In this document: in pieces, positions 1 through 64,000 of the stretch | Numbering within the stretch: the first letter of the stretch is position 1 | Layout: each line of letters starts with the position of its first letter | Source: an uncultured Bacteroidales bacterium | Lineage (GTDB): Bacteria; Bacteroidota; Bacteroidia; Bacteroidales; FEN-979 | DNA length: 64,000 bases | NCBI GenBank assembly: GCA_903885595.1 | Contig: CAISJJ010000158.1 | Span: 3,984 to 67,983, forward strand | Direction of reading: 5' to 3' | Made by a program: the position numbers and the translations under genes | Notes under the pieces: generated by a model | What the model saw: the letters and a program-made list of their open reading frames with translations, nothing else | Told to the model about the DNA's origin: nothing | The model's database searches: none

Positions 1-2159
1 AGGTCAAAAGTATTGGACGGGCCCGTTTTCACTGTGTTTTCGTCATCATTCCACTGGAAGTCCTTGTAGTTGAAGGTCAGCGTAACCTGGATGATCCGGT
101 TGTTCCACCAGATACCTGCAAAAGCCTGGTTGCGCGGGACCTCCACAATGTATTTTCCCGTGAGGTCCTTGCTGTCCGCCGGTGAATCGAACGAAGTGAT
201 CCTGGAATCGTTGTATGCATAATTGGCAACCAACCGTAACTCTTTTAAGATCTGCCATCGCCCAGAGATCTCTGCCCCGATGATACGCACCCCGCTTACA
301 TTTTCACGCCTGATGATGGGTTTGTCTTTGTCCCCGCCGGTATTGATGCTGTCGCCGGTGCTCACGAAATATTGAAAATCATGACCGTATGACAGATACA
401 CTGATGGCTGGAAACTGATAGCGGGAGCAGGGCTCCAGTCGACACCCGCTTCGTAATTATCGATGGTTTCGGGTTTGAGCTGTGGGTTTGCCAGTTTGAA
501 ACCTTTGGTCACATTCCCGTTCTTGCACATGTCGTCAAGCATGGCTGGCCTGAAGCCCCGTGAATAGGAGAGATAGCCATTGATGTTTCTTGAAAACATG
601 TATTTCAGCCCGATTTTCGGACTCAGCGCCTGCCATGTGGCATCACTGAATGTGGTGGGATAATCAGCCATGAACTCAGTCAGCGTTGTTGGCTCCTCTA
701 TGACGAACGACCCGTCATGAAACCTGGCGATATCATATCTGAGTCCGGCCAGCAGGATCAGCCGTTCCGGCACAATATGCCATTCGTACTCACCAAAGAG
801 AGCGAAGAAATCCATTTTCCCCTTGTTCTGCAGCACATCCGTTGCAGTAAGATAAGTGTCAGAGGCATCTACACTTCCCGAACGGATATCCAGTCCCAGA
901 GTATAAGTCATCCGGTGCTTGCCATGCAGGGTTAGATTTGACCAGATCCCCTGGTCGATCCGGCGGGAATCGGTTTGATAAAGGGTGTACTTATTGCCTT
1001 TTTTCGCTGCCATCGATTCACTAAGCCGGTGGTAGAACTCATTCTGGTAATAGGCGCTCACCAGTAATTCAGCCTTTCTGAAAATGTTGCTGCTGGTAAC
1101 CCTGACGGCATGCGTTGGATACTCATTGTAACCTCCGCCGGGTTCATACACTTCGAAACCATCGTAACGCCTGTCATTGAAATAGCTGTATTCAATCTCG
1201 GTATAGCTTTGCTTCCCGTATTGATACCCTATTTTTGCAGCCGCCAGGCCCTCTTTCAATCCATTCTTCACGTCCATGCTGTCGCGGGTTTCATCGGGAA
1301 CCATGATGTATCCGTCGCCCTGCCTGTAAAAACCATTCAGGGTATAATAAAACCCTTTATCCTGAGCATCCGATTTTTCCGGGATTCCTGATGCAACCGT
1401 TGTGCTTAAATTGTCCTGTTCGCCGAACTCGTCTTTAATTCCCGATCTGACCTGTTTCCCTGATTTGACTTGTAAAGCTGACCTGTTTTGTGCCTCTGAT
1501 TTGACTTCTTTTCCTGACTTATCCCTTGTTCTAAACTTACCTCCTATGCTGAAAAGCCCTCCGAAAGTATTGCAGGAACCATAGAAAGCCTTCACCTGCC
1601 CCTGCAGTAAAGAAGACGGACGGTTGGTAATGATGTTTATCACACCTCCCATGGCATTGCTTCCATAAACCGAAGATGTAGGTCCTTTTGATACCTCGAT
1701 CCGGTTGATGAATTCGGGGATGATCCGGTTCCAGTTGAGACCTCCGCCATCGGCCTTATTCAGGGGAATCCCGTCGAGCAGAACAAGGGTTCTTGGACTC
1801 CCGTTCAACCCGCGCATAGTGATGCTTGCATTTTTGGAAAAGATGCCGTTCGAACGATCAATGTTTGCTCCCGGAACCAGTTCAAGCATGGCGTCGGCGG
1901 TAATAACAGGCATGATGTTTATCTCTTTACTGCTTATGGAGGAAAGACGCACCGGAATATCATCGGTTTTGTGTTGTGTTCTGGTCGCAGTTACAAAGAA
2001 TTCAGGCAGGTCATTGGTCCAGGCTCGTCGCGTAGTATCAGCGGATGCTGAATCGGAAATGCTGCCGGTTTTCCCATAACCAAAGTCGGCGCTCAGAAGA
2101 AAAATTCCGCATGTCAGCCATGTTCGAAACATGTTCCGGTAACTCTTGGTTATTTTCAT
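1..2159 (-). CDS. TonB-dependent receptor, 3' end cut by the window edge
   Basis: The frame stays open from the ATG at 2159 to position 1, so it is absent from the supplied ORF track. My reverse translation reads MKITKSYRNMFRTWLTCGIFLLSA..., then the plug-domain signatures ITMRGLNGSPRTLVLLDGIPLN and INRIEVSKGPTSSVYGSNAMGGVINIITN, then barrel-like sequence. ORF 46..258 is an off-frame shadow. Confidence 0.85.
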   Translation of the reverse strand, partial: MKITKSYRNMFRTWLTCGIFLLSADFGYGKTGSISDSASADTTRRAWTNDLPEFFVTATRTQHKTDDIPVRLSSISSKEINIMPVITADAMLELVPGANIDRSNGIFSKNASITMRGLNGSPRTLVLLDGIPLNKADGGGLNWNRIIPEFINRIEVSKGPTSSVYGSNAMGGVINIITNRPSSLLQGQVKAFYGSCNTFGGLFSIGGKFRTRDKSGKEVKSEAQNRSALQVKSGKQVRSGIKDEFGEQDNLSTTVASGIPEKSDAQDKGFYYTLNGFYRQGDGYIMVPDETRDSMDVKNGLKEGLAAAKIGYQYGKQSYTEIEYSYFNDRRYDGFEVYEPGGGYNEYPTHAVRVTSSNIFRKAELLVSAYYQNEFYHRLSESMAAKKGNKYTLYQTDSRRIDQGIWSNLTLHGKHRMTYTLGLDIRSGSVDASDTYLTATDVLQNKGKMDFFALFGEYEWHIVPERLILLAGLRYDIARFHDGSFVIEEPTTLTEFMADYPTTFSDATWQALSPKIGLKYMFSRNINGYLSYSRGFRPAMLDDMCKNGNVTKGFKLANPQLKPETIDNYEAGVDWSPAPAISFQPSVYLSYGHDFQYFVSTGDSINTGGDKDKPIIRRENVSGVRIIGAEISGRWQILKELRLVANYAYNDSRITSFDSPADSKDLTGKYIVEVPRNQAFAGIWWNNRIIQVTLTFNYKDFQWNDDENTVKTGPSNTFD

Positions 2160-2198
2160 TTCATCACGCTGATAAATAATGCCATTTTTGCAAAGGTC

Positions 2199-3140
2199 TC
2201 ATTCCTGGATTTTAACAGTCATCTTTACTGATCCGGATGGTGACGGAATAACATCCTCTATTTTAATAAGGCCCAACTTCCCCGCAGGACTCCGAAACGA
2301 AAATACCATCCCCGGCTGGACATATTTTCCCTTCTTTTTTCCTGCCGCAGGTTCGTAAGCAGAAAGGATCAGGCTGTCATTCAGCGACTGGTCGAAAACC
2401 TGTGACTGAATCATCGTCGTGTCGTAACGGGTTTCGTTCTTAAAAGTCCAGTTTGCAATGCCTTCCGGCCCGGTGAAAAAGCCTGGGGCTTCCGCTTCAT
2501 TGGGCGATGCCAGGGTTCCCTCATACTGACCGTAATAGTAAACAATATCTGCCATGGGCTGATTTTCAAAGGCCTGCGTCAGGATCATGACCGAGGTGTC
2601 AGTCAGGGAGAAAAAACTCCCAATAGTTGAATTCTCCTGGGCTCCGAGGATGATGTCATGCATCGTCCTGATTTTTCCCCATTTTGAACTATCTGATTTC
2701 GTGAAAACAATCTGAACGCTTTGTTCAATCCGGTTCCGGTCCATAATCACGAAGGTCCATTGCTCCTGAGGGGCATTGGTTTTGATCACCTCAAGATTAT
2801 AAATCAGGGATGGTGTATTCATGCCGGAATCGAGCAGGATCTGGCTTTTACCATCATTGAACCTGACCGAAAAATAGGTCAGATTTGCATTGGTAGTGGC
2901 AGCACGGATGCCGATTTTTACCTTCTGGCCTGCCTGGAGGATCGTATCATGTGATGTATAGCCCTGTTCAGAAATAAAGGAGATGACCGGGGCGACCTGC
3001 GCCGGGTCTTTTTTACATGAGGACAGTGATAAAATGAGCATTGCGATCGGAATCATTATCTGCATAGACCAAAAGTGTCCCATTGTTAAGCAACGATAGG
3101 GTGATTTTTGCATATCGCGGGTAACATTTTTCCGGATCAT
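2199..3140 (-). CDS. Lipoprotein of unknown function, directly upstream of the TonB-dependent receptor
   Basis: 313-aa ORF with a hydrophobic leader ending in the lipobox-like LILSLSS-C-KKD. The true start is probably an internal Met (3113, 3083 or 3065). It lies 39 nt upstream of the receptor gene on the same strand. No family recognised. Confidence 0.6.
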   Translation of the reverse strand: MIRKNVTRDMQKSPYRCLTMGHFWSMQIMIPIAMLILSLSSCKKDPAQVAPVISFISEQGYTSHDTILQAGQKVKIGIRAATTNANLTYFSVRFNDGKSQILLDSGMNTPSLIYNLEVIKTNAPQEQWTFVIMDRNRIEQSVQIVFTKSDSSKWGKIRTMHDIILGAQENSTIGSFFSLTDTSVMILTQAFENQPMADIVYYYGQYEGTLASPNEAEAPGFFTGPEGIANWTFKNETRYDTTMIQSQVFDQSLNDSLILSAYEPAAGKKKGKYVQPGMVFSFRSPAGKLGLIKIEDVIPSPSGSVKMTVKIQE

Positions 3141-3276
3141 TTTTTACTTTATGATTGTTTTAAGTTTTTAGATTATTGGTTTTATGATTGTATGGAAAAA
3201 TGAACATGGTCCCTTCTTTGTGTTCATTGTGGTTAATTTCGTTTATTCTTGAAAATTCAGATAGTCTCCGGATACA

Positions 3277-3867
3277 TCACGATTTTTTATGTGCCAGGGT
3301 GAGCAATCCGGCTGCGATCAGCCCGCCGGCCACACCAAAAATGAAGTGGGTGACGAAGGGATAGACATATCCGCTGCGGAATGCGCCCATGGGCATCTCA
3401 ACAACAAGTGACATGGCGAGACGGAATAGCGGGATAAAAATCCAGCAGGCGCCGGTAACAATGGCCAGAATCCATTCCCGGGAGGTGAACCTGGAGAAAA
3501 ATCCGGGGACGATGTCCATGAGGCACCCCAGGAAAAGGTAATTCAACGCCATAAAAGGGTCATGAAATCCTAATCCGGGCATGAGAAGCAAGGTGGCGGC
3601 GCCGATTCCTGATAAACTGGCAGCAAAAGGGAATTTCGATAAACCTTTCCCTGTAACGATCAGGGCAACGAACAAAAGTCCCTGTTTACCAGGTAGATGC
3701 ATGGGCATCCGGAGTTTGGCATGGAGGATTACTGCAATCATGCCCAGCCCGAGCAGAAAGATGATCTCAACGGCCGAGGCAACCGTGCTATTCGGAAATA
3801 CTTTTGATATAGTCTTTTGAAGCGGACTGGTATTCATAAGGTTCAGTATTATCTGTTTTTTCTGCAA
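3277..3867 (-). CDS. Polytopic membrane protein, unknown function
   Basis: 196-aa ORF with about 5-6 hydrophobic helices (AVEIIFLLGLGMIAVIL, GLLFVALIVTG, IGAATLLLMPGLG, ILAIVTGACWIFIPLF, FIFGVAGGLIAAGLLTL). Its 5' end overlaps the preceding ORF by 50-80 nt, depending on whether the start is 3867 or 3837. Confidence 0.6.
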   Translation of the reverse strand: MQKKQIILNLMNTSPLQKTISKVFPNSTVASAVEIIFLLGLGMIAVILHAKLRMPMHLPGKQGLLFVALIVTGKGLSKFPFAASLSGIGAATLLLMPGLGFHDPFMALNYLFLGCLMDIVPGFFSRFTSREWILAIVTGACWIFIPLFRLAMSLVVEMPMGAFRSGYVYPFVTHFIFGVAGGLIAAGLLTLAHKKS

Positions 3868-4741
3868 TTAGTGTTATCTTCCCACCGATCATGACCGGCC
3901 TGCACCATTCTGAGATCCTGATCACTGATGACAGATCAGGCGCCGGAAACTCCTTCTCAGCAACCATGTCCGTGGTAACGGCTGACATGTGGTGGTAACG
4001 TTCAATCACCCGGTCAATGCCTGCCCGTTCCAGGAATTCACGGATCGGAAATTCACCTGTCGTTTCACGGAGGTTTCGTGTCCAAAGGAGCCTGCCATCA
4101 TTTCCACCTGCACGAAGCCCAACCGCTGCCAGTGAACCGATCAACCCGATGCGGGTATTCAGGAAGCCTTCCAGGTAAACGGAGGTATTCACGATCATGC
4201 GATAAGCATCATGGATTGAGAGGATTTCACGTTTGGCGCGGTTTCCAAAATCTACGATGGCAGGGGTAACCTCTTCTTCCGGGGCCACGCATAAACCCGC
4301 ATCGGAATCAAATGCGCTTTCGCGTTTAAGGAAAATTTTTGCGTGTTCGATCAGTTCATTGATGTTGCCTGTGCATATCCCGGCCAGGCAGGCGGAGCTA
4401 TTGTGTGAGGTGAACGGGATCCTTTTGTCGACAAGTAACTGATGGCGGGAAACCGACTTCATCTCAAATAACCCCGCCTCAGCAAGGGATTGACCAAGCA
4501 TCCGGGCATGGAAACCTGTACCCCGGGTTTCGAGGTTATCCGTATCATCTATCCCGATAAAAATATTCAAAGGGTTACAATTATAATTGATATTGCAAAA
4601 TAAAGTATTTTTTTCGAATGGCCATTTATTGCATAACGAAGTTAGAACGGGTTTAAATTGAATTTGGCTGAATCTATCAGGCATATATATCGAACAATAA
4701 ACTAAGGTGGCCTGGACTGGATCTTTGATCAGGGCAACCAT
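3788..4741 (-). CDS. TiaS N-terminal (kinase-like catalytic) domain-like protein, function unknown
   Basis: The ORF-track start at 4741 lies in AT-rich sequence. An in-frame TTG at 4570 gives (M)NIFIGIDDTDNLETRGTG..., which is the GIDDTD motif that opens the catalytic domain of archaeal tRNA(Ile2) agmatidine synthetase TiaS. The protein is only about 260 aa and I see no OB or Zn-ribbon tail. The assignment rests on one motif plus length. Confidence 0.35.
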   Translation of the reverse strand: MVALIKDPVQATLVYCSIYMPDRFSQIQFKPVLTSLCNKWPFEKNTLFCNINYNCNPLNIFIGIDDTDNLETRGTGFHARMLGQSLAEAGLFEMKSVSRHQLLVDKRIPFTSHNSSACLAGICTGNINELIEHAKIFLKRESAFDSDAGLCVAPEEEVTPAIVDFGNRAKREILSIHDAYRMIVNTSVYLEGFLNTRIGLIGSLAAVGLRAGGNDGRLLWTRNLRETTGEFPIREFLERAGIDRVIERYHHMSAVTTDMVAEKEFPAPDLSSVIRISEWCRPVMIGGKITLIAEKTDNTEPYEYQSASKDYIKSISE

Positions 4742-4754
4742 TCCAAGGAGGCTT

Positions 4755-6752
4755 TTACCGGAAATGCTTCAGGATAACCCTAAGCAATTTTGATTCATCG
4801 AACGGTTTCGAAATAAAATCATTCATGCCGGCCTTTATGCATTTATCCTCTTCTCCTTTCAAAGCATTGGCTGTCAGGGCCACAATTGGAACCTTGGCGC
4901 TGATTTCACTGCGGATAATTTTGGTCGCAGTCAGCCCGTCCATCACCGGCATTTGCATGTCCATCAGCACCAGGTCGTAATGGTTTGACTTCAGGAGGTC
5001 AATTGCCAGCTGGCCATTGATGGCCTCGGTCACAATAACACCATGCATTTTCAGGATCGTGCTGGCAACCAGCCGGTTCAGCCGGTTGTCTTCGACCAGC
5101 AGGATCTCCTTGCCCCGCAGGAGACCCAGGTTCACCGGCATCTCATCCTTCACTGGCAGATCGCGATCCATGCCCAATGGGAATGACAGGCAAATTACAA
5201 TCTTTGTTCCGTAGCCTTTGCGACTTTCAATCCCAATCGTGCCTTGCATCAGTCCAACCAGCTGGTGTGTGATAGCCATTCCAAGACCAGTGCCTCCATA
5301 TTTTCTGGCAGTGTTCACATTTTCCTGGGAAAACTTTTGAAAGATGCTTTTCAGGAATTTTTTATCCATTCCGATACCAGTATCCTCAACGATGATTTTC
5401 AACTGTTGTTCAGTTTCAGTCTTGGCTGAAACCATACAGGATAGCCGGATAGTGCCATTCTCGGTAAATTTGATGGAGTTGCTTAAAAGGTTCAGGATGA
5501 TCTGGTTCACCCTAAAAGGATCACCAACGAGCACTGGTGCAAGGTCTTCATCGGTTTCAAGAATAAAATCGAGACCTTTTGATCGCGCATTCGGGGATAA
5601 AATGTTTTCAACCTGATAAAGTAGCTCCTTAATGTCAAAACCGATTTTCTCGAGCGGCAACTTCCCTGATTCAATTTTCGAAAAGTCAAGGATATCATTG
5701 ATGATGACAAGGAGGTTATCGGCTGCAGTATTGATAGCGCCGAGGAATGATTCCTGCTGGGGATCAAGGCTGGTTTTAATCAATTGTCTCCCGAGTCCAA
5801 GTATGGCATTCATGGGCGTACGGATCTCATGACTCATATTGGCCAGAAAAACCTCCTTTTCGCGCGCAGTCTCCTCGGCAAGTTTCTTGGCTTCCGTCAG
5901 GTTATGTTCAAGGTCTTTTTGTAATGTAATATCGAGATGGATTCCAATTGAACCTATTAGTGTTCCATTATCATCGAACAATGGTGCACCGCTGATCAGC
6001 CACCATTTCGACTCTCCGCTGCGGTTGTCCACATTGACTTCATAGGCATCAGAAATACCCCTTTCACGCATCTGGTTTTTTTCCCTGATAATGTTTTTAT
6101 CCTGGCCTTTTTCCTGCATGAACAGGTCTTCAGCCACAACTCCAAGGAGTTCAGCCACCTCATACCCCGACATCTTGCAGAAGCTCTGGTTTGCATACAG
6201 GATACGACCTGCCAGATCGACCTCCAGCAATCCCAGGTTCATATTCTCGATAATCCCTCGGTATTTTTCTTCCCTTCGTTTCAGAACCATCTCTGAATTT
6301 TTGCGGGCAGTTACATCCCGGTAATTCCATAGGTGACCCCGGTAATCTCCTTCAATGAAAACCGGGATGTAATCACGGTTGAAAATACGGCCGTCTGCGA
6401 GCTGCAATTCCTCCTGGAGAACCAGCTTGCGATCGTGCAATAATTGGATAATACGGTTCACAAACCGTTCAGGCTCGGCAAAAAGATATTTGGTTTGCTC
6501 AGCTGATTCAGAACAGTCCCAGCCGATCATTTCCGATGGCTGAAAAGGCATCCCGAAGAGGTCGCAGAAATGCTGGTTGATGAGGAGAATATGCCTGGTT
6601 TCATCTTCAACCAGCACCCCGGTTTGTAAATTGAGGATGAGTGAATTCATCCTGTTTACCGCGGTGGTGAGTTCACTGACATTTCGTTCTGCCTTGATAC
6701 GGGCAGCACGTTCATCTTCCAGCTCTTTTCTAATCTTTTCCAGCTCGTCCAT
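4755..6752 (-). CDS. Cytoplasmic hybrid sensor histidine kinase (coiled coil, PAS x2, HisKA, HATPase, receiver)
   Basis: 665 aa. H-box MSHEIRTPMNAILG, ATPase G-box GGTGLGMAITHQLV, and a C-terminal receiver ILLVEDNRLN...DLVLMDMQMPVMDG...SKPF. No TM segment and no DNA-binding output. Confidence 0.9.
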   Translation of the reverse strand: MDELEKIRKELEDERAARIKAERNVSELTTAVNRMNSLILNLQTGVLVEDETRHILLINQHFCDLFGMPFQPSEMIGWDCSESAEQTKYLFAEPERFVNRIIQLLHDRKLVLQEELQLADGRIFNRDYIPVFIEGDYRGHLWNYRDVTARKNSEMVLKRREEKYRGIIENMNLGLLEVDLAGRILYANQSFCKMSGYEVAELLGVVAEDLFMQEKGQDKNIIREKNQMRERGISDAYEVNVDNRSGESKWWLISGAPLFDDNGTLIGSIGIHLDITLQKDLEHNLTEAKKLAEETAREKEVFLANMSHEIRTPMNAILGLGRQLIKTSLDPQQESFLGAINTAADNLLVIINDILDFSKIESGKLPLEKIGFDIKELLYQVENILSPNARSKGLDFILETDEDLAPVLVGDPFRVNQIILNLLSNSIKFTENGTIRLSCMVSAKTETEQQLKIIVEDTGIGMDKKFLKSIFQKFSQENVNTARKYGGTGLGMAITHQLVGLMQGTIGIESRKGYGTKIVICLSFPLGMDRDLPVKDEMPVNLGLLRGKEILLVEDNRLNRLVASTILKMHGVIVTEAINGQLAIDLLKSNHYDLVLMDMQMPVMDGLTATKIIRSEISAKVPIVALTANALKGEEDKCIKAGMNDFISKPFDESKLLRVILKHFR

Positions 6753-6943
6753 ACTTCAATGTAAGCAAATTAAACGCGGGCACCAGGTGCAATCAGAATT
6801 TCCGTGTTTTGCAAATTTAATATTATTAATCCATTAAAGCCTTTCCCAATAAGCATGATTTTACGGCTGCATCTCCCGACCAGGTCGGAAGCACTCCGGT
6901 AGCATGTCGGTAGCACTCTATACCTTGATTGTTCAATGATGAT

Positions 6944-6986
6944 ACAATGATTGCAGAACAATGATATAATGATTGCAGAACAATGA
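6944..6986. repeat. Tandem 22-bp word repeat (acaatgattgcagaacaatgat x2); a third unit resumes at 7145-7164 after the MITE
   Basis: Direct reading: units at 6944-6965 and 6966-6987, with a related 19-bp unit acaatgattgaacaatgat beyond the inserted element. Confidence 0.8.
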
Positions 6987-7140
6987 TGAGGCTGGTTTAA
7001 AAAGCAAAAATCACCTCACCCTAACCCTCTCCTAAAGGAGAGGGAATTCCCCTTCTCCTTCAAGGAGAAGGGGTTAGGGGATGAGGTCAATTTGATAAAC
7101 TTTCTTTTTTCGCGATCATAGCGTTTTTATACTGGACTCA
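6987..7140. mobile_element. MITE-like foldback element, family A, copy 1 (154 bp)
   Basis: About 90% identical (manual alignment, about 15 differences) to the reverse complement of 12050-12202. Imperfect terminal inverted repeats (tgaggctggtttaaaaagc / tgagtccagtataaaaacgc). Flanked by the direct 4-bp duplication ATGA (6983-6986 and 7141-7144). The interior is a double hairpin (ccctctcc-taaa-ggagaggg and ccccttctcc-ttcaa-ggagaagggg). No coding capacity. Confidence 0.75.
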
Positions 7141-7172
7141 ATGATACAATGATTGAACAATGATCCTGGATT

Positions 7173-9620
7173 TTATTCCGTAATTATTTTAGTCGTATCC
7201 TGTATCAACCCGCTGCTGGTTGCAGTTATCCCCACTTCTCCCTTCTTAAGCTCCGACCGGATGATCAGCATTGCCTTGCCGTAAAAAAGGTGAATCTGAT
7301 TGGATTGGAATGGTTCAAAAGACTGCGGGTTCCCATTGCCCACACCGGCGATGGTGCCAGGGCCTGAGATGTTCAGCTCAACCAGGTTGTTGGCCAGCGG
7401 GCATGGATTCCCATCCTTGTCAAGCGCTTCGATCAGAATGAACGAGAGGTCATTCCCGTCGGTCACAATTGTTGTGCGGTCGGGTGTCAGCCTGATTTTG
7501 TAAGGATCGCCAACGGTTTTGACAACATATTCTCCGATCCTTATACCATCTTTGTAGGCAATTGCTTTGAGTGTGCCCGTTTCATAGGTAACCTCGTTCC
7601 ACATCAAACGGAACCGTTCCACTGAATTTTTCGAGCCAGGTACCTTGCATTTCTTTCCCAATGATTTACCGTTGAGAAACAATTCGGCGCAATCGCCATT
7701 GGTATAAACGAAAACCGGAATGCTGGTTCCCTCTTTGCCTGCCCAGTTCCAGTGTGGCAGGATGTGAATTGTGGTCTCTTCTGGCTTCCAGTAACTTTTA
7801 TAAAGGTAGTAACGGTCTTTGGGGATTCCGCACAGGTCGAAGATTCCGAAATAGGAACTGTATGCTGCCTCCTTGTCGGTCATGCCGTGAGCCTTTGTCC
7901 ATTCATTGGTGTAGGGCGTTGGCTCGCCCAGATAGTCAAAACCTGTCCACACGAACTCGCCGGCAACATAAGGTTCATCCTGCTGCCACATGAAATCGTC
8001 GTCCGATATTTCTGCCCACTCCGGGGCATTCAGATCATAAGAGCTTACCTGGAGGGAGTTGGTGAAATCGGTTTTCTTCGCCGGTAGCGGCAATTCATAA
8101 AAACCGCGGGTGCTCACGGTGGATGCCGATTCACTGATGATCACCGATTTTGATGGTTCCATTTTCCGGGCAAGATCATAACGGCGGCCATAGTTCCAGC
8201 AATGTACATCATAGAAATCGAAATGCCGCTTCTCCGCGCTTTTACGGCTGTCGCAAACCATGGTGGTCGGGCGGGTTTCATCATATTGCTTAACGTACTT
8301 CAGCATGGTTTTCAACTGGTCAAAGCCGTTGTTCAGGTTCCACTGCACATCACCCATCTCGTTACCCACGCTCCAGATGAAAACCGAGGGATGATTGCGA
8401 TCGCGTACCACGAAATTCCGGATGTTCCTCTCTGCAAATTCTTCAAAAACGGTTTTCTCACCAATGTCGGCCTTATGGTCATACTTGTCGAACACTTCGT
8501 TAAATACCAGCAACCCCATCTTGTCGCATAGCTCGAGGAGTTCCGGTGCGGCCACGTTATGGCTTGTTCTGATTGCATTGCAGCCCATTGATTTCAGTAA
8601 TTCCAGCTGGCGCTCCATTGCCCGGGTATTGAAAGCTGCGCCCAGGGGTCCAAAGTCATGATGAAGATTAACCCCCTTAAGCTGAACCCTTCGTCCGTTA
8701 AGGTAAAATCCGTCATCGGCAGTAAATTGAATGGTACGGATCCCGAAAAGTGTTGAGCAGGTATCCAGAATTTCCCCACCGGAACTGATAATTGTTTTAA
8801 CAGAATAAAGCGCACCATGGTTCACATCCCAACGGTCGGGATCTGGCACCGGGATGGCAAATTCAAAATCGGTGCGTTCACCCGGTTTGACGTTGCCCCG
8901 GATCATTTTTCTGCCGACCTCATTTCCTGCAGGACTAAAGATGATGTTCTCAATTTTTATTTCATCCCCAGGCGTTACCGCACTGTTTTTCACCATGGTG
9001 ATAATCTTTACATCAGCCTGGTCATCCTTCACAACCGGTGTGGTGACATATGTGCCCCAGATATCCACATGCATCGGGTTCACCGCAATCATCTGTATCT
9101 TTCTGAAAATACCCGCCCCGGGATACCACCTGCTGTCGTGATTCCGGGTGTCGGCATGTATGGCGATCGTATTTGGTTCGTTCATTTGAACCAGCCCGGT
9201 AATATCAAGATAAAAGGAGTTATAACCATAATCCCAGCTTCCAGCACGTTTTCCGTTGATATAGATTTCAGGGGCCGACATGATGCCATCGAAAAGCAGG
9301 TAAATAGTTTGCCTCGCCCACCGCCCGGGAATCTCCAGGGTGTTCCGGTACCAACCTTCTCCTTTCCATGGAAGTTTGCCGGTATTTCCGTCACCGTCGG
9401 GGATAAACGGTCCCGAAATAGCCCAGTCGTGCGGGATGGAAACTTGCTGCCATTTTGAGTCATCAAATTTTACCTGCCATGCATTTTCCTGCGGACCTTT
9501 GGCAAATTTCCAGTTCGACTGCAGCGTGACTACTTCCCGGGCTTGAGCTGAAGACATGAATAAAATAGATGTAAACAATGAAAGTAAAAAAAAACTAACC
9601 CAGAGATTCAACGACCTCAC
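7173..9620 (-). CDS. Glycoside hydrolase family 2 (beta-galactosidase-like), secreted
   Basis: GH2 motifs: WKFAKGP...WQQVSIPHDWAISGPF, NGKRAGSWDYGYNSFYLDITG, RDRNHPSVFIWSVGNEMG. The track ORF extends to 9857, but those 79 extra codons translate hairpin repeats. The in-frame GTG at 9620 (or TTG at 9611) gives the good signal peptide (M)RSLNLWVSFFLLSLFTSILFMSSAQA. Confidence 0.85.
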   Translation of the reverse strand: MRSLNLWVSFFLLSLFTSILFMSSAQAREVVTLQSNWKFAKGPQENAWQVKFDDSKWQQVSIPHDWAISGPFIPDGDGNTGKLPWKGEGWYRNTLEIPGRWARQTIYLLFDGIMSAPEIYINGKRAGSWDYGYNSFYLDITGLVQMNEPNTIAIHADTRNHDSRWYPGAGIFRKIQMIAVNPMHVDIWGTYVTTPVVKDDQADVKIITMVKNSAVTPGDEIKIENIIFSPAGNEVGRKMIRGNVKPGERTDFEFAIPVPDPDRWDVNHGALYSVKTIISSGGEILDTCSTLFGIRTIQFTADDGFYLNGRRVQLKGVNLHHDFGPLGAAFNTRAMERQLELLKSMGCNAIRTSHNVAAPELLELCDKMGLLVFNEVFDKYDHKADIGEKTVFEEFAERNIRNFVVRDRNHPSVFIWSVGNEMGDVQWNLNNGFDQLKTMLKYVKQYDETRPTTMVCDSRKSAEKRHFDFYDVHCWNYGRRYDLARKMEPSKSVIISESASTVSTRGFYELPLPAKKTDFTNSLQVSSYDLNAPEWAEISDDDFMWQQDEPYVAGEFVWTGFDYLGEPTPYTNEWTKAHGMTDKEAAYSSYFGIFDLCGIPKDRYYLYKSYWKPEETTIHILPHWNWAGKEGTSIPVFVYTNGDCAELFLNGKSLGKKCKVPGSKNSVERFRLMWNEVTYETGTLKAIAYKDGIRIGEYVVKTVGDPYKIRLTPDRTTIVTDGNDLSFILIEALDKDGNPCPLANNLVELNISGPGTIAGVGNGNPQSFEPFQSNQIHLFYGKAMLIIRSELKKGEVGITATSSGLIQDTTKIITE

Positions 9621-9800
9621 CCCCGTCCCCGACACTGGCGCCTCCTCCTGATCGAACGACCTCACCCCCGGCCCCCCCCCTTGGAGGGGAGGGGAGAGGT
9701 GAAATGGAACAAACGACTTTATAATGCCAGTTGAAACCTGGCCTGCCAGTAGGCAGGAATCCCCTCCCATCCAAGGGGAGGGGTGCAGGGGAGAGGTCAT
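9610..9800. repeat. Cluster of G/C-run hairpin repeats
   Basis: Direct repeat aacgacctcaccccc at 9610-9624 and 9655-9669. Palindromes ccccggccccccccc-ttgg-aggggaggggagagg (about 9666-9700), cctgcc-agt-aggcagg (about 9740-9755) and cccctcc-catccaa-ggggagggg (9761-9783). Confidence 0.7.
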
Positions 9801-9872
9801 TAATGTCCCAAGGTCATTTAACATGGCAGATGTCATTTTGTGTGAAAAGTAACTCATATAATTTTTGTGCTA

Positions 9873-11720
9873 TTAATTCATCTTCTTTAATACCATACTT
9901 GTCATTGGGGCAAGGATCAACGATTTACCCTTTACATTTTTTTTCGTGAGCAGGTCGATATATCCGCTGTTTGCCGGTAAGGTAAAATTCTGTTTCGTTG
10001 GTTCCAGGTTAAATAGTATCACGATCTCATCGTTAGCATCAAACCGTTTGTATGCCAGCTTTTTCCCTTCTGCGGTCAGGAAAGCTATGTTGCCGGTTGA
10101 CAGTACAGGGTTTTCATTCCGGATCCGGATGAGTTTTTGATACCACTCAAACTGTTGCTTGTTGAAGCCAACCGGGTCAAATGATTTTTCTCCCGGCTGA
10201 AAATTGTTTCTGGTTTCAGGCTCGAACGTATATTCTTTCCACCAAAGGGGTTTGCGGCAATGGGGGTCGTCGGCGCCCCACATGCCCATCTCTTCGCCGT
10301 TCCAGATATTGGGCGCCCCAATCGTGGTGAATTCATGAACCAGATAAAGCCTGAGTCGCTGGTATGTCTCCTCGTCCGGCTTGCCGGTTTTATATCCGGG
10401 GTCGTCATTGGGTGTTGCCTTGAATTTGTATTTGTTCGGGTTGTAGAAATCGGTCAGCAGGCGGGGGGCATCATGCGAAGAAGATACATTCATCATGGCG
10501 TAGCGGTTCTCTGAAGGTAACCGGTTCCACTGAAATTCAAGGCTGTCCTGCAATGATTTGGCATCGGTCGGGAAATTGTTTTTAGCAAAGAAATAGCGGG
10601 CAGGTTTGTAAACCTGGTAGAACATTACGGCATCAAACATGTCTCCATGGCTGTAAGGCAGCGGGTCCATCAGTTTGTCGGGCCATTTCGCCCACCAGAT
10701 TTCGCCCACAAGATAGGCTTCGGGTTGAACCGAACGCACGAATTTTCTGAAATCGCGCCAGAAACCGAGCCCAATCTGGTCGGCTACGTCGAGCCTGAAG
10801 CCGTCAATGCCTTTTGAAATATCTCCATCAGGTGCAAGCCATCGTTTTGTGACTGCGAAAATATGTTGCTTTGCGCCATCATTGATATCTCCTTCGTAGG
10901 GATACCCGCTGATTCTGTCTGTTGTAACATTTATTTTTTTCAACTCGGGCAGCGAGGAGACACCCGCCCAGCCGGTATAGGAAAATTCATTTTCAGACGT
11001 GGCAGGGTTGTCGAATGATTTAATTGCGTACCAGTCCTTATATACTGACTTCTCCTGGCTCTTGAGAATGTCCTGCCAGGCCCAGAACATCACACCGGTA
11101 TGGTTCCACGAATAATCCATGATGATTCGAATGTTTCGCTTATGCGCCTCAGCAACCAGTTCCAGGAATAGCTTATCTGCCGAAGTCCATCTCCATGTTG
11201 CCGGATCATCGGGATTTTCACCGGCCATGATTTTATTATCGCCCGCCGGGTCCGGACCAAAATTAACATCGATATGATGATAATTCCTGGCATCGTATTT
11301 ATGCAATGATGGTGCATCGTTCAGCGGGTTCATAAAAAGGGCTGTAACACCCAGTTCCTGCAGGTAATCCAGCTTATCAAGCACACCCTGCAGGTCGCCG
11401 CCGTATCGCCGGTACTGCGCCATCTCGCCGAAGTTCCAGCCGGTGTTTTCCGCCCATTCCTCTTTCCTGTACCAGTCCTGTGTCCATGGTGTAACCGACC
11501 ATCCGGCAGGGGCGATCATTTTCACGGGTGGAATATCGATGTTCTCCGGTTGGGGATCATTGGATTTGTCGCCGTTGTGAAACCTTTCCACAAAAATCTG
11601 GTACCAGATTACCCGCTTCGACCATTCGGGTGGTTCGTTGAATTTCGTTCTTTCACTTTGTGAAAACGTGAAATGGCTGCAAAAAAAACAAGCCAGGAAA
11701 AATAATAAAGATCGTGTCAT
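9873..11720 (-). CDS. GH13 alpha-amylase-family enzyme, secreted
   Basis: 615 aa with signal peptide MTRSLLFFLACFFCSHFTFSQ. GH13 regions WYQIFVERFHNGD, RIIMDYSWNHTG, DGFRLDVADQI, YLVGEIWW, SSSHDAPRL. Confidence 0.9.
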   Translation of the reverse strand: MTRSLLFFLACFFCSHFTFSQSERTKFNEPPEWSKRVIWYQIFVERFHNGDKSNDPQPENIDIPPVKMIAPAGWSVTPWTQDWYRKEEWAENTGWNFGEMAQYRRYGGDLQGVLDKLDYLQELGVTALFMNPLNDAPSLHKYDARNYHHIDVNFGPDPAGDNKIMAGENPDDPATWRWTSADKLFLELVAEAHKRNIRIIMDYSWNHTGVMFWAWQDILKSQEKSVYKDWYAIKSFDNPATSENEFSYTGWAGVSSLPELKKINVTTDRISGYPYEGDINDGAKQHIFAVTKRWLAPDGDISKGIDGFRLDVADQIGLGFWRDFRKFVRSVQPEAYLVGEIWWAKWPDKLMDPLPYSHGDMFDAVMFYQVYKPARYFFAKNNFPTDAKSLQDSLEFQWNRLPSENRYAMMNVSSSHDAPRLLTDFYNPNKYKFKATPNDDPGYKTGKPDEETYQRLRLYLVHEFTTIGAPNIWNGEEMGMWGADDPHCRKPLWWKEYTFEPETRNNFQPGEKSFDPVGFNKQQFEWYQKLIRIRNENPVLSTGNIAFLTAEGKKLAYKRFDANDEIVILFNLEPTKQNFTLPANSGYIDLLTKKNVKGKSLILAPMTSMVLKKMN

Positions 11721-11726
11721 AATAAA

Positions 11727-11907
11727 AGTCTTTTCAAATTCATTTTGAAATTTGTAACTCCTTGAAAACTATTAGTTTTTCATTATTCAATCTTCACTCA
11801 TCGTTTTTCATTTTACATTAGTCGTTAACCCAATGAATCGAGAACAATGGATAATTGCCAGTGAAAAATGAATAAAGAAAAATGAATAGTACGTTAAAAT
11901 TAAAACA
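11727..11907. mobile_element. Dispersed ~182-bp repeat, family B, copy 1 (possible MITE)
   Basis: About 93% identical (manual alignment, 11-12 differences) to the reverse complement of 31276-31457. AT-rich. Termini resemble an 11-bp inverted repeat (tgtttaaaWtt, clearest in copy 2). There is a possible 3-bp duplication GTC/GTC around this copy. Confidence 0.6.
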
Positions 11908-11951
11908 GTCACTGGGTTGAAATATAATAAATGGTTGAGCAAAATCATGCC

Positions 11952-12032
11952 AGTTAAAATCACGAAACATTTGTCTGCCGAAAAAAGACCCCTCCCGGCC
12001 TCCCCCTGAAGGAGAGGGGAGCCTTTTACCGG
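11952..12032. repeat. G/C-run hairpin repeat, family C, copy 1
   Basis: gtaaaatca...agacccctcccggcctccccctgaaggagaggggagccttttacc aligns with 13392-13466 in the same orientation. A related copy lies at 21664-21718. Confidence 0.65.
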
Positions 12033-12049
12033 TTGATATATCTGATACA

Positions 12050-12202
12050 TGAATCCAGTATAAAAACGCTATGATCGCCAAAAATAACAGTTGATCAAAT
12101 TGACCTCAGCCCCTAACCCCTTCTCCTAAAGGAGAAGGGGAATTTCCTCTCCTTTAGAAGAAGGTTAGGGTGAGGTGATTTTGGCTTTTTAGACCAGACT
12201 CA
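12050..12202. mobile_element. MITE-like foldback element, family A, copy 2 (153 bp, inverted relative to copy 1)
   Basis: Termini tgaatccag...ccagactca. Flanked by the direct 4-bp duplication TACA (12046-12049 and 12203-12206). About 90% identical to rc(6987-7140). Confidence 0.75.
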
Positions 12203-12366
12203 TACATATAAAAAGACAATGTTAAACATTCTGCTGCAAAAACATTTGAAATCCCCGACGAACTTTCTCCCCAAATTCAAAGGGAAATCGGGGATCCGAC
12301 CAGTACCAACTGATTTGAAATGTATTTGTATCATTCCACCCAATAAAACAAAATTTATAGTGCACC

Positions 12367-12406
12367 TCAATCAATCAATCAATCAATCATTCATTCATTC
12401 ATTCAA
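12367..12406. repeat. Tetranucleotide microsatellite (tcaa)5(tcat)4tcaa spanning the esterase stop codon
   Basis: Direct reading. The esterase stop (12395-12397) and its last codons lie inside the array. Confidence 0.9.
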
Positions 12407-13324
12407 TAAAAACGCCACCGGTATTTCAAGCCGCTTCCGCCATGCCTTTTCCGAATGATTTTCTCCCGGAAATTCCCTGGTGATCCAGTTTTTGGAAGTA
12501 TATCCCTTTGCCTTCATGATTGCATCGGCCTGTTGCTGGTAGGGTTTATACATGGCATCGAGGGTTTCGGTGCCGTAATCAAAGTAAAATTTATGATTTT
12601 TTGGCGATGGGAGATGATCCTTAAGATAGGATAAAAACGCTCCGGGTACGGGGTTGTCAACTGTCTTAAAGGTGCCGGGCCAGTGGGTCGACAGGCATGC
12701 TGCTCCGCCAAAAACACCAGGATATTCACAAATGGCGTACATCGAGATCAGGCCCCCCATGCTTGAACCGGCGATGAAGGTGTTACGCTGGTCTTTCAGC
12801 GTGGAGAAACTGCTGTCAATAAAAGGTTTCAGTTCCCTGACGAGGAAATTAAGATAGTTATCGGAAACCGGTCCGCCGGTCAGCAATCGTTTCTTTTCAC
12901 CACCTATGGCAGTTGTGTCGAGCAACTCGGTCTTTTCAGCCGGGGTCAGGAATTCAAGCGGCTTTTGAGGAAAGTATTCAATGTGACGATATTGGCCATT
13001 ATTCCAGATACCGACGACGATGCAGTTTCTGATCTTCTTTTCAGCCAGCAGTTTACCAATTACCTCGTCAACACCCCATTCCTGTTTATTCCAGGTGGCA
13101 GCAGAATCAAACAGCATCTGTCCGTCGTGCATATACAGAACGGCATACTGCTTAATAGTATCGTATCCATTGGGCAGCCACACATCGATGTTCCGGGCAT
13201 CCACGAACCGGGAATGAAAATTTTCAAATCTTTTCACGGTACCTGTTGTCAGCTGAAGCGTTTGTGCTGTTGAAGCAAATCCGGATAAAAATATCCAGAT
13301 GCTGAGTAATTTACTAATTCTCAT
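12395..13324 (-). CDS. Secreted esterase (putative esterase / CE1-like alpha-beta hydrolase)
   Basis: 309 aa with signal peptide MRISKLLSIWIFLSGFASTAQ. IDVWLPNGYD...YAVLYMHDG, nucleophile elbow GSSMGG, C-terminal His region FPGENHSEKAW. Confidence 0.8.
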   Translation of the reverse strand: MRISKLLSIWIFLSGFASTAQTLQLTTGTVKRFENFHSRFVDARNIDVWLPNGYDTIKQYAVLYMHDGQMLFDSAATWNKQEWGVDEVIGKLLAEKKIRNCIVVGIWNNGQYRHIEYFPQKPLEFLTPAEKTELLDTTAIGGEKKRLLTGGPVSDNYLNFLVRELKPFIDSSFSTLKDQRNTFIAGSSMGGLISMYAICEYPGVFGGAACLSTHWPGTFKTVDNPVPGAFLSYLKDHLPSPKNHKFYFDYGTETLDAMYKPYQQQADAIMKAKGYTSKNWITREFPGENHSEKAWRKRLEIPVAFLLNE

Positions 13325-13391
13325 ATCAGAAAGTTATTAATAGCCGTATGAAATATGAATAAAAACATTATTGATTGAAGCACAGTTATAC

Positions 13392-13466
13392 CTGTAAAAT
13401 CAAGAAGCATTTTTCTGGGAGACCCCTCCCCAGCCTCCCCATGAAGGGGAGGGGAGCCTTTTCCCA
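13392..13466. repeat. G/C-run hairpin repeat, family C, copy 2
   Basis: gtaaaatcaagaagcatttttctgggagacccctccccagcctcccc-atgaa-ggggaggggagccttttccc, with stem cctcccc/ggggagg. It lies in the 593-bp divergent region between the esterase and susC. Confidence 0.65.
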
Positions 13467-13917
13467 ACTCATTGGGTTGTTTGGCAAAATTACATTTGAA
13501 AATGATAATATTGATATTTCCGATAATTATCTGTCGATTTTTAATGATGCCAGTCAGGTTTACTGAAGCTACTGCTAAGATTCAGTTACCCAGAACTTTT
13601 GCACTAGCTAATTTTCGCAAGCTTACACAATCAAATTTACAATTGATTTTCACTGTTTTTATTATAACAGATGAAATCTGAAAATAATTTCTGACGTAGG
13701 GACGTGCGCGATTACCAACATTCAATGCATCATTCAGTTAGATTTACATAAATATCTAGATGGGGTTGGGCGATTTTTGCCTTGTGAATTGATAAACTAT
13801 TGAAATTTCTTTTAAATAATGTTAATTTTTTGTTAATTTGCACCCGGAATTTAAGGACCATTGGATTTAATTTAAAAAATCAATAAACCAAATGTTAAAC
13901 TATTAAAAATCAACTCT

Positions 13918-16899
13918 ATGAAGAAACGTGTACTATGGTTGCGTTTTCTGTTTCTTTTGGTCGCTTTTGCTTCGGCATCAGCGATTTATGCACAGGAAGT
14001 TACTGTGGGTGGAAGAGTGACAGATGCGGCAGACGGCAGTTCAATACCCGGAGTTACCGTCGTAATTAAAAATACGACACTCGGCGCAGTATCGGATATT
14101 GATGGGAACTATACGCTGAAGGTGAAACCCGGTGATATCCTGGTTTTTTCTTATGTGGGTTATCAAACACAGGAAAAAACCTTCTCCGGCGAGAAGAAAA
14201 TCGATGTTGTTCTCGCAACAAGCGTAAGCAGCCTTAATGAAATTGTGGTAATTGGCTATGGTAGCGTTAAAAAATCGGATGCAACCGGATCTGTAACTGC
14301 CATTGATAAAAAGAGTTTTAACCAGGGTCAGATTTCCTCGCCCCAGCAGTTGATCATAGGAAAAATTCCCGGTGTCCAGGTTACAACCTTAGGTGGTGCA
14401 CCTGGTGGTGATGCGGTTATCAGGATCAGGGGTGGTTCATCTCTCAATGCCTCCAATGATCCTTTAATCGTTATCGACGGAGTTCCCGTTGACAATACCT
14501 CTACCGCAGGCGCCCGTGGTAGCCTGAGTATGATCAACCCCGACGACATTGAAACCTATACCGTTCTCAAAGATGCTTCGGCTACCGCGATTTACGGATC
14601 ACGCGCTTCCAACGGGGTTATTATCATCACGACCAAAAAAGGAGTAGCCGGCAGTAAAAAAGTATCAGTTGAATATTCGGGCAATGTTTCCATGGCTACT
14701 GTACCCAAGACCGTCAGCGTGCTTGGAGCCGACGAATACCGCAGCCTTGTCAGGAGCCGTTATGCTGGGAACCAGGCAGTGCTTGGTTTGCTTGATACAG
14801 TGAACAGTACAGACTGGCAGAAAGAAATTTTCAGGTCCGCTTTTAGCACCGACCATAATCTTGCGATCTCCGGCGCTATCAGTACGATGCCTTACCGCCT
14901 TTCTGTGGGCTATTTATATCAGGATGGTATTTTGAAAACGGATAACCTGAAACGGACTTCGGTTGGTTTAAACCTCAATCCTTCTTTTTTTAAAAATTAT
15001 TTGAAGATCAATGCCAACGCAAAATATCTGAATGAAAAGAACCATTTTGCAGATAACGGCGCTATTGGTTCAGCTATTTCATTTGATCCTACCAAACCAG
15101 TCAATGCCAATAACAAATTTGGCGGTTATTGGGCATGGCTGCAGCCGGGTGATACCCTTCCTGTTGGCCAGGCTACTTCCAACCCGGTTGCATTATTAAA
15201 TATGAGGGATGACAATTCAACAGTAAACCGTTTTCTGGGGAACCTGCAACTTGATTATAAATTACATTTCTTTCCTGATTTACGTGCCGTGCTGAACCTG
15301 GGTATCGATTACTCCAAAAGCAAAGGTACCATTTATGTTCCTGAAAATGCAAGCTGGGTTTATACCAATAAAGGTACGGACAATACCTACGATCAGAAGA
15401 AAAACAACAAAGTACTCGATTTTTATCTCAACTACGTTAAAGAGGTAAAATCAATCAAGAGTAAATTCGACGTAATGGCTGGTTATTCATGGCAGCATTT
15501 TTATTTCGAAGCAAACAACCATAACAGCAATGTTCCTCATGATACCGCTCGTACGAGCGACGTAACAGCCAAAAAGGAATATTTCCTGGTGTCATTCTAC
15601 GGCCGTTTGAATTATACCCTTGCCAACAGGTATCTTCTTACCTTTACTTTGCGTGACGACGGTTCATCTAAATTTGCCAAGGATACCCGCTGGGGTCTTT
15701 TCCCATCTGCTGCACTGGCCTGGAAAATCAATGATGAGGCTTTCCTGAGAAATTCAAAGGTCATATCTCAACTGAAATTAAGATTGGGCTGGGGTAAAAC
15801 CGGACAGCAGGATCTCGGCGACAATTGGTATCCTTCACTGGCAACCTATACTATGAGCGACCAGTATGCACAATACCAGTTTGGAAACGTGTTTTATTAT
15901 ACCATGCGTGCCAATGCCTATGATGCCGGTTTGAAATGGGAAACTACCGCAACCACCAACATTGGACTTGACTTCGGTTTCATCAACGATCGGATTACCG
16001 GATCGGTTGATTATTATATCCGTAAAACATCCGACATGTTATGTTACGTTCCGGTGCCTGCCGGTACCAACCTTTCCAACTATGTATGGACAAATATTGG
16101 CGATATGAAAAATACGGGTTGGGAGTTCAACCTCGGTTTAAAAATAATCGAAGCTAAAGATTGGAAATGGGATTTCAACGTCAATGCTACCTTCAATAAA
16201 AATGAAATCACAAAGCTCACGGTTAACGACGATCCTACGTATGCCGGGATTCTTGTTGGCGGGATCAGCGGTGGTGTAGGCAATACGGTTCAGATCCAGA
16301 GCGTAGGTTACCCGATGAATTCTTTCTATGTATACCAGCAGGTTTATGATGCAAATGATAAACCAATTGAAGGTTTGTATGTTGACAGGAACAAAGACGG
16401 GAAAATTACCGATGCAGACCGATATCATTACAAAACAGCAAATCCTACCTCCACCTATGGTGTTTCAACATCCATTTCGTGGAAAAAGCTGAGCCTTGCA
16501 ACTGCTGGCCATGCTGCCGTAGGTAACTATGTTTACAACAACATCTCCTCCAGCCGTGGTGTCTATTCAAATCTTTACCGTCCCGAAGGCCCCTATCTTG
16601 GCAATGTAACATCCGATGTTTTTGATGTTAATTTTACCAATAACCAATATCTGTCAGATTATTATGTACAGAACGCCTCCTACTTTAAACTGGATTACCT
16701 CACATTGGCCTATGACTTTGGCAATGTGATCAAGAATACCGCTCACCTGCGCCTGTCATTTACCGTGAATAATGTATTCACCATCACGAAATACACCGGG
16801 CTTGATCCTGAGGTGAACCTTGGATCATCCGTGGGTATCGACAACAATATGTATCCCCGGTCAAGGGTGTTTGTTTTGGGTGTAAATCTGTTATTCTAA
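13918..16899 (+). CDS. susC: SusC-like TonB-dependent outer-membrane transporter
   Basis: 993 aa with a signal peptide. Carboxypeptidase-regulatory-like N-domain VTVGGRVTDAADGSSIPGVTVVIKNTTLGAVSDIDGNYTLKV. Plug motifs NEIVVIGYGSVKKSDATGSV and IRIRGGSSLNASNDPLIVIDGVP. C-terminal aromatic residue (NLLF). A SusD-like gene follows after 18 nt. Confidence 0.95.
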   Translation: MKKRVLWLRFLFLLVAFASASAIYAQEVTVGGRVTDAADGSSIPGVTVVIKNTTLGAVSDIDGNYTLKVKPGDILVFSYVGYQTQEKTFSGEKKIDVVLATSVSSLNEIVVIGYGSVKKSDATGSVTAIDKKSFNQGQISSPQQLIIGKIPGVQVTTLGGAPGGDAVIRIRGGSSLNASNDPLIVIDGVPVDNTSTAGARGSLSMINPDDIETYTVLKDASATAIYGSRASNGVIIITTKKGVAGSKKVSVEYSGNVSMATVPKTVSVLGADEYRSLVRSRYAGNQAVLGLLDTVNSTDWQKEIFRSAFSTDHNLAISGAISTMPYRLSVGYLYQDGILKTDNLKRTSVGLNLNPSFFKNYLKINANAKYLNEKNHFADNGAIGSAISFDPTKPVNANNKFGGYWAWLQPGDTLPVGQATSNPVALLNMRDDNSTVNRFLGNLQLDYKLHFFPDLRAVLNLGIDYSKSKGTIYVPENASWVYTNKGTDNTYDQKKNNKVLDFYLNYVKEVKSIKSKFDVMAGYSWQHFYFEANNHNSNVPHDTARTSDVTAKKEYFLVSFYGRLNYTLANRYLLTFTLRDDGSSKFAKDTRWGLFPSAALAWKINDEAFLRNSKVISQLKLRLGWGKTGQQDLGDNWYPSLATYTMSDQYAQYQFGNVFYYTMRANAYDAGLKWETTATTNIGLDFGFINDRITGSVDYYIRKTSDMLCYVPVPAGTNLSNYVWTNIGDMKNTGWEFNLGLKIIEAKDWKWDFNVNATFNKNEITKLTVNDDPTYAGILVGGISGGVGNTVQIQSVGYPMNSFYVYQQVYDANDKPIEGLYVDRNKDGKITDADRYHYKTANPTSTYGVSTSISWKKLSLATAGHAAVGNYVYNNISSSRGVYSNLYRPEGPYLGNVTSDVFDVNFTNNQYLSDYYVQNASYFKLDYLTLAYDFGNVIKNTAHLRLSFTVNNVFTITKYTGLDPEVNLGSSVGIDNNMYPRSRVFVLGVNLLF

Positions 16900-16917
16900 C
16901 TTTTAAAATTGAAAAAA

Positions 16918-18501
16918 ATGAAACGAATATTTAAGATAACATTCATGGTTCTGGCAACAACCCTGTTTTTTGCCTCTTGTGTCAAGGATCTCGACACGTT
17001 GCCGATTGACCCGCGCGACATGACCTCTGCCAATGTTTATACAACCACTTCCGGTTATAAAAAGGTTTTGGCTAAAGTCTATGCCGGTCTATCAGTCTCG
17101 GGCCAGCAAGGAGCTGCCGGTAATCCCGATATCAGTGGAATCGATGAAGGATTTGGTGAGTATCTCCGTGGTTACTGGTATCACCAGGAATTAACCACCG
17201 ATGAAGCTGTGATTGGCTGGAATGACCAGACTATCAAGAACTTTCATGCCCAGACATGGGGATCGGGCGATGTTTTTATTGCCGCCATGTATTACAGAAT
17301 TTTCTTCCAGATTTGTCAGTGTAATGAATTCATCCGTGAATCGTCGGAAACCAAACTGGACGATCGTGGTTTCAGTGGCGCTGAGAGAGCAGAAATTGTT
17401 AAATTCCGCGAAGAAGCACGTTTTTTAAGAGCGCTAAGTTATTACCATGCACTTGACATGTTTGGCAACGTTCCCTTTGTAACTGAAAATGATCCGGTTG
17501 GAAAATTCTTCCCAACCCAGATCAGGCGTGATGCTTTATTTAATTATGTTGAAAGTGAATTACGTTCAATTGAACCTTTGATGACACCCGCAAGGCAAAA
17601 TGAATATGGCCGTGCCGATCAGGCTGCTGTTTGGTCATTGCTGGCAAAATTGTATCTCAATGCCCCTGTTTACAATGGACAGGATAAAAACACAGAGTGT
17701 ATTACCTACTGCAATAAAGTGACCGGAGCAGGATATGCATTGGAAGCTGATTATGAGAAACTCTTTTTAGCCGATAACAGCGTCGATAATCAGGAAGTAA
17801 TTTTCGCTATCAACTTTGACGGGTTAAAGACCCGCACCTGGGGCGGCACTACTTTTATCATTCATGCTGCCGTTGGCGGAAGTATGGTGCCTGCTGATTA
17901 TGGTGTTGATGGTGGTTGGGGTGGAACCCGTACCACGAGTGCATTGGTTAATAAATTTAACCTTGCCTCTGATCAGCGTGCCATGTTCTGGACTGATGGA
18001 CAAAATCTTGAAATCAATGACATTGGTACTTTTACAGATGGTTACGCCATTACCAAATTTAAAAATGTAACAAGTGCAGGTGGCGGAGGTCAGGATAAAA
18101 CCTTTACCGACACCGATTACCCGTTATTTCGTTTGGCCGATATTTATCTGATGTACGCCGAAGCGGTCAAGAGAGGCGGAGCAGGTGGTGATGAGGGTAC
18201 TGCCCTTACTTATGTGAATGCACTCAGGGAGAGAGCTTATGGCAATACCAGTGGAAATATCAACGCCAATCAGCTTACACTTGATTTTATCCTGGATGAG
18301 AGGGCACGTGAACTCTTCTGGGAAGGACATCGCAGAACGGACCTTATCCGTTATGGCAGATTCAGTCAGAGTACCTACTTGTGGCCATGGAAAGGTGGCG
18401 TTTCCGACGGGGCATCAACTGCAATTACCTATAACCTGTTCCCGATACCATCAGCTGATGTTTCGGCTAACTCGAACCTTACCCAAAATCTAGGTTATTA
18501 A
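16918..18501 (+). CDS. susD: SusD-like starch-binding outer-membrane lipoprotein
   Basis: The track start at 16909 is a TTG; the ATG at 16918 gives MKRIFKITFMVLATTLFFAS-C. Typical SusD/RagB length, position and C-terminal region (ERARELFWEGHRRTDLIRYG). Confidence 0.9.
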   Translation: MKRIFKITFMVLATTLFFASCVKDLDTLPIDPRDMTSANVYTTTSGYKKVLAKVYAGLSVSGQQGAAGNPDISGIDEGFGEYLRGYWYHQELTTDEAVIGWNDQTIKNFHAQTWGSGDVFIAAMYYRIFFQICQCNEFIRESSETKLDDRGFSGAERAEIVKFREEARFLRALSYYHALDMFGNVPFVTENDPVGKFFPTQIRRDALFNYVESELRSIEPLMTPARQNEYGRADQAAVWSLLAKLYLNAPVYNGQDKNTECITYCNKVTGAGYALEADYEKLFLADNSVDNQEVIFAINFDGLKTRTWGGTTFIIHAAVGGSMVPADYGVDGGWGGTRTTSALVNKFNLASDQRAMFWTDGQNLEINDIGTFTDGYAITKFKNVTSAGGGGQDKTFTDTDYPLFRLADIYLMYAEAVKRGGAGGDEGTALTYVNALRERAYGNTSGNINANQLTLDFILDERARELFWEGHRRTDLIRYGRFSQSTYLWPWKGGVSDGASTAITYNLFPIPSADVSANSNLTQNLGY

Positions 18502-18521
18502 TATTTTTAAATCAAGATAAT

Positions 18522-19655
18522 ATGAAAAAACTATCAATATTAATTCTGGCCATAGGTTTATTCAGCCTGTTTTCATGTAAAAAGGATGAAACCAAGGTTG
18601 TGTTATCCTATTTTACACAGGGCCAAATACTGACGCCTGCATCTGGTACAGCTTATATTCTTGTAAAGGAGAATAAGGATGTCCTCTTATTTACCTATAC
18701 CTGGGATCCGGCTGCCTATAATCTTACATCAGATGTTGTGAAGCCTACCTACACACTTGAAATGGATACAGCCGGTGGAGATTTTTCCAAAGCCAAATCG
18801 CTTATAACCACCCAGGATTATTCATTCCCTATAACAGAAGGAAGCATGAATGACATCATTCTTGGACCTTATAAGGGTGTGGCCGACCAGCTTGCTACCT
18901 TCCAGTTCAGGGTAAAGTCTTCTTTGTCGGAAAATAATCCCGCCACCAACAGCGTTTCTTCGGTTATTACACTTGACATAACTCCATATTCTGCGGTGGT
19001 GAATGTTGCTCCCATTTATATGCTTGGCGATGCAACCTCAGCCGGCTGGGTTAATACCGATGCACTGGAAATGACCTACCTTGGTGATGGCGGAAAATTT
19101 GCCGTCGTTGACCATTTGCTTGCTCCCGGAAAGTTTCTGAAATTTATCGCAAATCTGGGCGCCTGGGCTCCGCAATGGGGAACTGATGCCGGTGGCACAA
19201 GTGAAAGCGGTAATCTGGTGCTCAGGCCTACTGAAGCAGTTCCTGATCCTCCCGCTATTCCTGGTCCTGCAGTTGAAGGCGATTACAGGATCGTAGCTGA
19301 TACCGCTCTCCTTACTTATGTGGTTACATTGACATCGTCAGAACTTTACCTGGTTGGCGATGGTTGTGATGCCGGATGGACGCCTGGCAATGGTATTGCT
19401 TTCACCAAGGTTTCGCCGGGTATTTTCACCCTCACCACCACATTGAAGGCCGGTGGATTGAAATTCCTGGAAACTACTGCTGGCTGGGCTCCGCAATGGG
19501 GAACCGATGCTACTGGAACCAGCAATTTTGGTCCTCTTGTATACAGGCCAACTGAAAGTGTTCCCGATCCTGCCAATATTGTTTCACCGGGCGCGGGTAC
19601 ATACACCATTAACATTAACCTTGCCTCTTTGAAGTACGAGATACTTGCAAAATAA
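18522..19655 (+). CDS. SusE/SusF-like surface lipoprotein with duplicated carbohydrate-binding-like domain
   Basis: Lipobox LFSLFS-C-KKD. Third gene after susC/susD. Internal duplication GAWAPQWGTDAGGTSESGNLVLRPTEAVPDP / AGWAPQWGTDATGTSNFGPLVYRPTESVPDP. Confidence 0.75.
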   Translation: MKKLSILILAIGLFSLFSCKKDETKVVLSYFTQGQILTPASGTAYILVKENKDVLLFTYTWDPAAYNLTSDVVKPTYTLEMDTAGGDFSKAKSLITTQDYSFPITEGSMNDIILGPYKGVADQLATFQFRVKSSLSENNPATNSVSSVITLDITPYSAVVNVAPIYMLGDATSAGWVNTDALEMTYLGDGGKFAVVDHLLAPGKFLKFIANLGAWAPQWGTDAGGTSESGNLVLRPTEAVPDPPAIPGPAVEGDYRIVADTALLTYVVTLTSSELYLVGDGCDAGWTPGNGIAFTKVSPGIFTLTTTLKAGGLKFLETTAGWAPQWGTDATGTSNFGPLVYRPTESVPDPANIVSPGAGTYTININLASLKYEILAK

Positions 19656-19688
19656 TCCCACTGCGCGGATATCAAATTAATTTTATAA

Positions 19689-19733
19689 ACAGCGAAGAGG
19701 CTGTCCCGGAAGGGCGGCCTCTTCGCTGTTTGT
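19689..19733 (+). terminator. Hairpin terminator candidate after the SusE/F-like gene
   Basis: 13-bp perfect stem acagcgaagaggc / gcctcttcgctgt (19689-19701 and 19717-19729), followed by tttgt. The T-tract is short. Confidence 0.5.
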
Positions 19734-19843
19734 ATCTGGAGTGCGGGTGTGCAGGTCAGACAAACATCCCTGGATTCAATTAAATGATTAATCGCAATCT
19801 TACCAGAACCCTTTCTGCAGGAATGTACAATAAATGATCTCAT

Positions 19844-19876
19844 CCTCCATCTCCTTCTCCTTGGAGGAGATGGAGG
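19844..19876. repeat. Hairpin repeat (cctccatctcct ... aggagatggagg)
   Basis: 12-bp perfect inverted repeat at 19844-19855 and 19865-19876. Confidence 0.7.
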
Positions 19877-19941
19877 GACGTTGTCAAATATGTTCAGGAA
19901 GGGGGTTGGGGTCCTGATGAAACCTCCACCACAAGTTCAGT

Positions 19942-20057
19942 GCGCCGTAGGTGCGCAATGCATTTTGGATTTGATTCTCCAGAGAATAATTTCGCACCTA
20001 CGGCGCGAAATGCTCCTGAACCTCATCGTTCTAAACATATTCCGCTCCTACGGAGCG
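19942..20057. repeat. Three copies of a ~19-bp mini-hairpin unit (YGCKCCGTAGGWGCGSAAT) in + - - orientation
   Basis: gcgccgtaggtgcgc at 19942-19956. Its exact reverse complement cgcacctacggcgc at 19993-20006. The related ccgctcctacggagcg at 20042-20057. Each can fold as a 5-6-bp stem with a GTA/TAC triloop. Confidence 0.75.
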
Positions 20058-20155
20058 TATGGAAGTATATCTCTGACTGTTAACTTCACTGGTATAACTG
20101 AGCTCAATCAAATTGGTAATTGGTCATTCGAAAACCCTTACCTTCCTGCCATGAC

Positions 20156-21511
20156 CTATTCCGATTCGTACACCAGATATTGCCACGGTGAAAGGCTTAT
20201 TTTATCTCCGGCTTTCAATTCCTTAAGCTGCCCGGTAAAGAGTTCCTTGTATTTCCCTTTAAAATCGCTTCCTTTCAATTGGGTCTTCTGCTCGTTTTCC
20301 GACAAATTAAGTACGACAAATAATTGACGTTTATCCTTTTTACGCAGGAAAGCATAAACCGTTTTGTCGTTACCTGTGGCCACTTTGATGAACTGTCCGC
20401 CACTATCTCCACTGGCAATCAGGTCGTTCTTCTGCTTAAGTTGCATCAGCGAAGCATAAAATAATTCGAGCGGGTAGTTCCCCCACTGGATGGTATCTTT
20501 ATCGAAGAAGCGCAGACGCTTGTTCATGGCCGATTCCTGCCCGCTATAAACCAGCGGTATTCCGGGAAAGGTAAAGGTGAGTACGGTAAAAGTGCGGGCT
20601 CCGGAACCCATCCGTTCGTATTCGGTTCCATTCCATGAATTTTCATCGTGATTCGAGGTAAAGCGCATGCGGAATGCATCGGCCGGATACAGGCTTTTCT
20701 CAGAGGCAAACAGGGAGTCGATCTTTTCTGCACTTTTCTTTTTTTGCGCAATCTGATTCATCAGGTGAAACAATCCCCAGGAATAGGTGGCATCAAAAGC
20801 GGTATCGTGCATCATTGGTTTCTCTTCCTCCGCAAGCATAAATAATGGTTTTATTTTCCTGATCTCAGGAATGGCACGGTTCCAGAAATCAATGGGCACC
20901 ATGCCGGCCACATCGCATCTATAGCCATCGATATCTGCTTCCCTGATCCAATATGCAAGAACTTCGGTCATATACTCCCGTAATCCGGGCTGACTGTAAT
21001 CGAGCGCTGCTACATCGGTCCAGTCGGCAACCGGTGCAATGATATTGCCGGTAGAATCCTTTTTATACCACTCCGGATGCTTTTTTATGAGCGGATTATC
21101 CCATGAGGTGTGGTTAGCAACCCAGTCAACAATCACCTTCATCCCCAGCTCATGCGCCTTCTTTACCAAATCGATGAAATCCTTCTTTGTACCGTATTCA
21201 GGGTTTATGCCATAATAATCGCTTACCGAATAATAACTTCCAAGGCTTCCCTTCCTGTTCTTCTCTCCTAGCGGATTGATGGGCATCAGCCAGAGTATGT
21301 CAACCCCCATCTTTTGCAGCCGCGGCAACTCCAGTTCAAAAGCTTTAAAAGTTCCCTGCGGCGTGTATTGCCTGATATTTACTTCATAAATAGTCGCATT
21401 GCGGCTCCAGCCAACGTGGGGAGAGGGACCCGATTTTTCAGGTTCAGGCTTTGGTTTGCAGGCCAATGTTGCAATCAGCGCCCCGGTTAAAATAAGTGTA
21501 AGTTTTTTCAT
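20156..21511 (-). CDS. GH13 alpha-amylase, lipoprotein
   Basis: 451 aa with lipobox LIATLA-C-KPK. GH13 regions KVIVDWVANHTS, DGYRCDVAGMVP, FMLAEEE, FTSNHDENSWNG. Confidence 0.9.
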   Translation of the reverse strand: MKKLTLILTGALIATLACKPKPEPEKSGPSPHVGWSRNATIYEVNIRQYTPQGTFKAFELELPRLQKMGVDILWLMPINPLGEKNRKGSLGSYYSVSDYYGINPEYGTKKDFIDLVKKAHELGMKVIVDWVANHTSWDNPLIKKHPEWYKKDSTGNIIAPVADWTDVAALDYSQPGLREYMTEVLAYWIREADIDGYRCDVAGMVPIDFWNRAIPEIRKIKPLFMLAEEEKPMMHDTAFDATYSWGLFHLMNQIAQKKKSAEKIDSLFASEKSLYPADAFRMRFTSNHDENSWNGTEYERMGSGARTFTVLTFTFPGIPLVYSGQESAMNKRLRFFDKDTIQWGNYPLELFYASLMQLKQKNDLIASGDSGGQFIKVATGNDKTVYAFLRKKDKRQLFVVLNLSENEQKTQLKGSDFKGKYKELFTGQLKELKAGDKISLSPWQYLVYESE

Positions 21512-21663
21512 GAGTTAATAATTATTATTGATTTAGCATATTCATTCATTTATTTTTTAAAAAGTGGTCAAATGGAATATTTATAAATTAACATATTGCC
21601 TGATCACAACTGTTCCAAAAGAAGTTAAACAACCTGATGTTGTTACTCCGGGTCTGTTTTCAT

Positions 21664-21915
21664 CGTAAATGACCAATGCCCCTGCTATTCCCTTGGTTTA
21701 AGGGGAGGGGCCTTTACCAGAACAGGAGGTGCCTTTTTCAAGCCACGAATGAATGGCAATTGTTAAAATCTATTATAAAACAGTCTCCGGCAAAATCGAA
21801 TGAAATCATTACCAAACCTTCGGCCTCCCCTTATAGAGTCAGATCGGGGAGGGGGTCCATTAAAACCGGCACGATTTCAATTAGTCAATCAGTCAATTAG
21901 TCAATCAGTCGATTC
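21664..21915. repeat. Intergenic cluster: family-C-like hairpin (21664-21718), hairpin cctcccc...ggggagg (21822-21856) and a 16-bp tandem word (tagtcaatcagtcaat x2, 21881-21915)
   Basis: Direct reading of the 410-bp spacer between two GH13 genes. Confidence 0.65.
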
Positions 21916-21920
21916 TACAG

Positions 21921-24305
21921 TTACTTCGTTAAAATTTCAAAAGAATTTCCCTGAAGTTCAATGCTTACCTTCCCTTTCTCCAAAATGAATTTATTGCCGC
22001 AGAGAGCCGCGAATGTGGCTGCTGCATAACGATCGGGCAACTCGAATTCTATTTTTTTCGATGATTTGTCTTTGTTGAAAATAACAACAACAGCTTTATC
22101 AAAGTATGACCTGAGATAAACGTAAACTTTATCACTGACTTTCAAGGTGGTAAAATCCCCATATACCAATGCAAGGTTCGAATTTCTCAAATGAGCCAGT
22201 TCTGAGGTGGTTTTTCTGAGAAATTCCTCATGTTTATTCAGGCTGTCAAACTTCATCATACGGCGGTTGTCAGGATCATTGGCGCCTGGCATGCCATATT
22301 CATCGCCATAATAAATGACGGGAATCCCTGGGATTGTCATATTAAACGCCTGAAGAGATGCCAGTTTCCGGTAGCCGACAGTGTCTTTAACCTGGATATC
22401 ACGTTTCCAGCCAGCATCATGGTCGTCTTCATTATAGCTGAGCGCCCCGCTTGCAAATGAGATAAACCTCGACATATCCTGGTTTCCGGTGATGTTGCCC
22501 ATCTGGTGATGTTCCCCGAAATAGTTGAAGGTTTGCTGCAGTGAATAATTCAATTCCCTGAATGAAACATTGTCCATGGAAAATGCTGTTTTGATATCCC
22601 AGTAAAGGTTAAAATCAAACTGGGCATCCAGCATGCCGGGATTGATATAGCTGCCAATCAGCTCACGGCTGCCAAACGTTTCACCAATCTGGAAAACATC
22701 CCTGTTTTCCGGGATGATGACCTCCTTCGTGAGTTTTTGCGTCAGGGTGCGCCAGTAATTCTCGGGAACGTGTTTGGCTGCATCATGCCTGATTCCGTCG
22801 AACTTATATTCCTTTATCCAAAATGCAGCAGAATCGGAAACCAGATTGGCTACCTCAGGTTTCGTCAAGTCCAGCGTCGGAAGGAATATGTCAAACCAGG
22901 TTGTGAGTCGTTGCTCATCCCAAAGCCTCAGGTTTTTTCTTTTGCCCGGGAGATCGACGTTGGTGATCCAGTCGGGATGATCCTTAAGTAAAGCATACTC
23001 CTGGTGAACGTGGTGCGAAACAAAATCAAGAACGACATTGATATTTTTGCCGTGGGCTTCATTAACCAGTCTGTGCATCTCTTCCGGTGTGCCAAAGCGG
23101 GTGTCAACGGTTGAAAGCGTAATGGGCCAGTAGCCATGATACCCTGAAAACTTACGATGGGGCGGAAAGAACTCGTTGTAACCAATTAGGGGGTTTTGTG
23201 TGACTGGCGAGATCCACAAGGTGTTGACGCCAAGATTTGTGAAATACCCATCTTCAATCATTCTCGTAATCCCCGCCAGATCGCCTCCCATATAATTTAC
23301 TTTGGGATCGATCTCCGGATCCTTAACAGGGGCATCATTGCCGGGGTTGCCGTTTTTAAAACGATCTACCATCATGAAATACATAACCATCGCTTCACGA
23401 TCGGAGCGGGTCAGATTTTTGGGTTCATCAAGGATTTTTCCATCCCGCAATGGTACAAGAATCTCATTTGAAATGCCATTCCTGTTATACGCCCAGACTC
23501 TGATAAAACTACGTTCAAATTCTCTGGCTTTATGCGGAATGTCAATAATGATACCCGTACTGTCCTTTTTCCAGAATTTCTGATCCAGCAGATAATTTTG
23601 CCAGAATACGAAAATGGAATCGGCGGTGTTTTTCATACCTATCACCATTTGTTTCTTATCAGCCTTGTCGGTGAACAGGGTAGGGAACCCCGACTGATTC
23701 AGATTTCCAATGGTCAGAAGCGAATTATAGCCTCCGTTGTTATTGCTGAGCGAATCAGGATTATTCGGATCATTTTTTTCTTTACCGTCAAGGATCAGCT
23801 TGTACTGGTATTTACCGGGGAATAGCTGAAAATCGATATGCCATTTCCCATCTTTTTCAAAAAGATAACCGGCCACTGCATTCCACTCATTCATCTGACC
23901 CTTGATCTGGACACGCTTGTACTTTTTGTTTTTCGGATCAAAGGTGAAACGGAATTTTACTTTGGTCGATTTCTCCAGCAAAAGTGAATATGCGAATCCC
24001 TTTGACCATAGTTTAAGTACCGATAGCCTGGGGAAGTCCCTTTCAACCGGCCTGATCACCATTTTTACCGAATCGGATGAAATCACGGCATTGAGTGATG
24101 GATCAATTTCCAATGAATCGATCTGGTTCGGTCTCAGCAGATAATCGGCGAGCCCGATCACGGTCGAATCGGTGTTGATGAGGACCGGAGCAGCCAGTTT
24201 CACCATCTGCGGATCTTTGGATACTGGCAGGTCTTCGTTCGACGAACAGCCCGACAGGCATACTGCCATGACTGCAGCAATGATTGGCAAAAGTTTGATT
24301 TTCAT
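21921..24305 (-). CDS. Large GH13 lipoprotein with N-terminal E-set/CBM48-like domains (SusG/pullulanase-like)
   Basis: 794 aa with lipobox AVCLSG-C-SSN. CBM-like segment FRFTFDPKNKKYKRVQIKGQMNEWN...YQYKLILDG. GH13 regions VDRFKNGNPGND, NVVLDFVSHHV, DGIRHDAAKHV, FQIGETFG, GNQDMSRF. Confidence 0.85.
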   Translation of the reverse strand: MKIKLLPIIAAVMAVCLSGCSSNEDLPVSKDPQMVKLAAPVLINTDSTVIGLADYLLRPNQIDSLEIDPSLNAVISSDSVKMVIRPVERDFPRLSVLKLWSKGFAYSLLLEKSTKVKFRFTFDPKNKKYKRVQIKGQMNEWNAVAGYLFEKDGKWHIDFQLFPGKYQYKLILDGKEKNDPNNPDSLSNNNGGYNSLLTIGNLNQSGFPTLFTDKADKKQMVIGMKNTADSIFVFWQNYLLDQKFWKKDSTGIIIDIPHKAREFERSFIRVWAYNRNGISNEILVPLRDGKILDEPKNLTRSDREAMVMYFMMVDRFKNGNPGNDAPVKDPEIDPKVNYMGGDLAGITRMIEDGYFTNLGVNTLWISPVTQNPLIGYNEFFPPHRKFSGYHGYWPITLSTVDTRFGTPEEMHRLVNEAHGKNINVVLDFVSHHVHQEYALLKDHPDWITNVDLPGKRKNLRLWDEQRLTTWFDIFLPTLDLTKPEVANLVSDSAAFWIKEYKFDGIRHDAAKHVPENYWRTLTQKLTKEVIIPENRDVFQIGETFGSRELIGSYINPGMLDAQFDFNLYWDIKTAFSMDNVSFRELNYSLQQTFNYFGEHHQMGNITGNQDMSRFISFASGALSYNEDDHDAGWKRDIQVKDTVGYRKLASLQAFNMTIPGIPVIYYGDEYGMPGANDPDNRRMMKFDSLNKHEEFLRKTTSELAHLRNSNLALVYGDFTTLKVSDKVYVYLRSYFDKAVVVIFNKDKSSKKIEFELPDRYAAATFAALCGNKFILEKGKVSIELQGNSFEILTK

Positions 24306-24415
24306 ATCTCTGGGTTTTGATGTCGTGATAAGGTAGATCAGTGTTGTTCTTTAAAAAACCACAATTGGCATCAGTATTTTCAATAGCGCCCTGCCGTACC
24401 TGATTTGGAAAAGAT

Positions 24416-25846
24416 TCATAATGCATGAATTATCATGCTGTCTTTGACCGTTTTACCTTGCTTTAATGTTAATATGTATTGACCGGCTGGTTTTTTATGA
24501 TAATATTCTAATATATTCTCTGATATGGAAACTGATCCTGAAAAAAGGGTTTCCACATTTTTACCCATCAGATCAACAAGTGTCAATTCTATTTCGGATC
24601 CTACCGGCACAGAAAATGGGATTACCGTGTAGCCACGAAACGGATTGGGCCGGTTTTGTTCCAGCTTCATCCGGGGATTCTCTGGTGTATCATTTAATCC
24701 GCTTGACCACGGGAAAAACTGCATCAGGGGCAATTTAAGGTGTCCTTTCCAGTTTCCCCAGCTATGTCCCTCATGCCATTCCCGGTATTGGAACGGGTAG
24801 TCTTTTGCCTGCAGGATATCCCTGAATCCGTTTACCATCGGAATCAGTAAGGGAATATCATAGGTGCCGATATCGATGTACAATTCCAGGTTCAATTTTG
24901 GCCCGGTTGAAAATGTCGAACTGATCGTGGTTTGAATGTTGCTTGACTGGGCAGCAATCTTTCCGAAAATTTCAGGATGTTTCATCCCGATGTAAAGGGC
25001 AATATTACCCCCGTTTGAGGCTCCGGCCATGGCCCGTTTCGAAGGATCGGTGCTTGTTCTGTACTTTGCATCAATCACAGGCATCAACTCCTGGATTATG
25101 AAATCAGTGAAATTATCTATTTTACTCCCGGCATATTCCTCGGTACGATCAACCGGGGGAACGAACACGCCGATTAAAGGGAGGATGAGGTGGTTTGCGA
25201 TCAGGTAGTCCAGGATGTTGTTCCCATTGCAAAGGCTGAGGTATTCGAGACCGTCGTGAAAAAGAACGACCGGATATGATAAGTTGCCATCAGGATATCC
25301 TGGCGGCAGATAAACGCGCACATGGCGGCTGTTTCCAAGGTGAGAACTCTGGAAAGTGGTGTCCTTGATGATGCCATGCGGAAGATTGCTGTAATAGCTG
25401 ATTTCAGGTGGTACCTGGTATCCGGGCATTCGCAGTTCGGAATTCGGACCGTAACCACCTGCACAGGTGAACGGGTTTCTGGGGTCAAGAATCCAGTTGG
25501 CGCCGTTAATAACCAGTTTGTAGTCAAGGCGTGCATCGGCTTCATAGGAGGTGGAATAATACCAGAAATTGCATCCGCTGACATGGGTCAGATTCCTGTC
25601 GGGATTCCATCCTGTTGCATCACCTGCCATCGCAACGGATTGGGCAGCCGCACTGTAAATAAAATGAACCAGCGTGTCGTTCTCAGTATACGGAAATGAA
25701 TGTGTGGCGTTCAAAAAGCTATCGGCAACAGCCTGGCGTTGGGTTTCAGGAAGTGCATTCAAATGGTTGATGAATTGTTCAAATGATTGTCCGTTCATCT
25801 GAAAACCCTCAAGAATTATAAGAAATGTGATAAACGCCTTGTTCAT
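24416..25846 (-). CDS. Esterase with N-terminal E-set/CBM48-like domain and T9SS C-terminal sorting domain
   Basis: 476 aa. N-domain VAMAGDATGWNPDRN...YKLVINGANWILDPRNP. Esterase core VRVYLPPGY...YPVVLFHDG with nucleophile GASNGG and His region WHEGHSWGNW. CTD LEQNRPNPFRGYTVIPFSV...GQYILTL. Confidence 0.8.
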   Translation of the reverse strand: MNKAFITFLIILEGFQMNGQSFEQFINHLNALPETQRQAVADSFLNATHSFPYTENDTLVHFIYSAAAQSVAMAGDATGWNPDRNLTHVSGCNFWYYSTSYEADARLDYKLVINGANWILDPRNPFTCAGGYGPNSELRMPGYQVPPEISYYSNLPHGIIKDTTFQSSHLGNSRHVRVYLPPGYPDGNLSYPVVLFHDGLEYLSLCNGNNILDYLIANHLILPLIGVFVPPVDRTEEYAGSKIDNFTDFIIQELMPVIDAKYRTSTDPSKRAMAGASNGGNIALYIGMKHPEIFGKIAAQSSNIQTTISSTFSTGPKLNLELYIDIGTYDIPLLIPMVNGFRDILQAKDYPFQYREWHEGHSWGNWKGHLKLPLMQFFPWSSGLNDTPENPRMKLEQNRPNPFRGYTVIPFSVPVGSEIELTLVDLMGKNVETLFSGSVSISENILEYYHKKPAGQYILTLKQGKTVKDSMIIHAL

Positions 25847-25909
25847 TTGTCAATGATTAGTTAAAAGCTTATCTCCTTTGATTAGGTAACAGTAATTGCA
25901 CCCCTTGAA

Positions 25910-27199
25910 TTATAAAGATTTATGTTTTTCAGAAACAAATAACCAGAGCGCAGCAGAGATGGACAAGGACACTCCGCTGATAATGAACACAATACCTTTA
26001 TCGGTTGAATTCTTGATAAAGGTGCCAACCACCGAACTCGCGATGAGTTGGGGCAATACTACCGAAAGGTTGAAAATGCCCATGAAAAATCCCATCCTTC
26101 CCTTATCCACCTTTTCAGACATGATCGCGAAAGGCAGGCTCACGACTGCGGCCCATCCAAAGGTGAGGATGCACATCATGGCATAAAGCATAAAAGGGCT
26201 CGAGGCCAGCATCACGATGCCGAAATACCCCAGTGCCATGATCCCCACCATGAGCGATTGCGTTCTCACACGTCCGAGCTTTTTGCTCAATGGTTCCAGC
26301 AGGAATGCCGGCCAGATGGAACCAACCGCATTGAGAATGAAGAACGACCACCCGATCATCTGCCCGAGACGGGCATTGCGGTCGGCCACCGACATGTCGG
26401 GCATGGCCGGTAGTTTCTGTTCCAGGAAGGCGAAAATGTAAACGAACATGGTTTGAATGCCCAGCCAGGAAAACCCATGGGCAACGTAGAGTTTAAACAA
26501 CTCACCCCACTGGGTAGGAGATTTTTCAGCAGGCGTGCCATGAACTGATTTTTTTTTGCCTTCATCCTCTTTTGCTGAGGAAGCCAGCACCCGCGGTTCT
26601 TCAATGAACAGCAGCGGACCGATTGAGAATATCAATACGATTATAACCCCTGCATAGATCAGGAAATAGTTACCGATGAGTGCGCCCATGAGATAGGCTC
26701 CGCTGCCGAAGAGGTTTGAAATGGATTGCATCCAGGTATACCCCTTGGTGCGAGGCTGGCCATCGGGCGTTACATCGGCAATGATCGACCGGGTAGGATT
26801 GAAACTGATATTAATGGAGAGGTCGAGTGTAAGCGCAACCGTGATGGCTACTGCCATGATGCTGGCAATGCCAAAGAAATTACTGATCTTATCTATGTTG
26901 GGCAAGGCAAAGATCATCAGTGCCGCTAAAATTCCGCCAATGATGATGAACGGTTTGCGCCTTCCTCCCCAGAACCATACCTTATCGCTGATAAGGCCGA
27001 TTATAGGCTGGCCCAGGATACCTGCAATAGGCCCGGCGGCCCAAACAATCCCGATCTGATCTATCTCCAGGTTGTATTTTGTCCGTAAAATCCAGCTCAA
27101 TACAGCTATCTGGATCGACAGGGCAAAACCCATGGCTGTACTCGGAAGGCCGAGAATAATGTAAAAAAAGTTGCTGAGACGCTTTTGGATTGCTAACAT
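25910..27199 (-). CDS. MFS sugar:cation symporter (SLC45/GPH-like), paralog 1
   Basis: 429 aa with about 12 TM segments. Motif ISDKVWFWGGRRKPFIIIGGI. Paralogous to 31511..32833. Confidence 0.85.
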   Translation of the reverse strand: MLAIQKRLSNFFYIILGLPSTAMGFALSIQIAVLSWILRTKYNLEIDQIGIVWAAGPIAGILGQPIIGLISDKVWFWGGRRKPFIIIGGILAALMIFALPNIDKISNFFGIASIMAVAITVALTLDLSINISFNPTRSIIADVTPDGQPRTKGYTWMQSISNLFGSGAYLMGALIGNYFLIYAGVIIVLIFSIGPLLFIEEPRVLASSAKEDEGKKKSVHGTPAEKSPTQWGELFKLYVAHGFSWLGIQTMFVYIFAFLEQKLPAMPDMSVADRNARLGQMIGWSFFILNAVGSIWPAFLLEPLSKKLGRVRTQSLMVGIMALGYFGIVMLASSPFMLYAMMCILTFGWAAVVSLPFAIMSEKVDKGRMGFFMGIFNLSVVLPQLIASSVVGTFIKNSTDKGIVFIISGVSLSISAALWLFVSEKHKSL

Positions 27200-27207
27200 G
27201 ATTTTTA

Positions 27208-27402
27208 ATTTACGATTTACGATTTACGATTTTTCACCATTTCACCAGCTTACTAACTTGCCAGCTTACCAACTTGCCAGCTTACTAACTTGCCAACTTA
27301 CCAGTTTGCCAGCTTGCCAACTTACCAACTTGCCAGCTTACCAACTTGCCAGCTTACCAGTTTGCCAGCTTGCCAACTTACCAACTTGCCACCTTGCCAG
27401 CT
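27208..27402. repeat. Compound tandem array filling the whole intergenic spacer: (tacgatt)x3, (tttcacca)x2, then about 19 copies of an 8-mer NcttRcca
   Basis: Direct reading: tacgatt at 27211-27231, tttcacca at 27232-27247, and 8-mers from 27248 to about 27400, with a higher-order unit of about 56 bp repeated twice. The array ends at the stop codon of the upstream GH13 gene (27404-27406). Confidence 0.9.
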
Positions 27403-27403
27403 T

Positions 27404-29248
27404 CTACTTTAATTCCACTATCATCGCTGATTTCCCCGGCACGGTCAGTTTCGACAGATCGTTCAGGGAATTCCCTGTAATGATATCGGTTCCTGATTGG
27501 TGATGTTTCAAAAATTCATCATACCGGCTGGTTTCAATGGTTTTCGGATCTTCATTGTTGTTCAGAACCACCATAATGGCATCTTTTGCATTGTACTTAT
27601 AATAAACGTAGATACCATCGCGCGGAATAAAATGTCTGAATTTTCCGGATTGCAACACCTTACTCGATTTACGGTACTGAAGCAGCCTCTGAAGATAATC
27701 GAACATGTCGTTTTCCTTGTCGGTGCGGCCTTGCGCAGTGAATGCATCGCGAGCATCGCCTGGCCAGCCGCCGGGAAAATCCTTGCGTTTCATGCCATCG
27801 CCTTTATCCTCGCCAGTGGTCATCAAACTCTCGGTACCATAGTACAACTGAGGAATTCCGCGGGTAGTCAAAACAAATGCCATCGCCATTTTCAGCTTCC
27901 TTACGTCGTCGTTCTGTGTGTCTAGATAGCGGTTTACATCGTGATTCTCGGCAAAAACTACCACGTTCGATGGGTTTGGATAGGAAAAATCCTGGGTTAA
28001 AATGTCGAACAGCCTGGTAATGCCTGAATTCCAGCCTTCAGCTTCATTGAAAGACTTGTTCATGGCATCGTAAAGCGGGAAATCAAATACCGAAGGCAAA
28101 TACGAATTATACCCGTCCTTGTTAAGGGCATCTTTTTGCCAGTATGCCACAGCCGAAGGGTAGTTCATCCAGCATTCTCCTACGGTGTTAAAGTTGGGAT
28201 ATTCTTCTAAGAGACGCTTGCCCCATTCAGCCATCATGTCCTTGTATGGATAGGGGTGGGTATCCTGTCTGATACCGTCAAGTCCGGCATATTCGATCCA
28301 CCAGATGCTGTTCTGGATGAGGTAGTTCTTCAGAAATGGATTGTGCTGGTTCAGGTCGGGCATGGTTTTGTCGAACCATCCGCGAACGAATTGTATCGAA
28401 TCAAATTGTGAAGCATAGGGATCGGAAGCCGTGCCGGTACGGTAATTCGATCGGGTAAATTCCGGCCATTCGTTGAGCCAGTCTGACGAAGGCAGGTCTT
28501 TTATCCACCAATGCTCACTTCCGCAGTGGTTGAAAACCATGTCCATGATCAGTTTCATGCCACGCTGATGAATGGCTTCTCCCAGATTGACATAATCTTC
28601 ATTTGTTCCGAAACGGGGATCGATTTTATAATAATCGGTGGTTGAGTAACCATGATAAGAATATTTTGGCTGGTTATTTTCAAGCAATGGATTTATCCAC
28701 AAAGATGTGACCCCTAAATCTTTGAGATAATCAAGATGATCGGCGATCCCTTTGATATCGCCACCGTGACGGCCATCCTTGTTGCCGCGATCGACCGGTT
28801 CGGTCATTCCGGGAAGATTGTCATTCGACACATCACCATTGGCAAACCGGTCAGGCATGATCAGGTAAATTACATCGGCCGTAGTAAATCCCTTACGTTC
28901 TGCTGAACCTTTCTTCCTGGCTTTCAATTCATAGAGGTACTTGCCAACTACCTTATCCTTTGATTTAAAAAGGATTGTGGCAATACCAGCCCTTGTTCCT
29001 TTGCTGATGGTCACATCGATGAACATATAATTAGGATTGGCAACCTTATGGATTTTTTTAACCACCATCCCCGCATAATCGATCGAAACAGTTGCCGATG
29101 CAATGTTTTTACCATAAACCAGCAGCTGAACATCCGGGTTTTTAAAACCAGTCCACCAGAATTTCGGTTCAACACGATCAAGTTTGATATCCTGAGAAAA
29201 AAGGCTTACCGGCAATAGGAGCAGGAATAATAGGATTTGTCTGTTCAT
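27404..29248 (-). CDS. SusA-like GH13 neopullulanase/cyclomaltodextrinase, periplasmic
   Basis: The track start (GTG at 29281) lies inside a repeat; the ATG at 29248 gives the signal peptide MNRQILLFLLLLPVSLFSQ. N-domain LDRVEPKFWWTGFKNPDVQLLVYG. GH13 regions MPDRFANGD, KLIMDMVFNHCG, DGIRQDTHPYP, VGECWM, FAENHDVNRY. Confidence 0.9.
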   Translation of the reverse strand: MNRQILLFLLLLPVSLFSQDIKLDRVEPKFWWTGFKNPDVQLLVYGKNIASATVSIDYAGMVVKKIHKVANPNYMFIDVTISKGTRAGIATILFKSKDKVVGKYLYELKARKKGSAERKGFTTADVIYLIMPDRFANGDVSNDNLPGMTEPVDRGNKDGRHGGDIKGIADHLDYLKDLGVTSLWINPLLENNQPKYSYHGYSTTDYYKIDPRFGTNEDYVNLGEAIHQRGMKLIMDMVFNHCGSEHWWIKDLPSSDWLNEWPEFTRSNYRTGTASDPYASQFDSIQFVRGWFDKTMPDLNQHNPFLKNYLIQNSIWWIEYAGLDGIRQDTHPYPYKDMMAEWGKRLLEEYPNFNTVGECWMNYPSAVAYWQKDALNKDGYNSYLPSVFDFPLYDAMNKSFNEAEGWNSGITRLFDILTQDFSYPNPSNVVVFAENHDVNRYLDTQNDDVRKLKMAMAFVLTTRGIPQLYYGTESLMTTGEDKGDGMKRKDFPGGWPGDARDAFTAQGRTDKENDMFDYLQRLLQYRKSSKVLQSGKFRHFIPRDGIYVYYKYNAKDAIMVVLNNNEDPKTIETSRYDEFLKHHQSGTDIITGNSLNDLSKLTVPGKSAMIVELK

Positions 29249-29268
29249 GGGGGAATATTTAATTTTTA

Positions 29269-29307
29269 CCGCAGAGAACACGGAGAAATCCGCAGAGGTC
29301 CACAGAG
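29269..29307. repeat. Left inverted word array of GxxExxY cassette 1 (ccgcagagaacacggagaaatccgcagaggtccacagag)
   Basis: Abuts the GxxExxY stop codon. It is inverted relative to 29699-29726 (ctctgcgccttctctgcgtcctctgcgg). Confidence 0.75.
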
Positions 29308-29685
29308 TTAATAGTTATTTACAACGCGTTTTATTCCGTTTGTCAGCTTCACAACATTAAAGTTAATAAGAAGTCCCACTTTGCAATTTGAAAGTCGCAT
29401 ATAAGTGAGTATTTGAGCAAGATGTATATCGTTTATAGAATCCACGGATTTGATTTCAATAATTACCTTTTTATTTGCCATGAAGTCTAATCTGTATCCG
29501 CAATCCAACTTCACATCTTCATAAATTAATGGTAAGGGCTTTTGTCGGTCAATTTCCAGAGTAGTCTTCCTCAGTTCATAATACAGGCATTCTTCATAGG
29601 CCGACTCTAATAACCCTGGGCCTATCGCCCTATGGACCTTGATTGCACATCCAATGATTTGTTCGGTAATTTCATTTTCAGTCAT
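29308..29685 (-). CDS. GxxExxY family protein (PD-(D/E)XK nuclease-like fold)
   Basis: 125 aa. EQIIGCAIKVHRAIGPGLLESAYEECL (the GxxExxY motif), DFMANKKVIIEIKS, QILTYMRLSNCKVGLLINF. Confidence 0.85.
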   Translation of the reverse strand: MTENEITEQIIGCAIKVHRAIGPGLLESAYEECLYYELRKTTLEIDRQKPLPLIYEDVKLDCGYRLDFMANKKVIIEIKSVDSINDIHLAQILTYMRLSNCKVGLLINFNVVKLTNGIKRVVNNY

Positions 29686-29694
29686 CCGGATATT

Positions 29695-31236
29695 TTATCT
29701 CTGCGCCTTCTCTGCGTCCTCTGCGGTTTTTTTAATTTTTAATTTCTTCGTCCTTCCATACAACACAGTCAGATGCGCCAGCCTTTCGGTGAGGGCATCG
29801 GTAAAATCACCCGCAACGGCGCGCCATTGCCAGTTGTTCACCGTGGTTCCGGGCAGATTCATTCGTGCCGGTGTATCCAGTCCAAGCAAATCCTGCATGG
29901 GGACGATCGCAGTTAAGGCCACCGACGACCATGCAAGACGGATGAACGACCAATGGATATCCGTTTCATTGGTGGTCAGATAATCCAGAACATATTTACG
30001 GTCTTCAGGGGTTGCATTTTTAAACCATCCGACTACGGTATCATTGTCGTGGGTCCCGGTATATACAATACAATTTTTAACGTAGTTATGCGGGATGTAG
30101 TCATTCGCTTCCGATGAATCAAAAGCGAATTGCAGTATTTTCATTCCGGGAAGGTTGAATCCGTCGCGCAGTTCTTCGACATCCGGGGTAATCACCCCCA
30201 GATCTTCGGCAATGATTGGCAGATCGCCGAATTCAGCCCCTAAAACATCAAAGAATTCTTTTCCCGGGCATGGTATCCATTCGCCCTTAATAGCCGTTTT
30301 TTCGGAGTATGGCACCGCCCAGTAGGCTGCAAATCCGCGGAAATGGTCGATACGGATGATGTCGTACAGGAAAAGGTTGGTCTTGATACGCTCAATCCAC
30401 CACCGGTAGCCTGTTTCCTTTAACACATCCCAGCGAAAAAGCGGATTTCCCCAAAGCTGGCCGGTTTCACTGAAATAGTCGGGAGGAACACCTCCGACCC
30501 TGATAGGGTTGAGTTCGCTGTCAAATTCAAAGATTTCAGGGTTGGCCCAGGCATCGGCGCTGTCGAGCGCAACATACAATGGAATATCGCCGATGATCTT
30601 CACTTTATGATTGTGTGCATATTCCTTTACTGCCATCCATTGCCTGAAAAAAAGGAACTGCATGAATTTATGAAAATCGATCTCCTCATGCAACAAAGCC
30701 TGGATCGCTTTCAGCGCTTGGGGATCACGTTTTTTTAAAGGATCCTCCCATAAATACCATGGATTCTGATGACGATTTGCCTTGATTGCACGGAAAATCG
30801 CATAATCATTGATCCATTTTGCGTGATCTTTCAGAAAGTTACGATAGGCTAACTTTTCGACATTGTCAGCATAAAGGATAAATGATTGGAAAGCCTTTTT
30901 AAGCAAGGGGAGTCTGGTTTGCTGAACAGCTTCATAATCAATTGTGTGGTCGTTAAAATGGGGATAATCTTTCATGTCTTCTGCATGAAGCAACCTTTCT
31001 TTTACCAGGATATCCAGGTCAATCAGGTTCGGATTCCCGGCATGCGATGAAAAACATTGGTAGGGGGAGTCAGCATAACCGGTTGGTCCCAGCGGCAATA
31101 TCTGCCAGTAATGCTGTTTTGCCCTGACTAAGAAGTCGATAAAATTAAGAGCAGATTTTCCAAGTGTGCCAATTCCATATTTTCCAGGTAATGAAGTGGG
31201 ATGCAGTAATATCCCGGATGCGCGTTCAGTGATCAT
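29695..31236 (-). CDS. malQ: 4-alpha-glucanotransferase (amylomaltase, GH77)
   Basis: 513 aa. ERASGILLHPTSLPGKYGIGTLG, IIGDIPLYV, IRIDHFRGF, YTGTHDNDT. The last 10 codons (TAEDAEKAQR) and the stop codon are encoded by the right inverted array of the GxxExxY cassette (29699-29726). Confidence 0.95.
   Translation of the reverse strand: MITERASGILLHPTSLPGKYGIGTLGKSALNFIDFLVRAKQHYWQILPLGPTGYADSPYQCFSSHAGNPNLIDLDILVKERLLHAEDMKDYPHFNDHTIDYEAVQQTRLPLLKKAFQSFILYADNVEKLAYRNFLKDHAKWINDYAIFRAIKANRHQNPWYLWEDPLKKRDPQALKAIQALLHEEIDFHKFMQFLFFRQWMAVKEYAHNHKVKIIGDIPLYVALDSADAWANPEIFEFDSELNPIRVGGVPPDYFSETGQLWGNPLFRWDVLKETGYRWWIERIKTNLFLYDIIRIDHFRGFAAYWAVPYSEKTAIKGEWIPCPGKEFFDVLGAEFGDLPIIAEDLGVITPDVEELRDGFNLPGMKILQFAFDSSEANDYIPHNYVKNCIVYTGTHDNDTVVGWFKNATPEDRKYVLDYLTTNETDIHWSFIRLAWSSVALTAIVPMQDLLGLDTPARMNLPGTTVNNWQWRAVAGDFTDALTERLAHLTVLYGRTKKLKIKKTAEDAEKAQR
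29699..29726. repeat. Right inverted word array of GxxExxY cassette 1
   Basis: ctctgcgccttctctgcgtcctctgcgg, inverted relative to 29269-29307. Lies inside the 3' end of malQ. Confidence 0.75.
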
Positions 31237-31275
31237 TTTCTTTGCAGGATTAATTATTAATGAGGGATAAGAGAT

Positions 31276-31457
31276 TGTTTAAATTTTAACATACTATTCA
31301 TTTTTCTTTATTCATTTTTCACTGGCAATTATCCATTGTACTCTATTCATTAGGTTACCGACTACTGTAAAATGAAAAACGATGAGTGAAGATTGAATAA
31401 TAAAAAACTAATATTTTTCAAGGAGTTACAAATTTCAAAATGAATTTTAAACAGACT
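31276..31457. mobile_element. Dispersed ~182-bp repeat, family B, copy 2 (inverted relative to copy 1)
   Basis: See 11727-11907. Termini tgtttaaatttt... and ...aattttaaaca form an 11-bp imperfect inverted repeat. Flanking trinucleotides are GAT and GAC. Confidence 0.6.
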
Positions 31458-31510
31458 CTAAATAATTTTTAATTTTCGAATATTTTAGACTCAAATGCTT
31501 ATGAACCAGG

Positions 31511-32833
31511 TCAAACAGGCTGCAGTTTGCTGCTTTTTTTATAGGTCACAACGAGAAGAGTGGTCACAGCCGCAATGGCAAAGGAGATTCCTCCGATGAA
31601 CATCGCACTCATGGGTTTACCTTCAAAGAAAAGACCGATAACATACCCGAGCAGGCTTGAAGCAATTACCTGAGGGGCGACAATGAACAGGTTGAATATG
31701 CCCATCATGACACCCAGCTTATCGGCCGGCAGGGCGGGGGTTAGCATGGCATAGGGCATGGAAAGAATGCTTGACCAGGCGATCCCGATGCAGGCCATGG
31801 AAAAGAGTAACCCGTATTTATCAGTCATCCAGGGAATGCTTAGCAGCCCGATGGCGCCAACGGCAAGGCATACGGCATGTATTAGTTTGGGCCCTGTAAA
31901 TTTTGTAACCCGCATAAGCACGAAAGAAAACAAAAAGCAGACTGCATTGTACATGGCGAAACAGAAACCTGCCCAGGCGCCTGAAGCTTCCATTTCCATG
32001 GTGCCTTCGGTAGCGTGAAACACATTACCTGAAATTGCCGGAGAAAAATAGACCCAGAGACAGAACATGCCGATCCAGGTGAAGAACTGAACCAGTCCCA
32101 GTTCCCACATGCGTTTGGGCAGGTGTCCGAAAAGTTTGACGATTTCTCCCATCCCTAAAGTCCAGTCGAACTTTTGCGAACGGATCGCAGCAAGCTCTTT
32201 TTCATCAGGAGGAATTTCTTTGGTGGTGAATACAGTCCACAGAACGGCGCCGATAAATGCAATGGCTCCTATGTAAAACGATAATGTGACGGAGGTGGGA
32301 ATATGACCCTGGCCTGCAGTATCCCGGGCAATTCCAAACCAGTTCGTCATCATCCAGGGAAGCGCAGAGGCGATGGTACCCCCCAGGCCGATGAAAAGTG
32401 ACTGGATGGCAAAACCCTGCGAATTTTGTTCTTCCGGCAGGTTATCGGCCACCATGGCCCGGAAAGGCTGCATGCTGGCATTGATTGTTCCGTCAAGGAC
32501 CCAGAGCAACCCTGCGGCTATCCAGAAGGTTGGTGAATTGGGCATGAACACCAGGGCGAAGGAGGCCAGGATGGCTCCCACCAGGATATATGGCCGGCGG
32601 CGTCCCAGCCTGGTCCAGGTGCGATCGCTTGCCTGTCCGATCAGCGGCTGAATGATGACCCCGGTCACCGGAGCTGCAAGCCAGAGCAGTGCGATCTGAC
32701 TTGGCATGGCGCCTAGATAAGAGTATATTGCGCTCATATTGGCCATCTGCAGTCCCCATCCAAATTGTATCCCCAGGAACCCGAAACTCATGTTCCAGAT
32801 TTGCCAAAAGTTCAATGCAGGTTTTTCCTTCAT
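31511..32833 (-). CDS. MFS sugar:cation symporter (SLC45/GPH-like), paralog 2
   Basis: 440 aa with about 12 TM segments. Motif ASDRTWTRLGRRRPYILVGAI. Confidence 0.85.
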   Translation of the reverse strand: MKEKPALNFWQIWNMSFGFLGIQFGWGLQMANMSAIYSYLGAMPSQIALLWLAAPVTGVIIQPLIGQASDRTWTRLGRRRPYILVGAILASFALVFMPNSPTFWIAAGLLWVLDGTINASMQPFRAMVADNLPEEQNSQGFAIQSLFIGLGGTIASALPWMMTNWFGIARDTAGQGHIPTSVTLSFYIGAIAFIGAVLWTVFTTKEIPPDEKELAAIRSQKFDWTLGMGEIVKLFGHLPKRMWELGLVQFFTWIGMFCLWVYFSPAISGNVFHATEGTMEMEASGAWAGFCFAMYNAVCFLFSFVLMRVTKFTGPKLIHAVCLAVGAIGLLSIPWMTDKYGLLFSMACIGIAWSSILSMPYAMLTPALPADKLGVMMGIFNLFIVAPQVIASSLLGYVIGLFFEGKPMSAMFIGGISFAIAAVTTLLVVTYKKSSKLQPV

Positions 32834-32891
32834 CAGGTTGTTTAATTTTATCAGTTTCAGTGTTCAAAAATAAGAACTTTCTATTACTTTT

Positions 32892-33647
32892 ATGGCCCAA
32901 ATCAAACATATGATCCGAAATCTTTTATTGATCAGCAATTCTACCAATGCCGGCGAGGAATATCTTGCATGGCCTCGCGAACACATCAAGGACTTTCTGT
33001 CGGGTTTTGGTGTGCGAAAGGTACTGTTTATTCCCTATGCAGGTGTGAATCTTTCTTCAGCCAGCATCGAAAAATCATTCGATCTATACGAAGAACGGGT
33101 GAAGAAAATTTTTAAGGAGATGGGATTTGTACTGCATTCTATTCACCGGGAGCCTAACCCGGTAATCGCAGTCAACGAGGCTGAATCAATCGTGATTGGC
33201 GGAGGAAATACATTCCACCTGGCGCTCATGTTGCAGGAATTCGGAGTTATGGAGCCCATCCGGAGGAAGATATTACGGGGTATCCCGTTTGTGGGATGGA
33301 GCGCCGGCGCCAATGTGGCATGTCCATCCATGAAAACCACCAACGACATGCCCATCTGTGAACCACCGTCATTCAATTGTTTGAAGGTGGTTCCCTTTCA
33401 GATCAATCCGCATTATCTCGATGCGAACCCAGCAGGTCATGCCGGGGAAACACGCGAGCAACGCATTCTTGAGTTTTTGACGGTGAATCGTGATATCACG
33501 GTGGTTGGCTTGCGCGAAGGGTGCCTGCTTAAAGTTGCCGGGGATGCGATGAACATGGTTGGCAGCCGGTCGTTAAGGGTATTTCGCTTTGGGATGGAGG
33601 CACAGGAATACCAGGAAAATGAGAATCTTGATTTTTTGCTGGCCTGA
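32892..33647 (+). CDS. pepE: Dipeptidase E (peptidase S51)
   Basis: 251 aa. LLLISNSTNAGEEYL, GGGNTFHL, VGWSAGANV. The alternative start is the ATG at 32910. Confidence 0.8.
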   Translation: MAQIKHMIRNLLLISNSTNAGEEYLAWPREHIKDFLSGFGVRKVLFIPYAGVNLSSASIEKSFDLYEERVKKIFKEMGFVLHSIHREPNPVIAVNEAESIVIGGGNTFHLALMLQEFGVMEPIRRKILRGIPFVGWSAGANVACPSMKTTNDMPICEPPSFNCLKVVPFQINPHYLDANPAGHAGETREQRILEFLTVNRDITVVGLREGCLLKVAGDAMNMVGSRSLRVFRFGMEAQEYQENENLDFLLA

Positions 33648-33659
33648 TTAAAAGTTTCT

Positions 33660-33744
33660 GAACAGGATTTGAAGGATTACAGGATGGACAGGATTAAAAA
33701 GTGTGAGAAGATGATTAAAGGATTACGGGATGGACAGGATGGGG
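33660..33744. repeat. Left inverted array of GxxExxY cassette 2 (about 1.7 copies of a 45-bp unit)
   Basis: gaacaggatttgaaggattacaggatggacaggattaaaaagtgt plus the partial copy gattaaaggattacgggatggacaggatgggg. It is the reverse complement of the units at 34172-34309. Confidence 0.8.
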
Positions 33745-34152
33745 AACGAAGTCGATAAATTGACGCATAAGATTATCGGTTGTGCTATGCAGGTTCATTC
33801 AACATTGGGTAATGGTTTTCAGGAGGTAATTTATCAACGGGCCCTGGCAATTGAACTGAGTTTTCAGGGTCTTTCTTTTGAGCGGGAAAAAGAGATGTAC
33901 ATACATTACAGGGATGTTAAAATAGGGACACGACGGGTTGACTTTTTTGTTGAAGAACAGGTGATGGTTGAACTGAAAGCAGTTGAAAAATTAGAGGGAG
34001 TTCATAAAGCACAGGCAATCAATTATCTGGAGGCTTACAACATGACCGATGGACTATTGATAAATTTTGGTAATACCAGCCTGCAATTCAAGCGGGTATA
34101 CAACAATAAAATGGGCAGCAAGGAACATCTCAAAAATTCAGATCCCAAATAA
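33730..34152 (+). CDS. GxxExxY family protein (PD-(D/E)XK nuclease-like fold)
   Basis: HKIIGCAMQVHSTLGNGFQEVIYQRAL (GxxExxY), DFFVEEQVMVELKA, QAINYLEAYNMTDGLLINF. The first ATG (33730) lies within the repeat; ATG 33739 (MGNEVDKL) is equally likely. Confidence 0.85.
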   Translation: MDRMGNEVDKLTHKIIGCAMQVHSTLGNGFQEVIYQRALAIELSFQGLSFEREKEMYIHYRDVKIGTRRVDFFVEEQVMVELKAVEKLEGVHKAQAINYLEAYNMTDGLLINFGNTSLQFKRVYNNKMGSKEHLKNSDPK

Positions 34153-34171
34153 TCCAATCAATATTTCAGTC

Positions 34172-34309
34172 TAATCATCCTGTCCATCCTGTAATCTTTT
34201 AAATCCTGTTCCGCCATTTTTTAATCCTGCCCATCCTGTAATCCCGAAAATCCTGTTCAGACACTTTTAATCCTGTCCATCCTGTAATCCTTAAATCCTG
34301 TTCAAACAC
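34172..34309. repeat. Right array of GxxExxY cassette 2 (3 tandem copies of the 45-bp unit)
   Basis: Three copies of ttaatcctgtccatcctgtaatcc(n)aaatcctgttc(n)acac, read directly. Confidence 0.85.
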
Positions 34310-34399
34310 TTTTTCCATCTTGTTGAAAACTTTTCCCGCTTTTCGTATTACCTTTGCGATCTAAGCCGGATTAAGCATCAAACCTTAATCCATTAAAAT

Positions 34400-34753
34400 A
34401 TGAAAACACTGAAACAACTATTTTTCACCCTGGTTTTCCTGCTCCCACTGCTGGCTCAGGCCGTGGAGCATGAGATCCCGTTTACCCTCAACGATCGCGA
34501 CCGGATCATCCGCACCGAACAAAAAGTTGAAGCCCTCGATTCAAAAATTGACTCAAAGGTCGATGGGTTTCGCTCAGAAATGAATGCTCGTTTCGAAGCA
34601 GTTGATAAACGGTTCGCTGCCATTAACAGCCGGTTTGATCAGCTATTCAACTTTCTTTGGGCCTTTATCGGCATCTTCACTGCTATGATGGTCAGCGTAT
34701 TCGGTTTTGCCTTCTGGGATCGCAAATTATCATTGACCCCAATGAAAAACTAA
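34400..34753 (+). CDS. Small coiled-coil protein with signal peptide and C-terminal TM helix, possibly interrupted by an in-frame stop
   Basis: 117 aa: MKTLKQLFFTLVFLLPLLAQA..., heptad-like LDSKIDSKVDGFRSEMNARFEAVDKRFAAINSRFDQL, TM helix FLWAFIGIFTAMMVSVFGFAFW. The same frame stays open for 29 further codons after TAA 34751-34753. Confidence 0.55.
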   Translation: MKTLKQLFFTLVFLLPLLAQAVEHEIPFTLNDRDRIIRTEQKVEALDSKIDSKVDGFRSEMNARFEAVDKRFAAINSRFDQLFNFLWAFIGIFTAMMVSVFGFAFWDRKLSLTPMKN

Positions 34754-34843
34754 CAGACCAAAATGCTGAATGCCTTGCGCAATTTTGCCGAACAACAGCC
34801 GAAACTGCAGGAAATCCTGAAAAATGCAGGGTTGATGGGATAA
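34754..34843 (+). other. In-frame open continuation after the TAA stop (QTKMLNALRNFAEQQPKLQEILKNAGLMG*)
   Basis: Codon-by-codon reading in the same frame as 34400..34753, ending at TAA 34841-34843. Confidence 0.5.
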
Positions 34844-34885
34844 AAAAGTTATTGTAAATTCTGAATGGGAAAAAGAGAAACCTGT

Positions 34886-34960
34886 CTCCCCTTCTCCTTG
34901 AGGAGAAGGGGTCAAGGGGATGAGGTGTGCCTTGAAAAGAAGGGGTTAGTGGGATGAGGT
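34886..34960. repeat. Fragmentary family-A-like hairpin repeats between convergent genes
   Basis: cccttctcc-ttg-aggagaaggg-gtcaaggggatgaggtg and gaaggggttagtgggatgaggt resemble one arm of the family A element. Confidence 0.55.
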
Positions 34961-34972
34961 ATATAGGAACAC

Positions 34973-36637
34973 TTAATACTTAATCACCCTCACCACGCCC
35001 CAATCCCTTGATTTCGTGGTAGCCTTCAGCAGGTAAATGCCCCTGGGTAATTGTCCAACTGATAATCTGACTAATGTTGAGCCGATCTCTTCTCTGGTCA
35101 GAATTATTTGATTCAGGTAGTTGATCACCTCTATCCGCTCAACCTCCTGGCGAGCTTTAATCGTAATAAAATCCACAGCAGGATTGGGATACGCCAGCGT
35201 GATCAAACCCGAATTTTCATACAACCCAACATCCCATGCTGAGATACTGTTTGATGAAATGATGCGAACAGGAAGACCGGCTGCTGAATCGCCATAGGCT
35301 GCCCGGGGTGTAACTTCAAATACCAGCCATTTGCCTATATCCAGCGTGTCGACCGTGTAGGTGATGTAGTGCGCAGAATCGATGGGTGAAAGGCTGCTCC
35401 CGATGGCATCAGGACTCTGGTACCACTGATAGGTGGTACTGTCCTCGGGAATACCGTTTACATTTTCGTATGAATAGGCTCCCGTGAGGATCTTCTTGAA
35501 GACTAACAGTCCCTGGATATCAAGATCATAAGCCCAGGGAGGGGTGAGGATGGATGGATCGAGGTTGTTGTAAAAGCAGCTGAAAATATTGGGATTTTGA
35601 TTGATGGTATCGTGAAAAGTGTAATCCCGGTTGGGCAAATCCGGTAACTCAGCCTTATCCCAGTCGCCATTGATACGGAATTTGAATTCAAGGGGTCCCT
35701 TGCTGAACCATGTCGTGTCAAGATAGGTTTCAAAGGTGTAAACTGAATCCCCGTCCGTGTCGAAAAGGACGTTGTTGTCATCCTGTTCGTCGAAATTTCC
35801 GATCACATCCACGAAATCTGTTGATGGATAAAAGTGGTGGGCCGTGATATAATATCCCATTTTGCACTGGAAGGTCATAAGACATTTTGCCGGATTGTAG
35901 TTGTTGAAATCATTGAATATTTCGAGCAGCGTATCCGGCACACGCATGATCCTGTCAGGTTTATTCAGCAGCTCAAGTCCGCTTGAATCGGCATTGATAC
36001 GATATTTATATTGTTGTATGGAACCGGGATCGAGACTGTAAATGTAAGTGTATTCCAGGGTTGTATCGACACGCTGCATGCGCGGGGAACCAGCCATGTT
36101 ATTCATGGTCCCAACAATGCATACCGTGTCAACGTCGGGGTTAAACAGTCCAAACTGAACGGGATATGTCATATTCACAGTGAAGCTGGTATAATTGATC
36201 GGATCATCATTCCACCATGCTGTAACGGTTACCGTACCTGGTTCGGCAGTAAGGGAACGGTCAACAGTTTCCCATTTGTTGTCATTGATCCTGAATTTAT
36301 AATTGTAGGTAACACCCGAATCAAGCGCGTCGAAGAGGAACCCGGTATAGGTATATCCCGGGCCCGGAACGAGTCTGAATGGTTCAACGCCATGATCCAT
36401 GATAACCGATACAAAGTCGGAATCCGGGGAGAAAATGTGTTGGTCGACAGCTTTGGTCATATTAACCCGGAATGATACCGACCAGGTCGTATCGGTGTTT
36501 GCGGCTGCAGTATGCCCGAGGGAAAGGCATATCCACAAGGCAGGCACAAGTGTCATCATCAGCATGATTTTCCGGAAGATGGCAGAATGAATGCATGAAC
36601 TCATATAGTCGTAGTTTTGCTCAGGATTGTGCAGCAA
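34973..36637 (-). CDS. T9SS-secreted protein with three tandem CBM-like beta-sandwich repeats
   Basis: 554 aa (likely start at ATG 36604). Three repeats ending in YKFRINDNKWE, YKYRINADS and FKFRINGDWD, each opening with a (F/V)xVNM-type strand. T9SS CTD at the end: LAYPNPAVDFITIKA...RGIYLLKATT. Confidence 0.65.
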   Translation of the reverse strand: MLHNPEQNYDYMSSCIHSAIFRKIMLMMTLVPALWICLSLGHTAAANTDTTWSVSFRVNMTKAVDQHIFSPDSDFVSVIMDHGVEPFRLVPGPGYTYTGFLFDALDSGVTYNYKFRINDNKWETVDRSLTAEPGTVTVTAWWNDDPINYTSFTVNMTYPVQFGLFNPDVDTVCIVGTMNNMAGSPRMQRVDTTLEYTYIYSLDPGSIQQYKYRINADSSGLELLNKPDRIMRVPDTLLEIFNDFNNYNPAKCLMTFQCKMGYYITAHHFYPSTDFVDVIGNFDEQDDNNVLFDTDGDSVYTFETYLDTTWFSKGPLEFKFRINGDWDKAELPDLPNRDYTFHDTINQNPNIFSCFYNNLDPSILTPPWAYDLDIQGLLVFKKILTGAYSYENVNGIPEDSTTYQWYQSPDAIGSSLSPIDSAHYITYTVDTLDIGKWLVFEVTPRAAYGDSAAGLPVRIISSNSISAWDVGLYENSGLITLAYPNPAVDFITIKARQEVERIEVINYLNQIILTREEIGSTLVRLSVGQLPRGIYLLKATTKSRDWGVVRVIKY

Positions 36638-36657
36638 AGATACGAAAATAATGAAGG

Positions 36658-38688
36658 CTAATTAATCCGTTCAAAGACCAATGCCGTGCGGTTGGTATTG
36701 TAAATCATCAGGTAGTGGGTTTGATCTTCTTCATTGAACATAGTGGTATAAACCAGTTTGTCGTCAACCCTTCCGTGACCGCCGAACTCCTTGTCATCAG
36801 TATCGAGGATAATCCGGTAATCACCCGGTTCGGGCACCGGGAATTTATAGTCAGGAATAGAGTTGCTCACATGGAAGTTGAATATGAAGATCAACTCCTG
36901 CCGTTTGAAAACAATCGTTTGGTTTTCACCGTCCATATTGATCTGATCTCCATATCCCTGGTCGAAAAGACGGTGCTTTGTTACAAGTTCAAGCATCTTT
37001 CGGTCAAAAGCGGCCAGGAAACGGTACTTCAGATCGGGATTTTCGATCAGCGACCACTGACGCCGGGCGTGCTGGTAACTCCAGCGGTTTCCTTCACGAG
37101 GGAAGTCAACCCAATCGGGATGACCAAACTCATTGCCGATAAAGGTAAGGTAAGCCTGTCCCCCAAGGCTGATGGTAATCAGCCTGATCAGTTTGTGCAA
37201 GGCCATGCCCCGGTCAATTACATAGCTTTCATCCTTTTTGCTCATCTTAAAATAGATTTCGCTCTGCATCAGCCTGAAAGCAATGGTCTGGTCGCCAACC
37301 AATGCCTGGTCGTGCGATTCGCAATAGGCAATGGTTTTGACATCGGGTAGCCGGTTGCTCATAAGCGCCCACAGTTCATGGATGTCCCATTCCTCATCCT
37401 TTTTTTCTTTTAATACCTTGATCCAGTAATCGGGGATCGCCATCGCAAGTCTGTAATCAAAGCCAATACCACCTTCGCGGATAGGTCTGCAGAGCCCAGG
37501 CATGCCGGTTACATCCTCGGCAATGGTCACCGCATGAGGCTTTATCTTATGTATCAGTGCATTTGCAAGCTGAAGGTAGGTCAGGGCGTCCCATTCAACC
37601 CCGTCTTTGAAATATCCGTCGAGATCCCAAACTTCACGGTATCCATGGTCAAAATACATCATGGAGGTGACCCCGTCGAACCTGAACCCGTCGAAATGAT
37701 ATTCACGCAGCCAGAATTTAAGATTCGAAAGAAGGAACTGCAAAACTTCCCGCTTGCCATAATTGAAGCATTTGGAGTCCCAGTGCGGATGATTTCCCCG
37801 TTCGCCCGGATGAAAATACTGATCATCAGAGCCGTCAAACTGGTTTAATCCTTCGTGGGTATTCTTGGCAGAGTGGGAATGAACCAGGTCCATCAAAACA
37901 GCAATGCCCTGTTCATGTGCTTTATGAATCAGGTATTTCAGCTCTTCCGGAGTCCCGAAACGGGATGAAACGGCGAAAAAATTTGTGACATGGTATCCGA
38001 AGGACCCGTAATAGGGATGCTCGGCGATGGCCATCAGCTGAATCGTGTTGTATCCTGAATTTTTGATGTAGGGAATAATGTAATCTGCAAATTCTATGAA
38101 TGTCCCTACTGCCTCGCGTTCCTGGGCCATACCAACATGGCATTCATAAATGAGCAGTTCATTCAGTTGCCTTATGTCAAACCGGTCACCCTCCCAGTCG
38201 AACGGGCGGGGAGGCGCCCAATGCTGACCCGAAAAATCAAGGGATGCAACATCCTGGACAACCCGGTGAATATATGCCGGTATCTTTTCGTGCCATCCTG
38301 CATCGGAATGAACCATGACCTTGACCCTGCTTTGATGTGTAAACCGGTCCTTGTATTGCTCATCGGGAAGAAAGATCTCCCATTGACCATTTTTCAAAGG
38401 GGTGAGCCGGTGTGAATAGCGCTGCCAGTCATTGAAGTCGCCAAAAAGGTAAAGATCCTGCGCTTTTGGCGCCCACTCCCGGTAATACCAGCCTTTCCGT
38501 TGCCGGTCATAATGAAATCCATACCAGGTATATGCATTCGCGAATTCATTCAAACTCTCCCAATTTTGTTCAATTTCACGGAGTGTGTCCTGGTAACGCT
38601 CATAGCGTGCTGCAATTTCTGCAGTTACAGGTTTAAGCCAGGGGTCATTCTGCGCCAGGGCAAGCTGTTTGATTCTTTTTTCTTTCAT
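36658..38688 (-). CDS. glgB: 1,4-alpha-glucan branching enzyme (GH13)
   Basis: 676 aa. YECHVGMAQE, AVLMDLVHSHSAKN, DGFRFDGVTSMMY, VTIAEDVTGMPG, AYCESHDQALVGD. Confidence 0.9.
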   Translation of the reverse strand: MKEKRIKQLALAQNDPWLKPVTAEIAARYERYQDTLREIEQNWESLNEFANAYTWYGFHYDRQRKGWYYREWAPKAQDLYLFGDFNDWQRYSHRLTPLKNGQWEIFLPDEQYKDRFTHQSRVKVMVHSDAGWHEKIPAYIHRVVQDVASLDFSGQHWAPPRPFDWEGDRFDIRQLNELLIYECHVGMAQEREAVGTFIEFADYIIPYIKNSGYNTIQLMAIAEHPYYGSFGYHVTNFFAVSSRFGTPEELKYLIHKAHEQGIAVLMDLVHSHSAKNTHEGLNQFDGSDDQYFHPGERGNHPHWDSKCFNYGKREVLQFLLSNLKFWLREYHFDGFRFDGVTSMMYFDHGYREVWDLDGYFKDGVEWDALTYLQLANALIHKIKPHAVTIAEDVTGMPGLCRPIREGGIGFDYRLAMAIPDYWIKVLKEKKDEEWDIHELWALMSNRLPDVKTIAYCESHDQALVGDQTIAFRLMQSEIYFKMSKKDESYVIDRGMALHKLIRLITISLGGQAYLTFIGNEFGHPDWVDFPREGNRWSYQHARRQWSLIENPDLKYRFLAAFDRKMLELVTKHRLFDQGYGDQINMDGENQTIVFKRQELIFIFNFHVSNSIPDYKFPVPEPGDYRIILDTDDKEFGGHGRVDDKLVYTTMFNEEDQTHYLMIYNTNRTALVFERIN

Positions 38689-38719
38689 TTTATGTTGCCG
38701 TTTTACGAAACATGATCGA

Positions 38720-38727
38720 CAAATTTA
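38720..38727 (-). promoter_or_regulatory. Candidate Bacteroidota -7 promoter box (TAAATTTG) for glgB
   Basis: Matches TAnnTTTG on the minus strand, 32-39 nt upstream of the ATG at 38688. I did not find a well-spaced -33 TTTG. Confidence 0.3.
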
Positions 38728-38804
38728 GTAATTTATGCAGGGTGATCATATGTTTTGCCACAATTTTCATTTTTGGCATGTATTTATACTTATTGGATAT
38801 TTCA

Positions 38805-38812
38805 TATCTTTG
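38805..38812 (+). promoter_or_regulatory. Candidate Bacteroidota -7 promoter box (TATCTTTG) for the hybrid kinase
   Basis: Matches TAnnTTTG 30 nt upstream of the ATG at 38842. The TTTG at 38772-38775 is farther away than the usual -33 spacing. Confidence 0.3.
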
Positions 38813-38841
38813 AATGAATTATTTCGGATCACTCCCCTTAA

Positions 38842-41800
38842 ATGAAAAGTCAAAGCAGAATACAATATTCAACGCTAATCATAGTCTTGTTTTTTTGTGT
38901 GCTTATTTTGGCGCTGTTGGCGGGTGGCCATTTTTACTTTCAAAAGGAAAAGTCTGAAACGAGAGAAAACCAGTACAGCTTTTTGTCAGCTATTTCTGCA
39001 TTCAAAGTCAATGAAATTAGAAAATGGATGGAGGAAAGAACGGCAGAAGGAGTATATATTGCTTCCAACCCTCATTTTCTTTCTCTGTTCAGAAAAGTCA
39101 GCAGGGAAACTCCTGACAGAAAAGTGCAAAGTGAGATGGAACATTGGTTACTACCCTTAAAAAAAAGCCATAAATACATGGCTATATGGGTTTGTGATAC
39201 GAATGGCCGGGTGATAATTTCTCTTTGCGATGAGGTTAAACCAGTTCAGATACTTACCGCTGAGCGCAGGGGCAGTTATCTCCATACAGGTAAAATCAGT
39301 TTTACTGACCTTGAGACTGATCCACCAACTAAGCGCTCATTTATCGACATGGTGGTTCCTTTAGCAGAAAATAACAAAAAGACAGGCTTTGTGGTTTTTC
39401 GTCTTGATCCAGAGCTTTTTCTTTTTCCTTTAATCAGGAATTGGCCGGTTGAGCGGGTTTCAGCTTCAAATATATTGGCCCGGCAACAGGGCGATTCACT
39501 TATCTATCTTCATGGGGATGCCGTATCGGGCATCGCTGGTTCATGGCAACATAAAAGCGGGGAGCCTGACGGGATATCGAAACATATACCGGCCGTGGGA
39601 ACAATGACTATGGTAGAAGCAAAAGATCACCGGGGAGTAAATGTGCTTGCTGATATCCGTAAAATTCAGGGAACTGCCTGGTCGTTGGTTACAAAAATCG
39701 ATATGGTTGAAGTTGATGCTTCGCTGAAGAGCAGGGCTGTCAAAATTGTGATCTATCTCCTGACATTCCTTGCGGTTGTTGTTATCACCATGATACTTTT
39801 ATGGAAGAACCAGCAATTGAATAATTTCAGGAAGCAACTTGAACTGCAGTCCAAGACCAATAAAGCGGAGGAGCGCATTCGCTTTATGAATGCTCTGCTT
39901 GAGGGTGTCAATGATGCCATCATCACATTTGATAAGGATATGATGATTCAAAGCTGGAACAAAGGGGCTGAACGCATTTATGGATGGAAATCGGAAGAGG
40001 TTGTCGGGAAATTTGGGGGAGGATCTCTTCGGGTTGATTTCCCTGGAACAGCACGTGAATCGGTTTACAGGGAACTTGAGAAAACGGGGGCATGGAAAGG
40101 CGAAGTTATGCACAAGAGGAAAGATGGAACGACTGCCTATCTGTTATCGTCTACTTCAAATCTCAGGGATGATGATGGCAACATCCTGGGAATAATCACT
40201 ATTAATAAAGATATTTCAGAGGTTATTCAATCTGAAAAAGTAAAGAACACAGTTTATCGGATTTCAGAACTTGCGCACGCTTCCCGCGATCTTGATGACC
40301 TTTATATGTCAATTCATGTGGTGATTGGTGAACTTATGGATGCCCGTAACCTTTATATCGCATTGGTTGAACCCGACACTTCAAAGATCTCGTTTCCATA
40401 TTTTGTGAATGAGAAGGAGCAACAGCCTCCCGCCCGGCAGAAGGGTTTTGGACTTGCCGAATATGTTTTGAAAACGGGAAAGCCATTATTGGCAAAACCC
40501 GATGATTATCAATATTATATCGATCGCGGGATTATTGACATGGATGAAAATCCGGCCATCGACTGGCTGGGTGTTCCGCTTCGCATTGACAAAGAAACGA
40601 TTGGGGTGCTTGTCATCCAGAGCTATTCCCCGAAAATACGGTATGGCGACAGGGAAAAAGACATTCTGATATTCGTATCGGAACAAATTGCACTTTCCAT
40701 TTACAGGAAAAAGATGCAGCAGGAACTGGTCGAAGCCAAACAAAAAGCAGAGGTTGCAAATAAACTTACCTCCTCCTTGCTTGCCAACATGAACCATGAA
40801 CTCAGAACCCCCATGAATGGCATTCTGGGATTTGCCGAGATCCTGGTGAATGACCTCAGGGACGAAGATACCAGAGGAAAAGCTGAGAATATTCTGGTCT
40901 CCGGCCGGCGTTTGATGGACACGCTGGATGCTATTATGGACTTATCTTATCTGGAATCAGATACAGTGTCCAGGAAGTTCAAACCGATCATGGTTGGGAC
41001 CACCGTCAGGGCGGTACTTCGGCACTATGAACAGGCTATTAAGCGTAAGAAATTGATTTTGAGCGTTAAAATTCCTGACGAACTGGCCATTCTCGGTGAT
41101 GAACATCTTTTCAAACACCTTATAAAAAATCTGACGGACAATGCAGTAAAATATACGGAGCATGGGAGTATAACAATTACAGCTGCGCGCGTTCCCCATG
41201 ATGAAAAATCGATGGTATCAATCTCTGTTAAGGATACGGGGATTGGTATTTCAAAAGAACATTACCGGATGATCTTTGAAGCTTTCAGACAGGTTAGTGA
41301 AGGGTATGGCCGGCAGTTTGAAGGAAGCGGGCTTGGGCTTACCATCAGCAAACGGATTGTTGACCTGATGCATGGTGAGATCAGCCTGAGCAGTTCAGTC
41401 GATGAAGGATCAGAATTCCAGGTTTTGCTTGTTTCCGCTCCTGTGCCTAAAACAGGGAAAGCATTAAGCCGTGCAGATATCCTCGCTCCAAAAATCCATT
41501 CGCCTGAGGGCAAAAAACTTCCGGATGTATTAATCGTTGAAGATAACCTTGTGAATGTTCAGTTGCTGATGATCTATATACATAAATACTGCAACATTTA
41601 CACTTGCCTGGACGCAAAAGCGGCGATTGATTTGACGAGGGAAAGAAAATTCGATGCAATTCTCATGGATATCAATCTTGGCCCCGGGATGGATGGAATC
41701 CAGGGCATGCTTGAGATACGAAAGAGACCAGACTACTACAACATACCAATCCTGGCAGTAACGGGTTATGCTTCCATCGGCGATCGCGAACGACTCATGA

Positions 41801-41898
41801 CCATCGGATTTAACGGGTATATCCCCAAACCCTACGACAAAGTAACCATTGCCGCGACGATGAGTGAATTATTTCCGGGACAACCAGGAAATCTATGA
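38842..41898 (+). CDS. Membrane hybrid sensor histidine kinase (periplasmic sensor, PAS, GAF, HisKA, HATPase, receiver)
   Basis: 1018 aa. Two TM helices flank a loop of about 270 aa. PAS NALLEGVNDAIITFD, GAF-like IDWLGVPLRIDKETIGVLVIQSYS, H-box NMNHELRTPMNGILGF, G-box GSGLGLTISKRIV, receiver VLIVEDNLVN...ILMDINLGPGMDG. No HTH output. Confidence 0.9.
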   Translation: MKSQSRIQYSTLIIVLFFCVLILALLAGGHFYFQKEKSETRENQYSFLSAISAFKVNEIRKWMEERTAEGVYIASNPHFLSLFRKVSRETPDRKVQSEMEHWLLPLKKSHKYMAIWVCDTNGRVIISLCDEVKPVQILTAERRGSYLHTGKISFTDLETDPPTKRSFIDMVVPLAENNKKTGFVVFRLDPELFLFPLIRNWPVERVSASNILARQQGDSLIYLHGDAVSGIAGSWQHKSGEPDGISKHIPAVGTMTMVEAKDHRGVNVLADIRKIQGTAWSLVTKIDMVEVDASLKSRAVKIVIYLLTFLAVVVITMILLWKNQQLNNFRKQLELQSKTNKAEERIRFMNALLEGVNDAIITFDKDMMIQSWNKGAERIYGWKSEEVVGKFGGGSLRVDFPGTARESVYRELEKTGAWKGEVMHKRKDGTTAYLLSSTSNLRDDDGNILGIITINKDISEVIQSEKVKNTVYRISELAHASRDLDDLYMSIHVVIGELMDARNLYIALVEPDTSKISFPYFVNEKEQQPPARQKGFGLAEYVLKTGKPLLAKPDDYQYYIDRGIIDMDENPAIDWLGVPLRIDKETIGVLVIQSYSPKIRYGDREKDILIFVSEQIALSIYRKKMQQELVEAKQKAEVANKLTSSLLANMNHELRTPMNGILGFAEILVNDLRDEDTRGKAENILVSGRRLMDTLDAIMDLSYLESDTVSRKFKPIMVGTTVRAVLRHYEQAIKRKKLILSVKIPDELAILGDEHLFKHLIKNLTDNAVKYTEHGSITITAARVPHDEKSMVSISVKDTGIGISKEHYRMIFEAFRQVSEGYGRQFEGSGLGLTISKRIVDLMHGEISLSSSVDEGSEFQVLLVSAPVPKTGKALSRADILAPKIHSPEGKKLPDVLIVEDNLVNVQLLMIYIHKYCNIYTCLDAKAAIDLTRERKFDAILMDINLGPGMDGIQGMLEIRKRPDYYNIPILAVTGYASIGDRERLMTIGFNGYIPKPYDKVTIAATMSELFPGQPGNL

Positions 41899-42165
41899 GA
41901 GCAATGCCACTGCAATGATACCCAGGATGACGAGCGGTGCAATGATAAGCACTGTTTTCCTGTCTCGTGCAATATTTGCATTCATCACATCAATCTGGGC
42001 GAGACAATGCTGATCACCTGGTTTATAGTCCAGTGCGGCCTTGAATTCCTCCCTGGCTGAGCGAAAAAGGTCAATTTTGATGAAATTTGCTCCACGCTCG
42101 GTATGTTCTTTGAATTTCAACTGTTCGTGCGTAAGATGTTCGTTGTGTTCTTCGTGGTGTGCCAT
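41893..42165 (-). CDS. Small tail-anchored protein, unknown function
   Basis: 90 aa with a His/Glu-rich N-terminus (MAHHEEHNEHLTHE) and a C-terminal TM helix LIIAPLVILGIIAVALL. The start is 2 nt after the upstream gene's stop. The 3' end overlaps the convergent kinase by 6 nt. Confidence 0.5.
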   Translation of the reverse strand: MAHHEEHNEHLTHEQLKFKEHTERGANFIKIDLFRSAREEFKAALDYKPGDQHCLAQIDVMNANIARDRKTVLIIAPLVILGIIAVALLS

Positions 42166-42166
42166 G

Positions 42167-43108
42167 TTAATTCAGATTATAGGTTAGTCCGATGCCTAAT
42201 AACTCTTTGAACTGTGTACGTGGGCCGGCTGGCTCAGTCGGATCTGTCTGTATCATGACATCTTCGTCATAGATCAATTGTGTTTGGATCGAAGCTGCCA
42301 GCCATTTGTTGACTTTCATGCTTAACAATAAACTCCAGTTTACATCGATGCTTCCAAAGTTTTTGAGGTAATTGGTAAAAAGTTCCAATGTTGTGGAAAG
42401 GTTGATGTTCTTGGCAAGGTCCTTATTCATGTCGGCACGCAGGTAGGCTCCCATTTCTGTCCGGAGTTTTTTACCAGGATCAACACCAAACGAGCCGGCT
42501 GCAGATAAAGCTGAGTCGTTGACAAAGGTAAAGCGCCCTGATGCCGGAGAAAGATAGAGATAAAACCAGTTTTTTGGGGCATAGGAAATTCCGATACCAA
42601 CTACCAGGTAACCCGGGGCAAGGAACCTGGAAATAACGTTACTGTCGTTGGGATAGTTATAACCATTGGCAAACTGGCTTCTGAAATTAGCCAGAACGGT
42701 AAGGTACCACTTTTTGTTCTTGTGCAATTCATACCCGTAAGCTGTGGTGATTTCAATTTTATCGTTGGTCTTGTTGAATATTGCTTCACTCGCTTTTCCC
42801 TGGAGGTTGAACCCATAACCAAGGTCGATGGTATTTCCCCAAACATGCTTTCCTTTACGATAGTTGGCCTTGAAATTAAGATAGGCAGTAAGACCGACTG
42901 AATTCTGCCCGCCTGAGGCCCAGTTCGAGAAGGCTGCCTGCGAAAACGCAACAGAGCCGCTGCCTCTGATGAGCCATCTTTTTGGAACTGTATCGGGATG
43001 AACTTCAGAAAGGACATCAGTTTTGGCCTTGGCTACTTTTTGAATATCCTGGGCCGATAGTAAAGATGAGGCAAACAAGAGTATAGTGAACAGTGCATTT
43101 TTTTTCAT
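42167..43108 (-). CDS. DUF3078-like outer-membrane beta-barrel protein
   Basis: 313 aa with a signal peptide. SGSVAFSQAAFSNWASGGQNSVGLTAYLNFKANY, which is the pattern I associate with DUF3078. Confidence 0.6.
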   Translation of the reverse strand: MKKNALFTILLFASSLLSAQDIQKVAKAKTDVLSEVHPDTVPKRWLIRGSGSVAFSQAAFSNWASGGQNSVGLTAYLNFKANYRKGKHVWGNTIDLGYGFNLQGKASEAIFNKTNDKIEITTAYGYELHKNKKWYLTVLANFRSQFANGYNYPNDSNVISRFLAPGYLVVGIGISYAPKNWFYLYLSPASGRFTFVNDSALSAAGSFGVDPGKKLRTEMGAYLRADMNKDLAKNINLSTTLELFTNYLKNFGSIDVNWSLLLSMKVNKWLAASIQTQLIYDEDVMIQTDPTEPAGPRTQFKELLGIGLTYNLN

Positions 43109-43126
43109 GGAATTGTTTTTTGAGGT

Positions 43127-43549
43127 TTACTTTTTCAGAAGATCACGGATTTCAGTGAGTAACTCCTGGTCTTTGGTGGGGACAGGAGGCGCGTCAGGCA
43201 CTTCTGCTGCTTTTTTGCGGCTGATGTTGTTCACCCCTTTGATCATCATAAAAATGGCAAATGCCACAATGACGAAATCAACAACTGTCTGGATGAAGTT
43301 TCCAATCTTAAGGGTTACCGCTTCCTTTATAACCTTCCCGGTAGCCGGATCCATAACAGCATCTTTCATATTTAATGCAATGTCTTTGAAATCAATGCCT
43401 CCGACCAGCAATCCAATAGGCGGCATGATGACATCATTAACGAGCGATGTGATGATCTTCCCAAATGCAGCGCCGATGATGATGCCGACAGCCATGTCAA
43501 TTACGTTGCCTTTCATGGCAAATTCCTTAAAATCCTTGAGCATTTTCAT
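43127..43549 (-). CDS. mscL: Large-conductance mechanosensitive channel
   Basis: 140 aa. [44 protein letters not shown]. Confidence 0.95.
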
Positions 43550-43688
43550 TTTGGAAGACTTTTATTATTAACACAAAAATAGTAATGATTTTGAACTAAC
43601 ATAATATATAATTAAAAAAAGCCGGCTCTGGTTGAGAGACAGCTTTTTCATGGAGACAGGAAAACCCTTCCTGTCAATCCGATATGAT

Positions 43689-45590
43689 TCATTGGTGAGA
43701 ATAAATTTTAGAATTATCACGATAGGCAGGATTGGTATACCAATCGGTGAAAAGAACACCGCCTGACTCGGCCCATTCAATAAATTTGGTATAAGCCTGG
43801 TTGATAGGGATTTTTTCACCAGGGTAATCAAAAGCTACAGGAAAATCGAGCGCCCAGGGAACGTTCATAGCAGTGCGGTAATATTTGCTTAACAAAAGGT
43901 TACTTGCGTCATCGTACATGCCGAAGTAACTGGTGTTTACAAGTGAGGTTGGAGGATCGTTCAGGAGGTGTAATTCCTGTCCACGGGTTTGATTGATGAT
44001 CAGGAAGGGATTCCAGGAACTGACCAGAAAATCTGCTGCGGTAAATGGCCCTCCGCCCGTAACGCTGATAGTATATTCTATCGGAACAGGGGTTACAAAA
44101 GGACTGCCAAGGGGTGTATTGGCAAACCCTTTCATCAGGCTCCAGGTATCGTCAAAAACGATGCAGGTCGGGAGTGATTGTCCAGCTTCCAGGTGGTTTG
44201 AACCATTTAAAGTCACAACGCCACCGCTCAGGTTATACCCGGTTGCATTGATGTGGGCAAGCGCTGCAGGGTTCATGCCAGGCAATTGAAAACCGAAGCC
44301 GTTTCTTAATTGTGCTCCATTGGCACGGACAGTGAAGGTTGCATTTATCTCTACCACTTCGTTCAGGTAATTGGTTACCGTTAGAAAACGGTATCCCAGC
44401 ACCAGGTCATTGAAATCATAATCTCCCTTGGCAGGCCAAAGGTCTTCAAATACCAATGTGCCATCAGAAAGTACAGGAAAATAATTGTTGAAGGCCCGCA
44501 ATGGGTCATTGGGATAATCGTCAGAGATGTCGGGTACACCGTCCCCATCAGAATCCAGTTGAGGCATTGGAATCGGGACAACATTGCATCCGCCCTCCAG
44601 GGTTCCGTCATGTCCGTGGGAAGTACGGTCTTTCACACTTCCGGGAACAGGTAACGTTTCATCGCAATCCCATGATCCCGTAAGATGGCTGTACTGGGGA
44701 TGAAGGTTGTTGATTTTTTTGTCATGATCCGACATGATTTCACCCGCTGAACGACAATAGTCCCAGTTTCTTACTTCATCGATTTGACCATGCCAGTGAC
44801 CCTGAGTATTACCACCATTCTTTAATACACCAACCGTAAACGGTTCTGAAGAACTGAGGTTAGCCATATAAGCAACGTCGTTGTCGTCGAATTCAAGAGC
44901 GCCGTCAATGTACAATTTCACGTGGTCCGACTGTCGGGTAACCGCTACATGATGCCAGTTCCCATCATTGATGGCGGTTGTTGAACTTCCGCTTGCATGT
45001 GAATTATAATAAACCTGAACGGTTCCGTCATTGAAAATGTATGTCGAATATCCAAACCCTTTTCCAAAGATTCTGCGATACCATGTATCACTTGAAGCAT
45101 CCGAGGTTTTCACCCAGGCTTCACAAGTGAAATCACCGGTACCCGGGTTGAATTCCGAATGATCACCCATATCAGCCCGACCTGTACCATCAAGATCGAG
45201 CCCCTTGTTACTTGAGGAAAGGATGTCTTTTAATGACAGTGAAACCTGGAGGATGTTCTGGCTCAGTGTGATCTTCTGATTGTTTATCACCACTTCATTG
45301 ATTACCGATGGAAGGCTCAGGTTAATAATGGTCTCGATTTTACCTGTTGGTATGACACACTTATGATACAGTGAGTTTCCGTCGACAGAAGTGATCTTCA
45401 CGATCGTGTTGCTTTTCCCAGTAACCAGAAAGGTTAATTCACGCGACATCTTCCAGTCGAAATTCTCTGCAGTGGCCAGTTTGTCCATCGTCTTGGATCC
45501 AGGGTTGCTGCCGGGAATTGATAATTCTTTCTTGCAATTGGTGAAAAATACCATCGAAAGAAACAGGATGAATATTATTTGGATTTTCAT
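43689..45590 (-). CDS. Lipoprotein with LamG (concanavalin-like) domain, TSP3-like Ca-binding motif and LruC-type C-terminal domain
   Basis: 633 aa with lipobox VFFTN-C-KKE. LamG-like FTCEAWVKT...NDGNWHHVAVT...LYIDG...GQIDEVRNW. DSDGDGVPDISDDYPNDP. LruC-like FEDLWPAKGDYDFNDLVLGYRF. Confidence 0.7.
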   Translation of the reverse strand: MKIQIIFILFLSMVFFTNCKKELSIPGSNPGSKTMDKLATAENFDWKMSRELTFLVTGKSNTIVKITSVDGNSLYHKCVIPTGKIETIINLSLPSVINEVVINNQKITLSQNILQVSLSLKDILSSSNKGLDLDGTGRADMGDHSEFNPGTGDFTCEAWVKTSDASSDTWYRRIFGKGFGYSTYIFNDGTVQVYYNSHASGSSTTAINDGNWHHVAVTRQSDHVKLYIDGALEFDDNDVAYMANLSSSEPFTVGVLKNGGNTQGHWHGQIDEVRNWDYCRSAGEIMSDHDKKINNLHPQYSHLTGSWDCDETLPVPGSVKDRTSHGHDGTLEGGCNVVPIPMPQLDSDGDGVPDISDDYPNDPLRAFNNYFPVLSDGTLVFEDLWPAKGDYDFNDLVLGYRFLTVTNYLNEVVEINATFTVRANGAQLRNGFGFQLPGMNPAALAHINATGYNLSGGVVTLNGSNHLEAGQSLPTCIVFDDTWSLMKGFANTPLGSPFVTPVPIEYTISVTGGGPFTAADFLVSSWNPFLIINQTRGQELHLLNDPPTSLVNTSYFGMYDDASNLLLSKYYRTAMNVPWALDFPVAFDYPGEKIPINQAYTKFIEWAESGGVLFTDWYTNPAYRDNSKIYSHQ

Positions 45591-45832
45591 TTTTTAATTT
45601 TTTTGCAAAAGTAATATTAATTAGTCTCATTCCAAATAGTAGCATGAAAAAATTGTAAAAAAAGAACGATCATAAGTAAAAACGTTCATGCAAACTTTGA
45701 AAAAGAATCATATAATAGCAGTAAACAATACGCATGGTTTCGACGACCACATTGCTTTTGCAGATCGGATCCTTTATTGAAGAATGACAGGGAATGGTGA
45801 GTAGAGGGTGGGGGGATGCTATTCCGTATTAA

Positions 45833-46396
45833 TCAGGATGCCATCATCCCGACGAACTCAGCACTTGAGTTCAATTTCAATTCGAAGCTTTTATGACGTT
45901 TGGCTGTCAGCTCATTGGGGTTGGAAATTTCAGCAAATCCTGCATCGATGCAAAGCTTGGAAATCCCCTGATGAATGTCGTCCGGATCAATTTGTATCTT
46001 TTTCATACTTTTTTGCCTTGACCATTCTATGGCCACCTTAAGCAGTTTTTTTCCAAAATGAGGGCGTCTGTAGTCGGACCGTAGATACAGACGCTTCACC
46101 ACAGCCACTCCTGGTTTGATTTCCATGATACCAACACAACCAATGGTATTGTTATTCTGTGTCAGGATAAATGCAACGCCCTTGGGTGCGCTGTATAACT
46201 CGGTGATGGATGATAATTCCCTTAGAAAACTTTGATAGCAGAGATCAAAATCGATACTGGTTGCAAATTCAAGTAGCAAGAGTTTGAGACGGTCAAAATC
46301 AACCTCTGATTTGACAAGAGTGATTGAAGTTGATTTAAAATCGTGTATGTGCATGAAGGTACTTTTACTTGCTGTAAACTTGATACTTTTACGCAA
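45833..46396 (-). CDS. GNAT family N-acetyltransferase
   Basis: The track start is a TTG; the ATG at 46354 gives MHIHDF.... Acetyl-CoA motif region VVKRLYLRSDYRRPHFGKKLLKVAIEW. Confidence 0.7.
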   Translation of the reverse strand: MRKSIKFTASKSTFMHIHDFKSTSITLVKSEVDFDRLKLLLLEFATSIDFDLCYQSFLRELSSITELYSAPKGVAFILTQNNNTIGCVGIMEIKPGVAVVKRLYLRSDYRRPHFGKKLLKVAIEWSRQKSMKKIQIDPDDIHQGISKLCIDAGFAEISNPNELTAKRHKSFELKLNSSAEFVGMMAS

Positions 46397-46506
46397 ATGT
46401 ACATCTCCAGGCTTCCCAAGTCAAATAACAGTTAGCATGTGTTAAGATCAAATTCGTAACTGTTGGGAAAAAGGCTCCAATTGTAATTCAGGCCTTGTAC
46501 AAATCG

Positions 46507-47619
46507 TTATTTTGAGGGCACTGTAAAGATAAATTTGCTTCCCTGACCAAGTGTACTTTCAACACGGATTGTTCCTCCGTTTTTTTCGACAAACTCTTTA
46601 CAAAGGAGCAATCCAAGTCCGGTTCCTTTTTCATTCTCAGTCCCCCTGGTTTTAACGGTTTCACCTGTTTTAAAGAGTTTGACAAGGTTTTCAGGTGTAA
46701 TGCCTGTGCCCGTATCGCTGATGGATATTTCCCACAAATTATCAACCTGGTTGGAATGGATGGTTATTTTCCCTCCTTTAACTGTAAATTTAATCGCATT
46801 GGTCAGCAAATTCCTGATGATGGTTGACATTGAATTGTGGTCGGCATATATAAAGCAATCGGGAGGGGTGAAATTGTAAAGGTGAATTTGTTTCTTTTCA
46901 GCTGTTGATTTCAGCAAATTAAAGTTTTCATATATAATCCGGCCAAGGCTAAGCTCCTCGAAGGCAAACTGGATCTTTCCGGTTTGAATTCGCGACCATT
47001 CAAGCAGGTTCTCCAGCAGTTTGAACGCTGACTGGGCGGAGATCTCGATGTTTTCAATGAACTCTTTCCGTTCCGATTCGCTCAACTCATCATAGTCCTG
47101 CAATAAAAGAGAGGCCAACCCCAGAATTCCGTTAAACGGACTTTTCAGGTCATGAGAAATGATTGACATCAATTTATCCCGGCTGGCATAAAGATCGCGC
47201 AATTGATCTTCCATTCTTTTTTTTTCCCGCAGAGACTCTATCATCTGGTTAAAGGCAATTGAAAAATCCCCCAGGTAGCTGACTTTCTGGTTATAGTCGC
47301 CTTTGGCAATCTGCTGGGTTTGCCAGGTAAGATGTTTTAGATTGGATTGGAGTTGCTTATAATGAGATATTACATAATTCTGCCGGGGCGGCTCAAGGTC
47401 AAGGTTTCCATCTGCAAGTGCATTGATAAACCCGGTACCTTCATGATATTGGCGAATAAATTCTTTAAAACTTCCAATAAATGAGATGTAATCTGGATTT
47501 TCGGTTATATCATCATTAATGCTGTTCAGTAAGGCTAAACCTTCTTCAAGTTCGCCATCCATCAACAGATGAAGTGTTTGGTCTAAACTGGTTATAATTT
47601 GTTCCTCGCTGTTATCCAA
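46507..47619 (-). CDS. Soluble sensor histidine kinase with HAMP-like linker
   Basis: 370 aa with no TM segment. HAMP-like IAKGDYNQKVSYLGDFSIAFNQMIESL, H-box SHDLKSPFNGILG, G-box GTGLGLLLCKEFV. The TTG start is 7 nt after the V4R gene's stop (alternative ATG at 47562). No receiver domain. Confidence 0.85.
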   Translation of the reverse strand: MDNSEEQIITSLDQTLHLLMDGELEEGLALLNSINDDITENPDYISFIGSFKEFIRQYHEGTGFINALADGNLDLEPPRQNYVISHYKQLQSNLKHLTWQTQQIAKGDYNQKVSYLGDFSIAFNQMIESLREKKRMEDQLRDLYASRDKLMSIISHDLKSPFNGILGLASLLLQDYDELSESERKEFIENIEISAQSAFKLLENLLEWSRIQTGKIQFAFEELSLGRIIYENFNLLKSTAEKKQIHLYNFTPPDCFIYADHNSMSTIIRNLLTNAIKFTVKGGKITIHSNQVDNLWEISISDTGTGITPENLVKLFKTGETVKTRGTENEKGTGLGLLLCKEFVEKNGGTIRVESTLGQGSKFIFTVPSK

Positions 47620-47626
47620 GAGATGT

Positions 47627-48181
47627 CTATTCAGGAATCATGTCAACAGTAAACCGGCAGGTACGTTCCCCGGTTCCCCAGCAGTCAATTTCTTTCACTA
47701 CGAACTTCTTATTAGTATAACAATTCATGATTCCTGCAATGAATCCTTCATCATAATCGCAAAACGCAACACCGGAATAGGGGAGCCCTGAACAATCGAG
47801 GTCTTCGGAAACCGCCATAACGAATGAAAATTTCTCCAAATCAGCATTTTCAACCCGTAGCAGTCCGATGCCAAAGTTGAGCAGGGAATCGGTCAGGTTA
47901 GCAACAAATCCATTGAAATCGAGGGTTGTATCGAGTGCATTTTTGCAAAACTCAAATCCGGCTTTAAATCCGGCATCAACAAAAATTTCATTTGTTTTTT
48001 GCGGACCAAATTGTTTTTCAATCACGTCGCGCATGGTATACTGCATCAGCCTGTAAACCGCTACATGTGTCAAGGGGCCAAGCTTAGGACGTCCAAGCTC
48101 GATATCACCCAGATCTTTCCACTTAAAGTTGTATTTAGGCGTAGATTCCATGAGATGGGATTGTAAGTTGTATTGTTCCAA
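47627..48181 (-). CDS. V4R-domain (small hydrophobic ligand-binding) protein
   Basis: C-terminal FCDYDEGFIAGIMNCYTNKKFVVKEIDCWGTGERTCRFTV fits the V4R Cys pattern. The likely start is ATG 48151 (MESTPKYNFKW). Confidence 0.6.
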   Translation of the reverse strand: MEQYNLQSHLMESTPKYNFKWKDLGDIELGRPKLGPLTHVAVYRLMQYTMRDVIEKQFGPQKTNEIFVDAGFKAGFEFCKNALDTTLDFNGFVANLTDSLLNFGIGLLRVENADLEKFSFVMAVSEDLDCSGLPYSGVAFCDYDEGFIAGIMNCYTNKKFVVKEIDCWGTGERTCRFTVDMIPE

Positions 48182-48214
48182 ACGTTAAAAATACTAAAAA
48201 GTATCAGACGATGG

Positions 48215-50848
48215 TTACATCAGAATATCTTTTTTCAGATTCAGGATTTTTTGACTGTGGTCTTTGCTATAGTCAAACTGTATATCCCCTTTAGCCCTGA
48301 AAAGACGCAGAAAATTAAGATCATACCACCAAACTCCTTTCCCGACCTTTAAACCACTGAGAATATCGATACGGGTATCCCCGTTTGGCAGTGTCTTAAC
48401 TTTGAACTTTGTATTATTCATAATTTTCAGCTGATCAAAAATCACTTGCTTTCCTTCCTCTGTGAACACCGTCACAATCCCTTCTTCGTTTTTCATCATT
48501 TTAAGTTTTCCGATCCGTTCAAAGACAACCGGAGCATCAGCCTTAAACCTGGGGTTATATTTTTCGAATGCCTGCTGAATTTCTCTCCCTGAAATAGCTA
48601 TATTATTGATTCTCATCAGGGCAAAGGTGGCAAAGAGCCCGGAAATCGTTTTCTCACACTTGGTGGCAACCTGTTTGTCATTCTCCTCTTTCAGGGAAAC
48701 AATAACATCGAACTCGGTTTCCAGATTGAGTGTGATATGATCTGTATTCATACCAACCTTATCAGCGTAGGAGCCGGTATAGTAAACATTGTCACTGGCA
48801 TCGAAACTGATTCCCCAACCGGTAAAATTTGCATCCGGGGGAAACCGGCGTGTAGAGATGCTTTGTCCGGCATTGGTAAAGGTGGATGAAAAAATGCAAT
48901 CACCGGTCACCCCGGTCGTATCCTGCGATACCTGGTTGAGCCAGATGAGGCGTCCATCTCCGTTGAATTTTGCAACAAAAACGGATGAATTGGTATCAGC
49001 CAGAGTCATGATTCTCCCAAATGAGATGTTTTTTTCAAATATTCCGCTTACATAAATATTCCCTTTTTGATCAAGGGCAATATTGTATCCCATGCTGTTT
49101 CCTTCGCTGCCGCCCGCAATGGCCCAAACGGGGTTCCCGGCCGGATTAAATTTTGCAAGAAACGCATCATTCTTTCCGTTGGCCGATGATAAGGTCGCAC
49201 CGCCAAAAATGGCTTTTTCACGAAAATATCCGGTCACATAAAAATTCCCTTCGCCATCGATACAATAGTTCTGACGGATATCACCTTTCTGCCCGCCTCC
49301 GGCCTGTACTTTTTCCCAAACGGTAGCCAGGTTATCCTCTTTGTTACGTTCGCTCGCCAGTTCGATGATTCCCGCTTTGGCATTTGCCAGACCCGGCATG
49401 GTACATCCGAACGGGGCATTGACATAGGTTGGATCAGCGATCAGGTATTTCTCTCCCTTATAGGTGATATAATCTCCTGCCTCCTCCGACGGGAACCTGA
49501 CTGCAGTGGCAATATGGCCAGGGTAAACCACTCCAACTACCTTGAACCCTAATAATTCTTTGACCAGGTAGGCAAAAAATACAGCGCGATCATCACAATC
49601 GGAATACTGATAGTAAAAATCCTCCTCCGGAAAAAAATATTTTTCTTCGCCATTGAATTGCTCCTGGTCGGTTTTATATGGAAATCCCTTCTGGACAAAA
49701 TTCAGCAGAAAATCCACCGCATCGGCTGCTGATAATCCGTTTAACTGCGGTTTCAGGGCGTTAAGTATTGATTCCTTTGATTCAGGTGTAAGCGCTGCAT
49801 CAAAATATATATTCAGGTCACAAAGAGGGAAATCCTTGTAGAAAGCAATGGAGTTCAGGTTGTATCTTACTGTTAAGCTGTATTCCCTGTTTTTATATGA
49901 AAGATTGAAGGTGCGCTCAGCAAACTGATCCCCTATGTTAAGGGCATTATACACATTGAGGTCGAAAACGCCTGTGGCGCCGGGAAAATCTTGTTCGTAA
50001 GTATAAATTTGATTTGGGGTGAAGTCTGGCGCATAGAATTTTACCTGGTCAATGAGGAAATACCTTAAGCCAAAGATGGTATTGGACGATGGGAACATGA
50101 GTGCGATCTGATTCTCTGCGTAGGCCACCCGAACCCGGTATCCCGATTTTGTCAGCAGAAACCAGCTGAGCAGCCTTGAGTAATTTTTTGAAGGACTGAT
50201 CAGTTCTGCGGTTTTTTTCACCAGCATATAGTATCCCCAGTCATTCAGGTTCATCAGGGTCCGGGTATCCTGTAGCATTCTGATCAGTCCCGGATAATTT
50301 GCCTGATTGATGCGGTCCCAGAAATCGGCAATGTCGGTGTTGTGAATCTCGTCGGGAAGTCTACCTGAGAGAGTGGAATCATAGAGAATTGACAGTTTTG
50401 CCCCGTAAAAATCGAGGATTATTCCTTCGGGTTCAACAAGTGGTTCTGCCGGTTCCGATTTTATCACCATGGGTAAATTGGGTACAGGCTGGAGCACTGG
50501 CGCGGCAATTCCCTGCAAGGGCTGCACCGGAATCTCTCTCGGAATTTCTGCCGGCCTTACTTTCCGGATTGAGGGATCGAATACAGGCAATGCTGGGGGT
50601 TTAGGCGTGGTATCAGGTTTTATCCCCGTAAAGAGCCTGAATTCAACCCAGTTTTCCCTCAGATAATCGGAAAATTCCTGGTCAATCTCCTCGACATACT
50701 GATCAAATTCCAGTTGATTCTGACGGGTAAACGCATCGAACTCCCGTTGCATAGCCTTTTCAATCTCGCCAAAAGTGGAGTCGGCCTGGCCATAACTTCC
50801 AAGCCCTGCTGATAAAAGGATCATCAGAACAATAAACTTATATTGCAT
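48215..50848 (-). CDS. Secreted protein: Pro-rich linker, transglutaminase-like Cys-His-Asp core, beta-propeller (SBBP-like) repeats
   Basis: ATG 50848 gives the signal peptide MQYKFIVLMILLSAGLGSYGQ. Core YSDCDDRAVFFAYLVKELLGFKVVGVVYPGHIATAV...YLIADPTY. Repeats GNFYVTGYF, GNIYVSGIF, DNVYYTGSY. Confidence 0.6.
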   Translation of the reverse strand: MQYKFIVLMILLSAGLGSYGQADSTFGEIEKAMQREFDAFTRQNQLEFDQYVEEIDQEFSDYLRENWVEFRLFTGIKPDTTPKPPALPVFDPSIRKVRPAEIPREIPVQPLQGIAAPVLQPVPNLPMVIKSEPAEPLVEPEGIILDFYGAKLSILYDSTLSGRLPDEIHNTDIADFWDRINQANYPGLIRMLQDTRTLMNLNDWGYYMLVKKTAELISPSKNYSRLLSWFLLTKSGYRVRVAYAENQIALMFPSSNTIFGLRYFLIDQVKFYAPDFTPNQIYTYEQDFPGATGVFDLNVYNALNIGDQFAERTFNLSYKNREYSLTVRYNLNSIAFYKDFPLCDLNIYFDAALTPESKESILNALKPQLNGLSAADAVDFLLNFVQKGFPYKTDQEQFNGEEKYFFPEEDFYYQYSDCDDRAVFFAYLVKELLGFKVVGVVYPGHIATAVRFPSEEAGDYITYKGEKYLIADPTYVNAPFGCTMPGLANAKAGIIELASERNKEDNLATVWEKVQAGGGQKGDIRQNYCIDGEGNFYVTGYFREKAIFGGATLSSANGKNDAFLAKFNPAGNPVWAIAGGSEGNSMGYNIALDQKGNIYVSGIFEKNISFGRIMTLADTNSSVFVAKFNGDGRLIWLNQVSQDTTGVTGDCIFSSTFTNAGQSISTRRFPPDANFTGWGISFDASDNVYYTGSYADKVGMNTDHITLNLETEFDVIVSLKEENDKQVATKCEKTISGLFATFALMRINNIAISGREIQQAFEKYNPRFKADAPVVFERIGKLKMMKNEEGIVTVFTEEGKQVIFDQLKIMNNTKFKVKTLPNGDTRIDILSGLKVGKGVWWYDLNFLRLFRAKGDIQFDYSKDHSQKILNLKKDILM

Positions 50849-50855
50849 GGGGGCG

Positions 50856-51506
50856 TTATTTCGGGGGATCCTGCAGCAGTTTGTCAACCTGTTCGTCCGT
50901 CTTCTTCAGTTTTTCCTTCAACTCATTGCGGATTGCCTTTTTTGCGATGGCAAAACTCTGTTTCGTTTCATAAAATATTTTGACCTGCACTTCGATCTTG
51001 TTTTCTTTCAGATTGCGGTAAATTTTAAAATTGGGATTGATGTACCCCAGCTGCTGAAGGAAAACACTTTTTGAAGATTGAATAACTTCGGTAATGGAGG
51101 TTGCATCCTGGGTCGATGCCTGCGCATTGGCGAGATTCGCCTTTACGAGTGAACCGATCTGGGTTTCAATAGAGCCTGCCAGCTGGAGTTTGGCCAGCTC
51201 AATGGCCTGGGCTTCAGCCACAGATTTGGATTCTGCCACACCGTTTCCATCAGCATAGATATAGAAGGGGCCGCCTTTTTCATCGGTCTGTAACTGCTTC
51301 ATCCAGGCATCTTCTACCAGTTTATCCAGCGGAAGGGATCCCGGGTTTGTTTTCCAGCCCTCTTTCGAAAGTTTTTTAGCCTCCTTCTGCGCTTCCTTCA
51401 TGGCATCTTCCCTGACCTCTTTCTTGAGTTCTTTCTCGGTTTTCTGGGCGAATGCAACAGAAGCGACAAACATTGCCATTACTGCAAGAATGTAAATTTT
51501 TTTCAT
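50856..51506 (-). CDS. Secreted LPP20-like protein
   Basis: 216 aa with signal peptide MKKIYILAVMAMFVASVAFAQ. ADGNGVAESKSVAEAQAIELAKLQLAGSIETQIGSLV resembles the LPP20 pattern. The stop is 7 nt before the next gene's ATG. Confidence 0.45.
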   Translation of the reverse strand: MKKIYILAVMAMFVASVAFAQKTEKELKKEVREDAMKEAQKEAKKLSKEGWKTNPGSLPLDKLVEDAWMKQLQTDEKGGPFYIYADGNGVAESKSVAEAQAIELAKLQLAGSIETQIGSLVKANLANAQASTQDATSITEVIQSSKSVFLQQLGYINPNFKIYRNLKENKIEVQVKIFYETKQSFAIAKKAIRNELKEKLKKTDEQVDKLLQDPPK

Positions 51507-51760
51507 GGGTAGTTTTTTATTCGTTAATAAATTGATCTTATGAAATAACCAAAATAGCGTGAGCGGGTTGCACCGATGCAGTTAATATGGATATGTCATG
51601 TGATGATTTCTAATGGGTTTTCCTGATGATTGGTTATGACTCGAAATTTCGCAAGACAAATATAGGAATGTAATGGTTGTTATGCAAAAAAAGTTGCCGG
51701 AAAATATTTCATTATGATAAGATTTTTTTAATTTCGGGAAATAATAAAAAATCCAGCGGG

Positions 51761-52975
51761 ATGTTACGCAGCTGTTCGTTTTCGCTTCCATGGCTTAAAG
51801 CCGATTATTTAATCATCAATGTTGTTTTTTTTATTTCCGTTACCCTGATCGGGCTTATCACTTTTAACATTTCTGTTTTTGACCCGGTTAAAAAAGCGCT
51901 CAGCGATTTTAACTTTTCCGACCTGCTCTATTCCAGGCTTAACTCCGGAATGGAAACACTCGATACCAATGTCATTCTGGTTAATATCGGGTATCTTGAC
52001 CGCTCCGGAATTGCCGGTCAGATCAGGATAATCAGGAAGAACGAGCCCAGGGCAATCGGATTTGACGGTTTTTTCTCGGCCAGAAAAGATTCGCTTGCCG
52101 ATTTCAGGTTGAAACAACAATTATCCGACGGCAACATTGTAATGGCCAGTTACCTTACGGGTAAGGATGAACTGGAAGCGAAATTCGACGTGCTCGAAAT
52201 GTCCGATCCCTTTTTCAGTAGTGGCGCCACCGGTTATGTCAATCTTGGAGGGTCGGACCGGATCACCTCGACAGTGCGATATTTCAGTCCGTCTGAAGAT
52301 TTTCGGGGCAGGAGGATTGAACCGCTTTCGGTTGAACTTGTCAAACGATATGATCCGGTTGCCTATCAGAAACTGGAGGAACGCAGGAATGCCAGGGAAC
52401 TTATCAATTACATCGGTAACAGGAGGGCCTTTATCTGCTTCGACGCCACGGAACTCTTTGATTCTCTGACAGACATTTCCATCATGAGGGACAAAATTGT
52501 ATTGATGGGGTATATGGGGGAGTCTTTCAGTGATACAGCGGTGGAGGACATTTACTTTACCCCCATGAACCGGCAGCTGAGTGGCCGTTCGATCCCTGAT
52601 ATGTATGGTGTGGTAATTCATGCCAATATTGTAAATATGATATTAACCCGCAATTATATAAATGTAATGCCCGATTGGCTATGTATCACACTCTCCTTTA
52701 TCCTGTGTTATTTTTACATTTATTACATTACGTTGTTCAGTTACAAAAGACCCATGCTGTTCAATATTACTTTCCCGGTTTTATTACTTTTGCTTAATGT
52801 GCTGATAATCTACTTTTTCTTCCTGCTGTACAAATATTTCAATTACAGTATTAACTCCGGGTATTTTCTTGCACCCATACTTTTATTCAAGACTTTTCAG
52901 ACCTACTATGAACGGATATTGCTCTTCCTAAGCCGCCACATAAAGATCAACAGTGTTTTCATACCTAAACTCTGA
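51761..52975 (+). CDS. Stand-alone CHASE2 domain membrane protein (no cytoplasmic output domain)
   Basis: The track start (TTG at 51677) is probably too far upstream; the ATG at 51761 gives MLRSCSFSLPWLKADYLIINVVFFISVTLIGLI (TM1). CHASE2-like FDPVKKALSDFNFSDL, VILVNIGYLDR, AIGFDGFF, GYVNLG...VRYF, KIVLMGYMG...TPMN, VVIHANIVNMIL. It ends with about three TM helices and stops. Confidence 0.75.
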   Translation: MLRSCSFSLPWLKADYLIINVVFFISVTLIGLITFNISVFDPVKKALSDFNFSDLLYSRLNSGMETLDTNVILVNIGYLDRSGIAGQIRIIRKNEPRAIGFDGFFSARKDSLADFRLKQQLSDGNIVMASYLTGKDELEAKFDVLEMSDPFFSSGATGYVNLGGSDRITSTVRYFSPSEDFRGRRIEPLSVELVKRYDPVAYQKLEERRNARELINYIGNRRAFICFDATELFDSLTDISIMRDKIVLMGYMGESFSDTAVEDIYFTPMNRQLSGRSIPDMYGVVIHANIVNMILTRNYINVMPDWLCITLSFILCYFYIYYITLFSYKRPMLFNITFPVLLLLLNVLIIYFFFLLYKYFNYSINSGYFLAPILLFKTFQTYYERILLFLSRHIKINSVFIPKL

Positions 52976-52979
52976 TATT

Positions 52980-53753
52980 ATGAAAAGCCCATTCCTTGTC
53001 TTTTTAATCCTGTTTTCATCTGCAGGCGCAGCTTTTTGCCAATGTGCCGGGTTTAAAATTTATCGCACATCGGGGGAGGTTTATCTTATGCCCGGCCCTG
53101 TGAAAGGGACTGCACTTAAGAACAGGATCCTGAATGAACAATCGGTGCTGAATGTTGAAGCCGGAGGAAATGTAATCTTACTGAGCGGAAGTGATAAAGC
53201 ACTGCGAATTACTAAACCCGCTAAATATACCTACGCTGACATCCATACTATGTGTCAGCAGAATCAGACTTCGCTTACAAAGGAGTATATAAAATACGTC
53301 GCACAAACGATTACCGAAAAAGAAGAACCTATGACAGCTATGGTTATTAAAGGAGCGGTATACCGGACCAAGGAGATTTTCGAAAGGACCGACATGATCC
53401 TTCCGGCTGATTCTTCGGTAATTTCCACAGAAACCATCCTGTTTGCCTGGCACCCAACGCCCGGTGTTGCTTCAAAATATCTTAAAATTTATGAAAACGG
53501 CGTAAAGGAGATTTATTCAAGACTACTCTCCGATACCACCATTGTTCTTCAAGCTGAACTGTTTTTACCGCAGAAACTGTATTTCTGGCTGGTCACGTCA
53601 AATCAACAGCCCACAAACGATGAGGTGAGATTCAACTTTGTGCGCAGTAATCCCGATTGGAAAACTGAATTTCTCAACCTGGATGACCAATTGATGAAAG
53701 AGCTCGAAAACGAGATCAATGCAACAGAGAAAAAGTTAAGAGAGGGAAAATGA
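52980..53753 (+). CDS. Secreted protein of unknown function, translationally coupled to the CHASE2 gene
   Basis: The ATG at 52980 is 4 nt after the CHASE2 stop. Signal peptide MKSPFLVFLILFSSAGAAFCQ. The C-terminal half (TILFAWHPTPGVASKYLKIYENG...LFLPQKLYFWLVTS) is loosely reminiscent of DUF928, which is unverified. Confidence 0.55.
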   Translation: MKSPFLVFLILFSSAGAAFCQCAGFKIYRTSGEVYLMPGPVKGTALKNRILNEQSVLNVEAGGNVILLSGSDKALRITKPAKYTYADIHTMCQQNQTSLTKEYIKYVAQTITEKEEPMTAMVIKGAVYRTKEIFERTDMILPADSSVISTETILFAWHPTPGVASKYLKIYENGVKEIYSRLLSDTTIVLQAELFLPQKLYFWLVTSNQQPTNDEVRFNFVRSNPDWKTEFLNLDDQLMKELENEINATEKKLREGK

Positions 53754-53763
53754 GATTCCCCGC

Positions 53764-55554
53764 CTAAAACAAAATCCCGATTTTAAATATAGAATAGATT
53801 GAAATGTCTTTAAGCCATTCTTCTTCCTTGTAAAGTGAAGGTATGATACTGGTAAATGAAGTAGTATATTGATAACTTAACGACATTGCAAATGAACTTG
53901 TTACCCAGAGATCGAGGTCGATCCCGAAATTAAAACTGCCGTTTGCGAATGACCACTCGCTAAATGAACCAATGCTGTCAATAGCACTGCTGTTTTGATA
54001 AAATGTGGGGTTATAGGCGATAGTGATAAATGGTTTTGGGTTAAAACGGAGCATCTTTACAATATTGGCCTGGATGCCAAGATCGAAACCGGGAACAACG
54101 TATCTGCGGTATTTATATGTGGCATCTTCTGAAAGATCCTGGATGAGATTCACAGAGAACTGGTATTTACAGAAAACAACGGACTTGCTTTTTGAACTGC
54201 CGGCATTCCCCACACTCAGACCGAAATTTTTGTTAAAGTCGCCAAATCCAAACGGGAAACAAACACTAAACCGTACAGGTTTGATCTTATTGATTGATGC
54301 CATGAAAAAAAGTGAATTTTGTTCATCCCCGCCCATTTTTGAACCACCGCCTCCGCCTTGCGAGGGAGATAACCGACCACCTACGGCCTGCCGGAGCAAA
54401 ACCGGCGTTTTACCTGTCATCAGGTAATTGTTAAACTCTGCAAACCTGCTCTCCCTGTTATGACTGGCCTCGACGAAATTATACCAGGCTGCATTATTTT
54501 CCGCACAATTCATTTCCGGTAAAACAGCCTGCTTTCTCAGGTTATAAAAAGAGCTGTTCATCGCCAATAAATTTGGATTTATCGTTTTGGCACGACTGTC
54601 AATATCAGGGATTTCCCCTTTGAATTTCAGGAAAAGGCTTTTAGCGTCTTCTTCATTATTTTTAAGGCAGGAACTCCTTGCCTGTAATAAAGTATAGGCT
54701 GTACGAAAATACATGGCCTCGATATAGTTGGGATCAAAGGATAAAGCTTCCGTTATTGAATAATAAATTTTGGCATTGATGGCATCTTTAGCGGTAAGAT
54801 CTTCCATGCCTGCTGTTTTATAACCCTGAACGGCGCCATCGCAAATTTTCTTGTATGCATCGAATGAAGTGGCGCCAAAATAGGTGTTATTTGAGGAGTT
54901 GTCTGTTTTTGCAAAATCAACGGCATCTTTTGAAAATTTTACATTTTTGATGACGGCTGGCTCCTGGAAACTGAATCCCGATGTTCGGGCATGCACCGTA
55001 CCAATTACCTTTCCCTCCATATTAATGGCCGGACCTCCCAGGCTCGCCGGAGTAATAGTTGCCGAGGTCTGAATGGTACTGTCCTTTGCATTGCTGCTGA
55101 TGAGGCCCCAGGTTACCATTATTGATCCTGCTATCTGACCGTCACCCGCGTATCCGAATATCAGAGTTTCATCCCCGGCATGAATTGTTTCGGGATCGGC
55201 AAACTCCAGGGGTTTTAAGGTACAGTCGATGGCTTTGATAATGGCAACATCCGTTATGGGATTTGACCAGATCACAGTGCCGTAATAGGATTTGCTTTCA
55301 TCCTGTGAATAAAAAACAATACCATTCATATCCTTGACCACCTGGTAGCTTGTTATGACCAGGTTCCCATCTCCGACCACATAACCGGTTCCCAGGTTAA
55401 ACGTGGTCTCATCAAAATAAAATGGCATGTTGAATGCAAAAACCCGAACGATGGATTCTTTTGTTTCATCGATAAGGGCAACTTTCGATTGAGACTGAAG
55501 CATTTGTCCGCAAAGGCAAAACAACGCTGATAAAAACAGTAACTTTCTTTTCAT
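53764..55554 (-). CDS. Trypsin-fold pseudoprotease fused to a putative C-terminal outer-membrane beta-barrel
   Basis: 596 aa with a signal peptide. S1C-like blocks GTGYVVGDGNLVITSYQVV (Gln where the catalytic His is expected), DVAIIKA (Asp retained) and TITPASLGGPAINMEGKVIGTV (Leu where the GNSGGP Ser is expected). The last ~180 aa have an alternating pattern and end in the aromatic KIGILF. Confidence 0.65.
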   Translation of the reverse strand: MKRKLLFLSALFCLCGQMLQSQSKVALIDETKESIVRVFAFNMPFYFDETTFNLGTGYVVGDGNLVITSYQVVKDMNGIVFYSQDESKSYYGTVIWSNPITDVAIIKAIDCTLKPLEFADPETIHAGDETLIFGYAGDGQIAGSIMVTWGLISSNAKDSTIQTSATITPASLGGPAINMEGKVIGTVHARTSGFSFQEPAVIKNVKFSKDAVDFAKTDNSSNNTYFGATSFDAYKKICDGAVQGYKTAGMEDLTAKDAINAKIYYSITEALSFDPNYIEAMYFRTAYTLLQARSSCLKNNEEDAKSLFLKFKGEIPDIDSRAKTINPNLLAMNSSFYNLRKQAVLPEMNCAENNAAWYNFVEASHNRESRFAEFNNYLMTGKTPVLLRQAVGGRLSPSQGGGGGSKMGGDEQNSLFFMASINKIKPVRFSVCFPFGFGDFNKNFGLSVGNAGSSKSKSVVFCKYQFSVNLIQDLSEDATYKYRRYVVPGFDLGIQANIVKMLRFNPKPFITIAYNPTFYQNSSAIDSIGSFSEWSFANGSFNFGIDLDLWVTSSFAMSLSYQYTTSFTSIIPSLYKEEEWLKDISIYSIFKIGILF

Positions 55555-56000
55555 AAATATCAGATTTGGCGTTCGTTATATTATTGAGCTTTATTTGAAA
55601 TAATCAGGATGTCTTTCAAATTAAACAGGCAACAGTGTATATCGTAAATCATATATTCCTGTCATCATTGTGCCTTAAACTGATGATTTATAATAAGATT
55701 CCTTTTCGGATGGGCCTCCTTACTGTCATATCATCACCCTTCTGATAAGGAAATCAGCAGAACGAATATGAAACAAATTTATATTAATTTTTGATAAACC
55801 ATAATTTTACCTAAAAAAATCTTCATTTTTTTTTTAGTATTTAGGTTTTTTTACTAAATTGCCGATGTGTTTTAGTTGGGTTTAAGTGGGTAATTTTAAT
55901 GAAAGTTTGCGCTGGCAATCCTCTCCCGATGAATGATGCTTTTCTTCTGATGGAGATCAGGTTATAAAGTTTCTGCATGGATTTTTAAAAACATGAACCG

Positions 56001-57932
56001 ATGAAAACAATTACATTTCTGTTTTTTATCATTGCTTCATTGCTGCCGGCAACACTGCCGGCCCAGGAACGTGGAATGACGCCGGATGCCCTTCCTGACA
56101 TAAAAATGCTCGATACCCTGTATACCCGGCGCTCAGCCCTGCTGATCGGCGCCAGTGACTATAATAACGGATTTGATACACTGAAGGGCGTTGTTTCAGA
56201 TATTGGAACAGTTAAGGCGTTGCTCGACAGCTTAGGGTTTACCGTTAAAGTAAAGATGAATCCTCCCGACAAGAAAGCATTTGATGATGCGTTCGGTGAA
56301 TTTATTGCAGAATATGGGCAAGACCAGGAAAGTTGCCTGATTTTTTATTTTGCAGGTCATGGAATAACCAGGAATGTAAATGCAGTGAAGAAAAGCTATC
56401 TGCTCGGCGTTAATTGCCCGGAGTTTGACAAGAACAAATCGGGTTTTTTAGCTTCAGCGATTCCCCTTGATTATTTCGAAAATTATGCGAAGGAAATTGC
56501 CTGCAAACATGCACTTTTCATTTTTGATGCTTGCTTTTCGGGCGCTATTTTTGACCGGCGCAGGGGCAATAATGCACCCGAACTCATAAGTTATAAAACC
56601 ACGCTTAAGGTCAGGCAATTTATTACCAGTGGCTCCGCAGACGAGAAGGTACCCGATAATAGCCGGTTTTGCGACCAGCTGGTATTCGGTCTTAAAGGCG
56701 AAGCCGATAAAAATGATGATGGATATGTGCTTGGATCTGAGTTATTTGCATTCCTGGAGGAAAAGGTGGTAAATATATCAAAAGGTACTCAACATCCCCA
56801 ATATGGGAAAATGAGCGAACAGGACTTTGACAAGGGGGACTTTGTATTTTGCCTGAATAAAACCAGCTCAACAACATTCGGCCGGCTTGAGATAAAGACG
56901 GTTACCGAGGGTTCACTTTTCATTGATAACAGGTTTAACCGAAAGATAACCTATTCAGACTCCTTGATCATTGTTGATGATCTTACTTCGGGAAATCATA
57001 CCATCAGGATTTCAGGTGACGGACCTGATGACGCACCGGTTGAAAAAATCGTGCGAATCTATCCCAATACAACCATCCCGCTTTCATTTGCCAAAACCCG
57101 GACCGGTGCGTCACCTCACTTTCCCGACATGACACTTTTGGAAGGGGTGACCTTCTCAATGGGCAGCAATGATGGCCCGGCTGATGAAAAACCTGTTCAC
57201 CCGGTTACCCTCAGTAATTTTACCATGGGGAAGTATGAGGTAACTGTGAACCAGTTCAAGAAATTCATTGATGATACCGCCTATCAGACCGATGCCGAAA
57301 AAAGTGGCGGAAGCTGGGTTTGGACCGGGAGCCTATGGGAAAAACGAAACGGGGTCAACTGGAAATGCGATGCAGCCGGGAATGTACTGGTCGCCGCCAA
57401 TTACAACCAACCCGTGATCCATGTGAGCTGGAACGACGCAAATGAATATTGCAAATGGCTTAGTAAAAAAACAGGTAAAACATACCGGCTCCCAACAGAG
57501 GCTGAATGGGAATTTGCTGCCGGCGGACCAAAACGTTTAAAATATAGCTGGGGTAATACCGACCCAAAAGGAAAGGCGGGTGGGAATGTGGCAGATATCT
57601 CGGCAAAAAAGCTGGGGATCTCATTTATCTGGAATGGTTACGATGACAAGTTCGGAATGACAGCTCCTGTTGGAAGTTTCAGTCCGAATGAGTTTGGGTT
57701 ATACGACATGACTGGAAATGTTTGGGAGTGGTGCAGCGATTGGTACGGAGCTGATTTTTACGCAAAGAGTGCGGCAGAAAATCCATTGGGCCCTTCAACT
57801 GGCGTTTATCGCGTGTTAAGGGGCGGTTCCTGCGTTGACCAGCCAACCAGCCAGCGGGTTACAGAACGGTTATGGGTCGAGCCATCCGGGAAAAAACGCT
57901 GTGCCGGCTTTCGGGTAGTAAGAACCGACTAA
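56001..57932 (+). CDS. Exported caspase-family (C14) protease fused to a PEGA-like domain and an FGE/SUMF1-type domain
   Basis: 643 aa with signal peptide MKTITFLFFIIASLLPATLPAQ. Caspase His and Cys motifs IFYFAGHG and LFIFDACFSG. FGE-type motifs RLPTEAEWEFAAGG, GLYDMTGNVWEWCSDWY, RVLRGGSC. Confidence 0.8.
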   Translation: MKTITFLFFIIASLLPATLPAQERGMTPDALPDIKMLDTLYTRRSALLIGASDYNNGFDTLKGVVSDIGTVKALLDSLGFTVKVKMNPPDKKAFDDAFGEFIAEYGQDQESCLIFYFAGHGITRNVNAVKKSYLLGVNCPEFDKNKSGFLASAIPLDYFENYAKEIACKHALFIFDACFSGAIFDRRRGNNAPELISYKTTLKVRQFITSGSADEKVPDNSRFCDQLVFGLKGEADKNDDGYVLGSELFAFLEEKVVNISKGTQHPQYGKMSEQDFDKGDFVFCLNKTSSTTFGRLEIKTVTEGSLFIDNRFNRKITYSDSLIIVDDLTSGNHTIRISGDGPDDAPVEKIVRIYPNTTIPLSFAKTRTGASPHFPDMTLLEGVTFSMGSNDGPADEKPVHPVTLSNFTMGKYEVTVNQFKKFIDDTAYQTDAEKSGGSWVWTGSLWEKRNGVNWKCDAAGNVLVAANYNQPVIHVSWNDANEYCKWLSKKTGKTYRLPTEAEWEFAAGGPKRLKYSWGNTDPKGKAGGNVADISAKKLGISFIWNGYDDKFGMTAPVGSFSPNEFGLYDMTGNVWEWCSDWYGADFYAKSAAENPLGPSTGVYRVLRGGSCVDQPTSQRVTERLWVEPSGKKRCAGFRVVRTD

Positions 57933-58067
57933 TCCTTCCCCCGGATTCATAAGTCCCTGACTTCGAAAATAATTTCATTTTATCCAATCCCTGAATCCAT
58001 GAACATCGATGCCAGCCTTGTTAACACTAACGGTCGATAATATTATGTGTGTTCCATTTGATCATTC

Positions 58068-59621
58068 ATGTCAAAATTTTCACCAATGAAGATCTCTTTA
58101 AAAGCGCTGCTGATTTTAACCTGCTTTCTGATCAGCCAACAAGGCGTATTTTCCCAATCCCCCCCGTCTTATGTTTCAGCGGAAAAGCGTAAACTTCAAT
58201 ATCCCGATGAGAAATACCTCACAGGTTTTGCCTCAGCTGTTATCCGGAAGACCGATAAGGTTGAAGAGGTACAGAAAACCCTGCTCGAAAATGCAAAGAC
58301 CTATCTGGTCCAATCGATCAGCACCAGGATTTCATCATCAGCCACGCTCAACACAGAGAATCATAATACAAAAACCCTGGAAATTTTCCGTCAGGTCAGT
58401 ACTTCTTATGCCCAGGCAGACCTGACCGGACTGAAAGTAAATGAATATTATGATACTAAAAAGAAGGAAGCCTATGCATTCGTACATCTTAACATTCAGG
58501 ATTTTCTGTCGTCAACACAAAACACTTTGATCCTGGAATCTACCCAGCTGTCGAAAAAACTTGGGACTGCCAGTCAGCTTATGAAAGCAGGCAACCGCGG
58601 AGAAGCTTTAAAAACCTACCTTGATTGTTTTCCGCTCTTACGGGAGATGGAAAGCCAGGTTGCCATAGTTTTAACATTAGGGAAGCCCGAAATTGCCACG
58701 CAGTACGGAGCATTCAGCGATTCCGTTTCAAGGGCTGTTTCTTTACTCCGGACAGGACCCAGGAACAGCATGAATGATCTGTGTTTTTTTATTGCCGATG
58801 GGATTAAACAACAGATTCCTGAAAGTTTTAAAGACAGAACCATCAGGTTGGGCAGTTTTACATACATGAATACAGGAATGGGGAGTAAATTTTCAGCTCA
58901 CCTTGCTGCTTCGCTCCAACCGAAACTTACCGCTGAGGGATTTGCTATTTACACACCCGATCAGTCGGCAAAAGATAACAGGTTCCCATGGGTGCTTTCT
59001 GGTACATATTGGCTCGATGGGAAGAACCTTAAGGTTATCGCTAATCTGAATAATGAAAAAACAGGTATAACGATTGCGAGCATTGAGGAGTTTTTTCCCC
59101 TCACCTGGCTGACTGAAAATGGTATAGAATATCTTCCCGGAAATTATCAATCGGCAATAAAACTGGAGAAGGAACTCAGTTCAAATGAAATTGTAAACAG
59201 TGGGTTAATGGTGAAATTATGGACCAATAAAGGGATGGAAAACCCGGTTTATAAACAGGGTGAAAAGATGCAGGTTTACGTCCAGGCCGATCAGCCATGT
59301 TTCCTCAGGCTTATTTATTTTACGGCTGATGGAAACAAATGGCTTTTAAAAGATAGCTGGTACCTGGATGAGACAAAAATCAACAAACCATACCTTTTAC
59401 CTGGATCATATACCTGTACTCCGCCGTTTGGCGCCGAGATTCTTCAATTGGTCGCCCAGACCGAACCATTCAAAAAACTTGATACAGAGGTATCCGGAGG
59501 TAATACAATTATCCTTGGCGACGACCATTCAGCCATTGAGATCACCCGGGGTATGAAAGCTGAAAAACCCAACCTGCTTATAGCTGAAAAACGAATAAGT
59601 ATTACCACCCTGGAAGAATAG
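58068..59621 (+). CDS. Exported protein with LPP20-like N-terminal region and DUF4384-like C-terminal domain
   Basis: 517 aa with a signal peptide or lipoprotein-like leader (LILTCFLISQQGVFSQ). N-region YLTGFASAV...AKTYLVQSISTRISS. C-domain VKLWTNKGMENPVYKQGEKMQVYVQADQPCFLRLIYFTADGNKWLL...PPFGAEILQLVAQ. Confidence 0.55.
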   Translation: MSKFSPMKISLKALLILTCFLISQQGVFSQSPPSYVSAEKRKLQYPDEKYLTGFASAVIRKTDKVEEVQKTLLENAKTYLVQSISTRISSSATLNTENHNTKTLEIFRQVSTSYAQADLTGLKVNEYYDTKKKEAYAFVHLNIQDFLSSTQNTLILESTQLSKKLGTASQLMKAGNRGEALKTYLDCFPLLREMESQVAIVLTLGKPEIATQYGAFSDSVSRAVSLLRTGPRNSMNDLCFFIADGIKQQIPESFKDRTIRLGSFTYMNTGMGSKFSAHLAASLQPKLTAEGFAIYTPDQSAKDNRFPWVLSGTYWLDGKNLKVIANLNNEKTGITIASIEEFFPLTWLTENGIEYLPGNYQSAIKLEKELSSNEIVNSGLMVKLWTNKGMENPVYKQGEKMQVYVQADQPCFLRLIYFTADGNKWLLKDSWYLDETKINKPYLLPGSYTCTPPFGAEILQLVAQTEPFKKLDTEVSGGNTIILGDDHSAIEITRGMKAEKPNLLIAEKRISITTLEE

Positions 59622-59638
59622 GGTGTGTCCCGGTTTAA

Positions 59639-62600
59639 TTACCTGCTTATAATCAATTTCTTAGTGATCCTTTCTGTCCCTGTTTGAATACGGAGAAAGT
59701 AAACCCCGTCGGGCAAATGGCTGAGGTTGATCTGCAATGGTCCCTGCTGGTTTGAGCCGGCAGATGTTAAACCGGTCACCTGCATACCAATGGAGTTGTA
59801 TACCATCAGGGTTAATTCTTTGGATCCGGCTGTTGGCAGGGATAGATTAAATAATCCCTTTCCCGGGTTGGGATAGATCCGCATATCTTCTTCAGTAGCT
59901 TCATTCAGTGTATTTCCGTTTTCTCCGGTGCTTTTTTGCAAACTGATGTCCAGTCTGCGGGCGTCGAAATCAAACCATTCGCAGGGGGTGGGAGAGGCCG
60001 ACCATGAAACATCAGGTGTGCCGTCGGCAACTGAATTAAAAACAAGATTGCTTAAGGTGCCATTCAGCGAAATTCCATGGGCATCGGCGGCCCAAAGTAA
60101 TGCCAGAGTTCCGGGCTGAGGATTGGCAATGGTCACATCTTCGATTCCGGCATACCAGTTATTGGCCTCCACAAAGGATAACTTTGCGGGATCATATTGA
60201 ATACTGAACTGGAAAGCGCCTGATTCACGGATTGATGAAACTGTTATCGGAACAATAATTCGTCCCTTTGAGGTCTTTTTTGGCGTTTCGAGGGTGATTG
60301 TTCCATCTGAACCTGATTTTAACTGATTGAGCGGATCGTTTGAAAGCCCGGGAGCATCCAGGATTGTCCAGGTATAGGAGGCATTGGCATCGCCATAGAT
60401 GATGCCGTTAAAATTACGGGTGACATCATTGCCACTGACAGTGACTGCCTGATTTTCAAAAAGCCAATCGCCAACAGGAAAAGAGGTGACAATGGTTATA
60501 ATCCGCTTTTTAATGAGCAGCACATCACTGGCCGAGAGCGAACCACTTGCATTGACGTCTCCGCATGCCAGGAAAATTCCGGATAAGGGGGCAATGTTGC
60601 CAATATGTTTCTTGAACAACAGGACATCGGCAGCAGAAACTCCACCCCATGGCTTATCGGTCGTAGCTTCAACAGTATAATTTCCATCTGTGATTCCCGT
60701 AAAGGAATAGTTGCCTGACACAGATGTGCTGACCGTGGCAATCACGGTTCCGCCCGAGTTTTTCAATTTCACGGGGATGTTGTGCATCGGGGTATTGGCG
60801 GCGTTGGGATAGGTTATGGCGCCGCTGATGGCATGTCCGGTGGCACCTCCTTCACATTCGATGCTGGCAGCCCAGCCGATCCTGGTTACTGAATTATCGG
60901 AGGTGAATTTAAAGGTCAGCGAACCGCTGGCATTCGAGGCTGTGATTGTTCCGGGTGAAGCGGTTCCGTTAAACGGGCTGCCGGTGATTTGGGGCGCACT
61001 TACTGAAGAACCATTGTAAATATACAGGTAATCATAGCCGCTCTCTGTTTCAAACTGTGAAAAGCTGACCTTGAGCATGGCTCCCGAAGTGGCGGGATTG
61101 ATGGTCATTACTTTATTTTCGCTGTTATTGTAGTTGGCGTCGGGGCCTCCCGAATCGTAAAAATTTCCGGCACAGGTTGTTATGTTCCCATTGGCCATGA
61201 TGATATTCTGTGCAACTGTGATATAGCCTTGTTTCAGCAGGGTTTGTGAATCAACGCCATCTGAAATGGTCAGTGAAACATCATAAACGCCTGCCGCCGC
61301 ATAAACAACCACAGGATTTGGATCAGTAGAGGTGGCCGGATTTCCTCCCGGGAAACTCCATTGCCAGCTTACCGGACTGCCACACGATAAATCGGTAAAA
61401 TACACCGGTTCACTGAAAGTCACATTCACTTTATCGGCAGTAAATTCAGGGTTCAATCCACCATAAGGGTAAAGCTGGACATTCAGGATGGTGGTATTCA
61501 GGTCGGTTGCACTTACATTCTGAATGGTTTTCGTGCGGTAACAACCAGCAGAAAAGGTAAGGTTGTATGATCCTGCCTTGATCGGCCGGTAATAGTCTCC
61601 GGTCACCGCCGATGAATATACGTGTGTGCTGTCCTGATCATGTCCGGCGATAAATACTTTTGCATGCAAAGGATTGCCTGTAATCGAATCGGTAATAATG
61701 CCATTGATGCCATAGCGTGACTGATCGATGTAGTTCAGCAGCGAGCGGTAATTGTAATTCCAGTGGGAGATCAACTGCGTGGCAGGCAATAATTTCGTGT
61801 TTGATAACTCAATGGTAACTTCCCGGCACTGCCTGAAAATGTTCATATAATCCTGCCGGCCTCCATGTACTTCATACCATGCGTAACCATTGGTAATTCC
61901 ATTGTCCCATTCATTCATGTATCCTCCCCCGCTGTGAACATGCACAGTATCTGCATACTGACGGCCGGTAAAAATCCACCAGTTGTTATCAGGATGTAAC
62001 CGTGGCCAGGTATCCCAGGGATAATTATACACCTCGGCTCCGCCATGAAAATTGGCCGACATTACAAAATCACGGATACCGGCAAAATTCATAAAAGCCT
62101 CCGTTTCCACCTGCCACGCTTCTCCATCGGGGTGGGGGCCCTCCTGTGCATCGGGATAGTTGCGGTTCATGTCAACACCGTTGGCATTGCCCCGGGTAGC
62201 TCCGTTTACAGTATTGTTACCGCCATTGTAAGTTCCATCAGGATTGGCCAATGGGTTGATCCATATTTCCGTGTTGTTCAGCATGTTGGTTACACGGCTG
62301 TCGGTGCCGTAATTAAGCAGGAGATAATCCATCAGATGAAGCATCAGCACATAACCGGTTGTTTCATCCCCGTGAATGGAAGAGGTATAGAAGAACTCTG
62401 GTTCCCCTTCATCCGTGGCTACATTATCAGATATTTTTGCTGCAAGAAGTAACCTTCCATCGGTCGACATCCCAATGGTGTCGATCTTGCACAAAGCAGG
62501 ATAATTGGCCTGGAACTGGGCCATCAAACTGAGGTAGGCAGTATAGGTGGGATAAAAATCCCAGACCGTCCGGTCTTTTAAGTTGACGTTATCCAACATC

Positions 62601-62914
62601 CGCGGATAAATGAGATCGCCGGGATTTGGCAGGATTTTATATTCATATCCTGACTGAAGAAAACCGGTGAACTGCTTTCGGTTCGCATAGGCCCAAACGG
62701 TATCACCCTTGACATTATCGATGGAGATAATGCGGGTCAGTTTGCTGATTTCTTTTTTATCACGGATCATGAAACGAAAATATCGCTCAGACTTTCCTGA
62801 AAACAGTTGCGCTGGCAATGAGTTATCGCCGGCATTGGAGTTTGATTCCTGGGCATTCAGCAAGGAGCCTAAGAAAACAAGGACAAGGAGCAGAAGTGTA
62901 CGATGTGCGTTCAA
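59639..62914 (-). CDS. T9SS-secreted M14 zinc carboxypeptidase with PKD, CUB-like, CarboxypepD_reg-like, dockerin-like and cohesin-like domains
   Basis: 1091 aa. TTG is the only available start and gives (M)NAHRTLLLLVLVFLGSLLNAQ. M14 motifs SSIHGDETTGY, NRNYP, ANFHGGAEVYNYPWD. PKD WQWSFPGGNPATS...YDVSLTISDG. CUB-like CAGNFYDSGGPDANY...YDYLYIYNG. Dockerin-like GDVNASGSLSASDVLLIKKRI. Cohesin-like IIVPITVSS...AFQFSIQYDPAKLSF. CTD IYPNPGKGLFNLSL...DGVYFLRIQTG. Confidence 0.85.
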   Translation of the reverse strand: MNAHRTLLLLVLVFLGSLLNAQESNSNAGDNSLPAQLFSGKSERYFRFMIRDKKEISKLTRIISIDNVKGDTVWAYANRKQFTGFLQSGYEYKILPNPGDLIYPRMLDNVNLKDRTVWDFYPTYTAYLSLMAQFQANYPALCKIDTIGMSTDGRLLLAAKISDNVATDEGEPEFFYTSSIHGDETTGYVLMLHLMDYLLLNYGTDSRVTNMLNNTEIWINPLANPDGTYNGGNNTVNGATRGNANGVDMNRNYPDAQEGPHPDGEAWQVETEAFMNFAGIRDFVMSANFHGGAEVYNYPWDTWPRLHPDNNWWIFTGRQYADTVHVHSGGGYMNEWDNGITNGYAWYEVHGGRQDYMNIFRQCREVTIELSNTKLLPATQLISHWNYNYRSLLNYIDQSRYGINGIITDSITGNPLHAKVFIAGHDQDSTHVYSSAVTGDYYRPIKAGSYNLTFSAGCYRTKTIQNVSATDLNTTILNVQLYPYGGLNPEFTADKVNVTFSEPVYFTDLSCGSPVSWQWSFPGGNPATSTDPNPVVVYAAAGVYDVSLTISDGVDSQTLLKQGYITVAQNIIMANGNITTCAGNFYDSGGPDANYNNSENKVMTINPATSGAMLKVSFSQFETESGYDYLYIYNGSSVSAPQITGSPFNGTASPGTITASNASGSLTFKFTSDNSVTRIGWAASIECEGGATGHAISGAITYPNAANTPMHNIPVKLKNSGGTVIATVSTSVSGNYSFTGITDGNYTVEATTDKPWGGVSAADVLLFKKHIGNIAPLSGIFLACGDVNASGSLSASDVLLIKKRIITIVTSFPVGDWLFENQAVTVSGNDVTRNFNGIIYGDANASYTWTILDAPGLSNDPLNQLKSGSDGTITLETPKKTSKGRIIVPITVSSIRESGAFQFSIQYDPAKLSFVEANNWYAGIEDVTIANPQPGTLALLWAADAHGISLNGTLSNLVFNSVADGTPDVSWSASPTPCEWFDFDARRLDISLQKSTGENGNTLNEATEEDMRIYPNPGKGLFNLSLPTAGSKELTLMVYNSIGMQVTGLTSAGSNQQGPLQINLSHLPDGVYFLRIQTGTERITKKLIISR

Positions 62915-63203
62915 GGTAATTTGAATTTAAAAGGTGAGTGGATATATCTGTTTGATCTTAATTTGTCCGGACCGAAGCGAAATGCAAAGGTACAAAATAT
63001 TGTCGTTCTGTTTGTACAGGTAAACGTTTGTTTTTAAGGTGATTTCCGTAAATTCAGGATTGGCAGATCAGGAAAGGCAGTCTTTCAATATTTATGGAAA
63101 TTCAAAATCAGAATCGTACCCGGACAAAACGCCGGAATGAATATCACTGAGGCAATCAGGCCCTTCTGTAAACCTGTATGATTTGCATCCCCGGGAAAAA
63201 ACT

Positions 63204-64000
63204 TTAACTACCGACAACCAATTTCTCCAACCTTGTAAATCCTTCACCGGAAAACCGCACGATGTAGATTCCCGGACTAAAATTAGAGAAATCTATCCTA
63301 CGCTCCCTGTTTAACTTTTTATCCTGGAACACAACCTTGCCGATGCTGTTGAAAATTGAGATTTCTGAAGACTGGTCTGATGACAGGATTGCATATTCAC
63401 GCACGGGGTTTGGGGAAATACGTGTGTTAACAATAGGAGTATTCGGTTCAACACCCTCATACAGTTCGACCTCGATATAACACATTTTTGTAACCGTATC
63501 AGTCCCGGATTCGTTGGTTGCTATCATTTTTACAGGATAGGTACCGGGTTCGTCATAATAAATGCCCATGGGATCCATATCTGTGGAATTGGGAGGATTC
63601 CCCCCTGTAAATTCCCAATTCCACGACGATGGAGAAAAGGATGACTGATCAAAGAAATCTACGCTCTGACCGGTATAAATACGATACCGGGAAGCCTCGA
63701 AATCTGCGACCGGTGCATGTGTTCCATTATATTTATATGCTTTGATGGTACTGCCTGCCCCGCAAACCACCATGATGCCTTCTTTTGAAATTGAGGGGCC
63801 GGCATAATAGTTCCCGTTAATGGTTAAGGTGGACCAAAGGGTAGTTTGCAAGTCATAGGTCAGAGCATAATAATCGCCTTCAGTGTTATTAACATAGACC
63901 ACTGAATCTGAATCTACTGTGATTCTGCCACTGTTGAAGGTATTGACCAATGATGAATCCATCGGGCTTCCGTCCGATTTATTTAACCTGTAGATCTTTC
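63204..64000 (-). CDS. T9SS-secreted protein with PKD domain, 5' end beyond the window edge
   Basis: The frame stays open upstream of Met 63962 to position 64000 (...KIYRLNKSDGSPMDSS...). PKD WNWEFTGGNPPNSTD...YPVKMIATNESG. CTD ISPNPVREYAILS...PGIYIVRFSG. Confidence 0.8.
   Translation of the reverse strand, partial: KIYRLNKSDGSPMDSSLVNTFNSGRITVDSDSVVYVNNTEGDYYALTYDLQTTLWSTLTINGNYYAGPSISKEGIMVVCGAGSTIKAYKYNGTHAPVADFEASRYRIYTGQSVDFFDQSSFSPSSWNWEFTGGNPPNSTDMDPMGIYYDEPGTYPVKMIATNESGTDTVTKMCYIEVELYEGVEPNTPIVNTRISPNPVREYAILSSDQSSEISIFNSIGKVVFQDKKLNRERRIDFSNFSPGIYIVRFSGEGFTRLEKLVVGS

Follow-up and report, generated by a model that had tools for sequence, protein, structure and literature searches.

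Genes for a caspase-FGE fusion, a CHASE2 membrane protein, a degenerate protease and several other exported proteins lie side by side (48215-59621) in a 64,000-nucleotide stretch of DNA, the window, from an uncultured Bacteroidales bacterium (FEN-979; GCA_903885595.1, contig CAISJJ010000158.1, positions 3,984 to 67,983, forward strand), raising the question of whether they form one system and what it would do. All nine open reading frames listed by the first-pass annotation were found at the coordinates in Table 1 (A to I; C, D, F and G rightward, the others leftward). Most of its domain calls were recovered by Pfam (CHASE2, Peptidase_C14, FGE-sulfatase, DUF4384, Trypsin_2, SBBP, V4R and HisKA/HATPase_c), a structure model or profile-profile comparison; PEGA was not recovered by HMM search. 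Export had been claimed for every non-kinase member; it holds by hydropathy for A to G, where all but C begin with a signal-like leader (judged from hydropathy and leader shape only) and C has transmembrane segments, and it fails for the V4R protein H. The conserved set contains no NTPase, nuclease or response regulator, as had been stated for the neighbourhood. Nor was a described joint function found in the searched literature; similar CHASE2/caspase-fold clusters have previously been noted, in passing only.

Table 1. Genes and features of the neighbourhood (window positions)
Feature	Position	Strand	Basis
I, soluble HisKA/HATPase_c kinase	46507-47619	-	Pfam; HAMP weak
H, V4R protein	47627-48181	-	Pfam V4R
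A, 877 aa	48215..50848	-	ORF list
A, conserved C-terminal domain beyond propeller		-	
A, SBBP beta-propeller	about 48749-49321	-	Pfam
A, transglutaminase-fold (LapG-like) cysteine-enzyme domain, ~residues 380-500	49349-49711	-	AF2 + Foldseek
A, Asp472 codon	49433-49435	-	
A, His445 codon	49514-49516	-	
A, Cys418 codon	49595-49597	-	
A, N-terminus: signal leader, then helical and alpha/beta region		-	Hydropathy, AF2 model
B, 216 aa, exported Lys-rich divergent LPP20-family protein	50856..51506	-	Profile-profile comparison
C, 404 aa, stand-alone CHASE2 membrane protein	51761..52975	+	Pfam
C, CHASE2 domain, residues 79-315	51995-52705	+	Pfam 1.7e-19
D, 257 aa, exported partner of C	52980..53753	+	Alignment, AF2
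D, invariant motif TAMVIKGAVYR, within low-confidence linker	53325-53366	+	
E, 596 aa, trypsin-fold pseudo-protease	53764..55554	-	Pfam Trypsin_2 2.4e-18
E, Leu172 codon (catalytic Ser position)	55039-55041	-	
E, Gln71 codon (catalytic His position)	55342-55344	-	
F, 643 aa, signal-leader caspase-FGE fusion	56001..57932	+	Pfam, NCBIfam
F, orthocaspase domain	56127-56855	+	Pfam Peptidase_C14 6.9e-18
F, His120 codon	56358-56360	+	
F, Cys178 codon	56532-56534	+	
F, EF-hand-like loop	56706-56741	+	EF-hand-like HMM matches
F, ~70-aa beta-domain, common to caspase J of relatives	56886-57098	+	
F, FGE-sulfatase-like domain	57123-57923	+	Pfam 4.5e-64
G, 517 aa, exported	58068..59621	+	ORF list
G, weak LPP20-like N-terminal region	58197-58490	+	
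G, DUF4384 domain	59247-59468	+	Pfam 8.7e-8

The conserved families are A, B, C (CHASE2), D, F (caspase-FGE) and G; these six genes for exported or membrane proteins, held together, point to an uncharacterised cell-envelope protease system. Besides the window, 11 dereplicated lineages have A to D and a caspase in one place, usually with G as well. Three gene orders exist, with different and unrelated flanking genes, and the six families stay linked in each: F G J> <A <B C D> (type I), <A <B C D> <E F G> (type II, in the window and its ~90% relative L022) and C D G F A B, all co-directional (type III, in L021 and L043/44/69/75). Identity between the window and type III members is just 34-57%. 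The neighbourhood is thus real and beyond chance, the families being kept together across lineages and gene orders, and the predicted co-occurrence of the caspase-FGE, stand-alone CHASE2, 257-aa, transglutaminase-fold/propeller and LPP20-type proteins was borne out. All window-type loci come from a single clade of uncultured Bacteroidales, so that the conservation may partly be inherited gene order.

The earlier interpretation therefore stands as to a joint conserved envelope neighbourhood, and falls as to the membership of E, H and I. In E, alignment to DegP confirmed that Gln71 and Leu172 replace the catalytic His and Ser, Asp102 being retained; its C-terminal domain ends in ...GILF. Only the window and L022 have this gene between D and F; every other related cluster lacks it, so that its supposed co-occurrence with caspase-FGE and CHASE2 was not borne out beyond these two and E was rejected as part of the cluster. 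Full-length relatives of E number about 10; most retain both His and Ser, and their contexts are unrelated. H and I follow A directly downstream on the same strand (gaps of 33 and 7 nt), show no export signal by hydropathy, and are not conserved beyond L022, the only locus with counterparts, where H was found; kinase matches at other loci were unrelated Reg_prop/Y_Y_Y kinases.

C, described earlier as an output-less CHASE2 membrane protein, indeed combines the CHASE2 domain with hydrophobic segments (by hydropathy, an N-terminal transmembrane segment at ~12-43 and a C-terminal block at ~302-390), and no cytoplasmic output domain was seen. D follows 4 nt downstream, as had been noted; C adjoins D in 36/36 loci, with a spacing of about -11 to +7 nt where coordinates were checked. 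The AF2 model of D (pLDDT 73) has two beta-sandwich domains, the second FN3-like, and then a C-terminal helix; Foldseek gave weak FN3-type matches. Q21-C22 and C92 are invariant among 33 aligned sequences. The wider D family has 1067 representatives (E <= 1e-3), and no informative relatives were found in Pfam, NCBIfam or PDB. The CHASE2 and D-like pair also occurs in a cultured Cytophagales strain, and the triad CHASE2/D-like/caspase-FGE recurs in locus L106 (identities 31%, 26% and 27%).

A parallel with cyanobacterial CHAT/CHASE2/DUF928/ShlB-type clusters had been drawn, and was verified for at least one locus, plasmid pn1 of Nostoc sp. UHCC 0926, where AAA_35-CHASE2, DUF928 and TPR-CHAT genes lie side by side; no ShlB-type gene was seen there. 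A CHASE2 and DUF928 neighbourhood has also been mentioned (PMC5587647). What these clusters share with the window is a caspase-fold protease encoded beside a CHASE2 membrane protein and a small secreted one. However, the Nostoc protease is a TPR-CHAT protein with no Peptidase_C14 or FGE match reported, its CHASE2 protein bears an N-terminal AAA_35 ATPase, D matched neither DUF928 nor FecR by HMM, and no equivalents of A, B or G were seen.

The transglutaminase-like Cys-His-Asp core claimed for A was missed by plain HMM search, with zero matches to Pfam transglutaminase-like families, and is supported by triad alignments and AF2/Foldseek; the claimed beta-propeller repeats were recovered as SBBP. 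Across three alignments (8, 47 and 38 sequences) C418 and H445 never vary, and D472 varies rarely if at all. The model of residues 1-510 (pLDDT 83) best matches LapG, PNGase, TG2, factor XIII and putative Bacteroidota cysteine proteases in PDB. The top match is LapG, a periplasmic Ca2+-dependent protease, though weakly (E = 6e-3, TM 0.5 on target), and the modelled fold cannot discriminate protease from transglutaminase or amidase activity. The propeller region matches CylK, the N-terminal half has no Pfam or NCBIfam model, and the family comprises at least 1195 clusters. A is like the LapG of LapD-LapG-LapA systems (Pseudomonas, Legionella) in its transglutaminase fold, triad and predicted export, but differs from it in a ~380-aa N-terminal extension, the SBBP propeller and an extra C-terminal domain, and no LapD (HAMP-GGDEF-EAL), LapA-type adhesin or T1SS is present at the cluster.

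The gene for B lies 7 nt upstream of A, and its product is better conserved than any other member, with loci sharing 55-89% identity. It had zero matches to Pfam on its own; the earlier LPP20-like call was upheld by comparing a B-only profile with a bona fide LPP20 profile built from LPP20 neighbours of A-like genes, which themselves match Pfam LPP20 at 8.4e-12 (hhalign probability 94%, E = 1e-7). The combined profile matches H. pylori Lpp20 (5ok8) at 3.5e-4. An LPP20-like gene directly adjoins the A-like gene in 34/66 A-bearing lineages; this adjacency includes short A forms in proteobacteria-like contexts and extends far beyond the window clade.

In F, the intact His/Cys dyad that had been read from the sequence is H120/C178, invariant across 15 caspases, J included. 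J is a second caspase in most relatives; it is missing from the window, and its extra beta-domain is fused into window F. The EF-hand-like loop suggests that F and J are probably Ca2+-dependent. The FGE domain of F matches true FGEs at 3e-41, but it has no catalytic Cys pair, the second catalytic Cys being missing (alignment to T. curvata and human FGE). The Peptidase_C14 and FGE-sulfatase architecture accounts for 4.9% of prokaryotic metacaspases (PMC3501461); F shares it, dyad included, and differs from these FGE (DUF323) fusions in its extra beta-domain and EF-hand-like loop and its fixed linkage to D, A, B and G. In the caspase-CHASE2 fusions of cyanobacteria (PMC2853523, PMC3501461), known for instance in Trichodesmium (PMC2853523), both parts are one protein, whereas here CHASE2 is separate and F is secreted to the same membrane side as the CHASE2 domain. 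G is kept beside caspase genes across related loci. Its description as LPP20-like/DUF4384-like held for DUF4384 (6/6 G proteins scanned); LPP20 was seen in the window copy only, at 5.5e-5, slightly under the Pfam cut-off.

From the six-family linkage through three gene orders with unrelated flanks, together with the export signals, intact catalytic residues and fold and family assignments, we infer, tentatively, two modules that would together carry out regulated proteolysis in the cell envelope, a conserved system whose binding partners, substrates, cue and physiological outcome are likewise inferences. In the first, inner-membrane C and its obligate exported partner D would form a periplasm-facing receptor. 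Because C lacks a cytoplasmic output, the signal would have to be relayed on the periplasmic side, and inside-out c-di-GMP control, as in LapD, is impossible; LapG is governed by a receptor in the inner membrane, through that receptor's periplasmic domain, and a similar layout is proposed here with C. The likely recipients would be the secreted orthocaspases (F in the window, F and J in relatives), whose FGE-like domain (C-type-lectin fold, non-catalytic) and small beta-domain would probably bind targets. In the second, the exported LapG-like enzyme A would act with B and G, which could serve it as a scaffold, an anchor or a substrate. Together the modules might, on a cue, cleave or cross-link proteins of the periplasm or associated with the outer membrane; if true, the cluster would serve envelope or surface remodelling. 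The C-D and A-B pairs, the L106 triad, the caspase-CHASE2 fusions and the divergent window F-G pair lying again beside A-D all speak for this reading. Against it count the weak A-LapG match, the lack of an informative homologue of D, the restriction of window-type loci to a single clade, and the separate occurrence of the modules.

A rather doubtful alternative is a periplasmic anti-invader or programmed-death system, in which the FGE lectin-like domain or the C-D receptor would sense a phage, predator or competitor molecule; it is equally doubtful that such sensing triggers the orthocaspase and LapG-like enzyme to destroy envelope proteins, so that the cell would abort infection or lyse altruistically. 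Predicted bacterial conflict systems do use caspase and FGS (FGE-like) domains recurrently as effector and sensor (PMC8195603), and in L106 the triad has E2/RING-like genes on one side and three STAND-type ATPase genes on the other, a setting like that of a defence island. The window cluster, however, differs from the NTPase-regulated conflict systems of Kaur, Burroughs, Iyer and Aravind: caspase effector and lectin-like FGS domain are common to both, but all its parts are exported, and the conserved set has no STAND, AP-GTPase or other NTPase, nuclease, TIR, effector-associated adaptor domain or diversity-generating retroelement. PADLOC gave nothing meaningful, and window-type loci lie amid housekeeping genes, not mobile elements. 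In the window, F and G have either been exchanged for another pair or have evolved far more quickly than A-D, as expected of conflict parts, yet among sibling lineages F and G keep pace with A-D, and B, A and C are strongly conserved. Genomic island 15 of Psychroflexus torquis, another Bacteroidota locus, encodes putatively secreted metacaspases with signal peptides and a CHASE2 protein, and its authors noted in passing a possible tie to cell death (PMC3914696). By description only, it is set apart as 35-kb and transposase-flanked, with WD40-metacaspases and a LytTR regulator.

Somewhat less probable still, and unlikely, are two unrelated modules adjacent by descent without joint function. The set does look like two modules, C-D(-caspase-FGE) and B-A(-G/caspase), each also found apart: C-D stands by itself, or at least lacks A and B, in 10 lineages (alone in L002/L015, L004/L016, L014 and L017-L020), B-A with G and other caspases but no C-D in L031, L035, L037 and L090, the L106 triad is without A, B and G, and the LPP20 and A pair is spread far outside the window clade. 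Against mere adjacency, both modules remain together across three rearrangements, type III interleaves them, the divergent window F-G pair is again placed next to A-D, and both are accompanied by caspase genes.

FlgP, an LPP20-type relative, is a flagellar disc protein; PorU, of caspase fold, matures T9SS cargo, and PorK/GldK is a T9SS ring protein. It is improbable that the cluster serves to assemble a periplasmic or outer-membrane-associated structure, with LPP20-type proteins polymerising and the FGE-like domain acting like PorK/GldK, and equally improbable that the caspase-fold and transglutaminase-fold enzymes mature or cross-link its subunits: the FGE domain matches GldK/PorK models (TIGR03525, 2.5e-32) and PorK structure 9mzu (2.8e-16), B and G are in or resemble the LPP20 family (G weakly, by its N-terminus), B is rich in Lys and Gln as read directly from its sequence, and T9SS cargo genes lie next door, but the GldK score is 112.7, far under the family cut-off of 350, true FGEs match far better, no T9SS core genes are linked, and B and G are not lipoproteins here, since their signal-peptidase-I-type leaders end in Gln without a lipobox Cys. 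Compared with H. pylori Lpp20 and FlgP, the two differ in those leaders and in having no flagellar context, and the fixed partner of the LPP20-type protein is an A-like transglutaminase-fold protein. Public gene calls start G six codons later, giving 511 aa.

Based on searches anchored on D and A, the neighbourhood is built around a conserved set of six families: A (an 877-aa SBBP protein with a putative transglutaminase-like core), B (216 aa, LPP20 type), C (a CHASE2 protein), D (the 257-aa exported partner of C), F (a caspase-FGE protein) and G (a DUF4384 protein). The search with D gave 47 clusters at 90% identity, the named ones all from Bacteroidota or Bacteroidales MAGs, and 21 loci were fetched; 80 metagenome loci were fetched with A, and locus content was compared by tblastn and all-against-all ORF clustering. 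D itself was found in 15 of 185,579 species genomes. C adjoins D in all 36 loci that hold D, with a spacing of about -11 to +7 nt where coordinates were checked. Besides the window, 11 dereplicated lineages combine A, B, C and D with a caspase, and ten of the 11 also have G. Three gene orders were recognized: type I (F G J> <A <B C D>, where J is a second caspase; e.g. L003, L006-L009, L012 and L023-L033), type II (<A <B C D> <E F G>; the window and L022) and type III (C D G F A B on a single strand, followed by the gene family f8; L021 and L043/44/69/75). The flanks are unlike between the types and even inside type I, and the identities between the window and type III are 40% for A, 57% for B, 56% for C, 39% for D, 45% for F and 34% for G. 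The same content in varied orders, amid varied flanks and at this divergence, argues for functional coupling, and not for chance or simple inheritance.

All nine of the ORFs claimed in the first-pass annotation are present, and the Pfam domains that it had read from the sequence, as tabulated here, were recovered with profile HMMs. NCBIfam and PADLOC scans of the window genes gave nothing decisive beyond Pfam, and a sigma-70 promoter and terminator scan, which is ill-suited to Bacteroidota promoters, showed no enrichment relative to shuffled sequences.

Genes of the cluster and its neighbours in the window, with their Pfam content
Gene	Position	Strand	Pfam
A	48215-50848	-	SBBP
B	50856-51506	-	no Pfam domain
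C	51761-52975	+	CHASE2
D	52980-53753	+	no Pfam domain
E	53764-55554	-	Trypsin_2
F	56001-57932	+	Peptidase_C14 + FGE-sulfatase
G	58068-59621	+	DUF4384; LPP20 slightly under cut-off
H	47627-48181	-	V4R
I	46507-47619	-	HisKA + HATPase_c

By the simple criterion of hydropathy, A, B, D, E, F and G carry signal-like leaders and C has transmembrane (TM) segments, so that the proposed export of every non-kinase member stands except for the V4R protein H, which, like the soluble kinase I, has neither leader nor TM segment. All six of the leaders end right before Gln (..YGQ, ..FAQ, ..FCQ, ..QSQ, ..PAQ and ..FSQ); such Gln-ended leaders conform to the "Q-rule" that describes signal peptidase I substrates in Bacteroidota.

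Three of the nine genes lie outside the set, since L022, a relative of about 90% identity, is the only locus with counterparts of E, H and I. The co-occurrence that had been expected of three components therefore holds across lineages for the caspase-FGE and stand-alone CHASE2 proteins, but the dead protease E is confined to the window and L022. Gln and Leu do occupy the catalytic His and Ser positions of E (Q71 and L172, with D102 retained), as had been read by eye, so that it lacks the His-Asp-Ser triad. Its family comprises about ten full-length proteins with a conserved C-terminal domain of about 170 aa ending in ...GILF, and the catalytic His (TNxHV) and Ser (GNSGGP) persist in most relatives, P0170, P0172 and P0174-P0177 among them. 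Gln and Leu are found in the window protein and its 95% relative, and a 57% relative also lacks the Ser; the genes beside the relatives are unrelated. The L022-only counterparts, the intact relatives and the unrelated contexts mark E as a protease gene, inactivated recently, that was inserted between D and F in this lineage; it is no conserved "dead-protease" component and was rejected as a member of the system. H and I, once counted as members, drop out likewise, and the kinases near related clusters in L003 and L007 are unrelated Reg_prop/Y_Y_Y kinases, not counterparts of I. In the window (46507-48181), H and I come immediately downstream of A, on its strand, with gaps of 33 and 7 nt; co-transcription with B-A is possible, though in this lineage alone.

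C is a canonical CHASE2 protein (70.8 bits against a Pfam cut-off of 26.3) without a cytoplasmic output domain. The domain is flanked by one N-terminal TM segment and by C-terminal TM segments (hydrophobic segments at 12-43 and 302-361 by hydropathy, and a weaker third judged by eye), and the protein ends about 15-40 residues past the last hydrophobic segment with no second Pfam domain. The absence of a kinase, cyclase or GGDEF/EAL domain thus bears out its earlier description as output-less. D was modelled (AF2) as two beta-sandwich domains and a C-terminal helix, for which Foldseek gave only generic FN3 or Ig tandems; a sequence search of the PDB with D gave nothing. The guess by eye that D is FecR-like or DUF928-like was abandoned, since 33 family members gave no match to FecR or DUF928 at E <= 10 in Pfam. 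Its best-conserved motif, EPxTAMVIKGAVYR (residues 116-129; window 53325-53366), falls in a low-confidence linker (pLDDT < 50); it may serve as a strand for docking or as a site of cleavage at Lys/Arg. The invariant residues of D include Q21-C22 and a second Cys at 92, so that a disulfide is possible. A profile search of 1.84 billion representatives gave 1067 matches at E <= 1e-3, and this wider D family forms about 1000 clusters at 50% identity; ten members scanned showed no informative Pfam match.

The caspase domain of F (Peptidase_C14; 65.6 bits, gathering cut-off 21.4) has the intact His/Cys dyad that had been noted, H120 (FAGHG) and C178 (DACFSG), which is invariant among 15 F and J sequences. 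All 15 also share a canonical EF-hand-like loop, DxNxDGYVxxxE, from which Ca2+ dependence is suggested at the level of sequence. In the window this putative Ca2+-binding loop is DKNDDGYVLGSE (56706-56741; F residues 236-247), inside the caspase domain. In type I the parts are split, F having a caspase, a low-complexity linker and a short FGE-like domain and J a caspase with a beta-domain of about 70 aa; the window and type III lack J and have the caspase, the beta-domain and a long FGE-like domain joined in one protein. The PEGA-like region ascribed to F was not recovered: full-length F gave no match at E <= 0.1, and neither the F segment on its own nor any of four J proteins gave one at E <= 1. 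The FGE-sulfatase domain is clear in Pfam (4.5e-64) and matches solved FGEs (3e-41), PorK being weaker. In functional FGEs a catalytic cysteine pair follows the RGGS motif. Aligned with the T. curvata FGE, window F fills the first catalytic Cys position (GGSC) and has a gap or Thr at the second, and sibling F proteins (GGSWKYNP) have neither cysteine. As the pair is incomplete or missing, the domain is better read as a probable binding module than as an enzyme.

Compared with type I, window F and G are 42-47% and 40-44% identical, respectively, against 51-78% for A-D in these comparisons; within type I, F and G diverge in step with A-D. The F-G module of the window was therefore either replaced or has strongly diverged, yet it still lies beside A-D, which suggests module replacement with loss of caspase J in the window lineage. 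In its domain architecture, window F agrees with the distant type III loci.

Three alignments of A agree on an invariant C418 and H445, with D472 fully or almost fully invariant. A model of residues 1-510 (AF2; pLDDT 83, pTM 0.82), built from an alignment of database matches, has LapG, PNGase, TG2, FXIII, 3isr and 3kd4 as its top Foldseek matches, all transglutaminase/papain-like (E only 6e-3, target TM 0.5), and the PDB matches include putative Bacteroidota cysteine proteases. No transglutaminase-like Pfam family was matched (only SBBP at E <= 0.1), and a profile search of PDB sequences with the N-terminal half was empty. The transglutaminase-like core claimed for A thus has its Cys-His-Asp triad, and its putative fold is favoured by the predicted structure at these modest scores, but not by Pfam or PDB profiles. 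The C-terminal half includes an SBBP propeller, CylK-like, and the A family comprises at least 1195 unannotated clusters.

B belongs to the LPP20 family by sequence, as had been supposed. B alone had no Pfam match, but its profile aligned with that of f7, a lipoprotein family of A-like gene neighbours, at 94% (hhalign, E = 1e-7); one f7 protein matched Pfam LPP20 at 8.4e-12, and a combined profile matched the Lpp20 structure 5ok8 at 3.5e-4. The B leader ends in ...VAFAQ-K with no lipobox Cys, making B a non-lipoprotein, whereas the f7-type proteins do carry the lipobox Cys. B and G aligned at only 7% (hhalign), across one motif.

As our best reading, put forward tentatively as a real possibility, C-D would be a periplasm-facing receptor, which, having no cytoplasmic output, would act upon the secreted orthocaspases; A with B and G would form a LapG-like protease plus a scaffold or substrate module, and the output would be regulated cleavage or cross-linking within the envelope. 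Caspase-CHASE2 fusions known in cyanobacteria (PMC2853523, PMC3501461) support the functional link of C-D with the orthocaspases. The more specific proposal, that an output-less CHASE2 protein and its obligate partner D control secreted Ca2+-dependent orthocaspases and a LapG-like enzyme in the periplasm with no cytoplasmic second messenger, is rather doubtful. If true, it would represent a caspase-based pathway of sensing and execution wholly within the bacterial envelope, and the triad of CHASE2, small secreted protein and caspase-fold protease would be an ancient unit with variant forms in Bacteroidota and cyanobacteria.

Distant relatives of the triad do exist. L106 (1-10059) has the order CHASE2, D-like, caspase-FGE, with 31%, 26% and 27% identity to C, D and F; Prok-RING/UPF0547 and UQ_con (E2-like) proteins are encoded upstream and three STAND-type ATPases downstream, a setting reminiscent of a defence island. 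A periplasmic anti-invader or death system seems rather unlikely for the cluster, whose members match no defined anti-phage system in PADLOC and gave only generic caspase, trypsin and kinase-domain matches. In the cultured Bernardetia sp. Wsw4-3y2, a D-like gene follows a CHASE2 gene of the stand-alone kind, and two other distant D-like loci (L107 and L108) were too short or without CHASE2 and are little informative. The proposed cyanobacterial CHASE2/DUF928/CHAT parallel was verified for one locus, plasmid pn1 of Nostoc sp. UHCC 0926 (L110, 5694-11947), in which adjacent genes, with no annotation in the record, encode AAA_35-CHASE2 (991 aa), DUF928 (226 aa) and TPR-CHAT (843 aa) proteins.

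A small LPP20-type gene (B or f7) lies next to A in 34 of the 66 lineages that bear A. In L078, L081, L083 and L095, a short A form of about 490-505 aa, lacking the propeller, follows a bona fide LPP20 lipoprotein, and the surroundings look proteobacterial (cytochrome c, DsbA, GGDEF, DctM); the pair of LPP20 and the A N-terminal half is therefore much older than the Bacteroidales cluster. That the cluster is two independent modules, with this pair as one candidate, is nevertheless unlikely beside the joint retention of the six families. A second cluster type in other Bacteroidales (L031, L035 and L090; e.g. L090 4800-12742) comprises B, f8 (about 320 aa), f19 (lipoprotein-like), f14 (membrane, weak DUF5683 match), a CARDB-caspase of about 570 aa and A, with no CHASE2-D; G is found in two of the three loci. 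The f8 gene comes after B in type III loci too, and is not a short paralogue of G (hhalign 2%). Assembly of an envelope structure is very unlikely; tested as the T9SS ring protein PorK/GldK, the FGE domain of F gave a partial match of 112.7 bits against the equivalog cut-off of 350 (NCBIfam).

CHASE2 is a widespread sensor domain for which we know of no ligand, and very few functions have been assigned to bacterial caspase homologues. The fixed link of an output-less CHASE2 protein, a Pfam-less D family and secreted caspases is thus a concrete, testable handle on both, and points to proteolytic signalling confined to the periplasm. Two large families without Pfam or NCBIfam matches are also defined here, the D family and the N-terminal transglutaminase-fold module of A, often LPP20-paired. 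Catalogues have listed caspase-FGE and caspase-CHASE2 architectures since 2010-2012, and an island with secreted metacaspases and CHASE2 has been remarked on in Psychroflexus (PMC3914696). In the literature searched, DUF928 is mentioned by one paper only, and we found no description of the six-gene set, the C-D-caspase triad, the LPP20-A pair or any function. In short, the cluster is of a known but uncharacterised kind, with a parts list now cleaner than that of the first-pass annotation. In the window, it lies between a gene for a LamG and DUF4842 protein (43689-45590) and one for a 1091-aa T9SS cargo with Peptidase_M14, CarboxypepD_reg, PKD, CUB, dockerin, cohesin and Por_Secre_tail (59639-62914), and another PKD/Por_Secre_tail protein is encoded at 63204-63962.
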